Shown here: piece by piece, positions 1 to 64,000 of the stretch | How the letters are laid out: each line of letters starts with the position of its first letter | How positions within the stretch are numbered: the stretch's first letter is position 1 | Source of the DNA: Candidatus Thalassarchaeaceae archaeon | GTDB lineage: Archaea > Thermoplasmatota > Poseidoniia > Poseidoniales > Thalassarchaeaceae | Length of the DNA stretch: 64,000 bases | Reading direction: 5' to 3' | NCBI GenBank assembly: GCA_029250605.1 | Contig: JAQXEZ010000002.1 | Location: 22,775 to 86,774, forward strand | Translations under genes and position numbers: made by a program | Notes under the pieces: generated by a model | Told to the model about the DNA's origin: nothing | The model's input: only the letters and a program-made list of their open reading frames with translations | The model's database searches: none

Positions 1-76
1 TTCCTCCCTTTCCGGATTGTCCTACATTATCATATCTGTGGAATAACACCCCTCTAGTCCCACATTAGGCTTGAAA

Positions 77-1192
77 CTAGTTTCCACCGGTGATGTTGTT
101 AATCGATTCCAGAAGTTCTTTTTGTCCGGAAAAATGGTCAGAAATCGGCGATAATACTTCTGAGAGGCCATCGGCAATCGCCATCTTAGCATCCAATGGG
201 TGAATTGTTCCATCCGAGACTGCGTCGATGAAGGACTGAGCATCGTCCCACTCCGAAGCCTCCCCGTACTTGGGATCTGGGGAAACGGTGATCTTTCCTA
301 TTTTGGGAATTATAACATGCTTGGAAATTTCGAAAACTGGAGAGTTTTGGTTCCCGACCTCTAGGAAGGCCTTACGCATCTTTGACCTAATTGTTTCAAT
401 GCCATCATCCAGCAATATTGCATTTCCAGGGTCGGACTTGGACATTTTGTGATCGAAAGAATCCATCCTCCCACCGGGCCCCTTTAGACCCGATAGCATC
501 GGAGTATGGATGCAAGTTGGCTTAATCCAGTGGTTTTTCTCGGCGACCTCACGCATGTACATGTGCGCCTTTCTCTGATCCATTCCTCCGAATGCGATGT
601 CGACCCCCAACTCAAAGATATCTGCAGCCTGTAGAGCAGGATAGTAGAATGCTGCTAGATCATGGTCCGATGAATCCTCGTCGCGGCCCATTATGCTGAA
701 TGTTCTGCGAACCCTTGAGAGGCTCATGTTCTTTGAGCATCTGAGTACTCTTTCCCAATATTTTCCAGAATCCATTACCTCAGAGGCCCGGATAAATTGT
801 ATCTCTCCTGGGCCCTTGCCTTCCGTGGGGTTTTCTAGAATTGCCCTAAACATCTCAGACATGTACTCAGAAGCTATGGAAATCTTCTCCATGTCTCTTC
901 CAAACTTGTCATTTACCCATGCATGCCAGTCGGCGAGTAAGATGATTACATTAACACCCTCGTCAATTAAGTTTCTAATTGTATCAGCAAGTATCATCCA
1001 ACCAAGATGAGCCTTACCACTTGGCTCTAGGCCTACATAAGCCACCAATTCACGGTCTCCAGAGTGGCTTAACCCCCCGGAAAGTACGGATTCTACATGA
1101 TTAATCCCAACGACCTCTTGGCACCCAGAGAACATCCTCACAATACGTTCTCGGGATTCCGAGTCTATTTCTGGAGGCTTTCCCTCTGACAT
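77..1192 (-). CDS. tyrS: tyrosyl-tRNA synthetase, archaeal type (class I aaRS)
   Basis: KMSKS motif (KMSKSDP). N-terminal YVGLEPSGKAHLGW...ILLADWHAWVND resembles archaeal TyrRS (EPSGK.HLGH / ILLADLHAYLN). TrpRS is not fully excluded. Confidence 0.65.
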   Translation of the reverse strand: MSEGKPPEIDSESRERIVRMFSGCQEVVGINHVESVLSGGLSHSGDRELVAYVGLEPSGKAHLGWMILADTIRNLIDEGVNVIILLADWHAWVNDKFGRDMEKISIASEYMSEMFRAILENPTEGKGPGEIQFIRASEVMDSGKYWERVLRCSKNMSLSRVRRTFSIMGRDEDSSDHDLAAFYYPALQAADIFELGVDIAFGGMDQRKAHMYMREVAEKNHWIKPTCIHTPMLSGLKGPGGRMDSFDHKMSKSDPGNAILLDDGIETIRSKMRKAFLEVGNQNSPVFEISKHVIIPKIGKITVSPDPKYGEASEWDDAQSFIDAVSDGTIHPLDAKMAIADGLSEVLSPISDHFSGQKELLESINNITGGN

Positions 1193-1200
1193 TTGGTCAC

Positions 1201-1809
1201 CTAGTTGAACAGCTTGTTGAGCTTCTGAGCCCTGCCCGCCGCCTTGGTATTGTCGTTGGCATCAAGAAGATTTTCAATCTCTTCTATCAGGGATTCTGCT
1301 TGTTCTTTCTTTTCCCCTGGGATACTTTCTGACAACTCCATGAAGTGCTTTGCTGCAGAGATTGCAGACTTTGCCTTTGAGGCCTTTTTAGCCCACTCCT
1401 TCGCCTTATCCCCTCGTTTCTTAGAATTGTAACCAGTCGCCTTGTCAAGGAAGGCCGTCCACCTCTTCCTATCTTCCATGGCGGACTTCATCGCTTCGGG
1501 ATCTTCGAAGTTGGGTGGAACATTAGTGATATCGACAATCATTGCTCCATTTTCATATCTGGCTTCGATAGATGTCATCACCCCATGTGAAGCTCCGAAG
1601 GAGTGGTCCGAATGACTTTCGACTTCGTCGAAGAACTCCTTTGCAAGAGCAGCCAGTCCGCCACTTCCACCTACTTCCTTGATTAATCCCCTGCGAACGT
1701 CGAATCGCTCCATACCCCTCCGAATGAACAGGGTCTCTTCAATACTGCCGACCCAGATGACATCTCGAACTAGTACAAGGGCTAAACGGGCACAGCATCT
1801 CCGACGCAC
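1201..1809 (-). CDS. hypothetical protein with Lys/Ala-rich C-terminus
   Basis: Long ORF with coding-like composition and no recognisable motif. The true start is probably an internal Met (MERFDV...). Confidence 0.3.
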   Translation of the reverse strand: MRRRCCARLALVLVRDVIWVGSIEETLFIRRGMERFDVRRGLIKEVGGSGGLAALAKEFFDEVESHSDHSFGASHGVMTSIEARYENGAMIVDITNVPPNFEDPEAMKSAMEDRKRWTAFLDKATGYNSKKRGDKAKEWAKKASKAKSAISAAKHFMELSESIPGEKKEQAESLIEEIENLLDANDNTKAAGRAQKLNKLFN

Positions 1810-3045
1810 ATGGGCAAGGGATATTTGCCGGCAATAATGGGGGTCGTTGTCCTACTTTTGTCGCCACTGGTAGTGGCACAGTCGGTGGTCACAATGGAAA
1901 GCGTCGTTATTCTTGACGAGCGTGACCTTGGCATAGAGGGGGCGGCAGTTTCTCCAGATGGAAAATCCATTCTAGCCTATGGGGACGAATCTGCGATATT
2001 CGTAATGGATTCTGAGGCTCCAAGAAACAATTCGAAAGTTCATTTTATTGGGAGTGAAACTCTAATGGATGCTTCATTCCACCCTAGTGGCAATTCTGCA
2101 CTTCTAGTTGGCGAGGAAGGTCTTGTATTGAGGTTTATTTCCACCAATAACACCATCGAGAACGCAGGTGGCGCTTCGACCTTCGGGAGCACTGAACTCA
2201 AGGCTATATCGTGGAATGGGGATGGTAGTTGGGCCTACATTGGTGGTGAAGGTGGTTGGATTTGGAGATTCAGGAGTCTGGAAGGGGGAGGAGTGGAGGC
2301 GATACCTCTCGAAAATAGGGGTGAAAGCGACGTGAGTGCAATTTCTTGCCTTCGGGGTTATAATATCTGTATCGTTTCCTCAAGCGTCGATGGAATTGGA
2401 GTGATAAATCAAGAACATGAGTTATTCTGGATCGGAGGATATGGCAATCCTTGGGTTGACGTCACGTGCCCCTCGAGTATCGCAATGGAATGTGTTGTCA
2501 TCTCCTCTGACTTGACCATTGCTAGGATTGGGATGGACATTGAAGATCCATCAAAAACTACGATTTATGACAATGACATCGTACAATTGCAAGGATTCGA
2601 GGGAATTATGACTGGGATCAATATCCAAACAGATGGTAATTCCTTGATTTCACTGGCTCCCTTTGGATTAGTCGAACATGACCTAGATGAAAGCAAGTCA
2701 TTCCACTGGTTGGATAATACTGACGCGGCGGATTTCGATACTTCAATCTCGGGACAGAGGATTGTTTCAACATGGGGTACTGGGGCCTTTGATGGATGGA
2801 TAATTACTGATAGTGGGACCATCGTTTCATTCACAACGACTACTCAAAGCGAGGGAGGGACAATGCTTGAAATCTGGATTGGAATTATCATTCTTGGAGG
2901 GACAACTTTGATGATAGTCTCTCTGCTTACCAGTTCTTCTCCGAGACTTAGCAGATGGATTACAAAAAAAATCGGTAGTGAAGAAGAGCGGAAAAGTGTG
3001 ATCAGGGAAGAAAGGCTGCTTTCAAGGAAAAAAGGACGAGCATAA
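1810..3045 (+). CDS. secreted surface protein, beta-propeller-like, with C-terminal TM anchor
   Basis: N-terminal hydrophobic signal-like segment (VVVLLLSPLVVAQS), repetitive Gly/Trp-rich blades, and a C-terminal TM helix followed by a basic tail (RKKGRA). Confidence 0.4.
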   Translation: MGKGYLPAIMGVVVLLLSPLVVAQSVVTMESVVILDERDLGIEGAAVSPDGKSILAYGDESAIFVMDSEAPRNNSKVHFIGSETLMDASFHPSGNSALLVGEEGLVLRFISTNNTIENAGGASTFGSTELKAISWNGDGSWAYIGGEGGWIWRFRSLEGGGVEAIPLENRGESDVSAISCLRGYNICIVSSSVDGIGVINQEHELFWIGGYGNPWVDVTCPSSIAMECVVISSDLTIARIGMDIEDPSKTTIYDNDIVQLQGFEGIMTGINIQTDGNSLISLAPFGLVEHDLDESKSFHWLDNTDAADFDTSISGQRIVSTWGTGAFDGWIITDSGTIVSFTTTTQSEGGTMLEIWIGIIILGGTTLMIVSLLTSSSPRLSRWITKKIGSEEERKSVIREERLLSRKKGRA

Positions 3046-3081
3046 ATTCATGTGTAAACTTGCTCGCGAAGGGTTGAGAAC

Positions 3082-4254
3082 ATGGCATACGAGGCGTTAG
3101 ACTTCTACGACATCGATTCCTTGCTGACCGAGGAAGAGCGAATGGTTAGAGACATGGTACGAGACTGGGTGGAAGAAAGGATTCTGCCGAATATTGAGGA
3201 TGCGTGCAGAGACGGGGTTTTCCCAGACGAGTGGAGGGTTGAGATTGGAGAGATGGGCATCCTTGGAGCTCCTTTGAAGGGATATGGTTGCCCTGGCCTC
3301 TCTTACATTGCATACGGACTAATTTGTCAAGAGTTGGAGCGCGGAGATAGTGGTGTTCGTTCATTTGCTAGCGTCCAAGGCTCTCTAGCGATGTACCCCA
3401 TTTGGGACTTCGGAAGCGAAGAACAGAAGGAGAAGTATTTGCCTGGGATGGCAAAAGGTGATTTGGTCGGGTGCTTCGGCCTTACTGAACCAGACTATGG
3501 TTCCAATCCCGGGGACATGATCACTCGGGCGGAAGACAAAGGGGACCACTTCCTTCTGAATGGGGCAAAGATGTGGATCACGAATGGGACAATTGCAGAT
3601 TTGGCTGTTGTCTGGGCAAAGCTCGAGGGGGAAATCCGTGGTTTCATTGTTGAGAAGGGAGATGAGGGTTTCAGTGCCCCGGAAATGAAGGGAAAGCACT
3701 CACTCAAAGCGAGTGTTACCAGCGAATTGGTTTTCCAAGACTGCAAAATTCCGAAGGATAGGGTGTTACCGGATGTAAAGGGCCTCAAAGGTCCATTCAG
3801 TTGCCTCAATAATGCCAGATATGGAATCTCATGGGGAGCTGTTGGGGCTGCACAATCATGCTTCAACTCTGCGAGAGAATATGCCCTAAGTAGAATACAA
3901 TTTGGGCATCCTATTGCTTCATTCCAACTCGTTCAGAATAAACTCTCGTGGATGCTACGCGAGATTACCAAGGGTCAATTACTGGCATATCACATTGGGA
4001 AGAAGAAAGACGATGGTAGTTGGATTCCAGAGCAGATTTCCCTAGCCAAAATGAATAATGTCGACATGGCTCTTGAAATCGCCCGTATGTCAAGGGACAT
4101 CCATGGTGCGAATGGAATTCTCGATGAGTACCCAGTGATGAGGCATATGGCTAATCTAGAGTCAGTCAAGACGTATGAGGGCACACATGACATCCACAAT
4201 CTGATACTGGGAAGGCATATCACGGGCATTCAGTCGTTCACAAGGGAGCCTTGA
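3082..4254 (+). CDS. acyl-CoA dehydrogenase (glutaryl-CoA dehydrogenase-like)
   Basis: Full-length ACAD architecture. N-terminal FYDIDSLLTEEE and the C-terminal catalytic region (YEGT.DIH) are typical of GCDH-like ACADs. Confidence 0.8.
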   Translation: MAYEALDFYDIDSLLTEEERMVRDMVRDWVEERILPNIEDACRDGVFPDEWRVEIGEMGILGAPLKGYGCPGLSYIAYGLICQELERGDSGVRSFASVQGSLAMYPIWDFGSEEQKEKYLPGMAKGDLVGCFGLTEPDYGSNPGDMITRAEDKGDHFLLNGAKMWITNGTIADLAVVWAKLEGEIRGFIVEKGDEGFSAPEMKGKHSLKASVTSELVFQDCKIPKDRVLPDVKGLKGPFSCLNNARYGISWGAVGAAQSCFNSAREYALSRIQFGHPIASFQLVQNKLSWMLREITKGQLLAYHIGKKKDDGSWIPEQISLAKMNNVDMALEIARMSRDIHGANGILDEYPVMRHMANLESVKTYEGTHDIHNLILGRHITGIQSFTREP

Positions 4255-4319
4255 ACCGCAAGAGCCTATCGTCCCAATATTGAAAGAGCCGCCTCCGACC
4301 CCGTGAACTGGGTAGCATT

Positions 4320-5075
4320 ATGGGAATAGCAGTTCTGCTTAAGCAGGTCCCGGATACTACTGCCAAGATTGGCATTAGTGGAGGCAGGGTAGATGAGTCC
4401 TCGATCACAAAGTGGTCAATTAGCCCATATGACGAGTATGCCTTGGAGAACGCTATCAAGTTGAAGGAGTCGGGCTACGGAGATGTTGTCGCGATTACAT
4501 GTGGCCCTGCTCGAGCCGCCAAATGTCTCACAGAGGCTGCAGCAGTGGGAGCAGATCGGTTAATCCATATCCTGACTGAGTCCTCATTGGACAGCATCCA
4601 AGTCCAATCTCTCCTATCTGCAGCTGTAAAAGAGGCTGAGTGCGATGTGGTGATGTGTGGCAAGCAGGCAGCAGACACCAATAGCGGCTCCACAGGACCT
4701 GGTTTGGCTAGCTCTTTGGGATTCTCCTGCGTAGGCGGAGTCACAGGAGTGTCAATGGACGGAGGAGTAGCCTCTGCTACTCGTCTAGGCCTTTCAGGTT
4801 TGGAAGAGGTAGAAGTTGGGGTGCCCTGTGTTTTCACATTTGACAAAGGAGACTCGGAGCTGAGGAGGCCGAATGTCAGAGGGATAATGATGGCCAAGAA
4901 GAAGCCCATAGATGCCCTCACGCCCGAGGATTTGGGGGTTGATGAAAGTAATTCAAGGGTCAGCATAACGTCTCATTCTTCACCACCAGAGAAGCAACCG
5001 GGGCAGAAATTCGTTGGTTCGGAATCGGTTCCCGAGGTGGTTAACAAGCTAAGGGAAGAAGCGAACGTAATCTAG
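4320..5075 (+). CDS. etfB: electron transfer flavoprotein beta subunit
   Basis: N-terminal VLLKQVPDT signature of ETF beta. Adjacent to etfA and an acyl-CoA dehydrogenase. Confidence 0.8.
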   Translation: MGIAVLLKQVPDTTAKIGISGGRVDESSITKWSISPYDEYALENAIKLKESGYGDVVAITCGPARAAKCLTEAAAVGADRLIHILTESSLDSIQVQSLLSAAVKEAECDVVMCGKQAADTNSGSTGPGLASSLGFSCVGGVTGVSMDGGVASATRLGLSGLEEVEVGVPCVFTFDKGDSELRRPNVRGIMMAKKKPIDALTPEDLGVDESNSRVSITSHSSPPEKQPGQKFVGSESVPEVVNKLREEANVI

Positions 5076-5085
5076 AGGTGGAAAG

Positions 5086-6015
5086 GTGAGAACGACAGTT
5101 ATATCAGAATCTAGCAATGGTGCCTTGCACCCAGTTACTGCACAACTAGTCGGAGCTGCATCCTCCCTAGGAGGGCCAATCACGGTCATCTGCCCTGGAG
5201 GCGTGGGATCCTCCGATGTATCACATATTTCTGGCGTTACAAAGGTAATCTCAGTAGAAGGCGCCTGCTTCGAGACCTACGATTGCTTGGCTTGGTCAAC
5301 GTCCCTGTCACCCTTGGTCGAGGGAGATCTTATCCTCTCTTCGTCATCCGCAATTGGTAGGGAGTTGATTTCGTCAATAGCTGCAGCAAAGGGCATCCCC
5401 GTCGTACAAGATGTGATTAGCCTAAAAGATGGTTTTTCGGTGACTAGGACGATATACTCAGGGAAGGCGATTGAGGAAGTTGTTATTTCGTCCCCCTGCG
5501 CGATCAGCCTAAGGGCTAATTCATTCGAATCTGCAGAGGAGGGCGGTAATGCAGAAACCACTACTATTGATGTCAACCAGGAGGTTTCCGTTGCAGTCAA
5601 ACAAGCACTAGCAAGAGCGAGTGAAAGGCTCGATGTCTCAGAGGCAGAAATTATCATTTCAGGGGGGAGGGGGATGGGCAGCCCAGCAAACTTCTCCCAC
5701 CTTTACGAAGTCGCAGACGTACTTGGGGCTGCAGTTGGAGCGAGCAGAGCTGCAGTGGATACTTGGGATGAGATTCCGCATAGCATGCAAGTCGGCCAAA
5801 CCGGGAAAACTGTAACTCCGAACCTATACATCGCAGTTGGGATAAGTGGGGCAATCCAGCATCTCGCTGGGATGCGTTCGAGCAAATTTATCCTAGCAAT
5901 AAACAAGGACCCGGAAGCACCAATCTTTGGTGTCGCGGATTACGGAATCGTTTCTACATGGGAAGATGCACTGCCAGTGTTGAAAGACCATCTTGCAGAA
6001 CTACTGTCAAACTGA
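5086..6015 (+). CDS. etfA: electron transfer flavoprotein alpha subunit
   Basis: C-terminal FAD-binding region YIAVGISGAIQHLAGM...LAINKDPEAPIF is the ETF alpha signature. Confidence 0.8.
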   Translation: MRTTVISESSNGALHPVTAQLVGAASSLGGPITVICPGGVGSSDVSHISGVTKVISVEGACFETYDCLAWSTSLSPLVEGDLILSSSSAIGRELISSIAAAKGIPVVQDVISLKDGFSVTRTIYSGKAIEEVVISSPCAISLRANSFESAEEGGNAETTTIDVNQEVSVAVKQALARASERLDVSEAEIIISGGRGMGSPANFSHLYEVADVLGAAVGASRAAVDTWDEIPHSMQVGQTGKTVTPNLYIAVGISGAIQHLAGMRSSKFILAINKDPEAPIFGVADYGIVSTWEDALPVLKDHLAELLSN

Positions 6016-7509
6016 TGCCTGCTCCTTCTCGGAGTCGGCCCTAATTTGTCCGATCCTACTGAGGTACTCCTCGGTAACCCCTCCGGTAACATATATCCCA
6101 TTGAAGCAAGAGCAATCGAAATCCGCTGGAGAGTCTGCACCTGCACTCGTGCAGGACTCTACAAGGTCCTCTAGTTTCTGGTAGATCAGCCAATCGGCCC
6201 CTATAGAGTTGCAAATCTCCTCATTTGTCTTGCCATAAGCGACATATTCCTCCCTAGCCGGCATATCGATGCCATACACATTCGGGTGTATGATTGGCGG
6301 GGATGATGAAGCGAACAACACTCTTGATGCTCCGGCATCTCTCGCCATCTGGACGATTCTTCGAGATGTGTTCCCTCTGACTATGCTATCATCTACAATC
6401 AGAACTGCCTTTCCTTCAAACTCTTCATCGATTGTATTCAGTTTCTTCCTAACCGAGTCCTTTCTTATCTTCTGCCCCGGCATTATGAATGTCCTCCCTA
6501 TGTAACGATTCTTCACAAAACCCTCCCGATAGGGGATGCCCAATGCGCTAGAAAGCCCTAGAGCAGCGATTCTTCCGCTATCTGGGACTGGGATCACTGC
6601 TTCGATTTCATTTTCCTTGAATGATTTTGCGACTCTCTTTGCAAGAGATTCCCCCATTCTCAACCTTGCCTTGTGGACTGAGATGCCATCAATTACAGAG
6701 TCTGGCCTAGCAAAGTAAACATGCTCGAAAACACATGGTGTGTGAGAAACTTTGGGATGACAGGCCTTTGAAATAGTCCGACCATCCATCCTGACGATTA
6801 CTGCTTCTCCTGGATCTACGTCCCTGTCCATCTCGAAGCCGATTGACTGGCAAACGACGCTTTCTGAAGATACTAGCCTCTCCGTGAAGTTGCCGACTAC
6901 TCTCTTCCCCAAAAATAGTGGACGTATGCCATGAGGATCCCTGAATGCGACCATCCCCCAGCCGGTAATTAGGCATACTACACTGTAGCTTCCTTCTACT
7001 CTCAAGTGAGTCCTCTCGACCGCTCGGAAGACGTCGTCCTCACCCAGAGCGTCCATCCCACCTGGTCGGCCATCTACTGATCTCTGGATTTCTGCGGCGA
7101 AAAGGTTGAGCAGGGCCTCTGAATCAGAACTAGTGTTAATTCTACGATGATCGTATTCTAGGAGGCCAGAAATTATGTCAGGAGTGTTGTTCAAATTTCC
7201 ATTGTGGGCTAGACTGACTCCAAATGGGGTATTGGTGTAGAATGGCTGTGCCTCTGCGGAAGAGTTGGACCCTGCGGTTGGGTATCTAACGTGTCCAATC
7301 CCCATTGAACCGACTAATTTCTTCATGTGGCGCTCAAGAAAGACATCCCGGACTAATCCATTTGCTCTCCGGTGAGAGATATTATCAGAATCGCTGGTTA
7401 CTATTCCCGCTGCATCTTGGCCTCTATGCTGTAAAACGATAAGGCCGTCATAGACAGGAGTAGCGACTTGAGTTCCGGGGTTGCCAACTATTCCGATGAT
7501 TCCGCACAT
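6007..7509 (-). CDS. purF: amidophosphoribosyltransferase (glutamine-PRPP amidotransferase)
   Basis: N-terminal MCGIIGIVG (Ntn catalytic Cys), a central PRTase domain, and about 500 aa in length. Confidence 0.9.
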   Translation of the reverse strand: MCGIIGIVGNPGTQVATPVYDGLIVLQHRGQDAAGIVTSDSDNISHRRANGLVRDVFLERHMKKLVGSMGIGHVRYPTAGSNSSAEAQPFYTNTPFGVSLAHNGNLNNTPDIISGLLEYDHRRINTSSDSEALLNLFAAEIQRSVDGRPGGMDALGEDDVFRAVERTHLRVEGSYSVVCLITGWGMVAFRDPHGIRPLFLGKRVVGNFTERLVSSESVVCQSIGFEMDRDVDPGEAVIVRMDGRTISKACHPKVSHTPCVFEHVYFARPDSVIDGISVHKARLRMGESLAKRVAKSFKENEIEAVIPVPDSGRIAALGLSSALGIPYREGFVKNRYIGRTFIMPGQKIRKDSVRKKLNTIDEEFEGKAVLIVDDSIVRGNTSRRIVQMARDAGASRVLFASSSPPIIHPNVYGIDMPAREEYVAYGKTNEEICNSIGADWLIYQKLEDLVESCTSAGADSPADFDCSCFNGIYVTGGVTEEYLSRIGQIRADSEKEQASV

Positions 7510-7560
7510 CGGCTATCATTCCCGGGTGTGCGACCAAGCCTTAGGCGTTTCCGGCATGCA

Positions 7561-7755
7561 TCACTTCTTCTGAGACATGGACCTATTACGCTTATTCCAC
7601 CTGAACTTCCTAAGTCTGGCTGTATCGCCATACCCGCAACTTGCGCATTGGCCCTTTTGCTTGTGATACGAGTGACGGCCACATCTCCTGCATCGAATAT
7701 GGGTGGATTTCTGCCTCTTGCCCATACTCGGTGTACCCTTTGACATGCGTTTCAC
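7561..7755 (-). CDS. rpl37e: 50S ribosomal protein L37e
   Basis: [38 protein letters not shown] is the L37e C4 zinc-ribbon signature. Confidence 0.85.
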
Positions 7756-7759
7756 CCTA

Positions 7760-8083
7760 CTAAGACGACGCGTCCACCGACCGATTTGTTAAGAGGCTTA
7801 TCCTGAATAATACCAATGTAGTTACTACCAAAAAGATGGGCAATAGTTCGAGCAAACCTATTATTGCCGAATTCATGGCTATTTCCAAGGATTCCGATTT
7901 ACTGTAGTTTGTGGAATTGATGGCTGAATAGAAGAAGACGGTTCCGGTTACAATTGTAGAAGAAAAAGCAAGTGAGCGGTTGTGTCGATTATAACACGAG
8001 GCAAAATGGATTAATGCGAACGAGGAGAAAAGGAGACCCCCTCCTGAGACAAGCAGCAGGGCTTCGGAGAATCCCACGCCCAT
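7760..8083 (-). CDS. hypothetical small membrane protein
   Basis: Two or three predicted TM segments and no recognisable motif. Confidence 0.3.
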
Positions 8084-8084
8084 A

Positions 8085-8672
8085 CTAATCCCCTCCTAAT
8101 CGCCTTTCTAGAATAGTCCTCACAAGAACCTCTTCCTCATTCGAGAGTGGATCTGACTCATTCCTCAATCCTGATGCCATCTCAATTAGTGACGACCCGA
8201 TGATGATTGCAATTAGGCTTGATAAAACTCCCAGAACTGACAGAGCCCCTCTAGTAATCCCCAGTATAGAAAACGAGTTTCTCACATAGAAAAGGGCCGT
8301 CCACGAAACTGCGACCAAAAGCCATCCAGAAACAAGTCCTGGCATACTGGATTCACCATAAATCGGAGAATTGTGAAGAATAATCATTGCACCGATTACA
8401 AAGGGGAAGGCAATGGAAACTGATTGTAGAATCGACTCATGAAGTTCGATTCCCCCTTCGGTTAATTCATCAGGTAGCAGGATCAGGCAAGTCAGACCCA
8501 ATAGCATCAATGGAAAACCGAATCGACTCCTCTCAAAGGAAGGGCCCATTCGATGAAAGCTATTCCCTATTGCCATGATCAAGAAGGACAGCCAGATTAT
8601 CCCTTCGCCCCCAAACATGAATTGCGGGCAATGACTAGATTCTTGTGTTTTTCTTGTGTGTGGCCAGCGCAT
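8085..8672 (-). CDS. hypothetical polytopic membrane protein
   Basis: At least five hydrophobic helices and no recognisable motif. Confidence 0.35.
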   Translation of the reverse strand: MRWPHTRKTQESSHCPQFMFGGEGIIWLSFLIMAIGNSFHRMGPSFERSRFGFPLMLLGLTCLILLPDELTEGGIELHESILQSVSIAFPFVIGAMIILHNSPIYGESSMPGLVSGWLLVAVSWTALFYVRNSFSILGITRGALSVLGVLSSLIAIIIGSSLIEMASGLRNESDPLSNEEEVLVRTILERRLGGD

Positions 8673-8749
8673 CTAGCCGAATCGCTCGACTAGATTCATA
8701 TACGGGTCATCGGTGGCTCGCGGCGCACAAGAAGTGAGGTGGCGCAAAA

Positions 8750-9031
8750 ATGGTCAAGATGCCGAGGAAAATTATGCGTTACAGCCCCTTTGCCGGAAAG
8801 CACACCGAGCACACCGTTGAGAGAGTCAAGAAGAGGAGGGCTAGTGAACTAAAGTGGGGCCAGAGGCGATTTAGGAGAGTCACGGCTGGGTACAGAGGAT
8901 TTCCTAGGCCAAAACCATCGGGAGAGAAGCCCACAAAGAGAGTAAACCTAGTATTCAGATGTACTGAGACTGGGAAGGCCCATTCCCCAAAGGGCAAGAG
9001 AGCTAGAAAATTCGAACTTGTGGATAACTGA
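8750..9031 (+). CDS. rpl44e: 50S ribosomal protein L44e
   Basis: MPRK..Y.P...KHTEHTVE..KKRRAS..KWGQRRF.R...GY.G.PRP.PSG.KPTKRV.L...C is the L44e consensus. It lies first in the conserved L44e-S27e-aIF2alpha-Nop10 cluster. Confidence 0.8.
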   Translation: MVKMPRKIMRYSPFAGKHTEHTVERVKKRRASELKWGQRRFRRVTAGYRGFPRPKPSGEKPTKRVNLVFRCTETGKAHSPKGKRARKFELVDN

Positions 9032-9040
9032 GGTGAACTA

Positions 9041-9211
9041 TTGGCCGGAAAATTCCTGAGAGTGAGTTGCAAAGACTGCGGAAACGAAGCCACCCTCTTC
9101 GATAGGGCTTCGACTGCAGTGTCCTGTCCAATTTGCGGATCAACCCTTGCAGAACCAGCTGGCGGGCTTGCCAACCTCATCGGATGTACCGTTGTTGAGG
9201 TTCTGAACTAG
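9041..9211 (+). CDS. rps27e: 30S ribosomal protein S27e (TTG start; absent from ORF track because under 60 aa)
   Basis: Manual translation gives LAGKFLRVSCKDCGNEATLFDRASTAVSCPICGSTLAEPAGGLANLIGCTVVEVLN. This is the S27e C4 zinc finger (C.DC...C..CG) plus the AEPTGGKA-like motif. It sits exactly in the conserved position between L44e and aIF2alpha. Confidence 0.75.
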   Translation: MAGKFLRVSCKDCGNEATLFDRASTAVSCPICGSTLAEPAGGLANLIGCTVVEVLN

Positions 9212-9223
9212 AGGGGCTGCATC

Positions 9224-10012
9224 TTGGCGGATTTAGCGAATGACTGGCCTGAAGAAGGCGAGTTGGTCGTTTGCTCCGTGAAGAGCGTTAAAGAGAACGG
9301 AGCATATCTAAACCTAGATTCCTATCCAGAGAGGGAGGGTTTCGTATTCATTGGAGAGATCGCTACCGGATGGGTCAGGAATATCAGAGCCCATGTTAGA
9401 GAGGGCCAGAGAGTGGTGGCCAAGGTAATCGGGATAAAGAGAGAGAGGGACAGTGTAAACCTCTCAATAAAATCCGTTTCTGAGGAGCGAAGGAGGGATG
9501 CACTTCAGTCCTGGAAGAACGAGCAACGAGCATCTCAGATAATGAGGGTGGCCGCAGAAAGGATTGGTTGGGACGGAGCCAAGACGACTGCAGTCTCGGA
9601 GGAGATGAGGGAGGCGTTTGGCTCCCTTTATGGAGCTCTAGAGGAGTGTGCCATAACTGAGAGTGCTTTAGAGGAGTCTGGATTCGAGGGGGCTTGGATA
9701 GCAGTTGTAACAGAACTGGCAATCGAGAATATTGTTCCACCATTCGTGGAAATTAGGGGTTTGTTTGAGATCAAGGTATGGGGTCCCGAAGGAGTAGAGG
9801 CGATTAGTGGCGCCCTACAGGCTGCAGAGGATTGCGCGGATGGAGAAGATGAAGTCACCCTTACTTGCCATTATGATGGCGCGCCCAACTACAGGGTTGA
9901 TATCAAGGCACCAGATTACCCCTCGGCAGAGGCGGTGTGGGAAGCAGCCCAAGAGGCAGCGTCGAAGAAGATCGGGTCCGTAGAAGGATCGATAGCCATT
10001 GAAAGGCTCTGA
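9224..10012 (+). CDS. eif2a: translation initiation factor 2 alpha subunit (aIF2-alpha)
   Basis: N-terminal S1 domain (GELVVCSVKSVKENGAYLNL...EGFVFIGEI) followed by a helical and alpha/beta domain. The neighbourhood is conserved. The track start is TTG. Confidence 0.85.
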   Translation: MADLANDWPEEGELVVCSVKSVKENGAYLNLDSYPEREGFVFIGEIATGWVRNIRAHVREGQRVVAKVIGIKRERDSVNLSIKSVSEERRRDALQSWKNEQRASQIMRVAAERIGWDGAKTTAVSEEMREAFGSLYGALEECAITESALEESGFEGAWIAVVTELAIENIVPPFVEIRGLFEIKVWGPEGVEAISGALQAAEDCADGEDEVTLTCHYDGAPNYRVDIKAPDYPSAEAVWEAAQEAASKKIGSVEGSIAIERL

Positions 10013-10068
10013 ATGAACCAATATGGGAAGATACTTCATGAACCTCATCGAGGGGCTCGTCTTCATCC

Positions 10069-10281
10069 ATGGCTAGAACTAGGCTTCAACGCTGCACTAA
10101 ATGCAAGACATTTGGCCTTGGAGCGAAGTGCAAAGAGTGTGGCGGGAAAATGGAGTCAGCGACGGCTCTGAAGTTCTCCCCAGAAGATCCCCAGGGGGCT
10201 AGGCGTAGGAAAAGACAGGATGCGGGTAGCGAGAAATGGGTCAAATCCCTCCCAAGCCCCAGAAAGGGTGATGATTCGTGA
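10069..10281 (+). CDS. nop10: H/ACA ribonucleoprotein complex subunit Nop10
   Basis: N-terminal zinc ribbon C.KC....LG..C.ECGG followed by ...FSPEDP. Conserved position downstream of aIF2alpha. Confidence 0.75.
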   Translation: MARTRLQRCTKCKTFGLGAKCKECGGKMESATALKFSPEDPQGARRRKRQDAGSEKWVKSLPSPRKGDDS

Positions 10282-11042
10282 ATAGGACAAGAGTCCATTG
10301 GCTTGAGGGAGACAGCCTCCCTATGCACGCCATGGTGCTAGAAGCAGTTCCTGGAGTGGGCAACGTGGGAAAAATTATGGTTGACGGACTAATCGATAAG
10401 CACCCCTCAAGAACCATCGGATGGATTCTGCACCCGGACTTCCCTCCTCATGCGACGCTATCTGATGAGGGTTTGATTGGACCACCTAGATTGGATATTA
10501 TTGTGGTTATTCTCCCTAATGGCGAGAACGTTTGTATCATCACGGGAATCATGCAGCCCATGACTGCTCCCGGGCAGTTCGAGATCGCAGAGGCGATTCT
10601 TGGATTGGCAAGTGATTCTGAGGCGAGTCGTGTCCTTGTCCTGGCAGGATTGGCTGCGGAACCAGAATGCCGATCGATTTACGCAGTCTGCTCTGACAAA
10701 GTTTTCCGGAAGAACCTCGAGAAGGAGGACATTGTCGTAAGTAGGGACCAGCCAAAGGGCGGAATGATCGGAGTTGCCGGGATGGTACTATCGTTGTCCA
10801 CAACACTCGGGGTACCGGCCCTCGGAGTCATAGCTGAGACGGTCGGGGCCAGTTCCGATGTCCTCGCAGCGGACAGGATGGCCAATTGGATAGAGCAGGC
10901 CTTCGAGGTCCCACTGGATCTCGATCTTGACACGACTAAGGAGACTGCTGCCAAGCTGATGGAGAAGATTGGGGGCGATGGTTCTATTGAGGACTACCTT
11001 GCAATGGAGGAAACTGAGGCTTCATCTGACTTCTACGTCTGA
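10278..11042 (+). CDS. PAC2-family (proteasome assembly chaperone / COG1938-like) protein
   Basis: The Gly-rich N-terminus (EAVPGVGNVGKI) and size match the PAC2/COG1938 proteins that occupy this position in the archaeal L44e-S27e-aIF2alpha-Nop10 superoperon. Overlaps nop10 by 4 nt. Confidence 0.5.
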   Translation: MNRTRVHWLEGDSLPMHAMVLEAVPGVGNVGKIMVDGLIDKHPSRTIGWILHPDFPPHATLSDEGLIGPPRLDIIVVILPNGENVCIITGIMQPMTAPGQFEIAEAILGLASDSEASRVLVLAGLAAEPECRSIYAVCSDKVFRKNLEKEDIVVSRDQPKGGMIGVAGMVLSLSTTLGVPALGVIAETVGASSDVLAADRMANWIEQAFEVPLDLDLDTTKETAAKLMEKIGGDGSIEDYLAMEETEASSDFYV

Positions 11043-11047
11043 TCTAC

Positions 11048-12310
11048 TTACCTTCTTCGCCTTCTCTTGCTGTTCCCTCGCCCTCCGGATGAGGATTCCT
11101 CGACGGAAATTCGCCTGCCCTTGAATTCCGACTTGTTCATCGCCTTGATAGCGTCCTTGGCTTCCTTCTTGTCAGCGAATGTGATGAATGCGAATCCCCT
11201 CGGCTTCTTGGTTTCCTTATCCATTGCCATATGGACGTCGTTCAGTTTTCCATGTACGGAGAAGGCCTCCCTTAGATCGTCTTCCGTGGCATCGTAAGAC
11301 ACGCCGCCGATGAACAGTTTTACTCCAAACTCCTTCTGTGCCTTGCCTCTGGCTTTCTTCATGACCTCCCTTTCCTTAGCGAGATCGTCCTTGCTAGCCT
11401 TTCCAGACTCCACTCTGTCCATGCAGTCGCGGCATCTGAGGGGTTTTCCAGGAGTTGGTTTGAATGGGACCTTCGTCTGTGTTCCACAAAGGGTGCACTT
11501 TGCAGGGTGCATCTCCCTCTGTGGCCGCCCACCACCCCTGCCTCCTCTGGAAGATGGTGATCTCTTGGCTGATTCTGGAATCTCGTGAGACCATCCCCTC
11601 CTATGATCGGCTACTGGGGACAAGTATGGCCTTGCTCCGTCATGGCCCAACATGGACTCTGCTTCGCTGGACCAGCGCTCACCGGGGCGGTTTAACTTCT
11701 GGATATCTGAACCAGAGGGGATTTCGAAACCGTGTCCGAAGCCATTCGAGAGGGCCCTGAAGCCCCTGTAGTCGCAGCGAGGGCACTCGACGTTGAAGTC
11801 GGGGGTGATTTCACTTGGAAGCAAATCCTCCCCACAAGGCGGGCAAGCTGCGTAAAGAACACCCAATTTGGAATCCCCCTTTGTCGTGGCCTTCAGCATC
11901 GGCTCGACATTGATGATCTTGGCGCGAACGATGTCGCGCTTCCTCATCGTATCGCCCGCCGATGGGATGAAACGGTCCACTATTTCGGAGACGAAGACGT
12001 CTGCGAATAGCTTCAGAGCCGGGACGGCTCTGTGCCCGCCCTCGTTGGTCTCAATGTGTAAAACGCGGAGTTCTGCGGTCTTCTCGTTGAGGCGGTTCAC
12101 CTCTCCAATAATGACATCACCAATCTTTGGAGAATTTATCGGAGGTGCTGATGAATCTACAGAAATAACTCCAGAGTTGCTCACGATGTTACCAGAGAGT
12201 ACAGCCACGGGACCCCTATCAGTCATATGGAGGCCATGGCCCAATTCTTCTCCTGGACCAACCTCAACAGAAAATCCAGGGGTTACTTGGTCACCGACCG
12301 ATGCTGTCAT
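11048..12310 (-). CDS. csl4: exosome complex RNA-binding protein Csl4 fused to RGG box, zinc ribbon and C-terminal RRM domain
   Basis: The N-terminal ~185 aa has an S1 domain and the Csl4 Zn ribbon (CPPCG...CPRC). It is followed by an RGG linker (SSRGGRGGGRPQ) and a second Zn ribbon (CTLCG...CRDC). The C-terminus is an RRM with RNP2 (KLFIGGV) and RNP1 (RGFAFITF). The adjacent NPPW methyltransferase matches the known Csl4 neighbourhood. Confidence 0.7.
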   Translation of the reverse strand: MTASVGDQVTPGFSVEVGPGEELGHGLHMTDRGPVAVLSGNIVSNSGVISVDSSAPPINSPKIGDVIIGEVNRLNEKTAELRVLHIETNEGGHRAVPALKLFADVFVSEIVDRFIPSAGDTMRKRDIVRAKIINVEPMLKATTKGDSKLGVLYAACPPCGEDLLPSEITPDFNVECPRCDYRGFRALSNGFGHGFEIPSGSDIQKLNRPGERWSSEAESMLGHDGARPYLSPVADHRRGWSHEIPESAKRSPSSRGGRGGGRPQREMHPAKCTLCGTQTKVPFKPTPGKPLRCRDCMDRVESGKASKDDLAKEREVMKKARGKAQKEFGVKLFIGGVSYDATEDDLREAFSVHGKLNDVHMAMDKETKKPRGFAFITFADKKEAKDAIKAMNKSEFKGRRISVEESSSGGRGNSKRRRRR

Positions 12311-12363
12311 CGGCTCGCCGAACCGAAGACCCCCTATGAACGGTACGGCAAATATTGGTTACA

Positions 12364-13011
12364 CTATTGTGGAGTTAATCGCCAGAAAGCTGCTCTAGTC
12401 TTACCTCTCTGTCTGCTGTGGTGAGAGTATGCCGCGGGAAGGGAGAAATCAGCCTCTCCATACCTCTCTACGAACCATCCGTGCTCCTCGAACAGTGGCT
12501 CTATGTGGCTCGCCTCGGCACTGTGCATCAAATGCGAGGATGCTCTAGTAGATAGGATGGCATCTAGAAAGGGGCGATCGGCCTTTGGAGACTGCCTACC
12601 CCAAGGTGGGTTGCTGATTACGACGTCAGGCGAATCTAGTTCGATAGAGTCTGTACCGATAGTAGCTTGGATTACTTCGACGGAGTCGGAAAATCCCATC
12701 TTTTCAGCATTGGACTGTGCTGTATAGCAGGCATTTTGGTCGGTATCAATCAGAACTGTTCTTCCAGCACCCAGAGCCATGGCGCCCAATCCTAGTACCC
12801 CATTTCCTGCCCCTAGGTCGACAACTGTACACCCCTCATGTAAATCGCCAAAGGTGGAAATATCAGTGAGCCAACGAGCGGCCAAGTCGCCATCAGTGGA
12901 GTATTGCTCGAGTTCGACTGATTGGGATTGGGTTTGCTCGAGTCCAGAAAGTAACATCGCCAGTCTTCTGACTCGCATGCTTACCGAAAGTCCACCTCGC
13001 CTAAGAACCAA
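12364..13011 (-). CDS. METTL5-like RNA N6-adenine methyltransferase (COG2263 predicted RNA methylase)
   Basis: SAM-binding motif VVDLGAGNGVLG, catalytic VISNPPWG (NPPW) motif, and the conserved neighbour of Csl4 in archaeal exosome superoperons. Confidence 0.7.
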   Translation of the reverse strand: MVLRRGGLSVSMRVRRLAMLLSGLEQTQSQSVELEQYSTDGDLAARWLTDISTFGDLHEGCTVVDLGAGNGVLGLGAMALGAGRTVLIDTDQNACYTAQSNAEKMGFSDSVEVIQATIGTDSIELDSPDVVISNPPWGRQSPKADRPFLDAILSTRASSHLMHSAEASHIEPLFEEHGWFVERYGEADFSLPAAYSHHSRQRGKTRAAFWRLTPQ

Positions 13012-13082
13012 TTCAGAGTGTCGATTTCACAAAATTCTATGCAGAGTTCAAGTACTCTCGACTCCGATACTATGTCGAGCCG

Positions 13083-14126
13083 ATGTCCGATATGCTGTCC
13101 TATGGTCTTCTAGCCATCGTTATTGGACTTGCAATACTATTGATCTATGCACTTTCTCTACTAAAATCGATACAGCAGGAGTCCAATCTAATTCGAGAAC
13201 AGTCAGTAATGCAAAAGGATGCCATGGGGAGATTGGAAAACAAAGAAATCGACCCAAACGCAATTACTGCAGGGATTGCTGGTAGTGGAGATATACTGAA
13301 GGGTGCAGTTTTGAATTCACTAAGAGAGATAAATTTCTCTAGAGACATAGAAGGAATTCGTGCCTCTGCAAAACGAATAGGCGAAGAAGTTGCTGACATC
13401 AACAAGATTTTTCTCGATAAGCAGGAGGCTGGTGGTTGGGCAGAAATAGAGCTTGAGGCAAGATTGAAGGATACTTTCAGGAATGTTCAGATTCGAAAAA
13501 AGGTTGCTAAGTTGGACGGTGTAGAGCCCGATGCTCATTTGGTATTGACTGGGGGAAAGATTCTCTGTATTGATTCCAAGTTCCCTGTAAAATCATTCAA
13601 GGCCACCATCCCAATTTCAGAAGGGGGCCTGGGGGAAGAAGATGGTCGGAAGCGAGTCGGATCACGTAAGGAGTTCATTGAAGCAATCACGAAGCATTTT
13701 GCCAAAGTTGAGAAAGCTTATGTCCGACCAGATTTGGGCTCAACTGAGGTCGCATACCTGTATGTTGCATCTGAGAGGATCTACCACCACATGGTGAACC
13801 CTGACAATCCAGAAGAATGTGAAATTGTTCGAGATGCAGCAAACAAAGGTGTTATTCTATGCTCGCCTTCGACTCTAATCGCAAATATGCACCTCGTGAG
13901 GGTTGCAGAGCGTGCCATGGGAATTGCTGGAGAAAGCGACAAGATTCTAAGAGGGCATGATAATCTACGTCGTTCAATTGCAGAACTAGTTAATGCTTGG
14001 AATATAATGAGTGGGCATGTTAATAATACCCAAACAAACCGCTTAAAAGTCCAAAACTTCCTGGATGAAGTCGAGCGTTCAATGGAGAATTTGGATCGTC
14101 TTGACTTAGGTGGAGATGAAGACTGA
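13083..14126 (+). CDS. rmuC: DNA recombination protein RmuC homologue
   Basis: N-terminal TM helix, a long coiled-coil, and a C-terminal PD-(D/E)xK-like core (PDAHLVLTGGKILCIDSKFP) typical of the RmuC family. Confidence 0.6.
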   Translation: MSDMLSYGLLAIVIGLAILLIYALSLLKSIQQESNLIREQSVMQKDAMGRLENKEIDPNAITAGIAGSGDILKGAVLNSLREINFSRDIEGIRASAKRIGEEVADINKIFLDKQEAGGWAEIELEARLKDTFRNVQIRKKVAKLDGVEPDAHLVLTGGKILCIDSKFPVKSFKATIPISEGGLGEEDGRKRVGSRKEFIEAITKHFAKVEKAYVRPDLGSTEVAYLYVASERIYHHMVNPDNPEECEIVRDAANKGVILCSPSTLIANMHLVRVAERAMGIAGESDKILRGHDNLRRSIAELVNAWNIMSGHVNNTQTNRLKVQNFLDEVERSMENLDRLDLGGDED

Positions 14127-14726
14127 GTGCCTACTCGGCAATCCATGATCGATTGGGACTCAAACGAGTTTCTCCCAGTCGTCGATATGCCGGAGGAATA
14201 CACGGTCCTAGACCTCAGTCGGGGAGTCTGGAGTCAGCCTGATACTCCTTTCAGCGTCGGCAAGTACGACGAGTTTAGGCCCAACCTGTACAATACTGAT
14301 CTCTTTGGGGGAGAGAGGAACGTGCACATTGGGATTGACATCGGAGGGCCAGTTGGAACTCCGTGCATGGCATTCATGGACGGGGTTATTTCGCAGTTCG
14401 GTTACAACCCAGAACCCGGAGATTATGGTAACGTCATCATAACCAAGCACGAGATTAGCGGTATTCCAGTATGGGCCTTGTACGGGCACCTAAATGCGGC
14501 ATCGATAGAAGGGAAGAGCGTTGGAAATAGGGTCGATGCGGGAGAAGTGATTGCATGGTTCGGGGCATTCGAAGAGAATGGCGGGTGGGAGCCTCATCTG
14601 CACTTCCAACTATCTCTGATTGAGCCGGAGACTCATGACATGCCAGGAGTTGTGGCACCAGAGGATAGGGGTCAGGCCCTCAAGGACTATCCCGACCCAA
14701 GGCTTGTATTGGGACCAATCTACTAA
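14127..14726 (+). CDS. M23 family (LytM-like) zinc metallopeptidase, no signal peptide
   Basis: HxxxD (HIGIDIG) and HxH (HLHF) zinc-ligand motifs in M23 order. The start codon abuts the rmuC stop. Confidence 0.7.
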   Translation: MPTRQSMIDWDSNEFLPVVDMPEEYTVLDLSRGVWSQPDTPFSVGKYDEFRPNLYNTDLFGGERNVHIGIDIGGPVGTPCMAFMDGVISQFGYNPEPGDYGNVIITKHEISGIPVWALYGHLNAASIEGKSVGNRVDAGEVIAWFGAFEENGGWEPHLHFQLSLIEPETHDMPGVVAPEDRGQALKDYPDPRLVLGPIY

Positions 14727-15802
14727 ATTGATGTTAGATGCGCCTTCAATGACTCTATCGCAGGCATTGCAGACGGGTCCTCACCAGTGAGAACTGCTAG
14801 ACCTATTGACACCCAATCTGTAACGTGAGCAGCATATAGCAGCCTCTCCAGCAAGCTTTCCCCTTCGCACTCAATGACCCACGAGGGCGAGGATTCAATC
14901 TCTTCGAGCAGCCACTCCATTCTTGCACTTGTCCTCGGATGCAAATCTTCGCATGAGAATAGCAATAATGCACGATTTGACGCGGACTTTCCGGTCCATG
15001 CCACAATCTCGTTGTGATTCATCTCAGGAACTTCTGTGGCACCTGCGAACATCGCCGAATTCTCATTCAACTGGCAGGAGAAACGGTATGCTGCGGGTCC
15101 TAGGCAAGTTGGGGCGACGATCCCAATTTCACTCCCAACTATGGATCGTGACAGTGTAGCGGCCATCCCAGAGTTGGAGGACAAGTCCGAATCTGCGGAT
15201 ACTTGAGAGAGTCTGCCAAGAATATCGGATATCTCTTCTGGGCTTGGCCTTTGGAGAATCCCGAGTTCCCAGCACGCCGACAATTGGGTGCCGAAGATGT
15301 GCCCAAATGCCGAACGGGGCATTTGTCCGGGAGGGACATTTAGACACACTGAATCGTCGGAATCCGAGAGAATATCCTCTAATTCACCACCAGAGCATAT
15401 TCCGACAACGGTCCCGCCTGCTGATATTACCTCTCTGACGCCATCCAGCGTCTCCTCCGTGTTACCGGAATAAGAGGTCGCCATAACAAGCCACTCTGGA
15501 CCCCACCAACTAGGCACGCCATAGTCAGTCCAGACTACGAATGGCAGCCCTCCAGAATCATCTGAGAGGGCCTTCAAGAAAAGCCCGCCTGCCCCTGAAC
15601 CCCCCATTCCCAGGCAGAGGACTCCGTTCCAGTCGGAGTCTTCTACCATACCTAGGCCAGTGGACATCGAGGCCTGGAGATCATCTACGAACTTCCTAGT
15701 GAATCCTGCCATGTCCCGAGGGTCTAGTTCGGAAAGCAATTCTTCGAAATCGGGCTCGCTCATTTCCCCCCTCCTTTGCCGGAGACTGGCAGTGCCACCC
15801 AT
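14723..15802 (-). CDS. bifunctional phosphoglucose/phosphomannose isomerase (SIS domain)
   Basis: Two SIS-like halves (GMGGSGAGG...; SYSGNTEET) typical of archaeal PGI/PMI. The real start is probably an internal Met (MSEPDF). Confidence 0.7.
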   Translation of the reverse strand: MGGTASLRQRRGEMSEPDFEELLSELDPRDMAGFTRKFVDDLQASMSTGLGMVEDSDWNGVLCLGMGGSGAGGLFLKALSDDSGGLPFVVWTDYGVPSWWGPEWLVMATSYSGNTEETLDGVREVISAGGTVVGICSGGELEDILSDSDDSVCLNVPPGQMPRSAFGHIFGTQLSACWELGILQRPSPEEISDILGRLSQVSADSDLSSNSGMAATLSRSIVGSEIGIVAPTCLGPAAYRFSCQLNENSAMFAGATEVPEMNHNEIVAWTGKSASNRALLLFSCEDLHPRTSARMEWLLEEIESSPSWVIECEGESLLERLLYAAHVTDWVSIGLAVLTGEDPSAMPAIESLKAHLTSI

Positions 15803-16881
15803 CTCCCATCTATGAAGCCGATGCGCAATTCAACCGCCTCACCGTCATCGTCGTATGGGAGTCCAACGGTTGAAACCTTGTAGTCAGAAGGATCCATGAA
15901 TTCAGCAGCAGAACTGTCGCGATTGAGGACCTGGACGGTGCTCTGTTCGGCAAGCGCGCACACAACACTGGAAGACTCCATGTCTCTCCACGTCGCCCCG
16001 GACCTCTCAAATCGATCCACCTTCCTTAGAATTGGACCGTCCTTCTGCCAACTATCAACTATCCAAAGTGATTTCTTGAATCTGACCACGTCCCCGATAG
16101 AGTAAGCGGGCTTCCTGTAGCTGAGAGTTAGCCTCGTAACCTCGACCCCCTCATTGACCCCTACAACTGTTGAGCTCTCCTTGACGGATCCGCCGAACGA
16201 TCTGGTTAGTTTCCTCCCCCATGTTCTTGCAAGGCTCTTGGAGCCCAATTGGAGATCCCATCCACCTGTAACTGGACCTTCCTTTGAGACGAAGAACATG
16301 GGATTTGGCTCCATCGACTGGAGTAACTCGTCCAAGGTCGATCTGAGACTGGTTAGTTCTTCTTCGTTGAGTTTTCTCCCTGCTGACCTTAGTTGGACTG
16401 TTGCCTCGAAGTAGTCTCCATCCTTCCTCGTACAAGGAGTGCAGACCGCGTTGCTAGTCTGTAGCAGGGGCGAATGGGTGTCATGGAATTCGTAACCATC
16501 AATGGTTCCGGAGATCTCGACATACAACCTGTTTGTTCTCTGGTCTATTTCCTGGACTGAGAAGTCCACTGCAACCTTCTTGGCCCTCTCCTCAAGTACT
16601 AGGTTCTCCCTGATCCTAAGATCTGCTATTCCGTCTCTGTCCATAATGGACCAACCGCCCCTTATTTCGAATGACTCGCACTTTGCGCAGCGCCTCTGCT
16701 GAATTGTTTCTGGCATCTTCGAGAGGGTCGTCCTCTTCCTGAGGCAGGACTCGCATAGCCTGTCTGTGGATAATGGGGGATCCGCGCCGCAAGTGATGCA
16801 AAAGGCCCCTCCAGACATACGATTACCAGTGCTCCGCCCAGTCCGCCCCGTTAGAAGGCTTCCGAGAGCATCTGGAGTCAT
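15760..16881 (-). CDS. nmd3: NMD3-family 60S ribosomal subunit export/assembly protein homologue
   Basis: N-terminal Cys4 clusters (FCITCG...CESC; RCAKCESF) followed by NMD3 OB-like domains. The probable true start is MSGGAFCITCG. Confidence 0.7.
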   Translation of the reverse strand: MTPDALGSLLTGRTGRSTGNRMSGGAFCITCGADPPLSTDRLCESCLRKRTTLSKMPETIQQRRCAKCESFEIRGGWSIMDRDGIADLRIRENLVLEERAKKVAVDFSVQEIDQRTNRLYVEISGTIDGYEFHDTHSPLLQTSNAVCTPCTRKDGDYFEATVQLRSAGRKLNEEELTSLRSTLDELLQSMEPNPMFFVSKEGPVTGGWDLQLGSKSLARTWGRKLTRSFGGSVKESSTVVGVNEGVEVTRLTLSYRKPAYSIGDVVRFKKSLWIVDSWQKDGPILRKVDRFERSGATWRDMESSSVVCALAEQSTVQVLNRDSSAAEFMDPSDYKVSTVGLPYDDDGEAVELRIGFIDGRWVALPVSGKGGGK

Positions 16882-17014
16882 TCCCCTTCATCTTGGACTG
16901 TTTTCGCTGAGATCTGACTCTTGAGGTGGAAGAGCATTGAAATCCTGCTGAAGGAATAGTACCCGAGAATGGCAGACAACAGTGCATAGGTTACTAGGGC
17001 GGCGATTTCTCCAG

Positions 17015-17800
17015 TCAATTCGCCCCCTCCTTGTCAATCTCCCTGTTCAATGACTCCAACACGGCCCTTAGGTTGTAGATCGAGTAGTTTAGCAAGACCA
17101 AGCCAATGAACAGGACCATGAATGAAATTGCACCGAAGCCCATGACCTGGAGGATCTCCGGATCGACCCCGGTCTCCTCTGACTCCCTAAGAATGACGCC
17201 TGGGTGCCGATTCCTCCAGATTGTTGTTGCAGCAGCGGTAATTGGAACAAGTATGAATCCGAACAAACCAACGGCTGCTAGTGTGTCCCTTGTTTCTTCC
17301 CCATCAGGCTGACTCCTTAGCGACATCACAAGGAACAATGCCACAGAAGTCAGAAGGGCGAATGTGTTCAACCTAACATCCCCCCAATCCCATGGAACGC
17401 CCCATTCAACGGAACCCCAAATAGGACCTGAAATCACCACTCCTAAACCAAAGAGAAGCCCTAGTTCAGAGCCTATTACAACCATGCTCCAGCCTCCCTC
17501 TGAGCGCTTAACATACCATGAAACGGCACCAAGGAATAGTAGGCAGAAGGACAAGAATGAGGACCATGCGAATGGAACATGCCAGTAGAGTATACGATAT
17601 GCCCCAGGTGCATTCCAAGAGTCAGGGTCGACCAAGGGGGCTTGGAAGAAACCGAGGAAGGCCGTGATTGCAGCGCATAACAGCCCCACTAAGGTAATGA
17701 TGACTGCTGAGTCTCTGAAATCACTCACAGGACTGCGAAAAACAACATAGTGATGAATGCTGTTGGTCAGTAATCTGGAATCAACACTGCTGAGAGCCAC
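17015..17800 (-). CDS. ccmC: cytochrome c-type biogenesis protein CcmC-like (heme exporter subunit C)
   Basis: Polytopic membrane protein with the Trp-rich WWD-type motif (WGSVEWGVPWDWGDVRL). Confidence 0.6.
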   Translation of the reverse strand: MALSSVDSRLLTNSIHHYVVFRSPVSDFRDSAVIITLVGLLCAAITAFLGFFQAPLVDPDSWNAPGAYRILYWHVPFAWSSFLSFCLLFLGAVSWYVKRSEGGWSMVVIGSELGLLFGLGVVISGPIWGSVEWGVPWDWGDVRLNTFALLTSVALFLVMSLRSQPDGEETRDTLAAVGLFGFILVPITAAATTIWRNRHPGVILRESEETGVDPEILQVMGFGAISFMVLFIGLVLLNYSIYNLRAVLESLNREIDKEGAN

Positions 17801-19200
17801 ACTAGGGCGGATAGGAGACTAGCAACGATACAAGTAATCAATGGATCGTGTATGGAGAGGCCCCACGTCATCCCATTATCAATGATAGAAGAAAGGGCAT
17901 CTGTCAACTCCAGGAAGGGCCAGACCATTACTACCAGCAGGAGCGGAGCAGGGGCAGCTGAAGACCTAGAAAGATCGGAAACCAATAGATGTAGGGCAGT
18001 GGATGCAATCGCCAAGTCCATCATGGCCAAGGCGGGCATCCACAACCACGTCAGCACCTCGGAGGAGACTTGGTCGTCAACGGAACCGGAAAGAACGAGC
18101 CAAGAAAGGTATGTTACTGGGATGGGCAGTAGAATCGATGCTCCGGAAATTGAGAATGCAGGTCGTGCCATCGGCCCCGATACAGCATCCCACCAGCGAC
18201 CGCAATCAGACTCAGAAAGTCTGGATACCAGTGCTGGTGATGAGATAGATGCGATAAAAGCCGGAGCGAGTACCAAAGCGGCTAGAAGTCGGCTATCATG
18301 CGACTGGAGGTCGTAATCCATCATCAAGGCGTAGGAGAGAAGAATGGCAACGATTGCCGGAGTTGCCCTCCCGACCGTTTCTATAGGATTCCGGAGCTCC
18401 ATTCTAATCGACCAACGAATTAGAGACGAGATCGCGCGTTGCTCGCTTGATTGGATTGGTTCGGGCAAATGAGAGGGTTCTCCTGATGATTCCCCCGCAG
18501 ATTCACTCAGAATCCTGTCTTCGATTGTTAGTATTCTATCTGCACATGACGAGAGGTCTTTGTCATGAGTCGCCACCAATATCCCATGGTTCCGGGAAGA
18601 TAGGGCCCTAATCCATCCCTTCAGTGTCTCCTTTGCGGAGTCGTCTAGACCTTCGGATGGTTCGTCTAGAAGGACTACTCTGGGAGTCTCGCTGAGTACT
18701 GCAGGGGCCAAACCGCACAATATGGATAGGCGACGCCTGAGCCCTCCGGAAAGGTTTGCGACGCGTTCTTCGGACCTATGGCGGAGACCCCAATGCCCCA
18801 ATAGATCCGCTATTTGCTCTTCATGAGAGTGAATTCCTGCGACAGAAAGGGATACTGCCAGCCGCTCTGAAACGGTCTCTTCTCCTGAGATTCCGCCCTT
18901 CTGAAGAGTCAGCCCCATAGGGGGAGGAGGGTTTCTGCGACCATCTGAGTCTCTAACCAATATCGATTCCCCCCTCTCGTGCCAGATTACTTCACCGGAC
19001 CTCAATGGCAAGATTCCAGCGAACGCCTCGATCAGGGTTGTCTTTCCGGACCCATTGTCCCCCATCACTGAAACTACTTCTCCGGCTCCTAGGTTGACAG
19101 ATGCCCCCTCCAGAACCTTGGATGGGCCTCTGTGTACTTCTATCCCCTTTACTTGGGCTAATGGGGATATGGGCATATTGGGTCGGTAGAGGACTGTCAT
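17767..19200 (-). CDS. ccmAB: heme-exporter ABC protein, CcmA ATPase fused to CcmB-like permease
   Basis: N-terminal Walker A (GDNGSGKTTL), ABC signature (LSGGLRRRL) and Walker B (LLDEPSEGLD). The C-terminal half has six predicted TM segments. Overlaps ccmC. Confidence 0.6.
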   Translation of the reverse strand: MTVLYRPNMPISPLAQVKGIEVHRGPSKVLEGASVNLGAGEVVSVMGDNGSGKTTLIEAFAGILPLRSGEVIWHERGESILVRDSDGRRNPPPPMGLTLQKGGISGEETVSERLAVSLSVAGIHSHEEQIADLLGHWGLRHRSEERVANLSGGLRRRLSILCGLAPAVLSETPRVVLLDEPSEGLDDSAKETLKGWIRALSSRNHGILVATHDKDLSSCADRILTIEDRILSESAGESSGEPSHLPEPIQSSEQRAISSLIRWSIRMELRNPIETVGRATPAIVAILLSYALMMDYDLQSHDSRLLAALVLAPAFIASISSPALVSRLSESDCGRWWDAVSGPMARPAFSISGASILLPIPVTYLSWLVLSGSVDDQVSSEVLTWLWMPALAMMDLAIASTALHLLVSDLSRSSAAPAPLLLVVMVWPFLELTDALSSIIDNGMTWGLSIHDPLITCIVASLLSALVWLSAVLIPDY

Positions 19201-19205
19201 ATTGA

Positions 19206-20300
19206 GTGTTCCATAACTACGAATCCCTCTTTAGAGCAATCATCTGGGGGCAAACAATGACCAGGGACACCGACTTTCTCTGGAGTCAGCTAGAGTCAAT
19301 TGACTTTCTCTGGATTGCGATTCTCTTTTTGGTCGCAATCGGACCGCTGGTCTACGCTGGCAGGAAAGGTGATAGTTTGGCGCTTGCAATGGTTCTTTCA
19401 CTACTCCTTGTCCATTTCGTCCAGTACTTCTTGTCGATTCTCCAGCACGAGTTGTTTGATTTCTTTCCTGTCGACATTTTCGGTTTGATCCCTGTTTTAT
19501 CCGGGGAACCTTCTCATTTCCACCGAATGTTCACTTCTGCATGGTTGCATGCCGACTTTATCCATGTTCTTGGGAACATCCTCGTAATAGCGCTGGCTGG
19601 AGTGCCGCTCGAGCAGAGATTGGGGGCAAAAAGATGGGTTGCTGTGTACTTCATAGGGTTCCTTGGTGGGAACATTGCATGGGTCTTGTCCCACCCAGAT
19701 TCATATTCCCCAGCAATTGGGGCTAGTGGTGCTGCATTCGGACTTCTAGGGGCTTACTTGGCCTGCTGGCCAGAGGACAAGATCGAGTTTCCCTTACTTT
19801 TCCTAATCAGGGCTTGGCCCGTGTGGCTAATTGCATTCATCCGACTGGGGCTCGAGATTTTCCATATGTACTCGATTCAAAGTGGCACGGAGGGAGAAAC
19901 CAACATAGCCCATATGGCACACGTAGGTGGATTCTTCCTAGCTTACCTTGTCGCGAGACCCATCGCAAAGGGGGCTCCGAGTCCGATTGGCGATATTGGT
20001 GCTTCAGGAAAAGCCTCTTCATTGACAGATGACATCAGAAAGCAGACCACTGCTAGGATGGGAGGCTTACAGAATGATCCTTGGGAATCAGCAGGAAAAA
20101 ACCTGGAAGGAAGGGCTGCAAGAATTCTTATCAAATTGAGGGAAGAGGGAGACGAGTTGGAGACTAGAAGGGCTTGGCTAGAAGAGTTGGCTGAACACAC
20201 AATTTGCCCTGTTTGTGATGGAGAAATAGTCGCTATCGATGACAGGGGGGTATGCAGATTGAATTGTTCCCTGTCGCCGAGCCACATCAGGTGGCCATAA
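19206..20300 (+). CDS. rhomboid family intramembrane serine protease with C-terminal cytoplasmic zinc-ribbon tail
   Basis: GxSG catalytic motif (IGASGAAFGLLGAY) and catalytic His (AHVGGFFLAYL) within a six/seven-TM core. C-terminal CPVCDG...CRLNC. Confidence 0.75.
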   Translation: MFHNYESLFRAIIWGQTMTRDTDFLWSQLESIDFLWIAILFLVAIGPLVYAGRKGDSLALAMVLSLLLVHFVQYFLSILQHELFDFFPVDIFGLIPVLSGEPSHFHRMFTSAWLHADFIHVLGNILVIALAGVPLEQRLGAKRWVAVYFIGFLGGNIAWVLSHPDSYSPAIGASGAAFGLLGAYLACWPEDKIEFPLLFLIRAWPVWLIAFIRLGLEIFHMYSIQSGTEGETNIAHMAHVGGFFLAYLVARPIAKGAPSPIGDIGASGKASSLTDDIRKQTTARMGGLQNDPWESAGKNLEGRAARILIKLREEGDELETRRAWLEELAEHTICPVCDGEIVAIDDRGVCRLNCSLSPSHIRWP

Positions 20301-20368
20301 GTGGCAATCTAGCAAGCACTTACAGGTTGGAGTTATACAGGTCTTGACTTTGGCTCTCTTAGAGAGCC

Positions 20369-23300
20369 ATGGTCAGAGGTCCAGGAAAGTTCTTCCCATT
20401 CGCCATCGCGATTTTGGTTTTCTTGCTTGATGTGCCCATAGGAGCAGCGCATGTCCCTGATGTAGAGAATTCTGATTCTACAGTTTTTTTTGAGGGTGAA
20501 ACTCCAGCCATTCCATCATTGATTTGCGGGGAAGAAGAATGCCAGAAAGAACTCAATCCGACCCATACTCCTCTCAATTCTAGTCCTCCAGCAATGGAAT
20601 TCGGATGGTGGAATAGTTTCTGGTCCGACTCCGACTCCAATGGTTTTGATGACCGACTCCAACTTATCGTGGCAGGAGAAAGGGAGTCTGTCTCAGTAAC
20701 TTCAATCGTTGGTGATGATGGCAGAGGAACTGTTGCTATCATTGTCCACTATGCATGGCATCCAGGAGTTCTGGACATCGACTCGTTAAAGGGAGTGATC
20801 GAGCAACACGGCTGGGAAAACGAAGGCTCCTGGTTCATGGTAATGGATCATCTAGATGCCATAGTCCTGGATCACGTCCCAGTGAGTTCTCTGATTGATA
20901 TTTGGAGTCTAGATGGAGTCGTCCTTGTCGAGGAGCAGAGCGTTATTGTGCCTTATCTGGACAAGGCGACGAGGGGTTCCAAGGTGAGGACCTCGGGGGT
21001 TTATGACGAGACTTTGAGGGGGCTTGGATACCATGGTTCTGGTAAAGTAATCGCTATTCTTGATACTGGAGTCGACAATGAGCACTTCTCACTTGACGAT
21101 TTCTCGGACGATAACAAGGACAACACAAAGGACCCCGATGACATAGAGGACCCCAAATGGGTCGGGGGATGCGATGCAACAGGAGTGGGGCAGTCAGGAT
21201 GCAACGATGAGGACCCCGATGATGGTGACGGTCATGGAACCCACGTGGCGGGAATTGCCCTCGGTACGGGAGACTCTAGTCGAGTCAATCAAGGATACTC
21301 TCCCGGCTCTTATCTAGTCGACGTGAAAGTCATGGAGGACTATGGTGGGGGGAACTCCCAGTCTATTCTGGCCGGCATCCAGTGGGCCATTAACAACAAA
21401 GACACTGATTGGGGCAATAATGCATCAAGCAGGGGCATCCACGTACTTTCTATGTCCTTCGGCAGAGCCAGCTCTGCTGTTGGAGACAACAACGAAGATG
21501 GGTCATCGGCGGAGGCGAATCTAGTTAATCAGGCCTCAGAGAATGGTTTAGTCTGTGTAGCTGCAATTGGAAACGATGGAGCGAACAATGTGAACTCCGT
21601 CGGTGCGGCGGATACCTCAATCACAGTTGGGTGGCTGGATGACAAGAATACCATCGATCGTAGTGATGACTCAATTAGCTCAAACTCCAACTATGGCCCG
21701 AGGACCGATGATGGAGACGGAGACTCGTGGGATGAAATGAAACCCTGGGTTGTGGCCCCTGGGTCGAATATCAACTCCGCACAGCATGCCGAATCATCCG
21801 GAATCATTCCTGGATCAGAAGTAAACAGAGCGAGTGACGACTACACTCAGTTATCGGGATCTAGCATGTCGACTCCAGCGGTGGCTGGGCTCGTGGCGAT
21901 TATGCTAGAAATTGGCGAAATGCGCAAGATGCCATTCATGGAGGAGGATGAGCCTGGAATAGAGAGGTATGAGGCGATCAGAAGTTTCCTCGCAGGTGGC
22001 TCAGAGTTCAGGAATGAATGGTCTGTGGATGAGACCTGGCAAGATAACAACTGGAACACGAGATATGGTTTCGGGATTATTGACGGGGGTGAAATCGCTA
22101 GTGAGATGTTCGATTACACAGGTGGCGGTGGCGGTGGAGGGAATCAGACCTCAGGCCCGGGATCAAACCAAGAGGGTCATTGGGTTGAGATTGAAAGTCC
22201 TTCAGCATACGCTTGGTTGGTAGAAGGAAGAGGATACAACCTAAGGGGGCACATCAACGAGCATGGCGAGGACAATGGGACTATCGAGGAAGTTGTCGTA
22301 AAGGTCGAGATGGAATTCAGGGAATCATCTGACACGCCCAAACAGAGATCAATTCTGGTAAACTGGTCGAATCCTACTGGAATAACCAATTGGACGGAAC
22401 CCTTCGAAGTTCCCGACCTCCCAGATGAATACACCGATGTCTCAGTCACTGGAATGGTTGCGGCGCGGAATGACATAGGAAGATGGAGCAATACGACTGA
22501 GTACTTCTTTCCAGTAGGCAGGGTAAACATCACACTAGAAGGCCCCAGTGGACAAGGTGACTTGGATGGAAACGTAGAGGTTAATGGCCAGTTTCAGTCA
22601 ATTGGAAATGCTACAATTCAATGGAGGCTGGACAGCGAAGAATGGCAGAATGGGCCCCATTACCACGACGGAGAGTGGACCATTGAGGACCAAGAGGGGA
22701 TGAGGCATGCAACTTCTCGGTACAAGGGCGATGGCAGCATCGATCCAGACTACCAGGGTCATGCATATTGTGTACACATGTTCAAAGCGGCTCAGAATTC
22801 TGGGAATAGCGTCGATTGCAAAGAGGATGACGATGGATGGACTCAATGGAGTTTCAACTGGGATACAACCCAGCACAAGGACGAAGAGTACAGGATTTCA
22901 GTGAGGGTGATTAGTGCTGTTGGAGTGACTTCTGAGCAAATCCGAAGAGTTGTCAGAGTTGACAACATTGACCCTATGCCAGACTTGGTTTTCGTTAGTA
23001 AATCGATTTCGGTTCAGGAATTTGGCATTCCGATGCAGGAATCATATGTTAATACATTCTTGGAAGTCAGGGCTACTATTAGGAATTCGGGGGATCAAGC
23101 CGCGACTGATGTGGGAATCATTCTAGAAGAATGGGGGGAGAGGCGAGACGAGTATGTGATTTCAAACATAGATACCGGCCAGTTCGTTGAAGTTGTACTG
23201 TACTGGAACCCTATGGACTCAGGCGATGCTCTGCTATCCATTTCAATCGACCCTCTGAATTCAATTCAGGAGTTAGACGACAATAACAACGAGCTTGTAG

Positions 23301-25339
23301 GAACTTTCTCTGTTGTCCCGAGGCCTCCAGGGGTCGATCTTGCAATTAGGGCAGGGTCAATTTCAGCTCTGGCAGTCTCTAGCCCGATTCCCAGGCCAGA
23401 CGAGTCGGCAGTCGTCCAAGCAAGGGTAGACAATCTGGGGTCGCAGGATGCTGTCGGAGTCTCTGGGACTCTGGAAATGATGACTGAGCGGGGTTGGGAA
23501 TTTATTGGGAATTCAACTGCTGCATTGGTTCTGGGCGGATCTCATTCGATAATCTCTTTTCCCTTCGCTCCAAACATTTCCGGGCCACTTGAAGTGAGAG
23601 TGAGCGTCATCTTGGATAGCGGAGGAGACAATGACTGGTCCAACAATGTGCGGATCAAGACCCTGCTTGTTGACAGTACGACTTTGTCGGGACCGAGGGA
23701 TGCTGAACTGAATCCCGGAGAGAGTCCCATTGCCATCGTAAGTCTAGATAGCGAAGAGGGTGATGATCTACTAATTGGGGAGAAGGATGGGGCCCTGTTA
23801 ATGTACAAACTAACTGAAACTAAATCGTTAATTGAATGCAATAACGTGATTGAGGAACGATGGTCTGGCGATATTTCAATTATCGGTACGGATGAAGGTT
23901 TTGCCCATATTGTGTGGACAAGGCGTTACATGGGGCCAAACTGGTTTCTAATGCAGACCCTAAGTTACTCCACTATCGACTCAAGTTGTAGAATTGCCCC
24001 CCCTCAGGACTTACTCCCGGGGATTCCACTGTCCGATGGAAAGTATTGGGGCATTGACATGGACATAAGGGACTCTGAAATTCTTGTTTCTGGCTATCAC
24101 AGGGATGTTTTCAGTGGGGGAAGTCTCGAAGACGAGACGAACATCTTCCTAATTCATTCAGAAAGCCCCCTCTCCTCGGACGACTGGAATCTGCAGACTG
24201 GAATAATCAAAGACATCGACGCCGACCCTTACCAGATTGATCCAATATCAGTCGAATTCGGGCATGATCAGGCGCATATCCTCTATCAAACGATTAGGAA
24301 CGACACTACTGGCAAGGACCGCCTTGGAGTCTGGTACTCACATGGAATGATTGGCCAGGAGACGTGGGCATATCGAAAGGCAGTCGGTGACGAGTCGGCC
24401 ATCCCCATGCTGACTGTGATTGAAGATGATGATGGCGATACTTTGGTTTCGCTTTGGAGAGAAGGGGATCCTCAAGACTCCGAACTGGTCGTATTCGTGA
24501 CTGATTCAAATTTCATGACTAATGGCCAAATGGAAACGCGGATCCCGGCAAGAGGAATGGCGGGAATAGGCGTTGTAGAGTCAGAGAGGGGGATTCAGGT
24601 ACTATTCGATCGGGTTGGGGCTAGTGGCCCTCAAGTAGAGTACGGGTTGATTGATGTTGATAGTGGTTGGATAGGCCTCTCAGACACTTTGGTCAGAGGG
24701 CAATACAAATCGATGGATAGGTCCGAAGATTCTGGAGAAACGATGATGGTCGTCTCATCATCCGACGGTTGGCAAATAAGGACCCTGATAGATGATGGCT
24801 CTTCTAGACGCGGCGGGGGCCTATCTGACCAACTAAGATCATCCCTCGGCTTGGATCAAGAGAGTTTCGAAATCCTAGTGATTGGTGTCGCATTGGCCGT
24901 TCTGATACTTGGAATGGTAACCTTAGTCGGTCTTTCCTCACAGGGAGTCAGGTGGGTCGGAAGGAGAGGTTCGATTGACAAGGATGCTAGCGTGGTGATG
25001 GAGGATGACGTAGTGGACCTAGTGGGAGGAACCGATCTCTCGATTGGCTCAGACGAGATCGAAATTGTCCAAGATGATTCTAATGATGATTTTGCCGTAA
25101 GTGGACGCGATAGCAGGAGAGCGAGAAGGGATAAGAGGAATTCCGAAGAAGATGGCTTGCTAGACACAGCGGATTCTGGAACTATTGAGCCCGTATTGGA
25201 AATCCAGATGCCAGATTACTCCATGGCACCACCTATTTCTGGCCAGGTAACATGTCCTGGGTGCAAGAGCAGGTTCGCAACGGAACCGGGAATCATGTCA
25301 ATGAAATGCCCAGTTTGTGGATTGAAAATTGATCTCTGA
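20369..25339 (+). CDS. giant subtilisin-like serine protease (peptidase S8), secreted and membrane-anchored, with cytoplasmic zinc-ribbon tail
   Basis: Signal peptide, then the S8 triad in order: D (AILDTGVD), H (HGTHVAGIA), S (GSSMSTPAVAGLVA). This is followed by about 1000 aa of beta-rich adhesion-like repeats, a TM helix (ILVIGVALAVLILGMVTLVGL), an acidic tail and a terminal CPGC...CPVCG. Confidence 0.8.
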   Translation: MVRGPGKFFPFAIAILVFLLDVPIGAAHVPDVENSDSTVFFEGETPAIPSLICGEEECQKELNPTHTPLNSSPPAMEFGWWNSFWSDSDSNGFDDRLQLIVAGERESVSVTSIVGDDGRGTVAIIVHYAWHPGVLDIDSLKGVIEQHGWENEGSWFMVMDHLDAIVLDHVPVSSLIDIWSLDGVVLVEEQSVIVPYLDKATRGSKVRTSGVYDETLRGLGYHGSGKVIAILDTGVDNEHFSLDDFSDDNKDNTKDPDDIEDPKWVGGCDATGVGQSGCNDEDPDDGDGHGTHVAGIALGTGDSSRVNQGYSPGSYLVDVKVMEDYGGGNSQSILAGIQWAINNKDTDWGNNASSRGIHVLSMSFGRASSAVGDNNEDGSSAEANLVNQASENGLVCVAAIGNDGANNVNSVGAADTSITVGWLDDKNTIDRSDDSISSNSNYGPRTDDGDGDSWDEMKPWVVAPGSNINSAQHAESSGIIPGSEVNRASDDYTQLSGSSMSTPAVAGLVAIMLEIGEMRKMPFMEEDEPGIERYEAIRSFLAGGSEFRNEWSVDETWQDNNWNTRYGFGIIDGGEIASEMFDYTGGGGGGGNQTSGPGSNQEGHWVEIESPSAYAWLVEGRGYNLRGHINEHGEDNGTIEEVVVKVEMEFRESSDTPKQRSILVNWSNPTGITNWTEPFEVPDLPDEYTDVSVTGMVAARNDIGRWSNTTEYFFPVGRVNITLEGPSGQGDLDGNVEVNGQFQSIGNATIQWRLDSEEWQNGPHYHDGEWTIEDQEGMRHATSRYKGDGSIDPDYQGHAYCVHMFKAAQNSGNSVDCKEDDDGWTQWSFNWDTTQHKDEEYRISVRVISAVGVTSEQIRRVVRVDNIDPMPDLVFVSKSISVQEFGIPMQESYVNTFLEVRATIRNSGDQAATDVGIILEEWGERRDEYVISNIDTGQFVEVVLYWNPMDSGDALLSISIDPLNSIQELDDNNNELVGTFSVVPRPPGVDLAIRAGSISALAVSSPIPRPDESAVVQARVDNLGSQDAVGVSGTLEMMTERGWEFIGNSTAALVLGGSHSIISFPFAPNISGPLEVRVSVILDSGGDNDWSNNVRIKTLLVDSTTLSGPRDAELNPGESPIAIVSLDSEEGDDLLIGEKDGALLMYKLTETKSLIECNNVIEERWSGDISIIGTDEGFAHIVWTRRYMGPNWFLMQTLSYSTIDSSCRIAPPQDLLPGIPLSDGKYWGIDMDIRDSEILVSGYHRDVFSGGSLEDETNIFLIHSESPLSSDDWNLQTGIIKDIDADPYQIDPISVEFGHDQAHILYQTIRNDTTGKDRLGVWYSHGMIGQETWAYRKAVGDESAIPMLTVIEDDDGDTLVSLWREGDPQDSELVVFVTDSNFMTNGQMETRIPARGMAGIGVVESERGIQVLFDRVGASGPQVEYGLIDVDSGWIGLSDTLVRGQYKSMDRSEDSGETMMVVSSSDGWQIRTLIDDGSSRRGGGLSDQLRSSLGLDQESFEILVIGVALAVLILGMVTLVGLSSQGVRWVGRRGSIDKDASVVMEDDVVDLVGGTDLSIGSDEIEIVQDDSNDDFAVSGRDSRRARRDKRNSEEDGLLDTADSGTIEPVLEIQMPDYSMAPPISGQVTCPGCKSRFATEPGIMSMKCPVCGLKIDL

Positions 25340-25348
25340 GGTTAGGGA

Positions 25349-25978
25349 ATGCCCGTAATTCTACTCGTTTCTGCCTCCGAAAGGAGAAGGGCAATTATGG
25401 CAGATTTCTCTGAAAAAGATGGTATAGAGGTGCGATTCAGCGTATTGAAGGAGCCCGAGCCCGAGCCTTTGACTAATCTTGAGGTTCATTTGCAAGTCGA
25501 ATCATCCTGCATGCATAAAGCGAGATCTGCTGTCTTGGAGCTTGGTTATGGTGAAAACTCAGATGTAGAAATGATAGTGGTTTCTGACACGCTGGTAGAG
25601 GATCCTGATGATAGTCGGGTCGCATTGGGCAAGCCAGAGGACAAGGTTAGTGCAGCTTCCACCCTGATCAGACTCTCTGGAAGAAGGCACAAAGTTTGGT
25701 CTTCGACGGCAATCGTCACTAGAAATGGGACTGGTTTGGAAGTTGGTGCAGGTTGGAGAGCGGAGATCTGGACTGATTTCTCAATAGTGGAATTTGATGA
25801 AATTGGGGTGGATGGGATGGAGGATTTGATTGGTAGTGGATCTTGGTTTGGAAAGGCTGGCGGGTATGATCTAGCCGGGAAGGCTGGTTCTTTCTCAAGG
25901 GTAATCGAAGGGGAGGATGTGACTGTTCTCGGTTTCTCATCCTGTGCATTCGAAGAAATTGGGGGAATACTCCTCTAG
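25349..25978 (+). CDS. maf: Maf-like nucleoside triphosphate pyrophosphatase
   Basis: N-terminal LVSASERRRAIM (SxSPRRR-like). Central LSGRRHKVWSSTAIV and C-terminal GKAGGYDLAGKAGSF...IEGEDVTVLG fit the Maf family. Confidence 0.6.
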   Translation: MPVILLVSASERRRAIMADFSEKDGIEVRFSVLKEPEPEPLTNLEVHLQVESSCMHKARSAVLELGYGENSDVEMIVVSDTLVEDPDDSRVALGKPEDKVSAASTLIRLSGRRHKVWSSTAIVTRNGTGLEVGAGWRAEIWTDFSIVEFDEIGVDGMEDLIGSGSWFGKAGGYDLAGKAGSFSRVIEGEDVTVLGFSSCAFEEIGGILL

Positions 25979-26472
25979 ACGAAGGTGACGCCACCGAACT
26001 TCAAGACGAAATCGCGTTGGATCTCGTCGAACCAGTCAAGCATTGACGAGGCGAAGCAGACTTTGAAGACCTCATCATCGTGCAGCAAGTCGTCTTGGAT
26101 GCCTTGTAGGGTTCCCGGAGCCGCTCCACAGGAAACACATGCCCCGTCCAGATCGATGACTAGTGATAGTGCCCTATTCCCGTCACTTCTAACCTCAATT
26201 TCTCCTCTGGAAACGACCAGGGCCCCCCCATGCCCCTCCAGTGCCGCCCTAACAGGGCCAAGTCTTGCCATCAGCGCCGGGACCAATGAATTGTCTTCAG
26301 ACTCAAATAATTCAAGAAGCGACAACGAAAGAAGTCTAGAAGTTTCGATTGGGTCATTTCTTTCTGATATCCGACGTTCTGCCTCGTCCTGGATGGCCTC
26401 GCTAATCTGAGACCTATACTTGTCCTCTAGTTCATCTGGGGCCCCAGTATCGTCATCTCCATTATTCATCAA
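25975..26472 (-). CDS. NifU/Nfu-like Fe-S cluster scaffold domain protein
   Basis: C-terminal Nfu motif LDGACVSCGAAPGTLQGIQD (CxxC). Adjacent to sufCBD. Confidence 0.55.
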   Translation of the reverse strand: MMNNGDDDTGAPDELEDKYRSQISEAIQDEAERRISERNDPIETSRLLSLSLLELFESEDNSLVPALMARLGPVRAALEGHGGALVVSRGEIEVRSDGNRALSLVIDLDGACVSCGAAPGTLQGIQDDLLHDDEVFKVCFASSMLDWFDEIQRDFVLKFGGVTFV

Positions 26473-26521
26473 TTTATGCGAATGAGTAAGCCATTATAGG
26501 GTCACCTAACGAAGGAAGAGA

Positions 26522-27304
26522 TTGAATAGTCAATTAGTTCCGGTGATTATGAGGATGCACATGAGTACCCCCTTGCTAGAAATCAAAGACCTGCATGCAG
26601 GTATCGATGGAAATGAAATCCTAAAGGGAATTAATCTGAAAATTGAACCCGGTCAGATTCATGCTATTATGGGTAGGAACGGAAGCGGAAAAACCACTAC
26701 TGCCAATGTCATAATGGGGCATCCGGACTTTGAGATATCGGAAGGAGATGTGATGCTAGAGGGAGAGAGCCTACTCGAAATGGAATCTTGGGAAAGAGCT
26801 CGGAAGGGGGTATTCCTCTCATTCCAGTACCCTCAAGCAGTTCCAGGCCTTCAGGTTGGAAATTTCCTCAGGAAGTCTGTTGCTAACATCAGAGGCGAAG
26901 AGGAGGCCAAGGGCGCTGCCTTCAGGGAAAAGTTGACAATGGCGATGGAATCGCTCGATATCCCTCGTACTTTCATGTCAAGGTATGTCAATGATGGTTT
27001 CAGCGGTGGTGAGAAGAAGCGTTTTGAAATCCTACAAATGATGCTCCTAAGACCTCGACTTGCAGTTCTCGATGAGACTGATAGTGGCTTGGACATAGAT
27101 GGAATCAGAACTGTATCCGAAGGAATCAATGCCGCTATCAGGGGGACTGATTCTGGAGCATTAATAATCACTCACTACTCTAGGATTCTAGAACATGTAC
27201 AGCCAGATATGGTGCATGTTCTAATGGATGGTAAGATTGTATCGTCAGGAGGCCCTGAGCTAGCTACAAAACTTGAAGAGCGCGGCTATGAATGGCTGAA
27301 ATAA
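26522..27304 (+). CDS. sufC: Fe-S cluster assembly ATPase SufC
   Basis: Walker A GRNGSGKTT, ABC signature FSGGEKKR, Walker B LAVLDETDSGLD. SufC-specific N-terminus LEIKDLHAGI. Confidence 0.9.
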   Translation: MNSQLVPVIMRMHMSTPLLEIKDLHAGIDGNEILKGINLKIEPGQIHAIMGRNGSGKTTTANVIMGHPDFEISEGDVMLEGESLLEMESWERARKGVFLSFQYPQAVPGLQVGNFLRKSVANIRGEEEAKGAAFREKLTMAMESLDIPRTFMSRYVNDGFSGGEKKRFEILQMMLLRPRLAVLDETDSGLDIDGIRTVSEGINAAIRGTDSGALIITHYSRILEHVQPDMVHVLMDGKIVSSGGPELATKLEERGYEWLK

Positions 27305-27319
27305 GAATGAGGTGATGAG

Positions 27320-28732
27320 ATGGCGGAAAACAGAGATGCCCGGGAAGCTGTCGGAGAATACAAGGCTGGATGGCATGATCCAGAAAACTCAACAATTAGA
27401 TTCGACTTTGGCCTTTCAGAGGAAGTAGTGAGAGAAATATCCAATCTGAAGAATGAGCCCCAGTGGATGACTGAGATTCGAGTTAAGGCATTCAAACACT
27501 TCATGAAAAGACCGATGCCGACATGGGGTAACATGTCGATGTTGGAGGAAATTGACTTCGACAATATCTGCTACTTTCTGAGATCATCTGATTCAACCAA
27601 GAATGACTGGGATGACGTGCCAGATGACATCAGAAATACATTCGAAAGGCTTGGAATACCAGAAGCAGAGCAGAAGTGGTTGTCAGGAGTAACAGCTCAA
27701 TACGAGTCAGAAACAGTATACCACAGCATCCGTGAGGACTTGGAAAGGCAAGGGGTAATTTTCCTAGACATGGACAGCGGACTGAGGGAATACCCCGAGA
27801 TCGTGAAAAAGTGGTTCTGTTCGGTAGTGCCTTACTCTGATAACAAATTCTCTGCGCTGAATACCGCAGTCTGGTCAGGTGGATCTTTCATCTATGTCCC
27901 AGAGGGAGTTCAAGTTGAGATGCCTGTACAGGCATACTTTCGAATCAACGCGAAGAATATGGGGCAATTCGAAAGGACGCTGATTATTGCTGACAAAGGA
28001 AGCAGCATCCATTACGTCGAAGGATGTACCGCCCCAACCTACTCGACTGACTCGCTACACTCAGCAGTGGTGGAATTGATTGCACTTCCGGGTTCACACA
28101 TTCGTTACTCGACTATCCAAAATTGGAGTTCAAATGTTTACAATCTAGTAACAAAGAGAGGAATAGCGCATGAAAAGGCGAAGATTGAGTGGGTAGATGG
28201 GAACATCGGGAGTAAACTGACCATGAAGTATCCCGCAGTGATTCTGAAGGGAGAAGGGAGTCACGCAGAAGTGATTTCCGTCGCATATTCCGGAGAAGGG
28301 CAGCACCAAGATGCTGGGGCCAAAATTCATCATCTAGCATCCAACACTACAAGTAAAATTCTCTCGAAGAGCATTAGCAAAAATGGAGGCAGGGGATCTT
28401 ACAGAGGCATGGTAACAGTTTCGCCCAAGGCGGATAACTGCAAGCTGAATGTCGTTTGCGACGCCCTAATACTGGACGAAGGGAGCAGGTCAGACACATA
28501 CCCAACAATGGAAGTGGCCAACCCAACTGCGAGATGTGAGCACGAGGCGAGTGTTTCGAAGGTTAGCGATCAGCAATTATTCTACCTTATGAGTCGTGGG
28601 CACTCCGAGGAAGAGTCCCTAGCAATGATTGTCAACGGTTTCTTCGAGCCATTCACCAGGGAACTTCCCATGGAATACGCAGTAGAGCTCAATCAACTGA
28701 TGGCTCTTGAGATGGAAGGAAGCATAGGTTGA
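27320..28732 (+). CDS. sufB: Fe-S cluster assembly protein SufB
   Basis: About 470 aa with a beta-helix core, conserved across the whole SufB length. Operon with sufC and sufD. Confidence 0.9.
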
Positions 28733-28741
28733 GGTCGAATA

Positions 28742-29845
28742 ATGGATTCCGCTTCGAGGTACCTCAGTCTGGAGAAGCCAAACAAGGCAGACCATCTGTG
28801 GAGGTATACTCCCTGGAAGAAGGTGCACCCTACTGGACTATTGTCCGAAATCCCCTCACTAGGACAACCTGAGATTAGCCTGGGAATTATTGACGGTTCC
28901 GATCTCCCTTCTGGAATCGAATTGAAACTGGGCGTAACAGGAGAACCAGATTTCTCAATGAGTAGTGCGTTGACAAATTCATTCCTTCATGCATCGGCAA
29001 AGTCTTCTCAATGGACGTTGGTCGTGGACAAAGGTTTCTCTTCAGGCAAGCCGGTCATTCTTGAGGTTAAGGCAGGCGATTTGCCAACCATTGCTCATAT
29101 CGCATTGGAAATAGGGGGGGCGTCGGAATTTGAGTTGATTACCAGAGTCACTGGTAACAGTGAATGGTTCGGACTACTTAGGACTGGTCGCATTAAAGAC
29201 GGAGCAGTAGTGAATGATGTTGTGATAGGCCTCCTAGAGAGAGGGACTATGCTGCGCTCTGATAATATTGAGATTTGTCGAGATGCACAGTTCAGAGCGG
29301 GCACGGTTTCTTCGGGCTCGAATAGGACGAAGAGCGACCTACGTTACATTATGGGGGAAACTGGTGGAAACATCAGAGTCCTGGGATCAATCCTATCTAC
29401 GGATTCTATGCACTTGGACCATCACATAGAAATCCACCATGAAGCACCGGAAACATACAGCCGATTAGCGTGGCATTCTGCTTGCGGAGGTAGCAGCAGG
29501 ACCATAGGGACTGGGATGCTAACAATAAGAAAAGGCTCCAGGGGAGCGGATGCAGCACAGATTTTTCACAACCTCCTGCTCTCTAAATCCGCAGAAGCCG
29601 ATTCGATCCCAGAACTGGAAGTGATGGAGAATGACGTCGTTGGTTGTGGGCATGGCACGGCAAATGGACCAATAGACGAAGAGCAGATGTTTTACCTCAA
29701 GGCTAGAGGGTTCGACGAGGATGATGCAAAGAGGTCATTGGTTGCAGCATTCCTCAATTCAACTCTCTCGGAGATGGGGGGGGCGGCCCTACACGAATGG
29801 CTCGTAGGCGAGTTAACTCTTCAACTGGAAGCCCTCGACGCGTGA
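28742..29845 (+). CDS. sufD: Fe-S cluster assembly protein SufD
   Basis: SufB paralogue-like beta-helix protein in the expected operon position downstream of sufB. Confidence 0.8.
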   Translation: MDSASRYLSLEKPNKADHLWRYTPWKKVHPTGLLSEIPSLGQPEISLGIIDGSDLPSGIELKLGVTGEPDFSMSSALTNSFLHASAKSSQWTLVVDKGFSSGKPVILEVKAGDLPTIAHIALEIGGASEFELITRVTGNSEWFGLLRTGRIKDGAVVNDVVIGLLERGTMLRSDNIEICRDAQFRAGTVSSGSNRTKSDLRYIMGETGGNIRVLGSILSTDSMHLDHHIEIHHEAPETYSRLAWHSACGGSSRTIGTGMLTIRKGSRGADAAQIFHNLLLSKSAEADSIPELEVMENDVVGCGHGTANGPIDEEQMFYLKARGFDEDDAKRSLVAAFLNSTLSEMGGAALHEWLVGELTLQLEALDA

Positions 29846-29886
29846 GAAGGGGAAATTAATTTAGCCCGATGTCAGGTGATTTAGGC

Positions 29887-30027
29887 ATGGATAGTGATCA
29901 TTGCAAGGATTTTCTCTGCCTATGTGGTTTCAGGGGGGATGCCATTCCAATGCGGCAGCACATGGAGTGCCCTCGTTGCTTCAGAGTGGTTGAGGCGTGT
30001 TGTGAAGGGGTTCCCGAATATTGCTAA
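29887..30027 (+). CDS. putative small Cys-rich metal-binding protein (46 aa; not in ORF track)
   Basis: Manual translation gives MDSDHCKDFLCLCGFRGDAIPMRQHMECPRCFRVVEACCEGVPEYC, with 9 Cys and 3 His. It fills the sufD to DUF2085 intergenic gap in the same orientation as both flanking genes. Confidence 0.3.
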   Translation: MDSDHCKDFLCLCGFRGDAIPMRQHMECPRCFRVVEACCEGVPEYC

Positions 30028-30069
30028 CCTTACAAACGAGTTTGGGTCGTTTTTACTAGTGGTGAATTA

Positions 30070-30861
30070 GTGAAATCTATGAAGGCGGTCTTTTCAGCAC
30101 CAATTGGGGAACAAATGCTTCTGAAAAATGGATTGCAGGACAGGGGGCACGAGGAGAGGGTCTCCAAGATTCTAGGCGGGGTCGCATTTGGATACCTTGC
30201 ATTATGCTTCATAGCTCCCTATTTTCTTCCCTCGGATTCAGTGCCAGAGCTCTCAGGAAGAGCAAATGCTATCGATTATGCATTCGAAAACAGTTGGGGA
30301 AATCATGGTCATGAAGAAGGGGGGTCGGTTGGCCATGACCAGTCGCTGCACGGTGGTAAATTTGCGTGGAGTGAGTTGAATCCAATTTGGGCACTGGCAT
30401 ATGGTTTTGGAGATTTGAATTGTCATCAAAAACATGAGAGATCGTGGGAAATAAATGGCAATCAGATGCCAGTATGTGCAAGGGACATCGGAATATTCCT
30501 AGGATTCTCCTTGGGTTGCCTTTTCTTCTTGTTGAGAGGTGTCAACAGATGGACTGTTAGGGATACGTTCCTTTCGGTTTTCCCTGACAAATGGCTATTC
30601 GAGATTTACGAGAGAGACAGGCGGATGATTGTGATGCTATTGATAATGGGCATGGGGTTGGTTCCAATGGGGATTGATGGTTCCACTCAATTGCTTCTCG
30701 ATTCATACGAGTCAAACAATTTGCTCAGGATCATCACAGGATTAGGTGCAGGATTCGTTGGTGGTTGGTGGTTTTGTTCGGCATTCTCAGCTAGACCCAA
30801 ATTCTTCAAAGAAGCTGCCAACGTCACTCTTCCCGCTGGTTCCAGACTAGTAGTAAAGTGA
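30070..30861 (+). CDS. DUF2085-family membrane protein
   Basis: Conserved CHQ...R.S......Q.PVCARD.GI core of DUF2085 (NCHQKHERSWEINGNQMPVCARDIGIF), flanked by TM helices. Confidence 0.55.
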   Translation: MKSMKAVFSAPIGEQMLLKNGLQDRGHEERVSKILGGVAFGYLALCFIAPYFLPSDSVPELSGRANAIDYAFENSWGNHGHEEGGSVGHDQSLHGGKFAWSELNPIWALAYGFGDLNCHQKHERSWEINGNQMPVCARDIGIFLGFSLGCLFFLLRGVNRWTVRDTFLSVFPDKWLFEIYERDRRMIVMLLIMGMGLVPMGIDGSTQLLLDSYESNNLLRIITGLGAGFVGGWWFCSAFSARPKFFKEAANVTLPAGSRLVVK

Positions 30862-30863
30862 TT

Positions 30864-32198
30864 TCACTTCCCTAACCACCAATCGACCAATGATTCGATA
30901 TTCTCGGGGGATTGCCTCCCCTCAATCCCGCTACCTAATATCGACAATCGACTGATTGTTTCCATCAATGCACGTTCATGCCTTCCCGATTTGGCCATCT
31001 GCCCCAAGGAGAAGCGGATGTGCGTACCCGGATTGAGAGACTGCCATTTACTGATTTCCTTACGAAGGGGCCAAATTGCGAGAACAAGACGTCCAAATGG
31101 GAAGATCTCCTCTCTTAACTGCGATTTTGGTGCCTCTCGCCCGACTAGATTCTTCCTCCGGTAGACCCAACCCAATTCTTTGAGGAACCTGATTATCCTC
31201 TGCGTGTGCCTCTTAGAAACACATCGAACCGGTCCCATGGAAGATCTGAGTTCGGAAATCTCAGCCGAATTGATGAGTGAAAGGGTACCACATATAGAGG
31301 ACATTGAGTGATTTAGGATGTTTTTTGGATAATTATGGTGTTCTTTTTCCATTGAGGAAAGGGATTTTTTATGACTCTCCTGGGCTGATTTGAGAACTTT
31401 CCATGGTGCGTCTCCGTCCAACCATCCCAACTTTGTCTTCGGTGGTGTAATGCCAATATCTGGAAGTGTGCTTTGGTTTTGTGATTCCCTTACAATAGCC
31501 CTAATCTGTAATTGGTCAACTTGTTCCATTTCGACATTGATTGGAGTTGGTCTGCTGTTCATGAATGAGCGAATTGCCTCCCTCAGGGAGTTATGAAGTT
31601 GATTCTGAGTCCCTTCGTTTGAAATCGGGCCCAGTATTGCGCCCATGTCGAATGGAGTTGGCATTTCCATTTCTCCCGAGAGTAGTTGCCTGTATCCATC
31701 TCTGATCCGAATCTGCAATTCTGATGTCTCAAAGTACTCTTCCTTGCTGGAGAGGTCGCGGAGAGTTCCCTTTGAGATTCTCTCCAAGGCGATTTCTGGA
31801 TCGCAATCTACCCAGATACAAAGATCCGGTATTAATGCGGCCGAATTAATCTGAGCGGTCCTCTCTAGTCCGATTCCGCCAACAATTCCCTGATACACAA
31901 GAGAAGAGTGGACATTTCTGCCACTTACTACTGCCCTGCCTTCTTGAAGTCGTGGTAGAATCCACCCATGGGAGTGATCTAACCTATCTGCCGCGAAAAG
32001 TCCTGCCTCCTGCTCAGGAGATAGTGTCTGTCTCCTAACGGAATCTATTGCCAGCCTCCCTAATGCATGATCCCTCCTAGGTTCAGCTGTTACCTCAACA
32101 GATCTGAAGCAGAACTCGGATTGTAGAACCTCGTGCACAATCTGTGTGGCTAGGCCCTTACCACTGCCATCCCCGCCTTCAATTGAGAACAGATACAT
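30864..32198 (-). CDS. tmk: thymidylate kinase with about 230-aa C-terminal extension of unknown function
   Basis: N-terminal P-loop IEGGDGSGKG, DR(Y/L)-like motif AADRLDHS and a lid region make up about 210 aa of Tmk. The remaining ~230 aa match no motif. Confidence 0.7.
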   Translation of the reverse strand: MYLFSIEGGDGSGKGLATQIVHEVLQSEFCFRSVEVTAEPRRDHALGRLAIDSVRRQTLSPEQEAGLFAADRLDHSHGWILPRLQEGRAVVSGRNVHSSLVYQGIVGGIGLERTAQINSAALIPDLCIWVDCDPEIALERISKGTLRDLSSKEEYFETSELQIRIRDGYRQLLSGEMEMPTPFDMGAILGPISNEGTQNQLHNSLREAIRSFMNSRPTPINVEMEQVDQLQIRAIVRESQNQSTLPDIGITPPKTKLGWLDGDAPWKVLKSAQESHKKSLSSMEKEHHNYPKNILNHSMSSICGTLSLINSAEISELRSSMGPVRCVSKRHTQRIIRFLKELGWVYRRKNLVGREAPKSQLREEIFPFGRLVLAIWPLRKEISKWQSLNPGTHIRFSLGQMAKSGRHERALMETISRLSILGSGIEGRQSPENIESLVDWWLGK

Positions 32199-32214
32199 GA
32201 GACTCTCCTGATGC

Positions 32215-32955
32215 CTAATGGCGGCTACCAGAAAACTGTTCCTTAGACAATGTCACCAGCCCCATGCCAATCAAAATTAGTAAAGGGCCGATGAAAATCA
32301 TCCCCCTGCTCCAGAGACCTAAGAAGGAAAGCCACCACGATCTTCTGTAGCTATTGCCACGATAAGCCTCGACGCCACCGTAGACCCCCATTAGTCCTAG
32401 AAGGACGGTCATCAAGGCAATAGCAGTGGCAATGGAAACCGAATTGGACTGGTAACTCTCGCCGCGTCGGTCAATAACGTTCTCGCCATTTCCCTCAGAC
32501 ATGGTGATGACTATCTGGGCTTCGTCGCCAGGGACGAAAAACAACTTAGTCGTATTATTACCGCTATGCGTAAACGATAGTAGAGCAGGATCTCTACGGA
32601 TTTCAGGCATAGTGAATCTACCGTCTGAATCTGTAAATGTCTCCTTTCCGGTAGTTGCACCCTCTACAGAGAGAAGTCGTACCCTCACCCCTTCAACGGG
32701 TTCTCCGCCTGATGAATTCCCTGTCCTTTCAGAGATTACGATGCCGGATACGTCAGAATATTCCTCAGATGAGTCTAGAGTGGCCGAGAGAATCTCATCC
32801 GGATTTCCTGAGACGAGTAGAATCCCCAACTGCACACCGAGAAGGCTACCGATGATGATTAAAATCGCCCCTGCAACCCTCGTTGATGGCTCTTCGGAAA
32901 TGTCTTCCATGAAATACTCAAGATCGATGCCTCCCACGACATCTTCGTCGGCCAT
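32215..32955 (-). CDS. membrane protein with carboxypeptidase-regulatory-like (transthyretin-like) beta domain
   Basis: N-terminal TM, GVRVRLLSVEGATTGKETFTDSDGRFTMPEI (CarboxypepD_reg-like motif), and C-terminal TM helices. Confidence 0.4.
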   Translation of the reverse strand: MADEDVVGGIDLEYFMEDISEEPSTRVAGAILIIIGSLLGVQLGILLVSGNPDEILSATLDSSEEYSDVSGIVISERTGNSSGGEPVEGVRVRLLSVEGATTGKETFTDSDGRFTMPEIRRDPALLSFTHSGNNTTKLFFVPGDEAQIVITMSEGNGENVIDRRGESYQSNSVSIATAIALMTVLLGLMGVYGGVEAYRGNSYRRSWWLSFLGLWSRGMIFIGPLLILIGMGLVTLSKEQFSGSRH

Positions 32956-32963
32956 GACATGCC

Positions 32964-33914
32964 CTAACGATGGGAGTCCTTGAAGTTGGGCGTTTCCAGA
33001 TCTTTCTCCTTGGGGGTTATTCGGAATAAGAAAAATGCCGAAGCAATAGTTACTACAGATATCGCCATCAATGTGAACAAATGTGAGCTCCCATCAGCAC
33101 CCAATTTCTCTTCTGGGACTGTGAAATTGACCAAGTACATCTGCGTCCAGTTCTTCCCAGTAATCCAGAAACTACCAGAATTCCGATCAAATGCTATGCC
33201 GTTCAATACCTCTTCATTGCTATTTCCCTGAATGGAAGTGACGGCCAATGGGGATGAGAAAAAGTCCACCTTACCCGAAGCAGACGAGATTCTAAGGATT
33301 GTCTCCTCCATCCAAATGTTTGCATATATTTTGTCATCTACACATTCCAATTCATTTAGGTTTGAAACAGGAACGCCATCCCAAGTTACCTGTGTGGTGA
33401 AATCTATTTCAAAGCTATCTGGATCCCTGAATGAAAGCTCAGATGTCCCATTGGATGTAACAATGTGCTCCCCATTGTAGCATATCCCCCAACCCTCGCC
33501 TTCGAAACTGAAGTTTCCAATTATACTAAAATTTGAGATGTGAAATTCCAATGCCACTCCTGCCCTCCAAGTCAGCATAATGATTGACTGGCCCTTTACG
33601 GTAATCCCTTCTCCGAAGTAAGAGTCGTCAATCTTAGTCTGTCTGATAATCTCCCCATTTTGTGAGTCAATCTCGCTAATTCTCGAATGGCCATAAAGGC
33701 CCGAACTCTCGAAAATTGAGTTTTCCAGTACTTCCAGCCCTTGTGTGAACGAAGATGAGTCGTGAGGCAGTGTTCGCAATATCTCAACATCCCTCTCTTC
33801 GGCCGTATGATTGCCCTCCTCGGCCATTGACATCTGTGAAAGGAGTATGAGGAGCATTGCGATGGGAACGATTGATGGCCCCGTCCCCCTGCCCATGTAC
33901 GAACGATGCTCCAT
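32964..33914 (-). CDS. glutaminyl-peptide cyclotransferase (plant/bacterial beta-propeller type), extracytoplasmic, membrane anchored
   Basis: Signal peptide; QC family motifs HDSSSFTQGL, ESSGLYGHS, FGEGIT, LTW; C-terminal TM helix. Confidence 0.6.
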   Translation of the reverse strand: MEHRSYMGRGTGPSIVPIAMLLILLSQMSMAEEGNHTAEERDVEILRTLPHDSSSFTQGLEVLENSIFESSGLYGHSRISEIDSQNGEIIRQTKIDDSYFGEGITVKGQSIIMLTWRAGVALEFHISNFSIIGNFSFEGEGWGICYNGEHIVTSNGTSELSFRDPDSFEIDFTTQVTWDGVPVSNLNELECVDDKIYANIWMEETILRISSASGKVDFFSSPLAVTSIQGNSNEEVLNGIAFDRNSGSFWITGKNWTQMYLVNFTVPEEKLGADGSSHLFTLMAISVVTIASAFFLFRITPKEKDLETPNFKDSHR

Positions 33915-33969
33915 CGATGTTAAAATACGTCCTCGAGCAGTTTGGAGCAGATTGGTAAACGAGGTGCTA

Positions 33970-36900
33970 ATGATGGGTGGTGGTTCGGAAATCTACTCTA
34001 CTAGGAAAGCTGTGCTGACAGTAGTTTCGATACTAGTTGTTTTCATTGCTCCTATTTTTTCCTCTGAAGGGCTAGCAAGCACTGGAGGGCAGCCAAGAAA
34101 CTGCCTGAATACGTGGTCGGTGGACGATACGGACAACATGACGACCAATGACGGGACCTTTGCAGTAACTGTGGAGAAAATCTCCACCAACGCAGCGATT
34201 TTCGTTGAAGACGGTCAAATCGTTTCATCTACTGTTCTGAATGACATTGTGTCAAACTGGGAATCCATAATTTTCCCTTCCACTACCAACTACTTCGGGA
34301 CCCCTCCGGATATTGATGACAATTGTCAGATAGAAATTGCCATTCTGTCAATAGATGGGCCTGGTGGGGAAGAGGGTTATTTTGAATCTGGAGTTTCATC
34401 GTTGCGAGAGGCATTATTCCTAGATATCGATGATCTGTCAGAAAGAAATCGGGTGATGGCGCACGAGTTTGGGCAATTGATTCATCACGAGAATGACCCT
34501 TTCGAATATTTCTGGATTGATGAGGGCGCAGCGGGGCTTTCTGAGTTTATTAGCTACGGAGAGTCAGTGAATCTAGAAGAGGGGGCAAACTCATGGACGC
34601 TGAACTCGAGTACAAGTTTGAGATGGTGGGACGGAAGAAATTCTGATATCGGTTCAAGTTTCTTATTCTTGGCATATTTGGCAGACAAATTAGGCGGGCC
34701 TGCTGCCATCAGAGAGTTGGTGTCTAATCCTTCCCTAGGTGGGAATGGGGTTGAGAGCCTATCCAGGAACCCTGGTCCGGGATCGACTCCAATAGGGACT
34801 TCAATGAGTGAGATCTTTGCAAACTTCAGCGCAGCAGTTACTCTGGATAGCGCGCAGGGTGCGTTTGGTTTCTCCGACCTTGACTTAGTCGATGATTGCT
34901 CAAACGGTGGCTTCTGCAAGGGATCCATCAGTGCAGAGAACGATCAGTGGTCAGAGGCGTGGCAATCGTCAGGACACTCAGTGGAGGGATGGGGGCTCAA
35001 ATCATTCAGATTCACACAAGGTGATGGTTACCCCTTGAGCATCATGGTTCAACCGGACAGATTCGGTTTCGAAGGAGTCGTTCTTTCGAAAGAGGAGGCT
35101 TCTGGGACTTGGACTATGGACAAACTGAGGATTGATTCGAGCGACGGCAGGGGAACGGGACTAGTTCACGGATTTGGAAATACCACCTCCGAGGTTCTAC
35201 TCCTAGTCTGGTACAACTCCCTTGTTGATGACTGTGATTTCGACTTTGCAAATTGTGGCGTACTTTCTGGAGGAAATTACCCCGTCGGGTCATTTACCGT
35301 AAGTGCCAGTCAGGTCACGAGCCCTGCTGAGGTGTCGATAGGGTCGATAGAAGGTTTTGATCGAGACGGGGACTTCCTCGATGATAGCGTGGAAATTGGC
35401 ATCAGCGTCAGTTCTAGTGCATTTTCAGAGTCTCTGTCTGTAGAATTCTCGGCCTTCACCAATAATTCACTACATGATTCTGCGGATTTCATGGTCTCAG
35501 TAGGAAACTCTGAACCGGAAATGATCTCAGTTTGGTTTACCCCCCCATTTACCAGTGATTGGACTTTTACAACTAAGGTCAGAGACATTACTGGGGAACT
35601 GCAGGACATAGCTCAGTCACTCCCTCAGCAGATTTTCAACATGAAACCAGTTGGGTCGGGGGCAATCTCATCAAATGAAACGCAGACATGGACTCAGACG
35701 TACATCTTTGGGGGCGGTTACGACTCTTGGGGATTCGGGTTCCAAAACGGTTCTTTCGGGCACAATGAAACTCCGCAATCGTACATCTGGGATCTGGGTG
35801 ATGGGAATTCTTCGAGTTTGAAGAATCCTGTTCATTCGTTCACGAAGGAAGGGGCATACGTGATCACTCTCCTAGTCAGGGATCATGGGGGTTTCTTTTC
35901 TGAAACAATTTCATGGGAAATCTCGGTAAATGATACCTCTGAGCCGATTCCTGAGATTTCTGTAGATGGTTTGGCTATCCAAGAGGAGTTGACGGTTCAG
36001 ACGAATCAGAGAATACAATTTTCGGCCTTCGGGACGTCTGACAATGTTCCCGTGGACAAATTATTTTTCTCATGGAACTGGGGTGATGGATCTGGTGACT
36101 CTGGTACAGGAATCTTCGAAATTGGCCATTCGTGGACAGATGGCAGTAGCAATGGCACCGTATACTCATTGGAGTTGTTAGTCAGTGATGGTCACCAATC
36201 TGCACAGAAGTCCATTCTAGTCACGGTTCTAAACCGGGCGCCTTACCAGATTTTCTCGGAGGATCTGGAGGGTTTTGCGGTTACTCCACTGGAGATGCCG
36301 GATGTTTTCGAGGACGAAGATGGGATAATTGTCGAATTCAGATGGACTTTCGAAGGAGGCGTCAACTTAGGGGGGGTGGGTGTCTCACTTGCATCTGATT
36401 TCACCGAAACAAATTCATTCGAAGCTAATCCTATCGTCAGTTGGAAGGAACCAGGGGTGAAAAACGTAACACTAGAGGTGGCTGATGATGATGGAAATAC
36501 CTCCATCACTTACTTGGAAGTAGAAATCCTGAATCAACGACCAGTTGCACTTTTCGAGCGCCCTTCTGACGGAGAAATCGGTGATGCTTACATTTTCAGT
36601 AGCTCATCATTCGACCCTGACGGGGATTCGTCTGCATTATCCCACTACTGGAATTTCTCAGACCGGGACTCACCCATTGAGAATACCACTTCCGTGAGTA
36701 GGACTTTTTCAAACCCGGGACTTCACAGTGTTTCACTAGTAGTCGTCGACGAGAGAGGCTTAGAGTCTGCTCCGAAGACTTTCCTACTGTATATCGGAAA
36801 CCCATTACCTGTCCCAATAATGTCATTCATCTGCCCTAGTGATGAAGATGGATTATTGTTTGAACTTCCTGATGATGTGGAAGAGGGGGTTACTTGGAAG

Positions 36901-37923
36901 GTTCCAAGGACAGCGGAAGGAGGGGCCTTTGTTGCCCCTGGGAATCTCATCAGATTCGATGGCAGCGAGAGTTTCGACGCTGACCCGGAATTCGAAGGAA
37001 TGACATCCACGGACGCCAACAGCCCGGATTGGAATGGGATTGTGGATTGGATATGGGACTTCGGAGACGCTAGTCCCCCTTCCTCAGGACCTCAAGTTTG
37101 GCATAGCTATGAGAGATCGGGGGAATATACAGTCAGACTTACTGTAGTTGACGGTTTTGGAGGCGGGGACTCCAACACCACAGAGATGAAAGTGATAGTC
37201 TCTTCAGCCCCTCGAATCGAGACTTCAAAACCCATCAGCACCGAGTACGTTGTCGTTGGAGAATTGGTCAATCTGTCCGGGGACGCCTCCGACTCCGACT
37301 TGGAGGCTGGAATAATTGCATGGATGGACAATGATGCGTTTTTTGATAGCGATGGTGATGGCGACCCTAGCAACGATAGAGACCTGAATCTCTCTGAGAC
37401 TCTAGAGTTTGACTGGGACATCAATGTATTTGTGGATGAAGACTGCATGACTCTATCGGGGTGTGATGGCGATTCGAGGAACGACTGGATAATACCAAAT
37501 CAAACCTGGGCCATTCCCGGTGAAGTACGAATTTCAATGATGGTCTGCGATGGCTTGAGTGTCTGTGAATCTAAAGACTTCGTGATTACAGTGCTCTCCG
37601 TCCAGGATACTGCACCGCCGAAGACTCTGTCCGACTTGACCATGGAAGATCTTGTTCCAGGTAGAGAAAGCGCAGGCTTACTTGCTCTTGTTGCACTAGT
37701 TGCAGTACTAGGATGGATGGTACTCAGAGAAAGGGATGATGATGAGATGGATGCCTTGGACAATGTCAAGAAATACGATGTCGATGAGGTCGAGGCGGAA
37801 GGAGGCCTACCTGGGATGGATCAACACAGTCCCCCTCCACAACCAAAATACCTTACTGCCGACGAGCGCACCAACAAAGAGTCAGGGTACGTGCGACCGA
37901 TTAGAACGAGGCGAAAGAAGTGA
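33970..37923 (+). CDS. giant secreted surface protein with multiple PKD-like Ig domains and C-terminal TM anchor
   Basis: Signal peptide after Met at 33970. At least four PKD-type repeats (WDLGDGNSS...HSFTKEGAYVITLLVRDHGG; WNWGDGSGDSG; WDFGDASPPS...HSYERSGEYTVRLTVVDGFGG). C-terminal TM (LLALVALVAVLGWMVL) and a charged tail. Confidence 0.7.
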   Translation: MMGGGSEIYSTRKAVLTVVSILVVFIAPIFSSEGLASTGGQPRNCLNTWSVDDTDNMTTNDGTFAVTVEKISTNAAIFVEDGQIVSSTVLNDIVSNWESIIFPSTTNYFGTPPDIDDNCQIEIAILSIDGPGGEEGYFESGVSSLREALFLDIDDLSERNRVMAHEFGQLIHHENDPFEYFWIDEGAAGLSEFISYGESVNLEEGANSWTLNSSTSLRWWDGRNSDIGSSFLFLAYLADKLGGPAAIRELVSNPSLGGNGVESLSRNPGPGSTPIGTSMSEIFANFSAAVTLDSAQGAFGFSDLDLVDDCSNGGFCKGSISAENDQWSEAWQSSGHSVEGWGLKSFRFTQGDGYPLSIMVQPDRFGFEGVVLSKEEASGTWTMDKLRIDSSDGRGTGLVHGFGNTTSEVLLLVWYNSLVDDCDFDFANCGVLSGGNYPVGSFTVSASQVTSPAEVSIGSIEGFDRDGDFLDDSVEIGISVSSSAFSESLSVEFSAFTNNSLHDSADFMVSVGNSEPEMISVWFTPPFTSDWTFTTKVRDITGELQDIAQSLPQQIFNMKPVGSGAISSNETQTWTQTYIFGGGYDSWGFGFQNGSFGHNETPQSYIWDLGDGNSSSLKNPVHSFTKEGAYVITLLVRDHGGFFSETISWEISVNDTSEPIPEISVDGLAIQEELTVQTNQRIQFSAFGTSDNVPVDKLFFSWNWGDGSGDSGTGIFEIGHSWTDGSSNGTVYSLELLVSDGHQSAQKSILVTVLNRAPYQIFSEDLEGFAVTPLEMPDVFEDEDGIIVEFRWTFEGGVNLGGVGVSLASDFTETNSFEANPIVSWKEPGVKNVTLEVADDDGNTSITYLEVEILNQRPVALFERPSDGEIGDAYIFSSSSFDPDGDSSALSHYWNFSDRDSPIENTTSVSRTFSNPGLHSVSLVVVDERGLESAPKTFLLYIGNPLPVPIMSFICPSDEDGLLFELPDDVEEGVTWKVPRTAEGGAFVAPGNLIRFDGSESFDADPEFEGMTSTDANSPDWNGIVDWIWDFGDASPPSSGPQVWHSYERSGEYTVRLTVVDGFGGGDSNTTEMKVIVSSAPRIETSKPISTEYVVVGELVNLSGDASDSDLEAGIIAWMDNDAFFDSDGDGDPSNDRDLNLSETLEFDWDINVFVDEDCMTLSGCDGDSRNDWIIPNQTWAIPGEVRISMMVCDGLSVCESKDFVITVLSVQDTAPPKTLSDLTMEDLVPGRESAGLLALVALVAVLGWMVLRERDDDEMDALDNVKKYDVDEVEAEGGLPGMDQHSPPPQPKYLTADERTNKESGYVRPIRTRRKK

Positions 37924-38813
37924 AGATGAAAACGGCCGGGGGTTTTGGCATAAATCTCCTATTGGCGGGAATTTTCTGCTCAATTATTCTGATTCCTCCA
38001 GTCGCCAGTTCCCAATCAGTGGCCTGCGATGTTGCCCCTAGTAGTGATTGGAATACGACAGAAGATCCCCGAGAATACCTATCGGTCGGGGTTCCGGGAT
38101 CAATCGAAGCATTTGGTTTTGGCGGGGACTCTGATTTGAAACCCCTAGACAAAGACGTCAGTACCGAATGGTCTGATGGTGCATGGGACAATTTTCCAGG
38201 AATACACGTTGAGAATGAGTCTGCAACGACTATCTCACTAGTACTGGAACCGGGCTATAGATATACATTCTGTATCGACTTCAGCGCCAAGGGGGATGTC
38301 TATCTCCTGACTGGTTCGAACCTGGATATGTACACAGTAGACTTCTACTGCGACGAAGAAGGTTGGGATTTGATTTGTGATACGGAAAGCCTAAATTCCG
38401 TTCCGGTTGAGTACAGAGACCTGTTTACATGGGTGCCATTCAGGGATGCTCATGCTTACGAATCGGTTTCCTATCAGGAGTTCTCAGTAGCAATAGACTC
38501 TTCTGGATCTGCTTGGTCTTTTGCTGGTTTTGGAGGCTCTGAAGGGCAAGTTCTGCACTTGGTCCTGGATGGGTGGGACAATAGCCGAGAGGGAGATCAT
38601 CCGGCTTCTGGAAATATGAGCGTGGAGGTTCTAATCGATGTAGAAGAGAGGTTCACGCTTCCGAAGACCGCAGCATACTTCCTAATCGGTGCACTTCCGC
38701 TATCGTGCATAATAATCCCACTAATTATCCACTGGAAATATCACTCATCTGCATTGGGGGCGAGAGATGAGGAAGAGTTGGTAGAGGTCCCCCTCCTGAG
38801 GGACGGTGCCTAG
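37920..38813 (+). CDS. secreted, C-terminally anchored hypothetical protein
   Basis: Signal peptide (LLLAGIFCSIILIPPVASSQS), a beta-rich acidic ectodomain, and a C-terminal TM helix. Confidence 0.4.
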   Translation: MKMKTAGGFGINLLLAGIFCSIILIPPVASSQSVACDVAPSSDWNTTEDPREYLSVGVPGSIEAFGFGGDSDLKPLDKDVSTEWSDGAWDNFPGIHVENESATTISLVLEPGYRYTFCIDFSAKGDVYLLTGSNLDMYTVDFYCDEEGWDLICDTESLNSVPVEYRDLFTWVPFRDAHAYESVSYQEFSVAIDSSGSAWSFAGFGGSEGQVLHLVLDGWDNSREGDHPASGNMSVEVLIDVEERFTLPKTAAYFLIGALPLSCIIIPLIIHWKYHSSALGARDEEELVEVPLLRDGA

Positions 38814-39667
38814 GAGTACTCCAACACTTCCCATGCAATTCTCAGGTCCGAGGCGTTGATCTTCCCTTGCTGAGCCAAATGCCAACCGGACTCAGTAGTT
38901 GCAAAGACTAGTGCCTGATCCAGTGCCGGCGCGTGTATTCTTGACCAATCGCCACCCGGACCTAGTCCCATCAGTGAGTAGTTCGCCCCGGAAGACTTCA
39001 GTTGCAAAGCTGACTCAAAAATCCGCAGTGCATCTCTTCGATCCTTAGTGTAAAAACAAGCCTTTACCAAATCTCCCATCTCCTGGGCATCCATAACATC
39101 CTGAGTGATCTCGGAAGCTGAAGGGGTCTTCTCCAATGAATGTAGGGATGCGATTATACTGGTTCCATTTCCTGCTAATTTTACCAGTTCTTCCCTCTTA
39201 GTAGGGTCGATGTCAACTTCAAGGTCGATCCAATTCGGCTTACTCGCTATTGCTGCTTTGAGGACTGAAATCCTATCATCCTCACTTCCGGGATAGTGTC
39301 CCCCTTGCCTCTCTGGCCTGCAAGTAATCAACAGTGGAGTTTCTATTGTGGAAGAAATGGTCTTGATTGAATCCTCCACATCAATAGCATCCAATTCTAG
39401 TTGGTTTACAATAATCTCGATGCTCTCTTTTTCACCCTCTTCGGATTTCTTGGCAGAGGTTATCTTTTCTTCAGTGGTCCACAGAAGATCTAGCCGAGCT
39501 TCCACCAAATCTGCTCCCAATTTCACTGCCTTTGGGACATCGTTGCACATTTCTTCGACGGTCCTCCCCCTCAGTGTGACGCATACCAAGGGCTTTTGCA
39601 TGTGAAAGGCCGAATTAAGTGGCCTGTTTAATCGTGTCGAGAGAGTGTGGACAATAATCGGCCCCAA
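38810..39667 (-). CDS. aroD: 3-dehydroquinate dehydratase type I
   Basis: N-terminal PLVCVTLRGRTVEE and TIM-barrel length and layout typical of AroD. Confidence 0.65.
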   Translation of the reverse strand: MGPIIVHTLSTRLNRPLNSAFHMQKPLVCVTLRGRTVEEMCNDVPKAVKLGADLVEARLDLLWTTEEKITSAKKSEEGEKESIEIIVNQLELDAIDVEDSIKTISSTIETPLLITCRPERQGGHYPGSEDDRISVLKAAIASKPNWIDLEVDIDPTKREELVKLAGNGTSIIASLHSLEKTPSASEITQDVMDAQEMGDLVKACFYTKDRRDALRIFESALQLKSSGANYSLMGLGPGGDWSRIHAPALDQALVFATTESGWHLAQQGKINASDLRIAWEVLEYS

Positions 39668-39747
39668 TTCAGCGTTTTTATCTCAAAATTAATAGTTATT
39701 GGACCTACAATAGGAGAGGGTTATAGGCCTCGTCTTCCTAAGATTAA

Positions 39748-44455
<4,708 letters not shown>

Positions 44456-44500
44456 TCGGACCGTTCTGCTTAAGCACGAATCTCTGGTCGTGTAATTACT

Positions 44501-44587
44501 GCGGCAGTCGCATAGCCTGGCCATTGCGCTGGATTGCTAATCCAGTGGTGTTTCACCTCGGGAGTTCGAATCTCCCCTGCCGCGCCA
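44501..44587 (+). tRNA. tRNA-Ser (anticodon GCU)
   Basis: Manual fold: acceptor GCGGCAG/CTGCCGC; D-stem GCA/TGC with GG in the loop; anticodon stem CTGGA/TCCAG with loop TTGCTAA (GCT); long variable arm GGTG-TTT-CACC; T-arm GGGAG-TTCGAAT-CTCCC; discriminator G plus an encoded CCA. Confidence 0.75.
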
Positions 44588-44632
44588 CCAAAAGGAGGGA
44601 GGATTCATCCATCTTAATGCCCTCAGGGGCAC

Positions 44633-45508
44633 GTGGTCAACACATGGAGCATCCTTGAAGCGGGAGCAATTCTAATCCTCCTAATTGGCGTATTAGTACT
44701 ATTCTGGGTCATACTTAGGCATCTAAGACTCAGGCCTTCTAATGAAAGATCATGGGTGAACGATAACGAACGGTTGTCAACTGCTGAATTCGTTGATGGT
44801 GTGGTGACCGTTCGCAATGTGAGGGATTTCGAATGGCGTAGCGGCAGGGATTTCGACGAGAGATGGGTGGATATGGAGATAAAACTGGATGAGGTGTCGA
44901 AGATCTGGTTCGTTTTGGAGTACTTCGATCCATCTAGGAGACAAATGGCGCATACGATAATGAGTTTCGAGATGAGAGATGGGACGAGGCTAGCCTGTTC
45001 GATAGAGGTCAGAAGGGAGAAGGGAGAAAAGTACCATCCGATAAAGGGCCTCTTCAGGCAATACGAGTTGATTTACGTCTGGGCCACCGAGAGAGACGTG
45101 ATTGGGGTCAGGACACGTTGCAGGAAGAAATCCGTGACTCATCTTTTCGAAGCTGTGGTACTTGGCCCCGGCAATGAAAGGAGGATGCTAGAGTCATACC
45201 TCAACAGGACCAACAAACTCAACCAAAGTCCCGAGTGGTACAACACAATCACCAACACCTGCACAACGAACATAGTTAGGCACGTCAATGAGGTCTATCC
45301 TGGAAGGGTTCCCCGAGCGGTTGCAATACTCCTCCCTGGACTTAGTCCCAACCTACTTCAGAAGAACAATTTGGTCAAGATAGAAGGAACAATTGAGGAA
45401 ACGCTGAGGAACAGCATTATCGATGAGAAAGCAAAGTCTTGGGATGGCGTGGTCGATTTCGGAGATTGGATAAGGGAGCAAGTCAGAGGGGAGCATTCAA
45501 CTGAATGA
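44633..45508 (+). CDS. membrane-anchored hypothetical protein, possibly DUF4105-like (NCTT motif)
   Basis: N-terminal TM helix, then a soluble domain containing YNTITNTCTTNIV, which resembles the DUF4105 NCTT signature. Confidence 0.35.
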   Translation: MVNTWSILEAGAILILLIGVLVLFWVILRHLRLRPSNERSWVNDNERLSTAEFVDGVVTVRNVRDFEWRSGRDFDERWVDMEIKLDEVSKIWFVLEYFDPSRRQMAHTIMSFEMRDGTRLACSIEVRREKGEKYHPIKGLFRQYELIYVWATERDVIGVRTRCRKKSVTHLFEAVVLGPGNERRMLESYLNRTNKLNQSPEWYNTITNTCTTNIVRHVNEVYPGRVPRAVAILLPGLSPNLLQKNNLVKIEGTIEETLRNSIIDEKAKSWDGVVDFGDWIREQVRGEHSTE

Positions 45509-45523
45509 CTCTGATGCGGTTTT

Positions 45524-46717
45524 GTGCTAAACATCCAACCACTCGAAGAACCCGATAGAGTTCGATGGTTCCTGCCGCCCTCGAAGAGTCACATGATTCG
45601 CTGGATTGCACTTGCTTCCCAGTCCGAGTCCCGGACGAATCTAATTTTCCAAGGAACCCCTGGTAGAGACATCGAGTCGATGGCAGAGTGCATGGAGAAA
45701 ATGGGTGCCTCCATAGAAAGGGAGGATCAAGAGTGGGCCATTCGAGGAAAGAAGGATGGTCTAGTTTTGCCCGAATCGTATCTGGATTGTGGCAATTCCG
45801 CCACAACAGCAAATTTCGTCTCCGCGATTGCAGCTTGCATGGACGGCCCAGTAGAAATTGATGGTGACCAAACTCTAAGGAATAGAGATCTATCCCCCAT
45901 GGCCTCGGCATTAAGAGAGCTAGGGTGCGAAGTCTCTTCTGACCATCTCCCATATACTGTTTCTGGACCGATTTCTAAAGGTAATTCCAGCATAGATGAG
46001 TCTTGTTCAAGTCAAACTCTTTCGGGGATGATTTTGGCATCTCCCGGATTTCCTAGTGAAGTGAAAATATCACTTCAAGGTGAAGCAGTTAGTCGTTGGT
46101 ACAGAGACCTGACAATCGAATCTAGTGGTTTGAGTGGTTGGGCCGGAGACTATGGCAAGGTCGTTTACCTAGCCCCGTGGACGGTTGGAACCCCGGAAGT
46201 TATCGAAATCCCGGAGGAAACTAGCCTATTCCCCATCTCACTTCTTTTCGACAAACTCCATGGAACAAAAAGCTTGAATTATAGCAAATTCAAAGGAACC
46301 CCTATCTCAGAAACAATCGAAATGGCAATCTCAGGGAATTCCAGAAAGATTAGCCTAAGAGACTCTAGTGATGTGATTTCGCCGTTGGCTGCATTGATGG
46401 CAATGGGCAACGGTGGAGAAATTGTAGATGCCCCCCATGCACGAGGAAAAGAGTCGAATAGAATTGTTTCAACGATCAAAATGCTATCCTCATTTGGAAT
46501 TGAAGTCGAAGAAAGAACAGGTGGTTTAGCTATGTCCGGGAGTCAACAACCAAGTGCCCCATCGGAGATCGTTGGCTGTAATAATGACCATAGATTGGCA
46601 ATGACGGCTGCCGTTCTGGCCACGAAAGTTGGAGCTTCGTTGTCTGGGCATGAGATCTGTGATGTCACCCATCCGGGTTTCTTAGGAATGATAACCCCCA
46701 AATACTCAGGAATGTGA
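45524..46717 (+). CDS. aroA: 3-phosphoshikimate 1-carboxyvinyltransferase (EPSP synthase)
   Basis: LPPSKSHMIRWIALAS (LPGSKS-type motif) and two-domain EPSPS length. Confidence 0.75.
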   Translation: MLNIQPLEEPDRVRWFLPPSKSHMIRWIALASQSESRTNLIFQGTPGRDIESMAECMEKMGASIEREDQEWAIRGKKDGLVLPESYLDCGNSATTANFVSAIAACMDGPVEIDGDQTLRNRDLSPMASALRELGCEVSSDHLPYTVSGPISKGNSSIDESCSSQTLSGMILASPGFPSEVKISLQGEAVSRWYRDLTIESSGLSGWAGDYGKVVYLAPWTVGTPEVIEIPEETSLFPISLLFDKLHGTKSLNYSKFKGTPISETIEMAISGNSRKISLRDSSDVISPLAALMAMGNGGEIVDAPHARGKESNRIVSTIKMLSSFGIEVEERTGGLAMSGSQQPSAPSEIVGCNNDHRLAMTAAVLATKVGASLSGHEICDVTHPGFLGMITPKYSGM

Positions 46718-46721
46718 TATT

Positions 46722-47687
46722 GTGTTGAGTAGTTATTGGAAAAAGAACCTTGGCACTCATTTGCTTCTAGTTCTAGTTGCGGTAATTTGGGGCTCTACTT
46801 GGGCGGCGGGCAGATTTCTTAGTTATGGATTGAACGAAGAAAACCCTGCCTCACTCAGTCCGGCGACTTCTGCTTGGTTGAGATACGCATTCGCGGTTTC
46901 GGTGTTCTTTGTCTGGTCGATTTCAAGCAGAGGTGATCGAACCTTTCGATTTCTTCCTCCTGACAGGGAATCATGGATTTTCTCGATTTGGCTGGGCCTT
47001 CTGGGAACAATGGCCTATCAATTGTTGTTCATGCATGGGATGAGTTGGACAGCAGCTGGAGATGCATCCCTAATCATCCCCATGAATCCCGTATTTACCG
47101 TCCTTCTGGCTGTGCCGATGCTGGGCCAGAGGATTTCGACAAGGATGTCTATTGGGCTATTGATTGGAATTTCGGGAGTGGCGGTTGTTGTGGGTTGGAG
47201 TCCAAACTCAGGCATCCCAATAGAGCACAGGATAATTGGCGATTTGATGATTCTCTTCGCCGCACTCTCATGGGCCGCTACTAGCAATCTGACTAAGATT
47301 ATGCTTTCATGGGAAAGTGGCTACTCATCTCTAGAGATTGTGGTCTGGTATTCTGTGGCCGGTTGGGCTTTGCTTTCTCCGTGGATGATTGCTGAGAACT
47401 GGGGTTCGGCGATTCCAGAACCAAGCACAGCAGAATGGCTGACAATTGCATATCTGGGAGTAATCTCCACTGTCTTATCCTACGTACTGTTCGCAAAGGG
47501 GATTGAGTTGATCGGCCCCACCGCTGCCTCTTCATACGTCTTCCTTGTCCCGGTCTTCGGAGTTCTAGGGGGGTGGTTACTTCTTGGAGAGGAGATTGGA
47601 GCTTCCATGGTGCTTGGGTTCGTCCTAATTGTATTCGGAGTTACAGAAGTGCAGAGGGAAAGCGATCGAATGTCGAACGTTTCCTGA
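46722..47687 (+). CDS. EamA/DMT-family transporter
   Basis: Ten TM helices in two EamA repeats. Confidence 0.65.
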   Translation: MLSSYWKKNLGTHLLLVLVAVIWGSTWAAGRFLSYGLNEENPASLSPATSAWLRYAFAVSVFFVWSISSRGDRTFRFLPPDRESWIFSIWLGLLGTMAYQLLFMHGMSWTAAGDASLIIPMNPVFTVLLAVPMLGQRISTRMSIGLLIGISGVAVVVGWSPNSGIPIEHRIIGDLMILFAALSWAATSNLTKIMLSWESGYSSLEIVVWYSVAGWALLSPWMIAENWGSAIPEPSTAEWLTIAYLGVISTVLSYVLFAKGIELIGPTAASSYVFLVPVFGVLGGWLLLGEEIGASMVLGFVLIVFGVTEVQRESDRMSNVS

Positions 47688-47748
47688 TGTATACTACTGC
47701 CTCACCGTTAAATACGGAGGGTCAGTGGACGGCCAACGAGGCGATTGA

Positions 47749-48288
47749 TTGGCACGCAAACCGGCAAAGATGTACAGGCAGATCAAGGGTCAGTCATTTA
47801 CCAGGAGGGAGTACACCGGCGGAGTTCCAAACAACAGGATTCTGCGTTACCACATGGGCAACAGGAAAAAGGCAGAGACGGGTGGTTTTCCAGTAGCAAT
47901 TGAGTTACGAGCCGATAATGCATGCCAAATCAGGGACTCGGCCCTAGAGGCTGCTAGGCAGGTTGCAAACTCTACAATCAGAGAAGATGCAGGGACAATC
48001 GGGTATGCACTCAGAATGCACACTTATCCCCACCAAATCTTGAGAGAGAACAAGCAAGCTACCGGTGCAGGTGCCGATAGGGTTTCACAAGGGATGCGCC
48101 TATCATTCGGCAAGAACGTCGGAACCGCAGCAAGAGTCCAGCGGGGGCAGACCGTTATTTCCATTAAGACCGAGGCAGAGAGTTACGTTGCGGCAAGGGA
48201 CGCATTGAGGAAGGCGAGTTGCAAATTCCCCACGCCTTGCACAATCAAGATCGTACAAGGCTCCGAGCATTTGAAGGGCCTAGTGTGA
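47749..48288 (+). CDS. rpl10e: 50S ribosomal protein L10e (uL16)
   Basis: MARKPAKMYR...YTGGVP..RI is the L10e N-terminal signature. Confidence 0.85.
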   Translation: MARKPAKMYRQIKGQSFTRREYTGGVPNNRILRYHMGNRKKAETGGFPVAIELRADNACQIRDSALEAARQVANSTIREDAGTIGYALRMHTYPHQILRENKQATGAGADRVSQGMRLSFGKNVGTAARVQRGQTVISIKTEAESYVAARDALRKASCKFPTPCTIKIVQGSEHLKGLV

Positions 48289-48300
48289 GGCCAAGGGAGC

Positions 48301-48879
48301 ATGTCCCAAACTGATCCACTCACGGTATTGCAAGATTCGCTCAGGGGAGCGCCCATAATCTGGAAGGGTGAGTACCCTTACTTCATCCATCCAATATCAG
48401 ATGGCATACCAAGAATGGAAGCAGAGGTCCTTAGAGCGACCAGGGATCTGATTGTCAGTATGGTTGATTGGTCCCAGATAGACCTTATTGTCAGTGTTGA
48501 GGCCATGGGACTTCCGCTGCTAGCAGCCGTAGGAGAGGTAACTGGAAAGCCGACGGTGGTTATACGGAAAAGATCCTATGGAATGGAGGGCGAGGTCAGA
48601 GTTGATGTTTCAACAGGCTACTCCAGTTCGACGGCCTACATCAACGATATTTCATCTGGAGAAAGGATTCTGGTAGTTGATGATGTGATTTCGACCGGAG
48701 GAACACTAGAGCCCCTTCTGGAAACACTCGAAGGCATGGGAGTAGTTCTCCAAGACGTGATTGTGGCGATAGAGAAGGGAGATGGTAGAGAGAGGTTATC
48801 GAAAGAGAAACCGGAGTGGCCGATTAGAACCCTCGCAAGAATAGACATAGTTGATGGGAAAGTAGTGATTGTCCAGTAA
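48301..48879 (+). CDS. purine phosphoribosyltransferase (archaeal HGPRT/APRT-like, PRTase type I)
   Basis: PRPP-binding motif ILVVDDVISTGGTL. Confidence 0.6.
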   Translation: MSQTDPLTVLQDSLRGAPIIWKGEYPYFIHPISDGIPRMEAEVLRATRDLIVSMVDWSQIDLIVSVEAMGLPLLAAVGEVTGKPTVVIRKRSYGMEGEVRVDVSTGYSSSTAYINDISSGERILVVDDVISTGGTLEPLLETLEGMGVVLQDVIVAIEKGDGRERLSKEKPEWPIRTLARIDIVDGKVVIVQ

Positions 48880-48890
48880 CAGGTGATAAC

Positions 48891-50000
48891 ATGGATCTGA
48901 ATAGACATGAGTTCGAACTCGATGACCTGATAGAGAGAATAAAGGATAATGACAATCGCCTTGTTGCACTTCAGGTTCCAGAAGGTCTCAAGATGCAGGC
49001 ACTGGAAATGATGGATGCAATCGAGGAAGATACTTCTGCGAGAATTATTCTGGCAGCCGATCCCTGTTATGGCGCTTGCGACCTTGTTCATGACAAAATG
49101 CAGCGAATGGGCGTGGAGCTTGTTGCCCATATGGGACATTCACAAATGAATATCGATTCCGGAATGCCTACTGAATTCATCAACGTTACTTACGATGGGG
49201 ATCCTGCAATTGATCCTGTCCTGCCAATTCTCTCGGCGCATCGAGAAATCGCGCAGAAACGCCTCTCCGAGTCTTTGAATGAGGGTGAGATGAGTGAGGA
49301 AGAGGCCAAAGAGAGATTCATGGATGCCGTGGGAAGGGTATCGCCTCTGAGAGGAGCAAAGTTGGGCCTGGTTGGGAGTATACAGCATCTCCACCTAATC
49401 TTCGACTACAAGGAGCGGTTGGAATCTGCAGGATTCGAAGTCGAGGTTCCAGTAGGCGGGGCCCGGCTATCATTCCCTGGTCAGGTTCTGGGATGCAATT
49501 ATTCGGGAGATAGCGATGATATCGGTCACTATCTTTTCCTCGGAAGCGGTGATTTCCACCCTATTGGTTTGGTTCTTCACACAGGAAAACCATTGGCAAT
49601 GCTGGACCCGTACACTGGCGGGGCAGAGGAAATGTCATTCCAAAGGATTGAGGGGATTCTGAGGCAGAGATTCGGGCTGATTATGGCTTGTGACCAAGCA
49701 AAGACTTTTGGAATTTTAATAGGTGAAAAACCCGGCCAGATGAGGAGGAATCTAGCACTTAGGATGAAGAGGAAACTGGAAAAGCATGGTAAGAAGGGTT
49801 ACCTGCTAGCATTGGAACATGTTGGGCCCGAATTAATCGACTTCTACCCGGTGGACGCATTTGTCAATACTGCATGTCCCAGGATAGCAATTGACGATTC
49901 GGTTCGGTATGCAAAACCACTACTAACGCCATTCGAACTTGAGGTTGTCCTGGGTGACAAGAAATGGGAAACAGGATACAAGTTCGATGAGATCCCATAA
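48891..50000 (+). CDS. dph2: diphthamide biosynthesis enzyme Dph2 (2-(3-amino-3-carboxypropyl)histidine synthase)
   Basis: Three-domain radical-SAM-like Dph2 with conserved Cys in each domain (ADPCYGACD...). Confidence 0.8.
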   Translation: MDLNRHEFELDDLIERIKDNDNRLVALQVPEGLKMQALEMMDAIEEDTSARIILAADPCYGACDLVHDKMQRMGVELVAHMGHSQMNIDSGMPTEFINVTYDGDPAIDPVLPILSAHREIAQKRLSESLNEGEMSEEEAKERFMDAVGRVSPLRGAKLGLVGSIQHLHLIFDYKERLESAGFEVEVPVGGARLSFPGQVLGCNYSGDSDDIGHYLFLGSGDFHPIGLVLHTGKPLAMLDPYTGGAEEMSFQRIEGILRQRFGLIMACDQAKTFGILIGEKPGQMRRNLALRMKRKLEKHGKKGYLLALEHVGPELIDFYPVDAFVNTACPRIAIDDSVRYAKPLLTPFELEVVLGDKKWETGYKFDEIP

Positions 50001-50066
50001 ATCTGTACGTAGCCTCTCGGCATTTATTCCAGTAAATTATGAATCAAGGTAACGCTGTCTGGAAGA

Positions 50067-50363
50067 TTACTCTTCTTCGTCATCGTCATCGTCGCCCAAT
50101 AGGGCTTCCCAGTCGAGGTCTTCTTCTGCGGACATGAAGTAAAGTGCCCCCATCGCTGCTGCTGCTAGCATGCCGGCCATGTCTTGTGTGCTGAAACCGG
50201 TATCTGGCCTCATTGCATCCATACTGCCGATTCCGATCAAATCGATTAGGAACAGCTTGTCGCCGCCCCCCAACAATCCTGCCATGTTCACAACAACGAA
50301 GATTAGAATCGCAGCTGCTCCAATTAGAAGTCCCATTCTTTGTGTGTCGTTTAGTTCTACCAT
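50067..50363 (-). CDS. small two-TM membrane protein with poly-acidic C-terminal tail (DDDDDEEE)
   Basis: Two hydrophobic helices and an acidic tail. No recognisable motif. Confidence 0.35.
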   Translation of the reverse strand: MVELNDTQRMGLLIGAAAILIFVVVNMAGLLGGGDKLFLIDLIGIGSMDAMRPDTGFSTQDMAGMLAAAAMGALYFMSAEEDLDWEALLGDDDDDEEE

Positions 50364-50454
50364 AGCAATACCTGTGCATCCCCAAGGGTGACGAGTTATT
50401 AATGTGAATGGTGGGCTGTTGACAAGTTATCTGGCTAAAACGGCTGTTGGGTGG

Positions 50455-51162
50455 CTATTCGGAGTCCTTCGCATCTGAGCCGGAACTGAAATTTAAGACA
50501 CCGTCATCCATCAGATCGGCGATAATGTCCTCCATCTTCCTTCCGGTTTTTTCCGCAATAGCCTGAGTCTGAATTCTATCTGCGTGATCCCTTGCAGTTT
50601 GTGCCTTTGCCGCATCCCCAGGCTGGTTCCTCTGGTTCAAAACAGAGGATAGCCCCCTCCAATTTTCTGGGTTCTCGGCTTCGCTGGCTGTTAGATCCTT
50701 CCAAATCTCGAGGGCTCCGTCAAAGTCGCCCTCTGCAACTAGGCGAGTCGCCCTCTGAATTCTCTGTTCACTGCTCTCGGAGCTTGATGCCTGTTTTAGC
50801 AAAGCCTCAAGTTGTTCATCAGATTCCTCTGAAGATTCTTCACTAGTGGGTTCTTCTTCGGGTTCTTCTGGTGACTCTTCTTCGGCATCGAGGTCATCGA
50901 AGTCATCGAGGTCATCGAGGTCATCGAAGTCATCGAAGTCATCGTGGTCATCTTCTTCCTTCTCGGTCGCCTTAATTTTCTTCTCGGCATCCTTGGCCTT
51001 CTTCTCGGCATCCTTGGCCTTCTTCTCAGCCTCCTTTACCTTCTCCTCAGCCTCCTTTATCTTCTTCTCGGCCTCCTTGTTCTTCTGCGCTAGACGGAAC
51101 GCAATATGCTCAGGAATCTTCTTTGCCATGAAAACTACCGAGACTTGGGAAAGACGGAGCAC
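50455..51162 (-). CDS. low-complexity coiled-coil/acidic repeat protein with C-terminal TPR-like module
   Basis: (K)EAEKK(A/I)K heptad repeats, a (DDF/DDL)n tract encoded by 9-nt tandem repeats, and a C-terminal helical hairpin (GDFDGALEIWKDL...NWRGLSS). Confidence 0.45.
   Translation of the reverse strand: MLRLSQVSVVFMAKKIPEHIAFRLAQKNKEAEKKIKEAEEKVKEAEKKAKDAEKKAKDAEKKIKATEKEEDDHDDFDDFDDLDDLDDFDDLDAEEESPEEPEEEPTSEESSEESDEQLEALLKQASSSESSEQRIQRATRLVAEGDFDGALEIWKDLTASEAENPENWRGLSSVLNQRNQPGDAAKAQTARDHADRIQTQAIAEKTGRKMEDIIADLMDDGVLNFSSGSDAKDSE
50890..51090. repeat. in-frame coding microsatellites: 7 copies of the 9-nt unit gaDgtcatc (50890..50952) and about 5 degenerate copies of a 21-nt unit (50966..51090)
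   Basis: Direct reading of tandem units. They lie inside CDS 50455..51162 and encode the DDF/DDL and KEAEKK repeats. Confidence 0.7.
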
Positions 51163-51228
51163 ATTTAATTGTGGTCCAGACCTTATCAGACAACAAACAG
51201 GGAAATAGCCCCATTTACACTAAAATCA

Positions 51229-51888
51229 CTATGACAAGGATTCGGCCCGTTCCTCACAAGCCTTCGCCCTTCCAGAGAGTCCGATTGAAGAAAAATAGGA
51301 AGAGAATGCATTCCATGTATCTGAGTCAGAAGAATCTTCGGAAACCATATGCTTGAGGTTTTTCAATGCAGATTCGTATTCGCCTCCGACTATCAATTCC
51401 AATGTTTGTTCGATACCCTGGGTTTCCTGTGAGGCCTCAGTTGCCTCAGAAGCCACTGCTACATTGGCATCTGCCTTGCCATACTTCTCCTCCGCCCAGA
51501 GGATTAGCTTCGGCCACTTGCCCTCGAACTTGTCAAGCCTCTTTTCGATGCTGCCGATCATCTTTTCCAACTCCTTTCCGTCAATATTGGATCGGAAAAT
51601 GGACTCCAATGCGCTGAAGGCTTCTTCACGCGAGATCTCTACTTGGGCAGGCTGTTCTGATGCCTTCTGATCTTGCTCTTTTTCTTCCTGGGCTGGTTGT
51701 TCGGAGTCTTCTGGCTTTCCGTACTTCTGCTCTGCCCATTTGATCAGTCCGCCCCACTTCCCCTCAAACTTGTCCAGTCTCTTTTCGATGCTAATGAGGG
51801 CTTTCTCCAGTTCCTCTCCTTCCATAGCCGATGAGAAAATAGCCTCCAGCCTTGCTGTTACTTCCCCTCTTGTTTGTTCGCCTGCCAT
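51229..51888 (-). CDS. internally duplicated helical protein, paralogous C-terminus to the upstream acidic protein
   Basis: Two copies of a ~95-aa unit (…IEKRLDKFEGKW..LI.WAE.KYGK…). The C-terminal GEYESALKNLKHM...TWNAFSS resembles the C-terminus of CDS 50455..51162. Confidence 0.45.
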   Translation of the reverse strand: MAGEQTRGEVTARLEAIFSSAMEGEELEKALISIEKRLDKFEGKWGGLIKWAEQKYGKPEDSEQPAQEEKEQDQKASEQPAQVEISREEAFSALESIFRSNIDGKELEKMIGSIEKRLDKFEGKWPKLILWAEEKYGKADANVAVASEATEASQETQGIEQTLELIVGGEYESALKNLKHMVSEDSSDSDTWNAFSSYFSSIGLSGRAKACEERAESLS

Positions 51889-51944
51889 TCACTCACCGTA
51901 ATTTTCGCAACCCATATGTTGGCTTTAACCCGCCGATATCTCCC

Positions 51945-52856
51945 TCACTCCTCCTCATCAGCGAAGCTTCCGGCCTGGTCGAGAGATTCTGATAACCCAA
52001 GCCAGTCTTTGTTCTGCTTGCCCTTTCGATGAGTGAGATTCTTCCACTTGTTAAATGCGACCTTGACATTGCCCTCGTCCAGAGAAGCTGCGGCAACATT
52101 CATTGAAGCGGCAGCACCTAGAATTTTGACGAGATTTGTAAATGAATCGTTGGCTTTAATCGCCCCCTCTTCTATGTCCGTTCTCTGATCTCTCTCAGCC
52201 TCTCTAATTCCACCCCATATCCTCTCAATGAAGTTCCTATTATCCTGAATCGGGTTGAGTATTGCCTTGTCTACCTCCAGTCCCTTCGAGACAATGTAAA
52301 GAGAGAGGCAGAAGAGGAATGACAGTTCTGCGAAATCAAGCAGGCCCCACTCTAGTTCCTGTCCCTGGAACCTCCATGACCCATCATACCTGCCATAGGG
52401 TCCTACATTTGTCGTCTTTCCTAGAACATTGTTTGATATGTCGGCGAATTTACCCATCTTGTTTGCCGTGGAAAGCAGTGCAACGAATAAGACAAGAATC
52501 CCTATCCTAATAGAACGGATGGACTTGATTGCAATCAGTTTCTTGGTCTTCTTTACTCCGAATTGGTTTTCAATCGGCCTATGGATCCACAATGCCACTA
52601 ATGTGTAAACAAGAGATGTCACTATTGCGTAATCTAAGACTCCGATTTCCAGATAGCCCCAGATCTCGAAGTCAGCTCCCTCTGGCAGCATAATCTTCTC
52701 CTTTCCTTGAGGGATGCTTTCTTGACTTAACAGTCCGGTGCTAACTGCTATGTTGTCGGAGAATCCAGAGCTGTTTACTGACTCGAAAAACGCTAGAAGC
52801 GTGGCACTGAATAAACTCAATCTTGTTGGCTTCTTGAACACCCTCTTCAGTACCAC
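51945..52856 (-). CDS. hypothetical polytopic membrane protein with acidic C-terminus (ADEEE)
   Basis: Signal-like N-terminus and at least four TM helices. Confidence 0.4.
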   Translation of the reverse strand: MVLKRVFKKPTRLSLFSATLLAFFESVNSSGFSDNIAVSTGLLSQESIPQGKEKIMLPEGADFEIWGYLEIGVLDYAIVTSLVYTLVALWIHRPIENQFGVKKTKKLIAIKSIRSIRIGILVLFVALLSTANKMGKFADISNNVLGKTTNVGPYGRYDGSWRFQGQELEWGLLDFAELSFLFCLSLYIVSKGLEVDKAILNPIQDNRNFIERIWGGIREAERDQRTDIEEGAIKANDSFTNLVKILGAAASMNVAAASLDEGNVKVAFNKWKNLTHRKGKQNKDWLGLSESLDQAGSFADEEE

Positions 52857-52958
52857 GGCACGGCCTCAAGTAGCGCTGGTACGCTCAGGCCTATCAAAAC
52901 ACCGAATCAAATAGAGGTATGTGGCAATCATAGGGTTGCTGATGGGTCTGAACCAAAT

Positions 52959-54170
52959 ATGTCTAAGAACGTCGAAATGTGCAATGAATCAATGGCGGAC
53001 TACCTAGACAGGATTGGGGCGGGCAAGGTTCTGATTTCTAGGGAGCCTTTGTCCTATGACTGGACCCCTTCTGAGTTGGTGGGAAGAAAGGACGAACTTG
53101 GTGAATTAGCATCGATGTTCTTTGGAATAGAGAATCACAATGTCAGTTGCAGGGCCGTAATAACGGGGAACGTTGGATCTGGGAAGACTGTCCTAACTCG
53201 TCGTTTCTGCATGGACGTCGCAGCAAAACTAGAGGGGCGAAGGAAAGTCTCGATCGCCCATGTGAATTGCAGGAGCCATCCCTCGGCATCCCAGGTTCTT
53301 CAGCAAATAGCATCGTCTCTTGACTCAGGTCATCCTGAGCGTGGTTTCAGCTCTGGAGAGGTAATACAGAGCATTAGGCGCAACATCCGCTCGCGCGAAA
53401 GTCATCTACTTCTGATTCTGGACGAGGTTGACGTGCTAGTTAGGAGAGATAACTCAGACCTGATCTACAAGCTCCTGAGGATAGACGAGGACAAGGAGGG
53501 AGAGGGGACACTATCGCTAATCATGGTGAGCCAGGAAGATTCGCTCTTCACCCTTTTCGAGGCTGCCATCAAATCTCGACTGGGGGAAAGCAACATCCTC
53601 CGAATGAGACCCTATGTGGCAAGTGAACTAGTGGAAATAGCGAGGCAACGGTACGAGGCATCTTGCAGGCCGAACTCAGTTAGTGACGAGGTTCTCCGCA
53701 AGATTGGCATTTTTGCAGAAGAGTCGGGCGGAGATGCTAGGATGGCCATTGAGCTCCTTGACCGCGCAATTGGGGAGGCGGAAAAGGACGGGAGAGAGAA
53801 GGTGACAGTGGACGATGTCCTTCCAAGCAAGTCTCGCTCTGCCTCCGTGGAGCCGAATCAGGTTGATGGTCTGAAACTGCACCAGAAATTGGTCCTTCTC
53901 GGAATCTGCAGGAGACTGAAGAGGGAGGAAGAGGTATCCAGCGGAGATGCTAGCAAGTTGTATGAGCTGGTCTGCGAGGAGAACAACGAGACACCAAAGG
54001 GGTACACCACATTCTGGAAATATCTGAAGCACCTTGAATCGGAGGGATTGATCGTCAGCAGGGCCTCAAGTTCGAATCGAGGGAGGGGGAGGACACGCTA
54101 CATCACGATGCCGAACTCGGTTCCCGCGGTAATCGGAAGCAGGATAGAAAACGAGCTTCTGAGGAGATAG
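52959..54170 (+). CDS. orc1: Orc1/Cdc6 replication initiator
   Basis: AAA+ Walker A GNVGSGKT, Walker B LILDEVD, sensor-2 GGDARMAIELLD, and a C-terminal winged helix. Confidence 0.85.
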   Translation: MSKNVEMCNESMADYLDRIGAGKVLISREPLSYDWTPSELVGRKDELGELASMFFGIENHNVSCRAVITGNVGSGKTVLTRRFCMDVAAKLEGRRKVSIAHVNCRSHPSASQVLQQIASSLDSGHPERGFSSGEVIQSIRRNIRSRESHLLLILDEVDVLVRRDNSDLIYKLLRIDEDKEGEGTLSLIMVSQEDSLFTLFEAAIKSRLGESNILRMRPYVASELVEIARQRYEASCRPNSVSDEVLRKIGIFAEESGGDARMAIELLDRAIGEAEKDGREKVTVDDVLPSKSRSASVEPNQVDGLKLHQKLVLLGICRRLKREEEVSSGDASKLYELVCEENNETPKGYTTFWKYLKHLESEGLIVSRASSSNRGRGRTRYITMPNSVPAVIGSRIENELLRR

Positions 54171-54236
54171 TCGGTAAGTCAACTCCGAACCGCTCTTATA
54201 GGGGCCTAATGTCGGGATGCCGTCCAAGGTGACCAG

Positions 54237-54728
54237 ATGGCAGGCGAGCAGTCCTTCAAGGCAGTGGTGAACGACACCGATCCCAAGTCCAGAGGTAGGT
54301 CATTCGCGATGGACATAACGGGAGCAAACTACAACCACTTTCTGGGAAAGAAAATCGGTGATTCGGTAGACGGGATGTTCGTAGGTGACGGAGATTCAAC
54401 CCTCACTGGATACAAGTTGGAGATTACAGGCGGATCCGATGCAACTGGGAGGCCAATGAGGCCGGATCTTGACGGATCGGGAGTGAAATCGGTTCTGATT
54501 ACTGCTGGAATAGGGTACAAGGGGAAGAAATTCGTCAACAAGAACAGCAAGGAGTACCGATACAAGTACGATGGCCTAAGGAGGAGAAGGAACCTCCGTG
54601 GGAATGTAATCAGTCAGGATACACGTCAGATTAACCTCAAGGTAGTTGATCCCGGCAAGCGCTCGCTTGCTGCGATTATTGACGGAGAGGAAGCCGCAGT
54701 CGAACAGCCCTCTGGTGAAGAGGAGTGA
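54237..54728 (+). CDS. rps6e: 30S ribosomal protein S6e
   Basis: GRPMRPDLDGSG..VLITAGIGY and overall S6e similarity. Conserved position upstream of aIF2gamma. Confidence 0.85.
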   Translation: MAGEQSFKAVVNDTDPKSRGRSFAMDITGANYNHFLGKKIGDSVDGMFVGDGDSTLTGYKLEITGGSDATGRPMRPDLDGSGVKSVLITAGIGYKGKKFVNKNSKEYRYKYDGLRRRRNLRGNVISQDTRQINLKVVDPGKRSLAAIIDGEEAAVEQPSGEEE

Positions 54729-54740
54729 CGACTGAGGTGA

Positions 54741-55982
54741 TTGAAGCTGACCAGAGCAAAAAGCAAGCAGCCTGAAGTCAATATCGGCATGGTTGGTCAC
54801 GTCGACCACGGGAAGACCACTTTGACGCAGGCCCTATCTGGAACTTGGACGGATACCCATTCGGAAGAGCGTAAGAGGGGGATTAGCATCAAGTTGGGGT
54901 ATGCGGATACTTCGTTCCACGTCACTTCCGACGGTGAACACTACTCCAAGGGCAAACATCCAGAGGGAGAGAAGGGGAAAGGGGACCTGCTCAGGGTTGT
55001 GTCCTTCGTTGATGCGCCGGGGCACGAGACCCTGATGGCTGTGATGATATCGGGTGCATCAATAATGGATGGGGCATTGTTACTTGTTGCTGCGACAGAG
55101 AAGTGCCCCCAGCCTCAGACGAGGGAGCATCTAGCAGCCCTTGAGATAGCGGGGATAAAGAAAATCGTGGTAGTCCAGAACAAGATCGACATTGTCAGCA
55201 AAGAGAGGGCGATTGAGTCCTACAACGAGATTCAGGAGTTCATCAGTGGGACTATTGCAGAGGATGCGCCGATAATCCCAGTCTCGGCGCATCACGACGT
55301 GAATCTGGACATCCTGATCGAGACCATCGAGGAGACCATCCCCACCCCTGATAGATCCGAGGATGATGGGGGTTTGATGTACGTCGCGAGGTCTTTTGAC
55401 GTGAACCGCCCGGGTTCAAGGCCTTCTGAGATCAAAGGAGGCGTGATTGGAGGGAGCATAGTGGAGGGTTCCTTCAGCCTCGGCGATAGCATCCTAATTG
55501 CACCAGGGAGGAGGATCCAGGAAGGCAACAAGACCCGATGGGAGCCCCTCAGGACCACAATAAATGGCATCAAGGGAGGTGGAAAGGACCTGAAGACCGC
55601 CTTCTCAGGGGGACTCTGCGGGATTTCGACGCCCCTGGACCCTCTTGCTACGAAGGCTGACGACCTATCGGGGCAAGTAATGGCAAGAGAAGGGGAGTTG
55701 CCGCCGATATGGGATGAATTGGCCCTGGACCTGCAACTATTGGACAAGATGATCTCGGGAAGCGATGACGATGGTGGTATCAGGCCCCTGCAGCCAAACG
55801 AGATGCTGATGGTCAATTCCGCTACTGCGACCAGCGTGGGGACTGTCGCTAACATCAAGGGGAAGAAAGCCACGCTAAGCCTCAGGCTGCCCATTTGCGC
55901 CAAGAAGGGGAGCAGGATCACACTCTCTAGGAGAGTCGGTTCCAGATGGCGCCTGATTGGACATGGGGCAATCTCGGGCTGA
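54741..55982 (+). CDS. eif2g: translation initiation factor 2 gamma subunit (aIF2-gamma)
   Basis: G-domain motifs GHVDHGKTTL, DAPGHE and NKID, plus domains II and III. Confidence 0.9.
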   Translation: MKLTRAKSKQPEVNIGMVGHVDHGKTTLTQALSGTWTDTHSEERKRGISIKLGYADTSFHVTSDGEHYSKGKHPEGEKGKGDLLRVVSFVDAPGHETLMAVMISGASIMDGALLLVAATEKCPQPQTREHLAALEIAGIKKIVVVQNKIDIVSKERAIESYNEIQEFISGTIAEDAPIIPVSAHHDVNLDILIETIEETIPTPDRSEDDGGLMYVARSFDVNRPGSRPSEIKGGVIGGSIVEGSFSLGDSILIAPGRRIQEGNKTRWEPLRTTINGIKGGGKDLKTAFSGGLCGISTPLDPLATKADDLSGQVMAREGELPPIWDELALDLQLLDKMISGSDDDGGIRPLQPNEMLMVNSATATSVGTVANIKGKKATLSLRLPICAKKGSRITLSRRVGSRWRLIGHGAISG

Positions 55983-56349
55983 TCTCATGGTTTCAGTTCT
56001 GGTTGATGCATGTGGATGGGTTTCCCTTATCGATGCAGGCCTGAACCTGGACATTTCCCTCAATGAGGTGGTAGGGAAGGCTGAGCTGAAGATCACTGCT
56101 GGGGTAAGGGATGAGCTTGACTCCCTCTCAAAGACTCGCGGTGGCCTCCTTCTGGACCTACTGTACAGCAGATCGGAATTGATCGATTCGGAGGGAGGTC
56201 ACACGGATGACTCCCTTTTGGCCCTAGCAACCCAGAACCAGTGGCCAGTTCTAACTGTGGACAGAGTGCTGAAGAAGAGGCTTGTAGAAGGGGGCTGTTC
56301 GTACATAGAAGTGACATCTGGGCCATCCCTGAGAATGGTTGAGGCCTAG
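55957..56349 (+). CDS. PIN-domain protein (conserved aIF2gamma neighbour)
   Basis: Acidic residues placed as in a PIN fold (VLVDACGWVSL...D...TVD). This is the position of the PIN gene in the archaeal aIF2gamma neighbourhood. Confidence 0.5.
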   Translation: MDMGQSRADLMVSVLVDACGWVSLIDAGLNLDISLNEVVGKAELKITAGVRDELDSLSKTRGGLLLDLLYSRSELIDSEGGHTDDSLLALATQNQWPVLTVDRVLKKRLVEGGCSYIEVTSGPSLRMVEA

Positions 56350-56639
56350 GGAAGCGTGAACAGACGATTGTCCCCATGACCGTCCATCAGACCTATCCTT
56401 ACTGCAGCATCCAGCCATGCATGGGCGTAGTTGATTGCTCCGAAGGAGCTTACTAAGTCCCCCTGAGAGGCGAAATGCCGTGCATCGGCAGTATAATCAT
56501 CGCACATCCGAAGCATCTCGTTCAGCCTATCTTCATCCAGCTTGCTCGAGGTAGAAGGTGTCGCCTTTGACCTAGCCTCGGCAGTGAGAGCGAGGTATCT
56601 CTCGATTCTCTCGTGAGTGATTTTATCGGACATCATCAT
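56346..56639 (-). CDS. DUF357-like small archaeal protein
   Basis: INYAHAWLDAAVRIG matches the YAHGWLDA core of DUF357. Confidence 0.4.
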   Translation of the reverse strand: MMMSDKITHERIERYLALTAEARSKATPSTSSKLDEDRLNEMLRMCDDYTADARHFASQGDLVSSFGAINYAHAWLDAAVRIGLMDGHGDNRLFTLP

Positions 56640-58456
56640 CCCCCACTTAGCAAGGATCCAGCACCTTCGCTTAGCTTGAACAGCCTACTTCTCCCTTCCT
56701 TCCGCACGGCCAGTATGCCTGATTTGTGGAGTGAGTTGTAAATCTGAGAAAGGCGAGGCCGTCCCACCTCGAGCCGTGCTTGGATCTCGGCATCGGAAGG
56801 GGATATCTCCCGCGATGAGGCCACGGAGACAACCAGTCTCTCGGCGTCGCTCATACTTCCAAGGTGATTCTGGTCGACGATATCCTTAGATTCCCATGAA
56901 GGCCCTCTGACGATAATTGGGGTTTCAGAGTTGATTATCTGGGTCTGTTCCTCGATAGTATCCATTATTTCGGGTTCTTCGAGGGGTTCGTCGGGCTCGA
57001 ATTCGGGTTCGGATTCGGGCTCGCTAGATAGCTCAGGCAGAGTCTCCTCCAAATCCGAGTCAACTGTCCATAATTCTCCCTCGGAGTGTAATACCTTCTT
57101 CTCCTCGAAAGAGGGTTTTTCCGTGCTTATTGACTTCCTATTTTCCTCGGGAATTGGTTGTTGTCTTTCTACGATGGGTGCTTCCTTCGGAGTGGTCTTG
57201 AGTTCACCAATATCCGGCTCCTGGATGGGGACTGTGAAATCGGGTCCCTTTGGCATGGAGTCATTCGTTATTTTCGACCTGTTTACTAGGCCCGAGAAAC
57301 CCCTATTGCGGCCATTGCTGGGTGGTTCTGTACCCTCGTCCATTGACAGAATTGTCCCTTCGTCGGCTGTCCATCCGGTGATTTTCTCTGGATTCTCCGA
57401 GGTGATTTCACTATCTGGTGAGATTTCGCTGTATTCTTCCTCATTGATTTCATCGAAAACAGATTCTTTCTCTGTGCCCTCATCATTTGGCCACATGTCA
57501 TCTGGTTCTACGTCCCAGTCCTCATCTTCTGCCTCGTTCTCAATGATATCTGGATCCTCTTCCTCAGGCCAATCTTCCACAATTTCTTCGAGGGCAGCAT
57601 CCTGGGGCTCATGGATTGGTGCCGTAACGGTTTCTAACTGGTGTTTTCCTAGGTTATAATCGGGCGTAGTATCCTTCTTTTCGGGGCTCCAACTAGTCAG
57701 AGATTCCAGAGTTCCTTTGGAGCCAAGGCCCCTTCCCTCATCTACAAGATCTCTGAGGATACTGATCACAGATCTTGGATTTCCACCTGTCCTGGACATA
57801 ATTGCCCCCAGTAAATCGCTATTGATGTGCCACCTCTCGAGGGACATCCTGCGAATCCTAAGGTCGCTGAGCGATTGGATTTGCTCGCGAGAAAGGGGCG
57901 CAACTGTGACTATCTCATCGAAAACCTCTCTGGTATTCTCGTCCAGAGATGCCATCTGGGAGTTAGAAACCGAAACTACTACGAGGGCTCTAAGTCGCTG
58001 CAGTATTGGCAATATTAGAGACAAGAATGAGGCTGAGTCGACGTGTGGGGGATAGTCCAGAGCGACGAGGGGCAGTGGTCCCGAGAGCGTGTCCATGGTC
58101 TCCACAATCCTCTCAATTTTCTGATGCATGCTCGGTGGTATTTCATGGCCGCAGAATGTTATGGCAAGCTCGTCCAGAGCGCAGTTAAGAGGGTCATCGC
58201 TATGCCAATATGTTCCAACGAAACGATCGTCAGTAAGCGATGAGATTGCGTTGATCAGAGATGTCCTACCCGAACCCCTCTCACCGGTAAGAAGTATCAT
58301 CCTAGGAGACTGGGAGTGCATATGTTCCTTCCACCTAATCATGGTGTCATCTCTTCCGACTATCTCACTGGCCCGGTTCCTCTCGATTGGTCTAGAGTCG
58401 AATGGGTTTCCTCGCAGAGTAGGGAGGTCTGAGGGAGAAAGGTCGCTCAACACCAT
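56636..58456 (-). CDS. divergent Orc1/Cdc6-like AAA+ ATPase with ~250-aa acidic low-complexity insertion and C-terminal winged HTH
   Basis: Walker A GERGSGRTSL, Walker B LVALDYP, sensor-2-like GGNPRSVISILRDLVDE. A D/E/P/S-rich disordered segment follows. The C-terminal wHTH is LVVSVASSREISPSDAEIQARLEVGRPRLSQIYNSLHKSGILAV. Confidence 0.55.
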   Translation of the reverse strand: MVLSDLSPSDLPTLRGNPFDSRPIERNRASEIVGRDDTMIRWKEHMHSQSPRMILLTGERGSGRTSLINAISSLTDDRFVGTYWHSDDPLNCALDELAITFCGHEIPPSMHQKIERIVETMDTLSGPLPLVALDYPPHVDSASFLSLILPILQRLRALVVVSVSNSQMASLDENTREVFDEIVTVAPLSREQIQSLSDLRIRRMSLERWHINSDLLGAIMSRTGGNPRSVISILRDLVDEGRGLGSKGTLESLTSWSPEKKDTTPDYNLGKHQLETVTAPIHEPQDAALEEIVEDWPEEEDPDIIENEAEDEDWDVEPDDMWPNDEGTEKESVFDEINEEEYSEISPDSEITSENPEKITGWTADEGTILSMDEGTEPPSNGRNRGFSGLVNRSKITNDSMPKGPDFTVPIQEPDIGELKTTPKEAPIVERQQPIPEENRKSISTEKPSFEEKKVLHSEGELWTVDSDLEETLPELSSEPESEPEFEPDEPLEEPEIMDTIEEQTQIINSETPIIVRGPSWESKDIVDQNHLGSMSDAERLVVSVASSREISPSDAEIQARLEVGRPRLSQIYNSLHKSGILAVRKEGRSRLFKLSEGAGSLLSGG

Positions 58457-58489
58457 AGGCCCTCAGCACCCTATGGGATTCTTAATGTT

Positions 58490-58670
58490 CACGCATACTC
58501 ACGCATTGCAGAGTGCCAATTAACGGGTAATTCGCAAATGCGGGGAGTTGGGATTGTGAATAATTGGTTCAGTATCTATTTTTCCTCTTTACTGCATTAA
58601 CGCATTATTAACGGGTTAGTAAAGCGTTAACAAAGCGTTAACGGGCAAATTAACGCATTATTCGAGAGGT
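58490..58670. promoter_or_regulatory. cluster of six TTAACG(G/C) motifs (3 copies of TTAACGGG, 2 of TTAACGCATTATT, tandem GCGTTAAC) around an AT-rich 38-bp stretch; candidate origin or operator array
   Basis: Direct reading of the 267-bp divergent intergenic region between the Orc1-like gene and HMG-CoA reductase. Confidence 0.45.
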
Positions 58671-58723
58671 GTTTTGCTCGAAAAAGGTTAGAAGCCCGTT
58701 GTCATGTCTTCGGTCTGAGTACA

Positions 58724-60022
58724 ATGCCAATAGAGAATAGTCGCATCGGAGGGTTCTACAAACTATCAGTTTCAGAGAGAAGGGAGCTTCTCGCTGAGAT
58801 TGCGGAATTGAGCGATGAACAGGTAGAGGCATGGGCCAACTCGGGAGAGTTGGATGAAGAGTCGGCGGACAGGATGATAGAGAATGTCGTGGGAACATAC
58901 TCACTCCCCATAGGGGTGGCGACCAACTTCGTGATTGATGGTTCCCACTATGCGATCCCATTCGTTCTCGAAGAGCCTAGCGTGGTTGCGGCGGCGAGCA
59001 ACATGGCGAAGAGGTGTCTAGCCAACGGTGGCTTCAGTTCGGACAATGACGACCCAGTCATGATCGGCCAGATCCAAGTCGTGGGTTGTGAAGACCCAGA
59101 TGGTGCAAGGGAGTCTATTCTGGCAGCCAAGGACGAGTTGGTTTCGAACTGCAACGAGGTAGACCCCATACTGGTGAAGTTCGGAGGCGGTTGCAGGGAC
59201 CTCTCTGCCAGAGTAATTGAGACTGGCTCGGGGAGGATGGTGATCGTGCACATCCACGTGGATTGCAGGGACGCGATGGGTGCCAATGCGGTGAACACGA
59301 TGGCTGAAACCATTGCTCCAAGGGTGGAGGAGATCTCTGGTGGGACGGTCATCCTGAGGATAATCAGCAACTTGGCCGTTCTACGACTCGCTAGGGTTAG
59401 TGCGGTTTTCACCCCAGAAGAGATGTCAGACAGGGGACAGGATGCAAAACAAGGCTCTGAGGTGATTGACGGGGTCATTCAGGCATACCACTTCGCTGAG
59501 GCGGACCCATTCAGGGCCACGACCCACAATAAGGGGATAATGAACGCGATATCCGCTGTAGCTCTTGCCTGTGGCCAGGACTGGAGGGCCATCGAGTCTG
59601 GGGCTCACAGTTATGCCTCTCACGAGAGGACGTACGGTTCGCTGACCAAGTGGTCAAAGGACGATGACGGCAATCTGGTGGGGTCCATCGAGCTTCCTAT
59701 GGCAGTGGGCCTGGTTGGCGGTGCAGTAAGGGTCCATCCCGCCGCACAGGCGAATGTGGCCCTTCTGGGCGTTGAGAGCGCGGACGAGCTGGCGAAGGTG
59801 ATGGCGGCATCGGGACTGGCTCAGAACCTCGGTGCACTGCGTGCCCTAGCCACTGTGGGGATCCAAGCAGGCCACATGAAGTTGCATGTCAGGAACATGG
59901 CAGTTACCGCTGGGGCCGAGGGGGGAGAGGTAGACAAGGTGGCATCCATGCTCAGGGAAAGGGGTGGCAGGATCACCCAAGCCTCGGTGATTGAGGCACT
60001 GGAAGAGATCCGTTCTGATTAG
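58724..60022 (+). CDS. hmgA: 3-hydroxy-3-methylglutaryl-CoA reductase (probably class II type)
   Basis: ENVVGTYSLPIGVATNFVIDG, DAMGANAVN, and C-terminal GSIELPMAVGLVGG...HP.A motifs. About 430 aa and soluble. Confidence 0.85.
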   Translation: MPIENSRIGGFYKLSVSERRELLAEIAELSDEQVEAWANSGELDEESADRMIENVVGTYSLPIGVATNFVIDGSHYAIPFVLEEPSVVAAASNMAKRCLANGGFSSDNDDPVMIGQIQVVGCEDPDGARESILAAKDELVSNCNEVDPILVKFGGGCRDLSARVIETGSGRMVIVHIHVDCRDAMGANAVNTMAETIAPRVEEISGGTVILRIISNLAVLRLARVSAVFTPEEMSDRGQDAKQGSEVIDGVIQAYHFAEADPFRATTHNKGIMNAISAVALACGQDWRAIESGAHSYASHERTYGSLTKWSKDDDGNLVGSIELPMAVGLVGGAVRVHPAAQANVALLGVESADELAKVMAASGLAQNLGALRALATVGIQAGHMKLHVRNMAVTAGAEGGEVDKVASMLRERGGRITQASVIEALEEIRSD

Positions 60023-60024
60023 TC

Positions 60025-61851
60025 TCAGGCCAATCCTCGGTTCCTAGCGTCTTCTGCGGCAGCGTCTTTCCTTCCTTGCTCTACATCCACCTTTCTCATC
60101 AACAAGGTACCTATCAGGATGAGTACTGAGATGCTGAGGATCCCGACTCTGCTATCGAATACCACCGTCATTAACCCATACAACAAGGGCCCTATTAGAG
60201 CGGCAACTTTGCCGAAGAAGCCGAAGAAGCCGAAGAACTCAGCACTTCTGGTTTCTGGGACCATCTGTCCGAAAAGGCTCCTAGCAAGGCCTTGGGATCC
60301 ACCCAATAGGGTACCCATAGCGCATCCCAAGAGTAAGAATTGGAACCCTACTGATAGGCCTAGGGGTTCCCAGACTTTGTCTCTGGCAGTCTGAGGAACC
60401 CAATCCAGTTTTCCGTCACCTAGGTTGGTTGGGTGGTCAACTCCTATGTTGGAGGCGGCATCCAATGAACCACCTGAAATGCTCACACTGAATCTGGAAT
60501 TGTCTAGAGTGGCGATGAATGACTCGATCTCCCCAGAATCAATGCCAGAGAGGGAAAGAATGTGGGTTTCTTCGGTCTTCTCGCCTTCTGCGTCTCTTTC
60601 CACAAACATCCATCTCTTTGTGTCACTCCTATCGTCAATCTCGATGGGCAGTACATGACTCCAAGTAGTGGCCCAACCCTGTTCATCAAACTCATCATCC
60701 TGGTATTTTAACTTCTGAGCCAGTTCGGGGATATTCTCATCCACCTGGACATTGTATGAACTAGATGCATCGTTCCAGTCATATCGAATCTGATACTCTT
60801 CATGGGACTCGAACTGAAGGGGTGCGAAGGAAAGGGCCGCAAAACATAGCACGACCCAACCTACCAGAGATGCGGTCAACGCTTGTTTTGTCCCGATTCT
60901 CTCAGATAGTTTGGTGAAACCGATTGCAGAAGGGGCTGCGACGAACTGGATTGCTAGAATTGTGACCATTAGGTCAAGCCCTGTAATTCCCAATACGGTC
61001 GTTCCGAAGATTCCACCTAATGCGGTTACGGTATTGATGCCATCAATGAAGAAGAAGTAAGCGAGCATGTAGATGAAGAGTGTCCTGAATTTGTCTACCT
61101 CCCCTATGGTCTTCTTGATCTCCCTTATTGCCAGGGAGGCGGACTCCTTTACCCCCAATGACTCCATTTCGTTCTCTATTGGGGGTTCAGGGACCCAATT
61201 GAATGTCAGTAGGGCAAAGCCGTACCACCAAATTCCGGAAGTAGCCATCGCCAGTTGGGTGGCCCATTCTGCGTAATCCGTGATCATGAGGATAACAATG
61301 TGGATGACTAGTAGCAATCCCCCGCCCAGATAGCCATATGCGAAGGCCAGATTGGATATGCGGTCCATTTCGTCATCTTTACCCATGTGAGGCAGGAGCG
61401 CGTTGTAGAACACCCCAGCTCCGTTCAATCCGATATTTGCCAGTATGAACATCACCATTAGCCAGACCCATTGGGTACTGACTGGCAGAAGAGGAGCAGC
61501 GAAAAGAAGGAATGTTGATCCTGCCCCTACGTATGTTAGAATCTTCAACCACCACATCTTGATTGCCCTGCGATCTGCGATTACGCCCAGAGAGGGGCTG
61601 ACGAGTGCGACGAGCAATGCGGCCCCAGAAACAGAGAATGACCAAATTGCATCACTAGACATTGATTTAGAAAGAACTGTTGTGGTCAGACCATTTGCTT
61701 CCAAGAAGAGAAGAGCAAACCAGAACGGAAGGATTGCTGTTGTTACGCTTGTTTCGAATGCTGATTTGCCCCAATCGTAAAATGCGTATCCTCTGACTGC
61801 TTTCGGGTCTGATGCTCGGTCTAATTCCACTGTCTCTGACATGTCTATCAT
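60025..61851 (-). CDS. MFS transporter (UMF1/Atg22-like) with large soluble insertion
   Basis: Twelve TM helices in 6+6 MFS topology, interrupted by a ~170-aa hydrophilic loop. Confidence 0.55.
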   Translation of the reverse strand: MIDMSETVELDRASDPKAVRGYAFYDWGKSAFETSVTTAILPFWFALLFLEANGLTTTVLSKSMSSDAIWSFSVSGAALLVALVSPSLGVIADRRAIKMWWLKILTYVGAGSTFLLFAAPLLPVSTQWVWLMVMFILANIGLNGAGVFYNALLPHMGKDDEMDRISNLAFAYGYLGGGLLLVIHIVILMITDYAEWATQLAMATSGIWWYGFALLTFNWVPEPPIENEMESLGVKESASLAIREIKKTIGEVDKFRTLFIYMLAYFFFIDGINTVTALGGIFGTTVLGITGLDLMVTILAIQFVAAPSAIGFTKLSERIGTKQALTASLVGWVVLCFAALSFAPLQFESHEEYQIRYDWNDASSSYNVQVDENIPELAQKLKYQDDEFDEQGWATTWSHVLPIEIDDRSDTKRWMFVERDAEGEKTEETHILSLSGIDSGEIESFIATLDNSRFSVSISGGSLDAASNIGVDHPTNLGDGKLDWVPQTARDKVWEPLGLSVGFQFLLLGCAMGTLLGGSQGLARSLFGQMVPETRSAEFFGFFGFFGKVAALIGPLLYGLMTVVFDSRVGILSISVLILIGTLLMRKVDVEQGRKDAAAEDARNRGLA

Positions 61852-61912
61852 GACGAGGGTCGAGTTACACAGTATCAGTGTTGTCCCGGATACTCGGTAA
61901 CTTATCCCACAC

Positions 61913-63097
61913 TTGTTTGATGATGGATCATTCGAAGGAGTGACGCCCCTGCATTCTTGGACTGGTTCCCCCTCGGAAGGGGTGATGGGTGACTGGAAGC
62001 AACCTGAAGAGAATTCTATCGAGGCACTCCATCATGGGATGCTATTTGGAGACGGGGTAGAGTTCGACCTCAGAGTCGATGGGGATGGGGAGTTGGTGAT
62101 TTTCCATGACGAGTTCGCCCCTGGAGAAGGGCCAATCGGGGAGAGGTGCGTGGAAAACCTCCCAACTGACTACCTCAGATCGGCAGGAATACCCACGCTC
62201 AGCGACCTATTGGCCGATCGGGATTTCACAGATTCATGGCAATCTGGCGGGAAGACGGTTGACATCGAGTTCAAGCTGCCGCACCCCTCAACAAAAATCG
62301 GCACAATGGGGTACTTGAGCTCGATAATGGGGAAATTGGAAGTGGCTCTGGAACCCTTGGAACTGCCAGATAGATCGGTGGTTGTTTCTTGCTTCTCACC
62401 GAAGATTGGAGAGGCTGCCAAGTCTTCTCGTTTCGGCATCCCCGTGATTCGATTGATGCCCCACATCAGGGCTTGGGGCAGGCACTGGAGGCTGAAGAGA
62501 GTAGTTGCAGGCCCCCATTTTGCCAGGACCACTGTGAGGGGCATCACACGGAGCCTCAGAAAAGAAGGGATGGAGTCAATCGGAATGGCATTGAATTACC
62601 TCGTAGGATGGCCGCGATTCATCCACCCGGGCCTTCCTGCTGGCCTCCGAGGAAGGGGGCTGAAGCGATTCTTCGAGGCTCGACAGGGCATGGGTGCGTT
62701 CGTTTGGTCGGCACCGTTGAAGCACGAGGATGCCCTGGTAAATGCGGGGATCTCCCTTGTTTCGGATAACATGGACCCAACGGTTCTGGTGAAACCAGAT
62801 GGCACCCCGAGATGGCCTAGACCAGGTAGCCAACCACTCGACGAAGAATGGAGCAAGAGGATCAGCGAGGCTGGCTCCCTAGAGAGGGGCGACATCATGA
62901 GCGAGGCGTTTTCCTCGCTCCCGATGTGGGAGGATATCGAGAGCGAGCGGAAGCGGAGGATCGTGGAAGAGCAGGCGACAAGGATGCTCTGGCCTGGCAG
63001 TACTGAGAAATGGGTTAAGCTAGCAGACGGTGGTTTGCCTTGGGGAAGTCCGAGGATAATAGGTCACAGAGGTGCGGGCAGCACACACGGAGTGTGA
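61913..63097 (+). CDS. glycerophosphodiester phosphodiesterase (GDPD) domain protein, atypical architecture
   Basis: PEENSIEALHHGMLFGDGVEFDLRVDGDGELVIFHDEF matches the GDPD core (PENT..A...G...E.DV..T.DG..V..HD). The protein ends in IIGHRGAGSTHGV, which resembles the start of a GDPD domain. Confidence 0.5.
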   Translation: MFDDGSFEGVTPLHSWTGSPSEGVMGDWKQPEENSIEALHHGMLFGDGVEFDLRVDGDGELVIFHDEFAPGEGPIGERCVENLPTDYLRSAGIPTLSDLLADRDFTDSWQSGGKTVDIEFKLPHPSTKIGTMGYLSSIMGKLEVALEPLELPDRSVVVSCFSPKIGEAAKSSRFGIPVIRLMPHIRAWGRHWRLKRVVAGPHFARTTVRGITRSLRKEGMESIGMALNYLVGWPRFIHPGLPAGLRGRGLKRFFEARQGMGAFVWSAPLKHEDALVNAGISLVSDNMDPTVLVKPDGTPRWPRPGSQPLDEEWSKRISEAGSLERGDIMSEAFSSLPMWEDIESERKRRIVEEQATRMLWPGSTEKWVKLADGGLPWGSPRIIGHRGAGSTHGV

Positions 63098-64000
63098 TCA
63101 CTCGAGCCTTCTATGCGGTTGTTCCTTGGCAATGTACTTCGGGCGGTATATCGGAACCCCCCTTCCGTCTCGTGCGTTCCTCTCATCCAGAATCTGCGCA
63201 CAAATTCCTGCCACTCGAGCCCATCCGAAGAACGTGGTATAGTAGTGCGGCTTTCGGAATCCAATCGCATGCAATAGGCTCCCACTGGCCAAATCTACAT
63301 TCGGGAATGGGTTCTTGATCTTTGGATGCTCCTTCAGAATCGGGGGGACTACCTCCCTCAGGGCCTTAGCGATCTTGTAGTACTCGTCATCTGGGCAGAC
63401 CTCTGAGCCAAGTTCGATCAGGAGTCTGGCTCTTGGGTCCTCGGCCCTGAGCACTCCGTGACCGAAGCCGTAAATCGGCCTCTTCGCTGCTAGCTCTGCC
63501 CTTACAAACTTCTCAATCTCATCTGGATCTGAGGTGCCTATCCTCTGTACGAACTCCAGACAAGCCTGGTTCGCCCTGCCATGGAGTGGACCGGATAGTG
63601 CGTTCATTGCACTCGCCAGAGATGCATACACCGATGCCTTTCCAGAAGCGACTGCCTTTCCAGAGAATGTGGAAAGGTTGCCGCCACCGTGATCCATATG
63701 GAGGATGAAGAAGAATCTGAGGGCCCTGTTCATCATCTCGGCTTCCTCGCCGTCTACCCCCAGCATGTGGACGAAGTTCTCGACTAGGCCCAATTCGGTG
63801 TTCCTAGGGCGTAGCTTCTCCGGATGCCCACCTCGGAGGAGGAAGATTCTGGCCATCAACTCTGGAGTCCTGGCAATGAGGTTCATCGAGTCGACCCTGA
63901 CGTCACCAGTGGTCTCGGCGGCACCCATAGCCATGATTCCGATGGAAAGCCAGTCCATCGGGTGGCCGCTGCCAGGAGTTAGGTTCTCAAGGACCCTTAA
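63098..64000 (-). CDS. gltA: citrate synthase (C-terminal part; gene runs past the window end)
   Basis: Catalytic region GFGHGVLRAEDPRA, HGGGNLSTFS, MMNRALRFFFILHMDHG. The N-terminus is missing at the window edge. Confidence 0.85.
   Translation of the reverse strand, partial: LRVLENLTPGSGHPMDWLSIGIMAMGAAETTGDVRVDSMNLIARTPELMARIFLLRGGHPEKLRPRNTELGLVENFVHMLGVDGEEAEMMNRALRFFFILHMDHGGGNLSTFSGKAVASGKASVYASLASAMNALSGPLHGRANQACLEFVQRIGTSDPDEIEKFVRAELAAKRPIYGFGHGVLRAEDPRARLLIELGSEVCPDDEYYKIAKALREVVPPILKEHPKIKNPFPNVDLASGSLLHAIGFRKPHYYTTFFGWARVAGICAQILDERNARDGRGVPIYRPKYIAKEQPHRRLE

What the first reader, a model, noticed from the sequence alone, without database searches (positions are those of the whole stretch)
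11048..12310. Exosome cap subunit Csl4 fused in-frame to RGG box, zinc ribbon and a canonical RRM domain
The 420-aa ORF opens with a complete Csl4 of about 185 aa, comprising an S1 domain and the CPPCG...CPRC zinc ribbon. Csl4 is supported further by its known neighbour, an NPPW RNA methyltransferase. The ORF then continues without a stop into a Gly/Arg-rich RGG linker (SSRGGRGGGRPQ). A second CxxC...CxxC ribbon follows. The C-terminus is an RNA-recognition motif with textbook RNP2 (KLFIGGV) and RNP1 (RGFAFITF) and a basic tail (RRRRR). RRM domains are rare in archaea. The RGG, zinc-finger and RRM arrangement resembles eukaryotic hnRNP/FUS-like proteins. Attached to an exosome cap subunit, it would give the archaeal exosome an extra substrate-recruitment module.
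Basis: partly seen in the sequence, partly recalled or inferred. Interest (0 to 1): 0.75.

Follow-up and report, generated by a model that had tools for sequence, protein, structure and literature searches.

The report
Exosome cap protein carrying extra RNA-binders
In Marine Group II archaea, among the most abundant archaea of the surface ocean, the exosome cap subunit Csl4 is permanently fused to a zinc finger and an RRM RNA-binding domain; this conserved design probably lets the RNA-degrading machine catch its substrates directly.

Summary
ORF 11048..12310 (-) encodes 420 aa with these modules: a complete Csl4 (residues 1-194), a conserved 55-aa extension with no known relatives, a short RGG stretch, a CxxC-x17-CxxC zinc finger, a long helix, a canonical RRM and a basic tail.

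It is not an assembly artefact. The identical protein lies on 5 independently assembled contigs. About 78 species-level genomes of Thalassarchaeaceae (MGIIb) carry it as one intact ORF, and I found no split version.

The sister family Poseidoniaceae (MGIIa) and other marine Thermoplasmatota carry Csl4 plus the same extension but different RNA binders: two RRMs, one RRM, or two zinc fingers with long RGG. The C-terminal modules are therefore swappable on a fixed Csl4 scaffold.

A published MGII genome table lists Rrp4, Rrp41, Rrp42, DnaG and one csl4, which is this fusion and is transcribed.

The most likely function is an exosome cap subunit with flexibly tethered RNA-capture modules. An engineered Csl4-RBD fusion (Hou et al. 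2014) worked in exactly this way.

Automated annotations already show both domains, but I found no paper describing the fusion. I rate it a new variant of a known kind, of moderate-to-high interest.

The parts
11048..12310 (-). Whole gene: Csl4 + extension + RGG + zinc finger + RRM fusion, 420 aa plus stop
   Evidence: ORF list. Identical protein on 5 independent contigs. Intact in about 78 species-level genomes.
12131..12310 (-). Csl4 N-terminal domain (residues 1-60), the ring anchor in canonical Csl4
   Evidence: Within the NCBIfam PRK09521 match. Beta-strands at pLDDT about 86. Foldseek best hit is A. fulgidus Csl4, 2BA1. The ring-anchor role is taken from Hou 2014. Mean pairwise identity 0.51 across 70 species.
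11861..12130 (-). S1 (OB-fold) domain of Csl4 (residues 61-150)
   Evidence: PRK09521 match and a weak EXOSC1 hit. Aligns to 2BA1. Fold match at TM 0.73. Pairwise identity 0.74.
11729..11860 (-). Csl4 C-terminal zinc ribbon (residues 151-194; C156, C159, C176, C179). Canonical Csl4 ends here.
   Evidence: A. fulgidus Csl4 (179 aa) aligns end-to-end with residues 17-194. The four Cys are invariant.
11561..11728 (-). Extension A (residues 195-250): a conserved lineage-specific segment (LNRPGxRWSxEAE...LGHDGARPYLSPVADHRRG)
   Evidence: Pairwise identity 0.71 and 34% invariant positions across 70 species. Core residues N207, G210, R212, W213, E218, D235 and R237 are also kept in the two-RRM relatives. 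pLDDT falls from about 78 to below 50 from residue 221. No Pfam or PDB relative.
11519..11560 (-). Gly/Arg-rich RGG stretch (residues 251-264, SSRGGRGGGRPQ)
   Evidence: Read directly from the sequence. Least conserved region, pairwise identity 0.34. RGG count is 0-7 among species and zero in loci L066-L072. Predicted disordered.
11414..11518 (-). CxxC-x17-CxxC zinc finger (residues 265-299; C272, C275, C293, C296)
   Evidence: TIGR04272 47.5 bits (cut-off 36) and PF23477 46.1 bits (cut-off 27). Most conserved module, identity 0.79. The model shows a hairpin at 268-281 and a helix from 294. Zinc binding was shown for family members in M. mazei (PMC12704099).
11327..11413 (-). Helical connector (residues 300-328, KASKDDLAKEREVMKKARGKAQKE)
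   Evidence: Helices at 294-302 and 307-328 with pLDDT about 77-80. The zinc finger plus this helix recur together in P0127, which has two such units.
11096..11326 (-). RRM domain (residues 329-405) with RNP2 KLFIGGV and RNP1 RGFAFITF
   Evidence: Pfam RRM_1 E 4.9e-21. Beta-alpha-beta-beta-alpha-beta topology at pLDDT 87-91. Foldseek matches solved RRMs at TM 0.9-0.95, rmsd 0.7-1.9 A; CIRBP/hnRNP A18 is 42% identical.
11051..11095 (-). Gly/Arg-rich basic tail (residues 406-420, ...SSSGGRGNSKRRRRR)
   Evidence: Read directly from the sequence. The composition is conserved but the sequence is not, identity 0.45. Disordered in the model.
12364..13011 (-). Upstream co-directional METTL5-family (NPPW) rRNA m6A methyltransferase homologue, 53 nt from the csl4 start. 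Gene callers use a later start, giving 204 aa.
   Evidence: PDB sequence hits PH1948, human METTL5 and Ta1320. Pfam MTS. The same adjacency is found in 79 of 85 loci, including Poseidoniaceae-type loci. Intergenic sequence.

Best explanation
This gene encodes the Csl4 cap subunit of the RNA exosome of a Thalassarchaeaceae (Marine Group II b) archaeon.

The N-terminal 194 residues are a complete Csl4 (N-terminal ring-anchor domain, S1 domain, zinc ribbon). I infer that this part sits on the Rrp41-Rrp42 hexamer as in other archaea.

The polypeptide continues from the peripheral zinc ribbon in four stages:
- a conserved 55-residue segment, probably a docking peptide for a partner or for the complex itself;
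- a flexible Gly/Arg-rich tether;
- a zinc finger, a helix and an RRM;
- a basic tail.

I infer that these tethered modules capture single-stranded RNA and raise its local concentration at the S1 pore, so the 3' end can be threaded into the phosphorolytic chamber or be tailed by the reverse reaction. A cap can hold up to three Csl4 subunits, so an exosome could carry up to three such arms.

What is shown: the domain identities, the fusion itself, its conservation, and the presence of the core genes in MGII. What is inferred: incorporation into the exosome, RNA capture, and RNA specificity.
For: Domain identities:
- Csl4 profile match covers almost the whole model.
- The solved A. fulgidus Csl4 aligns end-to-end with residues 17-194.
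- The AF2 model's best PDB match is that structure (E 1.3e-14, TM 0.73), followed by yeast and human Csl4 chains.
- RRM and zinc finger pass the curated cut-offs. The RRM fold matches solved RRMs at 0.7 A.

Selection acts on the whole fusion:
- It is intact in about 78 species-level genomes and on 5 independent contigs, never split.
- The extension, zinc finger and RRM are about as conserved as the S1 domain and zinc ribbon.

Exosome context:
- An MGII MAG annotation table lists SDO1-Rrp4-Rrp41-Rrp42, DnaG and a single arCOG00676/K07573 gene. That gene is 1,270 nt, has an RRM_1 hit and is followed by a methyltransferase.
- All of these genes have non-zero transcript values (PMC9723583 supplement).
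- Synteny with the METTL5-like methyltransferase holds in 79 of 85 loci.

Mechanistic precedent:
- Hou et al. 2014 fused an RNA-binding domain to the C-terminus of S. solfataricus Csl4.
- That chimera formed the exosome cap, gained poly(A) binding and accelerated decay of A-rich RNA.
- The same paper states that the Csl4 N-terminal domain is the main ring anchor (PMC4227792).

Swappable modules:
- Related lineages keep Csl4 + extension but exchange the RNA-binding modules for two RRMs, one RRM, or two zinc fingers + RGG.
- This is what one would expect of an exchangeable substrate-recognition arm.
Against: - No biochemical or proteomic data show that this protein is part of an exosome.
- The Csl4 NCBIfam score (80.4 bits) is below the curated cut-off of 90 for this protein, although the two-RRM relatives pass at 92-123 bits.
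- The N-terminal ring-anchor domain is the least conserved folded part, identity 0.51.
- pTM is 0.43, so the model says nothing about how the modules sit relative to the S1 pore.
- Evidence for the core genes and for a single csl4 comes from one MAG table that was truncated when stored. A second, unfused Csl4 in MGII is therefore not excluded.
- RNA specificity is unknown.
- DnaG, the usual Csl4-docked RNA binder, is still present, so why a further binder is needed remains unexplained.
Confidence: 0.65

Rival explanations
1. Artefact: a sequencing or assembly error joined a csl4 gene to a separate gene for an RRM protein.
For: None found. Some short database entries begin at the internal Met of the zinc finger (P0151, P0194, P0231). 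They look like gene calls on fragmentary contigs.
Against: - The identical 420-aa protein occurs in 5 assemblies from different samples.
- More than 120 full-length clusters were found.
- It is one intact ORF in every complete locus of about 78 species-representative genomes.
- The junction region (195-300) is among the most conserved parts.
Confidence: 0.01
2. The fusion works mainly outside the exosome. The Csl4 scaffold would have been co-opted as a free RNA chaperone or ribosome-biogenesis factor, acting together with the co-transcribed METTL5-like rRNA methyltransferase and the neighbouring Nop10, eIF2-alpha and ribosomal protein genes.
For: - Tight, conserved adjacency to the METTL5 homologue.
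- Translation and ribosome-biogenesis genes in the neighbourhood.
- The ring-anchor domain is the least conserved folded part.
- The Csl4 profile score is below the curated cut-off.
Against: - The gene neighbourhood is made up of exosome/proteasome/translation-type genes. From memory, this resembles the context of canonical archaeal csl4; I did not test that here.
- It appears to be the only Csl4 in an MGII MAG that retains Rrp4/41/42 and DnaG.
- All three Csl4 domains are complete, and the fold matches exosome-bound Csl4.
Confidence: 0.15
3. The C-terminal arm is regulatory or serves localisation rather than substrate recruitment. It might fold back to gate the S1 pore (auto-inhibition), or tether the exosome to ribosomes, the membrane or RNA-rich condensates through the RGG and basic tails and the conserved extension.
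For: - A conserved but predicted-disordered peptide at 221-250 looks like a partner-binding motif.
- RGG and basic low-complexity segments are present.
- The S. solfataricus exosome is partly located at the cell periphery (PMC3672285).
Against: - RNP1 and RNP2 are canonical, and the zinc finger keeps its basic and aromatic residues. This points to nucleic-acid binding.
- The RGG stretch is dispensable in some lineages.
- The engineered Csl4-RBD fusion stimulated rather than inhibited decay.
Confidence: 0.15
4. The arm replaces DnaG as the Csl4-associated RNA binder.
For: In other archaea DnaG docks on Csl4 and supplies RNA binding. A cis-fused binder could make it redundant.
Against: An archaeal-type DnaG (arCOG04281) is annotated and transcribed in the MGII MAG.
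Confidence: 0.04

Closest known systems
Canonical archaeal Csl4 (e.g. A. fulgidus AF0206, PDB 2BA1/3M7N; S. solfataricus Csl4)
   Same: It has the same three domains in the same order (N-terminal, S1, Cys4 zinc ribbon). It aligns end-to-end, gives the best fold match, and sits in a neighbourhood of exosome/proteasome/translation-type genes.
   Different: Canonical Csl4 stops at about 180-195 aa. This protein carries 225 further residues: a conserved extension, RGG, a zinc finger, a helix, an RRM and a basic tail.
Engineered Csl4-NT chimera of Hou et al. 2014 (S. solfataricus Csl4 + DnaG N-terminal RNA-binding domain)
   Same: An RNA-binding domain is attached to the C-terminus of full-length Csl4. 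The chimera assembled into the cap and changed RNA binding and decay.
   Different: The chimera is artificial, with a different RNA-binding domain and no conserved extension or zinc finger. The protein here is natural and is conserved across a family.
Csl4 + two RRMs of Poseidoniaceae (MGIIa, 'Poseidonia sp.') and other marine Thermoplasmatota
   Same: The Csl4 is homologous, extension A is the same, and the METTL5-like gene lies upstream in the same way.
   Different: These proteins have two RRMs and no zinc finger. They also carry a conserved C-terminal peptide (about S-R-E-x-x-A-x-R-E-E-G) that the window protein lacks. Identity to the window protein is 29-38%.
Archaeal DnaG as an exosome accessory subunit
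   Same: It adds RNA-binding capacity at the Csl4 position of the cap.
   Different: DnaG is a separate polypeptide that docks non-covalently through its C-terminal domain, and its folds are unrelated. It is still encoded in MGII.
Eukaryotic exosome adaptors NEXT (RBM7 RRM + ZCCHC8 zinc knuckle + MTR4) and TRAMP (Air1/2 zinc knuckles). This comparison rests on background knowledge and was not tested here.
   Same: RRM and/or small zinc-finger modules deliver RNA to the exosome.
   Different: These adaptors act in trans, through a helicase, and use different zinc-finger families. There is no evidence of common descent with the archaeal arm.
FUS/hnRNP-type proteins
   Same: Both combine RGG, a Cys4 finger and an RRM. 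The RRM is 35-42% identical to hnRNP and CIRBP RRMs.
   Different: The finger here belongs to the prokaryotic CxxC-x17-CxxC family (TIGR04272/PF23477), not the RanBP2 type. The module order differs, there is no prion-like domain, and RGG is not conserved within the clade.
CxxC-x17-CxxC small proteins of Methanosarcina (TIGR04272) and multi-repeat versions in Thermoplasmatota (P0234)
   Same: The zinc-finger family is the same. Zinc binding has been shown experimentally for two members.
   Different: Those are stand-alone small proteins or repeat proteins of unknown function. Here there is a single copy embedded in Csl4.
Single-RRM glycine-rich proteins (bacterial/cyanobacterial Rbp, CIRBP, plant GRP)
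   Same: An RRM is followed by a Gly/Arg-rich tail. NF058537 Rbp_regulator matches at E 2.7e-21, and JGI labels some homologues 'cold-inducible RNA-binding protein'.
   Different: Those proteins are free-standing and about 90-150 aa long. The NF058537 score (75.6) is below its cut-off of 100.

Membership tests
Csl4 (exosome cap subunit, arCOG00676 / PRK09521) | Three-domain architecture: N-terminal domain, S1 OB-fold, C-terminal zinc ribbon with four Cys | tested here: met
   The profile match covers positions 21-178 of 180. 2BA1 aligns over residues 17-194. Foldseek gives 2ba1_A at E 1.3e-14, TM 0.73, then eukaryotic Csl4 chains. C156, C159, C176 and C179 are invariant.
Csl4 (exosome cap subunit, arCOG00676 / PRK09521) | Score above the curated NCBIfam equivalog cut-off (90 bits) | tested here: not met
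   The window protein scores 80.4 bits. Homologous two-RRM relatives score 91.9-123.4 bits and pass. The shortfall reflects divergence, not a missing domain.
Csl4 (exosome cap subunit, arCOG00676 / PRK09521) | The genome also encodes the Rrp41/Rrp42 ring (and Rrp4), and this is the organism's Csl4 | tested here: met
   The MGII MAG table lists Rrp4, Rrp41, Rrp42, DnaG and one K07573/arCOG00676 gene, which is the RRM-bearing one. Caveats: this is one MAG, a different genome from the window, and the table was truncated when stored. No core genes lie in the 64-kb window.
Csl4 (exosome cap subunit, arCOG00676 / PRK09521) | Physical incorporation into the exosome cap | not testable with these tools
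   This needs reconstitution, pull-down or a multimer prediction. Only single-chain prediction was available.
RRM (PF00076) | RNP2 and RNP1 consensus motifs, a beta-alpha-beta-beta-alpha-beta fold, and a score above the gathering threshold | tested here: met
   KLFIGGV and RGFAFITF are present. RRM_1 scores 74.8 bits against a cut-off of 20.7. The DSSP topology is as expected at pLDDT 87-91. TM to solved RRMs is 0.9-0.95.
RRM (PF00076) | Binds RNA | not testable with these tools
   Inferred only from the intact RNP motifs.
CxxC-x17-CxxC zinc finger (TIGR04272 / PF23477) | Two CxxC pairs 17 residues apart, and a score above the cut-offs | tested here: met
   C272-x2-C275-x17-C293-x2-C296. Scores are 47.5 bits (cut-off 36) and 46.1 bits (cut-off 27). 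Zinc binding itself was not tested here; it is known for M. mazei members.
RGG box | Clustered RGG repeats, conserved as a functional element | tested here: inconclusive
   The window protein has RGGRGGGR. Across species the RGG/GGR count at this position ranges from 0 to 7, and the region is the least conserved at identity 0.34.
FUS/EWS/TAF15-like proteins | RanBP2-type zinc finger, an N-terminal low-complexity (prion-like) domain, and the order RGG-RRM-RGG-ZnF-RGG | tested here: not met
   The finger belongs to TIGR04272/PF23477, and no RanBP2 hit appeared at E<0.1. The N-terminus is Csl4. The order is RGG-ZnF-RRM.
METTL5 / COG2263-type rRNA m6A methyltransferase (the neighbour gene) | Full-length similarity to METTL5/PH1948 and an NPP[FW] catalytic motif | tested here: met
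   PH1948 E 5.7e-21 (residues 13-205), human METTL5 E 1.8e-18, Ta1320 E 3e-16. NPPW is in the sequence. Substrate was not tested.

The most novel reading that the evidence does not exclude
Marine Thermoplasmatota may have independently built a cis-encoded counterpart of the eukaryotic exosome adaptor complexes. In this reading, a fixed Csl4 scaffold carries a conserved docking peptide (residues about 205-245) that recruits a still unknown partner. On it sit exchangeable RNA-recognition cassettes: zinc finger + RRM in MGIIb, two RRMs in MGIIa, two zinc fingers + RGG elsewhere. These cassettes would define lineage-specific substrate classes. One candidate class is rRNA precursors, processed in concert with the co-transcribed METTL5-like methyltransferase.
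Probability: 0.3. Interest if true: 0.75.

Novelty: new variant of a known kind. Interest (0 to 1): 0.6.

Why it matters
The archaeal exosome is the model for how the eukaryotic exosome evolved. So far, substrate selection in archaea has been ascribed to Rrp4, Csl4 and the docked DnaG protein.

This fusion offers a natural, strongly conserved case in which further RNA-binding domains are wired directly onto the cap. One of them is an RRM, a domain that is rare in archaea. The organisms are uncultured and dominate surface-ocean archaeal plankton.

The family-specific exchange of modules amounts to a ready-made comparative experiment on how exosome specificity evolves. It is also the natural counterpart of an engineered Csl4-RBD chimera that already worked in vitro.

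In practical terms, these proteins are annotated inconsistently in public databases ('hypothetical', 'CxxC-x17-CxxC domain-containing protein', 'nucleolin', 'cold-inducible RNA-binding protein', 'Csl4'). The analysis here allows a uniform annotation.

Tried and rejected
- **Artefact hypothesis.** Rejected.
- **Exosome core genes in the window.** I scanned essentially all ORFs of at least 160 aa with Pfam. No RNase PH, Rrp4 or DnaG genes are present.
- **Literature.** Six full-text searches found no description of a Csl4-RRM fusion. A search for the WGS prefix MDTG01, meant to place one relative taxonomically, led nowhere.
- **Genome scan with a 13-sequence alignment.** It was repeated with 6 sequences.
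- **Top multi-RRM hits of the exhaustive search.** I suspected archaeal multi-RRM proteins. They turned out to be marine protist proteins (dinoflagellates, stramenopiles) that score high through many repeats. They say nothing about the origin of the RRM.
- **Extension A.** A profile search against the PDB and a Pfam scan at E up to 10 gave only chance-level hits.
- **Bacterial-type promoter and terminator scan around the operon.** It found no more than the shuffled expectation, and the method is not appropriate for archaea anyway.
- **The '_1' suffix of 'csl4_1' in the MAG table.** I considered it as evidence for a second csl4 and rejected it, because many single-copy genes carry the same suffix.
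- **Origin of the RRM (bacterial or eukaryotic).** Not resolved. Scores against bacterial Rbp and eukaryotic RRM models are similar.
Full report
**1. Observation**

The ORF 11048..12310 on the minus strand starts with ATG and encodes 420 aa. Profile searches give three independent domain calls:
- Csl4: NCBIfam PRK09521, residues 27-191 against profile positions 21-178 of 180, E 1.4e-22.
- A CxxC-x17-CxxC zinc finger: TIGR04272 and PF23477, residues 265-299, both above the curated cut-offs.
- RRM_1: residues 332-401, E 4.9e-21.

The solved A. fulgidus Csl4 (179 aa) aligns end-to-end with residues 17-194. Its last residues (…STDYGKG) align with …SNGFGHG. A canonical Csl4 would therefore end at about residue 195, and the remaining 225 residues are additional.

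**2. Not an artefact**

- The identical protein is encoded on five contigs from five separate assemblies.
- A search of 5.8 billion proteins found more than 120 clusters at 90% identity that cover the full length at 59-97% identity and carry the same Pfam domains.
- A scan of one genome per GTDB species found 206 genomes with a relative.
- In the best 80 of those, about 78 carry the zinc finger + RRM form as a single intact ORF. The only interruptions are contig ends and one run of N. I saw no genome with split genes.

**3. Organism**

The closest genome is 'Marine Group II euryarchaeote MED-G35' at 98% amino-acid identity. The zinc finger + RRM relatives come from records titled Thalassarchaeaceae, Thalassarchaeum, MGIIb-O3 or MGIIb-N1, or generically Poseidoniales. 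The window is therefore from an MGIIb archaeon.

Its gene content fits this: ribosomal proteins L44e and S27e, eIF2-alpha, Nop10, a PAC2 proteasome chaperone, NMD3, gyrase, Orc1/Cdc6, and large secreted subtilase and PKD proteins.

**4. Anatomy**

An AlphaFold2 model built on a 40-sequence alignment (mean pLDDT 74) gives the following picture:
- Csl4 is confident to about residue 200.
- Confidence declines through 200-220, and residues 221-265 fall below 50.
- The zinc finger forms a hairpin at 268-281 carrying the first CxxC, with the second CxxC at the start of a helix from 294. This is a treble-clef-like shape.
- A long helix spans 307-328.
- A textbook RRM follows at pLDDT 87-91, then a disordered tail.

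Foldseek against the PDB puts archaeal Csl4 (2BA1) first at E 1.3e-14 and TM 0.73. Yeast, fungal and human Csl4 chains follow, then Rrp4. The RRM matches solved RRMs at TM 0.9-0.95.

Mean pairwise identity across 70 species-level genomes, by region:

| Region | Mean pairwise identity |
|---|---|
| N-terminal domain | 0.51 |
| S1 domain | 0.74 |
| Zinc ribbon | 0.71 |
| Extension 195-250 | 0.71 |
| RGG | 0.34 |
| Zinc finger | 0.79 |
| Helix | 0.58 |
| RRM | 0.65 |
| Basic tail | 0.45 |

Two things follow.
- The supposed linker contains a strongly constrained segment (LNRPGxRWSxEAE…LGHDGARPYLSPVADHRRG). It has no relative in Pfam or the PDB and is predicted not to fold on its own. That is the signature of a peptide that binds something.
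- The RGG box is compositional only, and it is missing in some lineages.

**5. A family of variants**

The exhaustive search of 1.84 billion representatives found more distant full-length relatives at 28-38% identity. All keep Csl4 plus the core of the extension (N207, G210, R212, W213, E218, D235, R237). They differ downstream:
- Most have two RRMs and no zinc finger.
- One has a single RRM.
- One (P0127, on a 3.0-Mb contig) has two zinc finger + helix units followed by about 100 residues of RGG repeats and no RRM.
- All of these end in a conserved peptide (about S-R-E-x-x-A-x-R-E-E-G) that the window protein lacks.

The two-RRM clade is itself large, with more than 120 clusters on contigs up to 2.4 Mb. 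Its named members are 'Candidatus Poseidonia sp.' or Poseidoniaceae, i.e. MGIIa. Others are labelled only Thermoplasmatota.

A crude midpoint-rooted NJ tree of the shared Csl4 + extension region places the zinc finger + RRM clade as one group among two-RRM lineages. This suggests, weakly, that two RRMs is the older state and that MGIIb replaced the first RRM with the zinc finger.

**6. Exosome context**

The window holds no RNase PH, Rrp4 or DnaG gene. However, the supplementary gene table of Damashek et al. 2021 for an MGII MAG lists the following:
- the canonical SDO1-Rrp4-Rrp41-Rrp42 cluster;
- an archaeal DnaG;
- a single K07573/arCOG00676 gene of 1,270 nt that also has an RRM_1 hit and is followed by a methyltransferase.

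All of these have non-zero transcript values. The fusion is thus, as far as that truncated table shows, the Csl4 of MGII, and it is expressed. In the window and in 79 of 85 related loci, a METTL5-family methyltransferase gene lies directly upstream on the same strand, 53 nt away.

**7. Mechanism**

The established background comes from PMC3672285 and PMC4227792:
- Csl4 and Rrp4 form a trimeric cap on the Rrp41-Rrp42 hexamer.
- RNA enters through the S1 pore.
- DnaG docks on Csl4 and adds RNA binding.

Hou et al. 2014 attached an RNA-binding domain to the C-terminus of Csl4. The chimera still formed the cap, gained poly(A) binding and sped up decay of A-rich RNA. The natural protein has the same topology.

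I therefore consider it most likely (about 0.65) that it is a cap subunit whose flexibly tethered zinc finger, RRM and basic segments capture RNA and hand it to the pore. Up to three such arms could sit on one complex. The conserved extension would then serve as a docking element. All functional steps in this scheme are inferred.

The rivals are a function outside the exosome, a regulatory or localisation role, and replacement of DnaG. The last is weakened because DnaG is present.

**8. Comparison and novelty**

The protein is a Csl4 by architecture, fold and context, although its NCBIfam score falls just below the curated cut-off. The RRM and the zinc finger are clear members of their families.

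The FUS/hnRNP comparison holds only at the level of 'RGG + finger + RRM'. The finger family, the domain order and the rest of the protein all differ. Functionally, the closest natural analogues are DnaG and, from background knowledge, the eukaryotic RRM and zinc-knuckle exosome adaptors.

[quoted passage not shown] The Pfam RRM hit is visible in a published supplementary table. Six full-text searches nevertheless found no paper that describes or discusses the fusion.

I class it as a new variant of a known kind and give it an interest of about 0.6.

Noticed in passing
L084, L085 (6001-7413); proteins P0130, P0362, P0381, P0439: Poseidoniaceae (MGIIa, 'Poseidonia sp.') carry a different version of the fusion: Csl4 + the same extension + two RRMs, with no zinc finger. 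It ends in a conserved C-terminal peptide (…SRELxAMREEE/G…) of unknown role that the MGIIb protein lacks.
   Followed up: partly
protein P0127 (460 aa, on a 3.0-Mb ENA contig): A third variant has Csl4 + extension + two CxxC-x17-CxxC/helix units + about 100 residues of RGG/GGR repeats and no RRM. It has the same C-terminal REEG peptide. The organism is unknown.
   Followed up: no
window 11561-11728 (residues 195-250): A segment as conserved as the S1 domain is predicted disordered from residue 221 and has no Pfam or PDB relative. It is probably a docking peptide, but the partner is unknown.
   Followed up: partly
L066-L072 (MGIIb-N1-like genomes), position equivalent to window 11519-11560: The RGG box is absent in this lineage and is replaced by an Asn/Ser/Gln-rich basic stretch. 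RGG is therefore not an obligatory part of the fusion.
   Followed up: partly
window 12364-13011 (-): A METTL5-family (PH1948/Ta1320-like, NPPW) methyltransferase lies directly upstream of csl4 on the same strand with a 53-nt gap. The pairing is conserved in 79 of 85 loci across both MGII families. This may be a functional link between rRNA m6A modification and the exosome.
   Followed up: partly
window 11040-11050: The PAC2 proteasome-chaperone gene (+) and csl4 (-) converge with only 5 nt between their stop codons. This leaves no room for separate terminators.
   Followed up: no
window 50000-54200: An Orc1/Cdc6 gene (52959-54170) sits next to three minus-strand ORFs with no Pfam match (50455-52856). 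GC and AT skew change sign in this region. It may be a replication origin.
   Followed up: no
window 20369-25339 and 33811-37923: Two very large ORFs: a 1,656-aa subtilase (Peptidase_S8 + CARDB) and a 1,370-aa protein with PKD repeats. They are probably secreted or surface proteins, which fits the protein-degrading lifestyle proposed for MGII.
   Followed up: no
protein P0227 (209 aa, public metagenome): A database protein joins the zinc finger and half of the RRM to an ABC-transporter permease C-terminus. This is almost certainly a chimeric assembly, not a real architecture.
   Followed up: no
proteins P0288, P0290, P0334 (97-115 aa): Free-standing single-RRM 'RNA-binding proteins' are also annotated in Poseidoniales and Thalassarchaeaceae MAGs, one on a 75-kb contig. 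RRMs in these archaea may therefore not be confined to Csl4. Some of these entries could be fragments.
   Followed up: no
L006, L007 and others; P0001-P0010: Many database homologues are annotated 17-25 aa longer (437-445 aa) because of an upstream in-frame start (…AGPFIGGLPVGGPM…). In the window the ORF cannot extend beyond the ATG at 12310, so these longer N-termini are probably over-calls.
   Followed up: no

Follow-up and report, generated by a model that had tools for sequence, protein, structure and literature searches.

Two protease genes at one locus of a Poseidoniales genome

The window analysed here is a stretch of 64,000 nucleotides from Candidatus Thalassarchaeaceae archaeon (GCA_029250605.1, contig JAQXEZ010000002.1, positions 22,775 to 86,774), and all coordinates refer to positions within it. 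The host belongs to the Thalassarchaeaceae of the Poseidoniales (MGIIb). A rhomboid protease and a very large S8 subtilase are encoded side by side and in the same orientation, as a first-pass annotation of the sequence had stated; both genes are genuine and undamaged, and in domain architecture the pair forms a new variant on kinds already known. The features of the locus are as follows.

19206–20300, + strand: longest rhomboid open reading frame, GTG start at 19206
19257–20300, + strand: rhomboid intramembrane serine protease gene, from the probable start M18
19515–19958, + strand: rhomboid catalytic core, Pfam residues 104–251, with GASG Ser174 (19725–19727), His239 (19920–19922) and the H120/N124 motif
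20022–20297, + strand: predicted cytoplasmic C-terminal domain of the rhomboid, residues 273–364, about 92 residues (conservation; AF2 model)
20205, 20214, 20265 and 20283, + strand: C334, C337, C354 and H360, probable zinc ligands of the rhomboid tail (conservation)
20325–20368, + strand: conserved element upstream of S8 (box, 13-nt spacer, palindrome)
20369–25339, + strand: S8 subtilase gene, 1656 residues, type I membrane-anchored (open reading frame; Pfam; orthologues)
20369–20449, + strand: signal-peptide-like N-terminus of S8, residues 1–27, hydrophobic core 8–26 (hydrophobicity; orthologues)
21035–21940, + strand: S8 catalytic domain, residues 223–524, with D232 (21062), H289 (21233), N402 (21572) and S499 (21863)
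23024–23296, + strand: CARDB domain, residues 886–976 (Pfam; no internal repeat)
24767–24928, + strand: S8 juxtamembrane motif (GWQIR..DD...R..LGLD...F) and single TM helix, about residues 1500–1520 (conservation)
24929–25252, + strand: predicted cytoplasmic tail of S8 (conservation; positive-inside statistics)
25253–25336, + strand: C-terminal C4 zinc ribbon of S8, C1629, C1632, C1647 and C1650 (orthologue conservation)

The rhomboid core and its C-terminal domain

The rhomboid most likely begins at M18 (19257), since most of its homologues are 345–347 residues long. The protein matches the Pfam Rhomboid family (PF01694, MEROPS S54) with an E-value of 9e-27 and 94.4 bits against a cut-off of 22.6, and the Ser/His dyad, S174 and H239, is invariant among its homologues together with H120 and N124 (two alignments, of 24 and 51 sequences). 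Seven TM helices are predicted, one extra N-terminal helix and a core of six. The AF2 model (pLDDT 81) contains seven long helices, at residues 14–37, 41–61, 101–122, 124–145, 156–170, 189–210 and 216–237 in the 347-residue numbering, and the loop charges alternate as they would in a seven-TM protein with its N-terminus outside and its C-terminus inside. The best explanation of these features would be a catalytically competent intramembrane protease of the 1+6 TM type.

In the C-terminal domain a DPW motif precedes a pair of long helices (LREEGDELETRRAWLEELAE) and a zinc knuckle built as a beta hairpin, and the chain ends in WP. Residues C334, P335, C337, C354, H360, W363 and P364 are invariant and yield the pattern CPxC-x16-C-x5-H..WP-end; Cys replaces the tail His (H360) in one distant rhomboid lineage. 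The first-pass annotation had read both protease tails as Cys4 ribbons, which holds for the subtilase (see below) and not for the rhomboid, because C350 varies (C, F, S or Y) and the probable ligands are C334, C337, C354 and H360 instead. Modelled alone, the tail gives a confident monomer fold (pLDDT 88.5, pTM 0.75). It had no significant match in Pfam, PDB sequences, NCBIfam or Foldseek-PDB, and zf-AN1 did not match it even at E≤10. The match to Rad50_zn_hook (PF04423; E=0.023, 14.9 bits) lies below the cut-off of 24.3 bits, and we rejected this assignment, as a single chain of the tail supplies all four conserved ligands and its CPxC is followed by a beta hairpin. Apparent stand-alone proteins made of the rhomboid tail (70–185 residues, some on very long contigs) were set aside as artefacts; the one that we inspected (L085) comes from a long-read assembly riddled with frameshifts, where the rhomboid gene and the S8 gene are each broken into fragments.

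The S8 subtilase, its ectodomain and its anchor

The description of S8 as a secreted enzyme of 1656 residues with an intact D/H/S triad is confirmed. The match to Peptidase_S8 (PF00082) has an E-value of 1e-35 and 123.8 bits against a cut-off of 21.8; D232, H289, S499 and the oxyanion N402 are invariant in 109/109 distinct relatives; and a signal-like N-terminal hydrophobic segment is present in most of the orthologues inspected. Full-length orthologues span 97% down to 43% identity. The nearest solved structure, the Thermococcus subtilisin-like protease 3afg, covers the catalytic domain only, and residues 180–514 are the sole part of S8 that can be aligned to solved structures. The roughly 1000 residues of adhesion-like beta repeats that had been proposed were not recovered: one CARDB domain is recognised (Pfam E=2e-13), the ectodomain from about 525 to 885 and from 977 to 1466 (about 900 residues) matched no family, and self-BLAST detected no internal repeats in the ectodomain.

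Across the juxtamembrane motif and the TM helix, W2, R5, D10, G28, L29, F34, G40 and L48 (alignment numbering) are invariant, and the helix itself, placed by topology prediction at about 1502–1520, holds an invariant Gly. The tail that follows comprises about 135 residues with a net charge of -14, and carries a stop-transfer patch of basic residues (RW..RR), an acidic motif (V.LEDDVVD...D...vE.v) and a further patch, RRxRRxxR; LPPPP repeats are additionally present in the S8 tails of distant lineages. It ends in CPGC-x14-CPVC, a ribbon carried by 119 of 120 orthologues (consensus C..C.sRF....g....kCPvC..ri.l-end) and found in all distant full-length members, including lineages in which S8 is just 33–38% identical. 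Its best curated match, the FGT1 ribbon, scores 25.4 bits, short of its cut-off of 27. Lys and Arg average 4.46 in the 15 residues after the TM helix and 1.4 before it (n=100). On the positive-inside rule and the rhomboid topology, with its alternating loop charges, both tails are predicted to be cytoplasmic, in agreement with the original proposal. The caveat attached to that proposal, that the ribbons might lie outside the cell or be chance arrangements of Cys, is answered by the cytoplasmic topology and by the conservation of the motifs in orthologues across the order, and the ribbons are therefore real features.

No NCBIfam sorting signal (GlyGly-CTERM, PGF-CTERM and others) was found at E≤10 in the last 217 residues of S8, and the extent of sequence after its TM helix departs from a tripartite sorting signal. 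A profile of the S8 tail compared with 1.84 billion representatives matched only its own S8 family and weak generic ribbons. The tail is confined to one S8 family and is therefore not a shared sorting tag; the other large type I surface protein in the window (PKD, 33811–37923) has a TM helix and a tail with no ribbon.

Comparison of the two tails

Profile–profile comparison of the two tails aligns only a 10-column CPxC knuckle, and searches of Pfam, NCBIfam and PDB sequences with both tails gave generic sub-threshold matches only. The tails are not homologous; their CPxC likeness is superficial and reflects no common module. In the Rad50 hook, a metal site is shared by the CxxC motifs of two chains, and the two tails might in a comparable way, through their CPxC knuckles, bind each other, or else a common cytoplasmic partner, and so form one complex. 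In both proteins the chain stops just behind a module that contains CPxC, the rhomboid tail shows the weak Rad50_zn_hook match described above, and the conserved charged stretches of the rhomboid (EEGDELE) and of S8 (RRxRRxxR) are complementary. However, that match falls under its cut-off, each tail already supplies its own set of four conserved ligands, the rhomboid tail is modelled as a confident monomer, the RRxRR patch is absent in some lineages with an adjacent rhomboid, and the tails lack homology; we consider such a complex unlikely.

A conserved element at the S8 start

The rhomboid and S8 genes are separated by 68 nt in most loci. A promoter-like box, GGTTnnnnTTATAC (20325–20338), is conserved before S8, and a palindrome, GGCTCTCTTAGAGAGCC (20352–20368), directly abuts the S8 ATG; the box is kept before S8 in the one lineage that lacks an upstream rhomboid (L087). 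The RNA is predicted to fold into a start-codon hairpin of -20.7 kcal/mol (z=-4.8) with the AUG inside the helix, and distant lineages have different hairpins at the same place, while covariation of the hairpin was no higher than in shuffled controls. Rfam gave no match in 19000–26000, and a scan for sigma-70 promoters and terminators found no excess of sites, the bacterial model being uninformative for an archaeon.

The palindrome, lying over the predicted S8 start region, could be an operator, and the three conserved motifs and the ribbon of the S8 tail exceed the needs of a simple anchor. Both observations would suit regulated intramembrane proteolysis, in which cleavage of S8 frees the ribbon tail to act on transcription or on another target and thereby couples extracellular proteolysis to gene expression. 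This proposal is purely inferential, cleavage itself being hypothetical; no DNA-binding family reaches threshold with the ribbon, and the tail is strongly acidic. We regard it as very unlikely.

Conservation of the gene pair

All the genomes compared (80/80) share the block order ccmC, abc, rhomboid, S8, maf, nifU-like, sufC, with the rhomboid and S8 genes as immediate neighbours on one strand. Among distant metagenome lineages, the pair is adjacent and co-oriented in five of six (rhomboid 44–49% and S8 33–38% identical); downstream genes are rearranged in distant lineages that keep the pair, and the unrelated upstream neighbours PGI, NMD3, CcmC and ABC are equally conserved there. The two genes overlap by 10 nt in one locus (L081), and the single synteny break that we found parts S8 from the rhomboid. 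Adjacency is weak evidence because baseline synteny is high, and alone it shows no functional link between the two proteases. Both zinc tails are confined to one clade, the Poseidoniales. The earlier suggestion of a shared partner or coordinated regulation, drawn from the tails, survives in weakened form, given tails that are not homologous, an S8 gene with its own box and hairpin, and a frozen gene block that also takes in unrelated genes.

Rhomboids cut type I single-pass proteins. The two genes might encode a one-to-one rhomboid–substrate pair akin to rhombosortase and its target, in which the rhomboid would cut the S8 anchor within or just outside the TM helix, with the 1500-residue ectodomain shed or the anchored enzyme cleared, and the rhomboid zinc domain would recognise or gate on the S8 tail. 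The same-strand adjacency in 80/80 genomes and five of six distant lineages is consistent with this, as are the type I topology of S8, its invariant TM Gly, the conserved LGLD...F before the helix and the restriction of both tails to Poseidoniales; moreover, a rhombosortase and its target are consecutive genes when the target is single (PMC3237569), and the rhombosortase target VesB is a serine protease (PMC6219818). Set against these points, the rhomboid scores 37.5 bits with the rhombosortase model TIGR03902, below the cut-off of 84, no GlyGly-CTERM or other sorting model matches the S8 C-terminus, which has 135 residues after the TM helix and not a short basic end, the high baseline synteny weakens the argument from adjacency, a promoter-like box of its own precedes S8, and the pair is split at the sole synteny break seen. 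We judge a dedicated pair of this kind to be possible yet somewhat doubtful; that the rhomboid releases or cleaves S8 is a reasonable hypothesis, separate from the matter of adjacency, to which we give about the same weight.

Relation to known systems

The locus resembles the rhombosortase/GlyGly-CTERM system (RrtA and VesB of Vibrio cholerae, TIGR03902) in that a rhomboid adjoins a secreted protein with a signal peptide and one C-terminal TM helix, and the candidate target is, like VesB, a serine protease. It differs in the rhombosortase score (37.5 against 84 bits) and in that S8 matches no Gly-Gly/SGGS model; whereas GlyGly-CTERM targets end in a few basic residues, S8 carries a structured tail of 135 residues with a zinc ribbon after the TM helix, and, unlike the host of RrtA and VesB, the present one is an archaeon with neither outer membrane nor T2SS, in which S8 cleavage is hypothetical.

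Like Haloferax volcanii RhoII (HVO_0727), the rhomboid fuses an archaeal six-TM rhomboid core to a zinc-binding domain, here predicted to be cytoplasmic. Unlike in RhoII, this domain is C-terminal, has no zf-AN1 match and forms a helical bundle with a CCCH knuckle ending in WP, and the rhomboid has an extra N-terminal TM helix. We know of no natural substrates of RhoII. Bacillus subtilis YqgP (GluP) is likewise a rhomboid with a cytosolic metal-binding domain (predicted in our case) and serves as a model for the role of the tail, although the two are related in neither sequence nor fold, the domain lies at the N-terminus in YqgP, and the YqgP substrate MgtE, unlike the candidate S8, is polytopic and not encoded next door. 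The view that cytoplasmic zinc ribbons on such proteases are unexpected was overstated for the rhomboid, as rhomboids carrying an AN1 zinc finger at the N-terminus have been described in haloarchaea (PMC4343526) and the cytosolic domain of YqgP binds Zn/Mn and tunes cleavage (PMC7231995). By analogy with RhoII and YqgP, the helical and zinc-knuckle domain would most likely be a cytoplasmic regulatory or adaptor domain.

In its triad, large C-terminal extension and type I anchor with tail, S8 resembles membrane- or cell-anchored subtilases such as Thermococcus Tk-SP (3afg) and furin/S1P; eukaryotic furin and S1P are type I anchored S8 enzymes. To our knowledge, no prokaryotic S8 family has a terminal cytoplasmic zinc ribbon. 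The ribbon has the CxxC-x14-CPxC spacing and beta-hairpin form of generic two-knuckle ribbons (Zn_ribbon_4/MJ0042-type, FGT1 ribbon, IBR), which often flank TM segments via low-complexity linkers. In contrast to these, its matches are sub-gathering (21–25 against 27–30 bits) and it lies C-terminal to a type I anchor, not N-terminal.

Interpretation and significance

Taken together, these results suggest, at roughly even confidence, two order-wide core proteases of Poseidoniales in a frozen syntenic block, each with its own lineage-specific cytoplasmic zinc module. S8 would be exported via its signal peptide, anchored at the cell surface through its lone C-terminal TM helix and degrade external protein there, its ribbon most likely acting as a small protein-binding or clustering handle at the inner face of the membrane; it would correspond to the extracellular S8 reported to be encoded in all MGII MAGs (PMC6864105).

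Several observations count against this preferred reading. The pair is kept in five of six distant lineages despite downstream rearrangement, and its genes overlap in L081. S8 is a typical rhomboid target (type I and single-pass, its Gly invariant and its juxtamembrane motif conserved). Both zinc tails occur in the same clade, and rhombosortase genes adjoin a sole target (PMC3237569). A functional link therefore stays alive. Its most far-reaching form would be an archaeal one-to-one system in which the rhomboid zinc domain reads the S8 ribbon tail and cleavage both sheds the cell's main extracellular protease and releases the ribbon peptide as an intracellular signal. We think this improbable; if it were true, a natural rhomboid substrate and a circuit of regulated intramembrane proteolysis would for the first time have been defined in planktonic archaea.

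The rhomboid tail, compact, confidently folded and without detectable relatives, offers structural and biochemical studies a small target. We know of almost no natural substrates of prokaryotic, especially archaeal, rhomboids, and S8, as a conserved neighbour with ideal substrate topology, is a concrete candidate. Marine group II archaea, which have yet to be cultured, rank with the most abundant archaea of the plankton and probably live on high-molecular-weight protein. Within this group S8 occurs universally as a very large protease anchored to the cell, and its anchoring, release and control affect how the cells process dissolved and particulate protein.

Rhomboid gene and membrane core

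ORF calling recovered both reading frames of the first-pass annotation, which had described a rhomboid protease followed on the same strand by a large S8 protease (subtilase):

19206..20300 (+), rhomboid, longest ORF, 364 aa from a GTG
20369..25339 (+), S8 protease, 1656 aa

The rhomboid probably starts at 19257 (M18), since most homologues are 345-347 aa long and begin at the equivalent residue; numbering here is from the GTG. The source of the window is assigned to MGIIb because the named homologues belong to Candidatus Thalassarchaeaceae, Poseidoniales or 'Marine Group II'. The Pfam Rhomboid domain covers residues 104-251 (E=9e-27), and the catalytic Ser174 (GASG) and His239, together with H120/N124, are invariant in two alignments, one of 24 and one of 51 homologues (57-90% identical). 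An AlphaFold2 model built from 51 sequences (pLDDT 81) has seven long helices, an extra N-terminal one and a six-helix core. Lys and Arg cluster past TM6 and in three loops (TM0-TM1, TM2-TM3 and TM4-TM5); loops TM3-TM4 and TM5-TM6 have almost none. The six-helix rhomboid core has an N-in/C-in topology, established for GlpG; this topology and the loop charges therefore place the C-terminal tail in the cytoplasm, the side originally proposed for it.

The rhomboid C-terminal tail

The strongly conserved tail spans residues about 273-364 and consists of DPW, a helix (LREEGDELETRRAWLEELAE), CPxC, a hairpin, a Cys, five residues, a His and a terminal WP, with C334, P335, C337, C354, H360, W363 and P364 invariant. 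C350, previously counted as a zinc ligand, varies among genomes (C, F, S or Y) and is dropped from that role. Rhomboids only 44-49% identical keep the same layout, one of them with Cys for His. Modelled alone, the tail is predicted confidently (pLDDT 88.5, pTM 0.75) as a short N-terminal helix, a helical turn at DPW, two long helices and a beta hairpin. No significant Pfam relative was found, the best being Rad50_zn_hook, whose 14.9 bits fall short of the 24.3-bit cut-off; zf-AN1 in Pfam and the NCBIfam models gave no match, PDB sequences nothing with E<1.7, and Foldseek against the PDB nothing with E<0.8. Database searches with the tail alone returned only Poseidoniales rhomboid fragments. 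A 'stand-alone' 86-aa tail protein (one copy inspected) was rejected, as it comes from a frameshifted long-read assembly (L085, a 1.1-Mb contig), in which every gene of the block, rhomboid and S8 included, is split into several short ORFs (5381..12162).

Cytoplasmic zinc domains on rhomboids are already known: YqgP has a cytosolic domain that binds Zn/Mn and stimulates cleavage (PMC7231995), and haloarchaeal RhoII has an AN1 finger (PMC4343526), which is N-terminal, whereas the domain of the window rhomboid is C-terminal, helical and CCCH and ends in WP. Among the searched families and papers, such a domain on a 1+6 TM rhomboid seems not to have been described.

The subtilase ectodomain, anchor and cytoplasmic ribbon

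Extracellular S8 peptidases are encoded by MGII genomes (PMC6864105). In the window protein Peptidase_S8 (Pfam) covers residues 223-524 (E=1e-35), and the triad reported as intact (D232, H289, S499) is, with the oxyanion residue N402, invariant in 109/109 distinct relatives. Solved structures align to this catalytic domain only. The ectodomain had also been credited with beta repeats, a description that we do not uphold because Pfam finds one CARDB domain only (residues 886-976) and self-BLAST no internal repeats. At the N-terminus S8 has a signal-like segment, and its one TM helix lies near 1502-1520. Across 100 orthologues the 15 residues past the helix hold on average 4.46 Lys+Arg, versus 1.4 before it, and acidic residues show the reverse pattern; on this charge distribution S8 is predicted to be a type I protein whose tail is cytoplasmic, as first supposed.

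This topology is ideal for a rhomboid substrate, and invariance extends to the segment adjoining the membrane on its outer side (GWQIR..DD, LGLD...F) and to one Gly within the TM helix. Both features favor a model in which the rhomboid cuts the S8 anchor, in the manner of a rhombosortase. Against it, the rhomboid scores 37.5 bits with the curated rhombosortase model, for which 84 are needed, and S8 has no sorting-signal match.

Past the helix the S8 tail carries RW..RR, V.LEDDVVD, an RRxRRxxR patch and a terminal ribbon (C..C.sRF....g....kCPvC..ri.l). The ribbon is present in 119/120 orthologues, the exception ending early without its last ~50 residues, and the TM helix, the basic/acidic/basic stretches and the ribbon all persist in distant full-length members (33-38% overall identity); the Cys4 motif is thus conserved and not a chance arrangement. 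Both proteases had been described with a tail ending in a Cys4 ribbon. In profile-profile comparison only ten columns around one CPxC knuckle align (probability 62%), and by this measure the two tails are judged not to be the same thing. With a profile that covered the S8 tail, its TM helix and the juxtamembrane region, a search of 1.84 billion representative proteins retrieved fragments and full-length members of this family and weak matches to unrelated multi-ribbon proteins, and a shared tag was rejected on this result. The searched families and papers also seem to lack any description of a type I subtilase with a cytoplasmic tail ending in a C4 ribbon.

In several distant S8 tails the stretch between the basic patch and the ribbon holds proline-rich repeats in tandem (LPPPP, GELPPLPAP; loci L081, L083, L084 and L089; proteins P0264, P0275 and P0311), and MGIIb tails are without them. 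A cytoplasmic partner could dock on these repeats.

Other genes of the window are:

11048..12310 (-), 420-aa RRM protein (RRM_1, E=5e-21)
33811..37923 (+), 1370-aa surface protein with several PKD domains
39757..44455 (+), gyrB and gyrA side by side, bacterial-type DNA gyrase

The other CxxC...CxxC proteins in the 64-kb window are soluble: NMD3 and the RRM protein, in which an RNA-recognition motif is combined with a treble-clef zinc finger and another CxxC...CxxC pair. Few RRM proteins are known from archaea. The PKD protein is the second giant type I surface protein, with a hydrophobic segment near residues 64-90 and a C-terminal TM anchor; in contrast to S8, its 65-aa cytoplasmic tail has no cysteines and no ribbon.

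Gene neighbourhood

17015..19200 (-) and 14723..16881 (-), genes for a CcmC-like heme exporter and for an ABC ATPase with a fused membrane domain (477 aa), divergent from the rhomboid

Beyond these genes lie NMD3 and a bacterial-type PGI; all four belong to an unrelated block kept with rhomboid-S8 in distant lineages too. S8 comes after the rhomboid on the same strand in 80/80 genome loci (recovered via the rhomboid), across which ccmC, abc / rhomboid, S8, maf, nifU-like and sufC are collinear. Metagenome contigs gave six S8 lineages that are more distant; in five of them the gene directly upstream is the rhomboid (with a 10-nt overlap in L081); these five have glmS, a KaiC-like gene and others inserted downstream, and PGI, NMD3, CcmC and the ABC gene still upstream. 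This adjacency across the order speaks for S8 as a rhomboid substrate, as does the restriction of both tails to the same clade, and there is precedent: rhombosortase genes adjoin their target when it is single (PMC3237569), and VesB, one of the known targets, belongs to the serine proteases (PMC6219818). The high baseline synteny counts against it; local gene order is generally frozen, and rhomboid-S8 adjacency carries little specific information because the order of PGI, NMD3, CcmC and the ABC gene is equally kept.

The one synteny break observed splits rhomboid from S8, a further point against a substrate relationship. In this sixth lineage (L087 1..11252, and L088) S8 keeps maf, nifU-like and sufC downstream, and its upstream genes code for CrcB, LemA, an MBL-fold protein and a 281-aa protein that has no Pfam match and no rhomboid motifs and whose sequence looks like an alpha/beta hydrolase. 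The S8 tail there retains the ribbon and lacks the RRxRR patch.

An element upstream of the subtilase gene

The spacer between the two genes is 68 nt, constant in most loci, and contains:

20325..20368, promoter-like box GGTTnnnnTTATAC, 13 nt, and palindrome GGCTCTCT-N-AGAGAGCC, which adjoins the ATG on its upstream side

Box, spacer and palindrome occur at the same position in the relatives' loci L001-L084, L087 and L089, and the palindrome (17-18 nt) abuts or overlaps the S8 start codon. Some lineages have symmetric variants (GGCTCTGC..GCAGAGCC, GGCTCTAC..GTAGAGCC), and distant ones different hairpins at this position. Folded as RNA, the window palindrome reaches -20.7 kcal/mol (z=-4.8), and the AUG lies within the helix; formal covariation of its alignment is no higher than in controls, and the element has no Rfam match. 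Its possible roles are an operator lying over the transcription start and a translational hairpin. Retention of the TTATAC box in L087, where the rhomboid is not upstream, assigns the box to S8 and suggests a separate promoter for this gene, which again counts against S8 as a rhomboid substrate.

Where the spacer is longer (103-132 nt; L044, L063, L066, L070, L071 and L074), it holds one more hairpin, GC-rich (GGTGCCG...CGGCACC), just past the rhomboid stop codon and ahead of the promoter-like box; this hairpin may be a terminator-like element of the rhomboid gene.

Relationship between the two proteases

The descriptive part of this analysis is secure, and a functional link between rhomboid and S8 is not. 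Given the points for and against a substrate relationship, we regard release of S8 by the rhomboid as possible yet doubtful, and contact between the tails, a shared partner or signalling as improbable even when taken jointly. To the remaining reading we give about an even chance: rhomboid and S8 would be adjacent genes of a frozen block, and each protein would have a cytoplasmic zinc module of its own.

Follow-up and report, generated by a model that had tools for sequence, protein, structure and literature searches.

A three-part Poseidoniales protein with a degenerate AAA+ module, and the phased GCGTTAA array upstream of its gene

Archaea of Marine Group II rank with the most abundant archaea of the surface ocean; to our knowledge they have never been cultured, and next to nothing is known of their regulation and chromosome biology. 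We analyzed a 64-kb window (the whole stretch of DNA under study, 64,000 nucleotides) from a member of this group in which a gene for a 606-aa protein lies close to an orc1 gene. A preliminary description had read this protein as a second, highly diverged Orc1/Cdc6 initiator carrying a long acidic insertion and standing next to a motif-rich intergenic region. Is it indeed a second replication initiator and, if not, what could be its relation to the repeats upstream of its own gene? The neighbour at least was rightly called a canonical Orc1/Cdc6, since it passes the thresholds of TIGR02928, PF09079 and PF22703.

The reading frame itself is found on the minus strand exactly where it had been placed, and the proposed order of AAA+ domain, acidic disordered linker and C-terminal winged helix is borne out (Table 1). 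We obtained 443 homologues, all of about 600 aa, and many of the close ones carry a precomputed PF13191 match. The same three parts recur in more than 400 full-length homologues, single-cell genomes among them, and dN/dS is below 1 throughout the protein. These observations rule out that the acidic segment is an assembly artefact, and with a full-length frame kept in hundreds of independent assemblies and in single-cell genomes a pseudogene or a gene fusion is ruled out as well. A full-length AF2 model built with 16 close homologues was poor (pLDDT 42), so that the fold of the winged helix and any docking of the linker are read from sequence profiles and the secondary-structure pattern only. 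Searching the PDB with the single sequence gave spurious leucine-rich-repeat matches, PADLOC and PHROGs searches of the protein gave noise at the P-loop level with no significant PADLOC match, no effector domain was found in the protein, and our literature search on its family returned nothing.

Table 1. Position in the window of the protein parts, the upstream elements and the neighbouring genes
Feature	Coordinates	Strand	Basis
Whole coding sequence, 606 aa, three-part protein	56636..58456	-	ORF call; 443 homologues; dN/dS <1 in every region
N-terminal AAA+ base and lid (aa 1-256), including LPxLRGNPFxxRP motif	57689..58456	-	AF2, Foldseek, hhalign
Degenerate P-loop GERGSGRTS (aa 58-66), Arg64 at Walker A Lys position	58259..58285	-	alignments
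Degenerate Walker B LVALDY (aa 130-135), Asp134 invariant, Tyr for catalytic Glu	58052..58069	-	alignments
Lid motif GGNPR (aa 224-228), sensor-2-like position	57773..57787	-	aligns to Orc1 GGDAR
Acidic intrinsically disordered linker (aa 257-527)	56876..57688	-	composition, charge-hydropathy, pLDDT
Linker motif 1, EDEDWDVEPDDMWP (aa 311-324)	57485..57526	-	W314 and W322 invariant in 16 Thalassarchaeaceae-type members
Linker motifs 2 and 3, ITGW..GTxLSMDEGTEPP and RGFSGLVxRSxITNDxMPxGPD (aa 358-406)	57239..57385	-	alignments
Linker motif 4, KSISTE...EEKxVLxSEGELWTVDSxLExTLPE (aa 441-476)	57029..57136	-	alignments
C-terminal winged helix (wHTH, aa 528-606); recognition helix GRPRLSQIYNSL; basic wing VRKEGRSRLF	56639..56875	-	alignments and profile matches
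Distal cluster: GCGTTAA/TTAACGC sites in phase (spacing mostly 11 bp), partly dyad-symmetric	58597..58655	.	all 86 orthologous loci
Single proximal site at -69 (CGTTAA as read on the gene's strand)	58520..58525	.	position conserved across loci
Pair of degenerate copies (GCGTGAG, GCGTGAA) with 10-bp spacing, abutting the TATA-like box on its upstream side	58488..58504	-	sequence; block AagCGT.A.tAtgCGTgAA
Putative core promoter: TATA-like box cATTAAGAAT, -31..-22 relative to the ATG	58478..58487	-	conserved block
Orc1/Cdc6 gene	52959..54170		TIGR02928 230 bits (cut-off 181), PF09079, PF22703; 2.47 kb from the target gene
DUF357 gene, 97 aa, putatively co-transcribed	56346..56639	-	PF04010 69.6 bits; ATG overlaps the target stop (ATGA)

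Modelled separately, the N-terminal domain gave a confident structure (AF2 pLDDT 93, pTM 0.88). We defined the AAA+ fold as an alpha-beta-alpha P-loop base with strand order beta5-1-4-3-2 and a C-terminal helical lid, and the model shows this arrangement, running from beta1-alpha-beta2 to beta5 and then into a four-helix lid. Foldseek returned 678 PDB matches at E<=1e-3; the best 50 of these 678 are all AAA+ or STAND proteins, AAA+/STAND/ORC matches reach E 1e-7, and archaeal Orc1/Cdc6 proteins together with ORC subunits form the most frequent class (about 18 of the best 50). In hhalign the domain matches the family of the neighbouring Orc1 over the whole module (95.3%, E 2e-8, 210 columns). 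The aligned part includes two helices between beta2 and beta3 (residues 89-102 and 110-123 in the model), which fall on the corresponding Orc1 helices at the position of the initiator-specific motif. These likenesses favour the idea of a second, highly diverged Orc1/Cdc6-type initiator or origin-associated factor, in which case the repeat array described below would make up all or part of the Marine Group II origin, with the linker acting as a tether that recruits MCM or other replisome parts.

The non-initiator relatives are closer, however. Short AAA_16/ATPase_2 proteins with an ArsR-type wHTH align with the same domain at 98.6% (E 1e-15) and 97.5% (E 9e-12), also across the two helices between beta2 and beta3, where they carry longer insertions. 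This profile match is closer than that to Orc1 and places the module nearer to a non-initiator family, an outcome that the preliminary description had named as a refutation of its reading. Moreover, every Orc1/Cdc6 model failed: with TIGR02928 the score is 12.3 bits (cut-off 181.3) and the match covers aa 30-72 only, and the protein matches neither Cdc6_lid (PF22703), which is unmatched across 41 diverse members too, nor Cdc6_C (PF09079). AAA_16 (PF13191) scores 25.5 bits with the protein and 28.2 with the domain alone, against a gathering threshold of 32.6, and it is matched at E<0.01 by all of the 41 diverse members (best E 6e-9). Among 1.84 billion cluster representatives, searched exhaustively, there were about 100 relatives and no Orc1/Cdc6 cluster. 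The AAA+ module is best placed in the ORC/Cdc6-STAND (AAA_16) neighbourhood, and what survives of a diverged Orc1/Cdc6 is a remote relationship at the level of fold and profile.

For the catalytic residues we took as reference the canonical Orc1/Cdc6 motifs, Walker A GxxGxGK[ST] and Walker B hhhhDE, and counted conservation over the 41 diverse family members. The Walker A lysine position, which aligns to Orc1 K76, is occupied by Arg in 34 members and by Lys in 7. All 41 members keep the Walker B Asp, and the residue following it is never Glu (the pair aligns to Orc1 D155-E156); the arginine-finger column, equivalent to Orc1 R207, falls on V177 and holds Arg in 0/41. Besides the Walker B Asp, the glycines of the P-loop and its Thr/Ser are retained. 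The Walker A and B motifs claimed earlier do exist as sites, but with Arg for Lys and without the catalytic Glu. Similarly, the lid motif does align with the Orc1 sensor-2 motif, but Arg228, although present here, is kept in only 12 of the 41 members, G225 being near-invariant. Judged from these residues, the module should still hold nucleotide or phosphate and should be neither a hydrolysing motor nor a fast switch; since the Walker Lys is kept in 7 of 41 members, some nucleotide turnover is possible. Catalytically dead ORC subunits are known from eukaryotes, a precedent that speaks for an initiator.

In the low-confidence full-length model the C-terminal domain follows the pattern H-H-H-beta-beta, and its profile matches the ArsR/SmtB structures BigR, HlyU and ArsR at E 1e-5 to 1e-4. 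MarR_2 is matched below threshold in 17 of 37 members and Cdc6_C weakly in 7 of 37; NCBIfam HTH_metalloreg reaches 17.5 bits (cut-off 55). An hhalign comparison with the Orc1 winged helix returned a probability of 3.7%, and a Cdc6_C-type winged helix would be expected directly after the lid whereas this domain lies 271 residues beyond it. The winged helix of the earlier reading is borne out, and it is of the ArsR/MarR-like rather than the Cdc6_C kind. It is nearly invariant overall (dN/dS 0.02-0.07), with recognition helix and wing invariant across the alignments, and is predicted to be the sequence-specific DNA-binding part. Given this wHTH, the 12 bits with TIGR02928 and hydrolysis residues that are absent or unconserved, the assignment as an Orc1 paralogue is not supported, and the protein is probably not a second replication initiator. 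A survey of archaeal replication genes moreover lists only the canonical Orc1-1 and Orc1-2 for Marine Group II (PMC3914693), so that canonical initiators are already present.

Between these two folded domains lies a linker of 271 aa with 29% D+E, 11% P and a net charge of -59. It falls on the disordered side of the charge-hydropathy boundary, in agreement with the disorder that had been suspected, and has pLDDT values below 50 in the low-confidence full-length model. It had been called a D/E/P/S-rich low-complexity segment; acidic and disordered it is, but not uniformly of low complexity, as 4-5 strongly conserved short motifs containing Trp, Gly and Pro are embedded in it. The linker differs in length between lineages, and outside the motifs dN/dS is 0.26-0.44. 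For the motif islands the ratio is 0.06-0.15 in five of six pairs and 0.56 in the closest pair, where counts are low. Motifs 2 and 3 are kept as PGTEPP and GFxGLxxRS with R393 invariant at 32% identity, and W463 of motif 4 is invariant across 16 aligned sequences that are 32-58% identical to the query. The linker is a genuine, selected segment. Its motifs are probably docking sites, either for partner proteins or for folded domains of the protein itself, and the acidic stretches around them may screen the basic surface that binds DNA. The roles first suggested for it, as a DNA mimic, chaperone or tether, are conceivable.

With about 100 clusters among the 1.84 billion, the family is both small and closed. 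Its gene occurs in at least 192 species-representative genomes, and all 80 listed are of the Poseidoniales type; as to distribution, the supposed paralogue turns out to be a single-copy core gene of Poseidoniales with fixed synteny. Gene order is kept wherever the contig extends and still at about 25-36% identity. Downstream follows the DUF357 gene in every locus whose contig reaches that far, with an extra gene of about 345 aa intervening in four loci (L084-L087). In these distant lineages the extra gene (343-348 aa) has no similarity to the window and is not a split-off piece of the protein. The DUF357 structures in the PDB (2oo2, 2pmr) are hypothetical proteins, and a literature search on this family found only unrelated papers. 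A gene for HMG-CoA reductase (HMGR) lies divergently across the spacer. One distant subfamily, marked by the motif AQLxAWG, was placed outside the Thalassarchaeaceae set solely because its neighbouring Orc1 is about 43% identical. Throughout the order, and even outside it, the gene stays linked to orc1 at 2.5 kb, and SMC-ScpB adjoins the locus in distant lineages; both facts favour an initiator.

Such a distribution also bears on a STAND-like or defence-type sensor ATPase, a role suggested by analogy with the nearest short relatives. One of these, P0218, sits in an island with a HerA-like ATPase and toxin-antitoxin genes, P0215 and P0218 match the Sll1717-family ATPase, PDC-S20 and DS41_1 anti-phage models below threshold, and nSTAND1 is matched, again below threshold, by 26 of 41 members of our family, confined to the N-terminal lead-in and the P-loop. 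We nevertheless regard a defence function as highly improbable. Throughout an entire order the gene is a single-copy core gene whose housekeeping synteny is conserved, its folded domains are under very strong purifying selection, PADLOC gave no significant match for the protein, the hydrolysis and switch residues are lost, and an effector domain is absent. In STAND NTPases the NTPase is followed by a helical domain and a winged helix and then by C-terminal sensor repeats, and Walker B reads hhhhD[DE]; in our protein sensor repeats were not found, and Walker B holds a single Asp.

The motif-rich region that had been noticed upstream of the gene, between the divergent promoters, proved to be real and highly ordered. 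Within the window 7 of 11 TTAACG sites and 4 of 5 GCGTTAA sites fall within 136 bp. An array of 3-10 copies, with a spacing mode of 11 bp, is present in 86 of 86 orthologous loci while their GC content spans 26-51%; in the most distant lineage (L086 and L087) there are three sites only, more spread out. The distal edge of the array is 199±3 bp away from the ATG of our gene (82 loci), as opposed to 105±40 bp from HMGR. With a length of about 165 bp the array runs into the TATA-like box, and the block GCGT[GCT]AA[TC]ATTA[AT] is found in 54 of 86 loci. This putative core promoter, if used, implies a leaderless mRNA or one with a very short leader. In a scan that took in the 64 kb and some 1 Mb of flanking sequence from orthologous loci the array is single, with one cluster per locus across 1.1 Mb. 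The phased and anchored GCGTTAA array is a new finding and unique to this locus among the loci examined. A structured RNA was rejected, Rfam giving no family match in the spacer, and our literature search retrieved neither work on an origin in Marine Group II nor work on a regulator of this type for HMG-CoA reductase in archaea.

Could the array be an origin? No other non-coding stretch of the window, which also contains orc1, is as large as its spacer, and the gap upstream of orc1 itself has only 102 bp and no repeats. The array is short, however, lacks ORB-like long repeats or a marked AT-rich unwinding element, and ends at a TATA-like box as is typical of a promoter operator. GC skew has no switch at the locus within the window and follows the coding strand, which makes it uninformative as an origin indicator and at best weak evidence against one. 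An 855-bp gap at 32956-33810, considered as another origin candidate, was discarded as it codes for a 316-aa ORF. Taking these points with the failed models, the closer non-initiator relatives and the different winged helix, we consider a second initiator with its origin quite unlikely.

The protein most likely binds the conserved repeat array in its own promoter, as far as can be judged from the sequences. We propose, with a probability of about one half, that a non-hydrolysing AAA+ oligomer binds the GCGTTAA array through its wHTH and autoregulates the operon of the target and DUF357 genes. The AAA+ module would hold nucleotide or phosphate without hydrolysis and drive self-association, and several copies joined in this way would bind the helically phased array. 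Occupancy up to the TATA-like box would then autoregulate the operon, and it might possibly also influence the divergent HMG-CoA reductase promoter. We note that another factor, the neighbouring Orc1 included, could bind the array, and that the largest non-coding stretch near orc1 fits the role of an origin or chromosome site as well as that of a promoter.

A DNA-binding regulator or chromatin factor could instead act elsewhere, the array being the operator of another transcription factor for the operon, for HMG-CoA reductase or for both. Any link between wHTH and motif is indirect, the array lies between two divergent promoters, and since the scan covered 64 kb and about 1 Mb of flanks, other genomic targets, including further arrays, are possible beyond this range. 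On the other hand the array is anchored to our gene and not to HMGR, it is single in every locus examined, and over one and the same phylogenetic span neither the recognition helix nor the core of the motif varies. With operators of this kind it is most common for a neighbouring wHTH gene to regulate itself. On balance action elsewhere is conceivable but rather unlikely.

Finally, protein and array might form a lineage-specific chromosome-site system in which a non-hydrolysing ORC-like AAA+ oligomer sits on the array and the acidic tether with its Trp motifs recruits replication or chromosome-organisation machinery, either Orc1/MCM or the SMC-ScpAB complex whose genes adjoin the locus in sister lineages. 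We judge this improbable; if true, the protein would be a factor of a new type, associated with an archaeal origin or centromere. In a related variant the acidic, aromatic-studded linker would resemble a eukaryote-style acidic activation domain contacting TBP/TFB.

A tempting misannotation as a second Orc1/Cdc6 is corrected, and an uncharacterised, apparently order-universal protein family is defined together with a precisely placed cis-element that is probably paired with it. The proposed autoregulatory pairing is testable in vitro with recombinant protein and 200 bp of DNA, and no culture is needed. The AAA+ module appears to be a clean natural case of a hydrolysis-dead state (Lys to Arg, no Glu, no Arg finger) fixed under very strong purifying selection. 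It is joined to a long acidic disordered region with short linear motifs, an arrangement more familiar among regulators of eukaryotes than in archaea.

Compared with known systems, the best match of the N-terminal domain and the same domain order are found in the AAA_16/ATPase_2 (PF01637)/Sll1717-like proteins with a wHTH (P0215, P0217 and P0218). They share the N-terminal LRxNPF...VGR lead-in and the GNPR lid motif, and the recognition helix of P0218, RPRVSQILNKL (RPRxSQIxNxL), is similar to that of our protein. In contrast they have only 350-440 aa without an acidic linker, keep the Walker A Lys and have a Walker B of the DD type, and P0218, the one whose surroundings were analyzed, lies in a variable, defence-like context beside a HerA-like ATPase. 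We know of no functionally characterised member of this group. Orc1/Cdc6, represented by the neighbour and by PDB 2qby, 2v1u and 1fnn, likewise consists of an AAA+ base and lid and, after these, a winged helix, with two helices between beta2 and beta3 and a GG(N/D)xR lid motif. Our protein differs in staying below the family thresholds, in missing the Walker A Lys, Walker B Glu and Arg finger, and in an ArsR/MarR-like wHTH that 271 disordered residues separate from the lid, on which it does not pack. DnaA regulates its own gene, beside which it binds short boxes in phase. It may serve as an analogy, combining an initiator-clade-like AAA+ module with flexible sequence and a DNA-binding domain that is not homologous to ours; as to differences, DnaA has ATPase activity and an Arg finger, its HTH has another fold, and its flexible linker is N-terminal to the ATPase. 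In the MalT/LAL-family STAND regulators an AAA_16 NTPase serves as oligomerisation module and a C-terminal HTH binds arrays of promoter sites. By analogy our protein would likewise combine an AAA_16-type module and a C-terminal DNA-binding HTH with an array of sites. These bacterial regulators, however, have a structured arm and a TPR-like sensor between the NTPase and a LuxR-type HTH, and keep the Walker Lys, where our protein has an acidic disordered middle, a winged ArsR/MarR-type HTH and Arg for Lys in the P-loop.

The 606-aa reading frame was confirmed at exactly the ends and on the strand first described, and its neighbour, held to be a canonical Orc1/Cdc6, is a textbook member of that family (TIGR02928 230 bits versus a cut-off of 181, together with Cdc6_lid and Cdc6_C). 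For the 606-aa protein, here called target, a search of 5.8 billion clusters gave 443 homologues, of which the 120 listed have lengths of 551-613 aa; nearly all of them span the whole query, and their identity goes down to 58%. They stem from many independent metagenomes, and the genome scan found single-cell genomes too; full-length homologues from such sources rule out that target is an artefact. Two family members are annotated by JGI as ArsR-family regulators. In whole-protein alignments (A1, A3) residues 1-256 and 528-606 hardly vary, with overall identity of the proteins at only about 60%.

An AlphaFold2 model of the N-domain, calculated from an alignment of 41 diverse members (A2), reached pLDDT 93 and pTM 0.88; in it a P-loop base of five strands precedes a helical lid. 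A Foldseek search with it gave 678 PDB matches at E<=1e-3. The top is a tie (E 1e-7 to 1e-5, TM 0.5-0.6) between the plant NLR Sr35, archaeal Orc1/Cdc6 (2qby A and B, 2v1u, 1fnn), eukaryotic ORC1/4/5 and Cdc6, MuB, TnsC, RFC, RuvB and CED-4; ORC/Cdc6 is the commonest class with about 18 of the best 50 of these 678 matches, the fold match not being specific to it. In HMM searches target stayed below every curated threshold (AAA_16 25.5 bits versus 32.6, TIGR02928 12 bits versus 181) and neither Cdc6_lid nor Cdc6_C matched the protein. The family profile retrieved generic AAA+ proteins only from the PDB sequences, and the commonest Pfam matches across the 41 members are AAA_16 (41), AAA_22 (27), nSTAND1 (26) and, weakly, ORC-CDC6-like (8).

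In profile-profile comparisons A2 matched Marine Group II Orc1 (A4) with 95.3% probability (E 2e-8, 210 columns) over the whole base and lid, including the two helices between beta2 and beta3. The short AAA_16/ATPase_2/KAP-type protein with a winged helix P0218 scored 98.6% (E 1e-15, 234 columns), its alignment taking in the N-terminal LRxNPF lead-in, and the similar P0217 97.5% (E 9e-12, 215 columns). Such short relatives appeared at the margin of the exhaustive search. With phmmer only 100 of 1.84 billion cluster representatives were found at E<=1e-3, nearly all of 500-700 aa with the domain N-terminal, and no Orc1/Cdc6 cluster was among them; the Orc1/Cdc6 family spans thousands of clusters. 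The failed thresholds, the profile comparisons and the exhaustive search therefore place the N-domain in the ORC/Cdc6-STAND (AAA_16) neighbourhood. Judged by sequence, the proteins closest to it are uncharacterised ATPase-wHTH proteins rather than initiators, and the proposal of a second Orc1/Cdc6 initiator is not supported: the thresholds of that family are failed and P0217 and P0218 are nearer than Orc1.

Both Walker motifs claimed for target are degenerate. Walker A reads GERGSGRTS with arginine at the canonical lysine position and Walker B reads LVALDY without the catalytic glutamate, both invariant in close relatives (A1). Catalytic positions were set by the Orc1 alignment and counted over the 41 members: the Walker A lysine (Orc1 K76) is R64 in target (34 Arg, 7 Lys), the Walker B aspartate (D155) is D134 in all 41, the following glutamate (E156) is Y135 and never Glu (Y, F, A, L, V and others), and the arginine finger (R207) is V177 and never Arg. 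The supposed Orc1-type sensor-2 holds for target itself, where GGNPR pairs with GGDAR of Orc1 (R228 with R261); family-wide the arginine is found in only 12 of 41. The glycines of the P-loop as well as T65 and S66 show little or no variation. Lys-to-Arg P-loop mutants such as RecA K72R and Rad51 K133R bind ATP and hydrolyse it poorly. From the residue pattern and by analogy to these mutants we infer that the N-domain would bind nucleotide or phosphate without hydrolysis.

At the other end, a profile built from 37 diverse C-termini (A5) matches ArsR/SmtB structures (BigR 1e-5, HlyU and ArsR about 1e-4). Single members gave weak Pfam matches only (MarR_2 17/37, GntR 9/37, Cdc6_C 7/37), and hhalign of the C-domain with the Orc1 winged helix yielded 3.7% probability. 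R566, R568, S570, Q571 and N574 in the predicted recognition helix and R585, K586, G588, R589 and R591 in the wing are invariant, as expected of a predicted sequence-specific DNA binder. P0218 has a similar recognition helix (RPRVSQILNKL).

The segment between the two domains was rightly described as disordered and rich in D, E and P. Residues 257-527 contain 29% D+E and 11% Pro with a net charge of -59, are classed as disordered by charge and hydropathy (both protein ends as folded) and have pLDDT below 50 in a full-length model that is poor overall. The segment is not featureless. It holds conserved islands (A1/A3), namely EDEDWDVEPDDMW, ITGW..GTxLSMDEGTEPP, RGFSGLVxRSxITNDxMPxGPD, EEKxVLxSEGELWTVDSxLExTLPE and GPxWES, and at about 32% overall identity PGTEPP, GFxGLxxRS with invariant R393, and invariant W463 are still kept (A3). 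Nei-Gojobori dN/dS between target and six orthologues with usable dS is 0.04-0.11 in the N-domain, 0.02-0.07 in the winged-helix domain, 0.06-0.15 in the islands for five of the pairs (the sixth, which is the closest and has low counts, gives 0.56) and 0.26-0.44 in the linker outside them. Such a pattern marks a genuine disordered region whose composition is constrained and in which short linear motifs are embedded. The local proteome, too, is acidic (D+E 14.3% versus K+R 9.6% in the window), and acidic tracts of at least 40 aa occur in 5 of about 53 window genes, the longest (179 residues) in target; the linker therefore stands at the far end of a trend in this genome.

Among species representatives the genome scan gave 192 relatives, and all 80 listed are from Poseidoniales/Marine Group II MAGs or SAGs, save one contig labelled 'Acidimicrobiaceae bacterium' (PAQG01000020.1). 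This contig carries the whole archaeal locus (HMGR, target, DUF357, PIN_9, eIF2-gamma, S6e, Orc1) and is probably a mis-binned Poseidoniales contig. Gene order is constant in 83 of 83 loci as far as each contig reaches: HMG-CoA reductase (HMGR) is divergent from target, DUF357 follows on the same strand, and PIN_9, eIF2-gamma, S6e and Orc1 are convergent on the opposite strand. The DUF357 start overlaps the target stop (ATGA), or follows after 2 nt in L001-L003, the overlap suggesting co-translation and translational coupling; DUF357 structures have been solved, without known function. Target identity falls to 36-40% where Orc1 keeps about 65% and HMGR about 77%, the much faster evolution of target being due to the linker, which drives the divergence. 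In the deepest-branching loci (L084-L087, about 25-36% N-domain identity) the neighbourhood is retained. An additional conserved gene of 343-348 aa, without a Pfam family and with a weakly TPR/MIT-like C-terminus, lies there between target and DUF357; the window and all Thalassarchaeaceae-type loci lack any such gene. SMC and ScpB lie beyond HMGR in these loci, so that chromosome-condensation genes, target and orc1 are found within 15 kb (L084 and L086 lineages).

The context of P0218 differs, with a HerA-like ATPase and a toxin-antitoxin island, and P0218 retains the Walker lysine. Its matches and those of the related P0215 to Sll1717-family and candidate anti-phage models (PADLOC, NCBIfam) are all sub-threshold. 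That target is a defence-type STAND sensor is contradicted by its core-gene status and we consider this highly improbable.

Features of the window and of related loci
Feature	Position	Strand	Remark
Target	56636..58456	-	606 aa
Orc1/Cdc6	52959..54170		
DUF357 start/target stop	56636..56639		ATGA
Site cluster	58520-58655		7 of 11 TTAACG and 4 of 5 GCGTTAA sites of the 64-kb window
Phased array	58478..58655		up to the TATA-like box; also in this spacer of L001-L087
Three conserved genes	50455..51162, 51229..51888, 51945..52856	-	between a diphthamide-synthesis gene and orc1; no Pfam family; counterparts in L001-L003 at the same position, no Pfam match; one with a 107-residue D/E tract (DDFDDLDDLDDFDD...) and weakly TPR-like C-terminus
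316-aa ORF	32964..33914	-	fills the apparent 855-bp gap; overlaps the first ~100 nt of the next ORF
1370-aa ORF, called mechanically	33811..37923	+	true start therefore probably further downstream
Additional 343-348-aa gene	L084:9809-10840, L086:9590-10636		
SMC, 368-381-aa gene, ScpB	L084:834-6450, L086:839-6492		directly beyond HMGR; middle gene unannotated, possibly ScpA
eIF2-gamma	L084:12001-13238		two ORFs (225 + 156 aa) in a closed long-read contig; the probable cause is a frameshift error of the polished assembly
eIF2-gamma	L085:12001-13239		intact (412 aa); contig near-identical to L084
P0218 and HerA/DUF87-type ATPase	L088:5538-9072 (also L089)		397 aa (AAA_16/ATPase_2/KAP + ArsR-like wHTH), then 779 aa; among PIN/MazE toxin-antitoxin genes; perhaps a defence or mobile module not yet catalogued

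The motif-rich region reported upstream of target proved to be a phased array of GCGTTAA/TTAACGC sites in the HMGR-target spacer and gave the chief hint as to function. All 86 orthologous spacers contain 3-10 TTAACG sites versus about 0.13 expected, with spacer GC from 26% to 51% and protein identity down to about 25%, and over 1.1 Mb scanned each orthologous locus has one such cluster, always in this spacer. Site spacing peaks at 11 bp, one helical turn; 14, 17, 28 and 77 bp recur as well. Aligned and read toward target, the diverse spacers show five phased distal sites (GCGTTAAT, TTAACGC, TAACGC, GCGTTAA, GCGTTAA; partly dyad-symmetric), a spacer of variable length, a sixth site at -69 and the degenerate copies GCGTGAG and GCGTGAA, 10 bp apart, which adjoin a conserved TATA-like box (cATTAAGAAT, -31..-22 of the target ATG). 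The array is anchored to the target gene: measured from its distal edge, the distance to the target ATG is 199±3 bp and that to the HMGR ATG 105±40 bp (82 loci, spacer length 255 to 427 bp, SD 39). No Rfam family matches the array region. It is doubtful that the array belongs to a factor other than target. An origin or chromosome-site factor would fit the linkage to orc1, the ORC-like fold of the N-domain, the array spacer as the largest non-coding stretch of the window (the 855-bp gap elsewhere being coding) and the orc1 upstream gap of 102 bp, which lacks repeats; we regard this reading as unlikely.

The model that we favour, with a probability of about one half, is autoregulation by a non-hydrolysing scaffold. 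The AAA+ modules would oligomerise, and the ArsR/MarR-type winged helices would fill the phased GCGTTAA sites on one DNA face up to the core promoter. Occupancy could thereby autoregulate the target-DUF357 operon, with a sign that we can only infer, and might also act on the divergent HMGR promoter. The acidic tether would let the DNA-binding heads reach out from the oligomer core, and its motifs may dock partners or other parts of target itself. Its charge could also make the tether a competitor of DNA at the basic winged-helix surface.

We found no paper on the target family, a Marine Group II origin or such a regulator, and a survey of replication genes gives Marine Group II only the canonical Orc1-1 and Orc1-2 (PMC3914693). 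Target appears to be an order-wide AAA+-wHTH protein, putatively hydrolysis-dead, in which a disordered region, acidic and bearing motifs, is inserted and which has the phased array as its candidate dedicated operator. Target and array would be a well-defined, testable protein-DNA pair of an abundant uncultured lineage, not a second initiator. Several features that define Orc1/Cdc6 were tested and found to be absent, so target does not belong to that family; its nearest relatives, short AAA_16-type proteins with a winged helix, are themselves uncharacterised. In its mode of working it may be likened to AAA_16/STAND-type DNA-binding regulators (MalT, LAL family) and, by analogy, to DnaA on its boxes.
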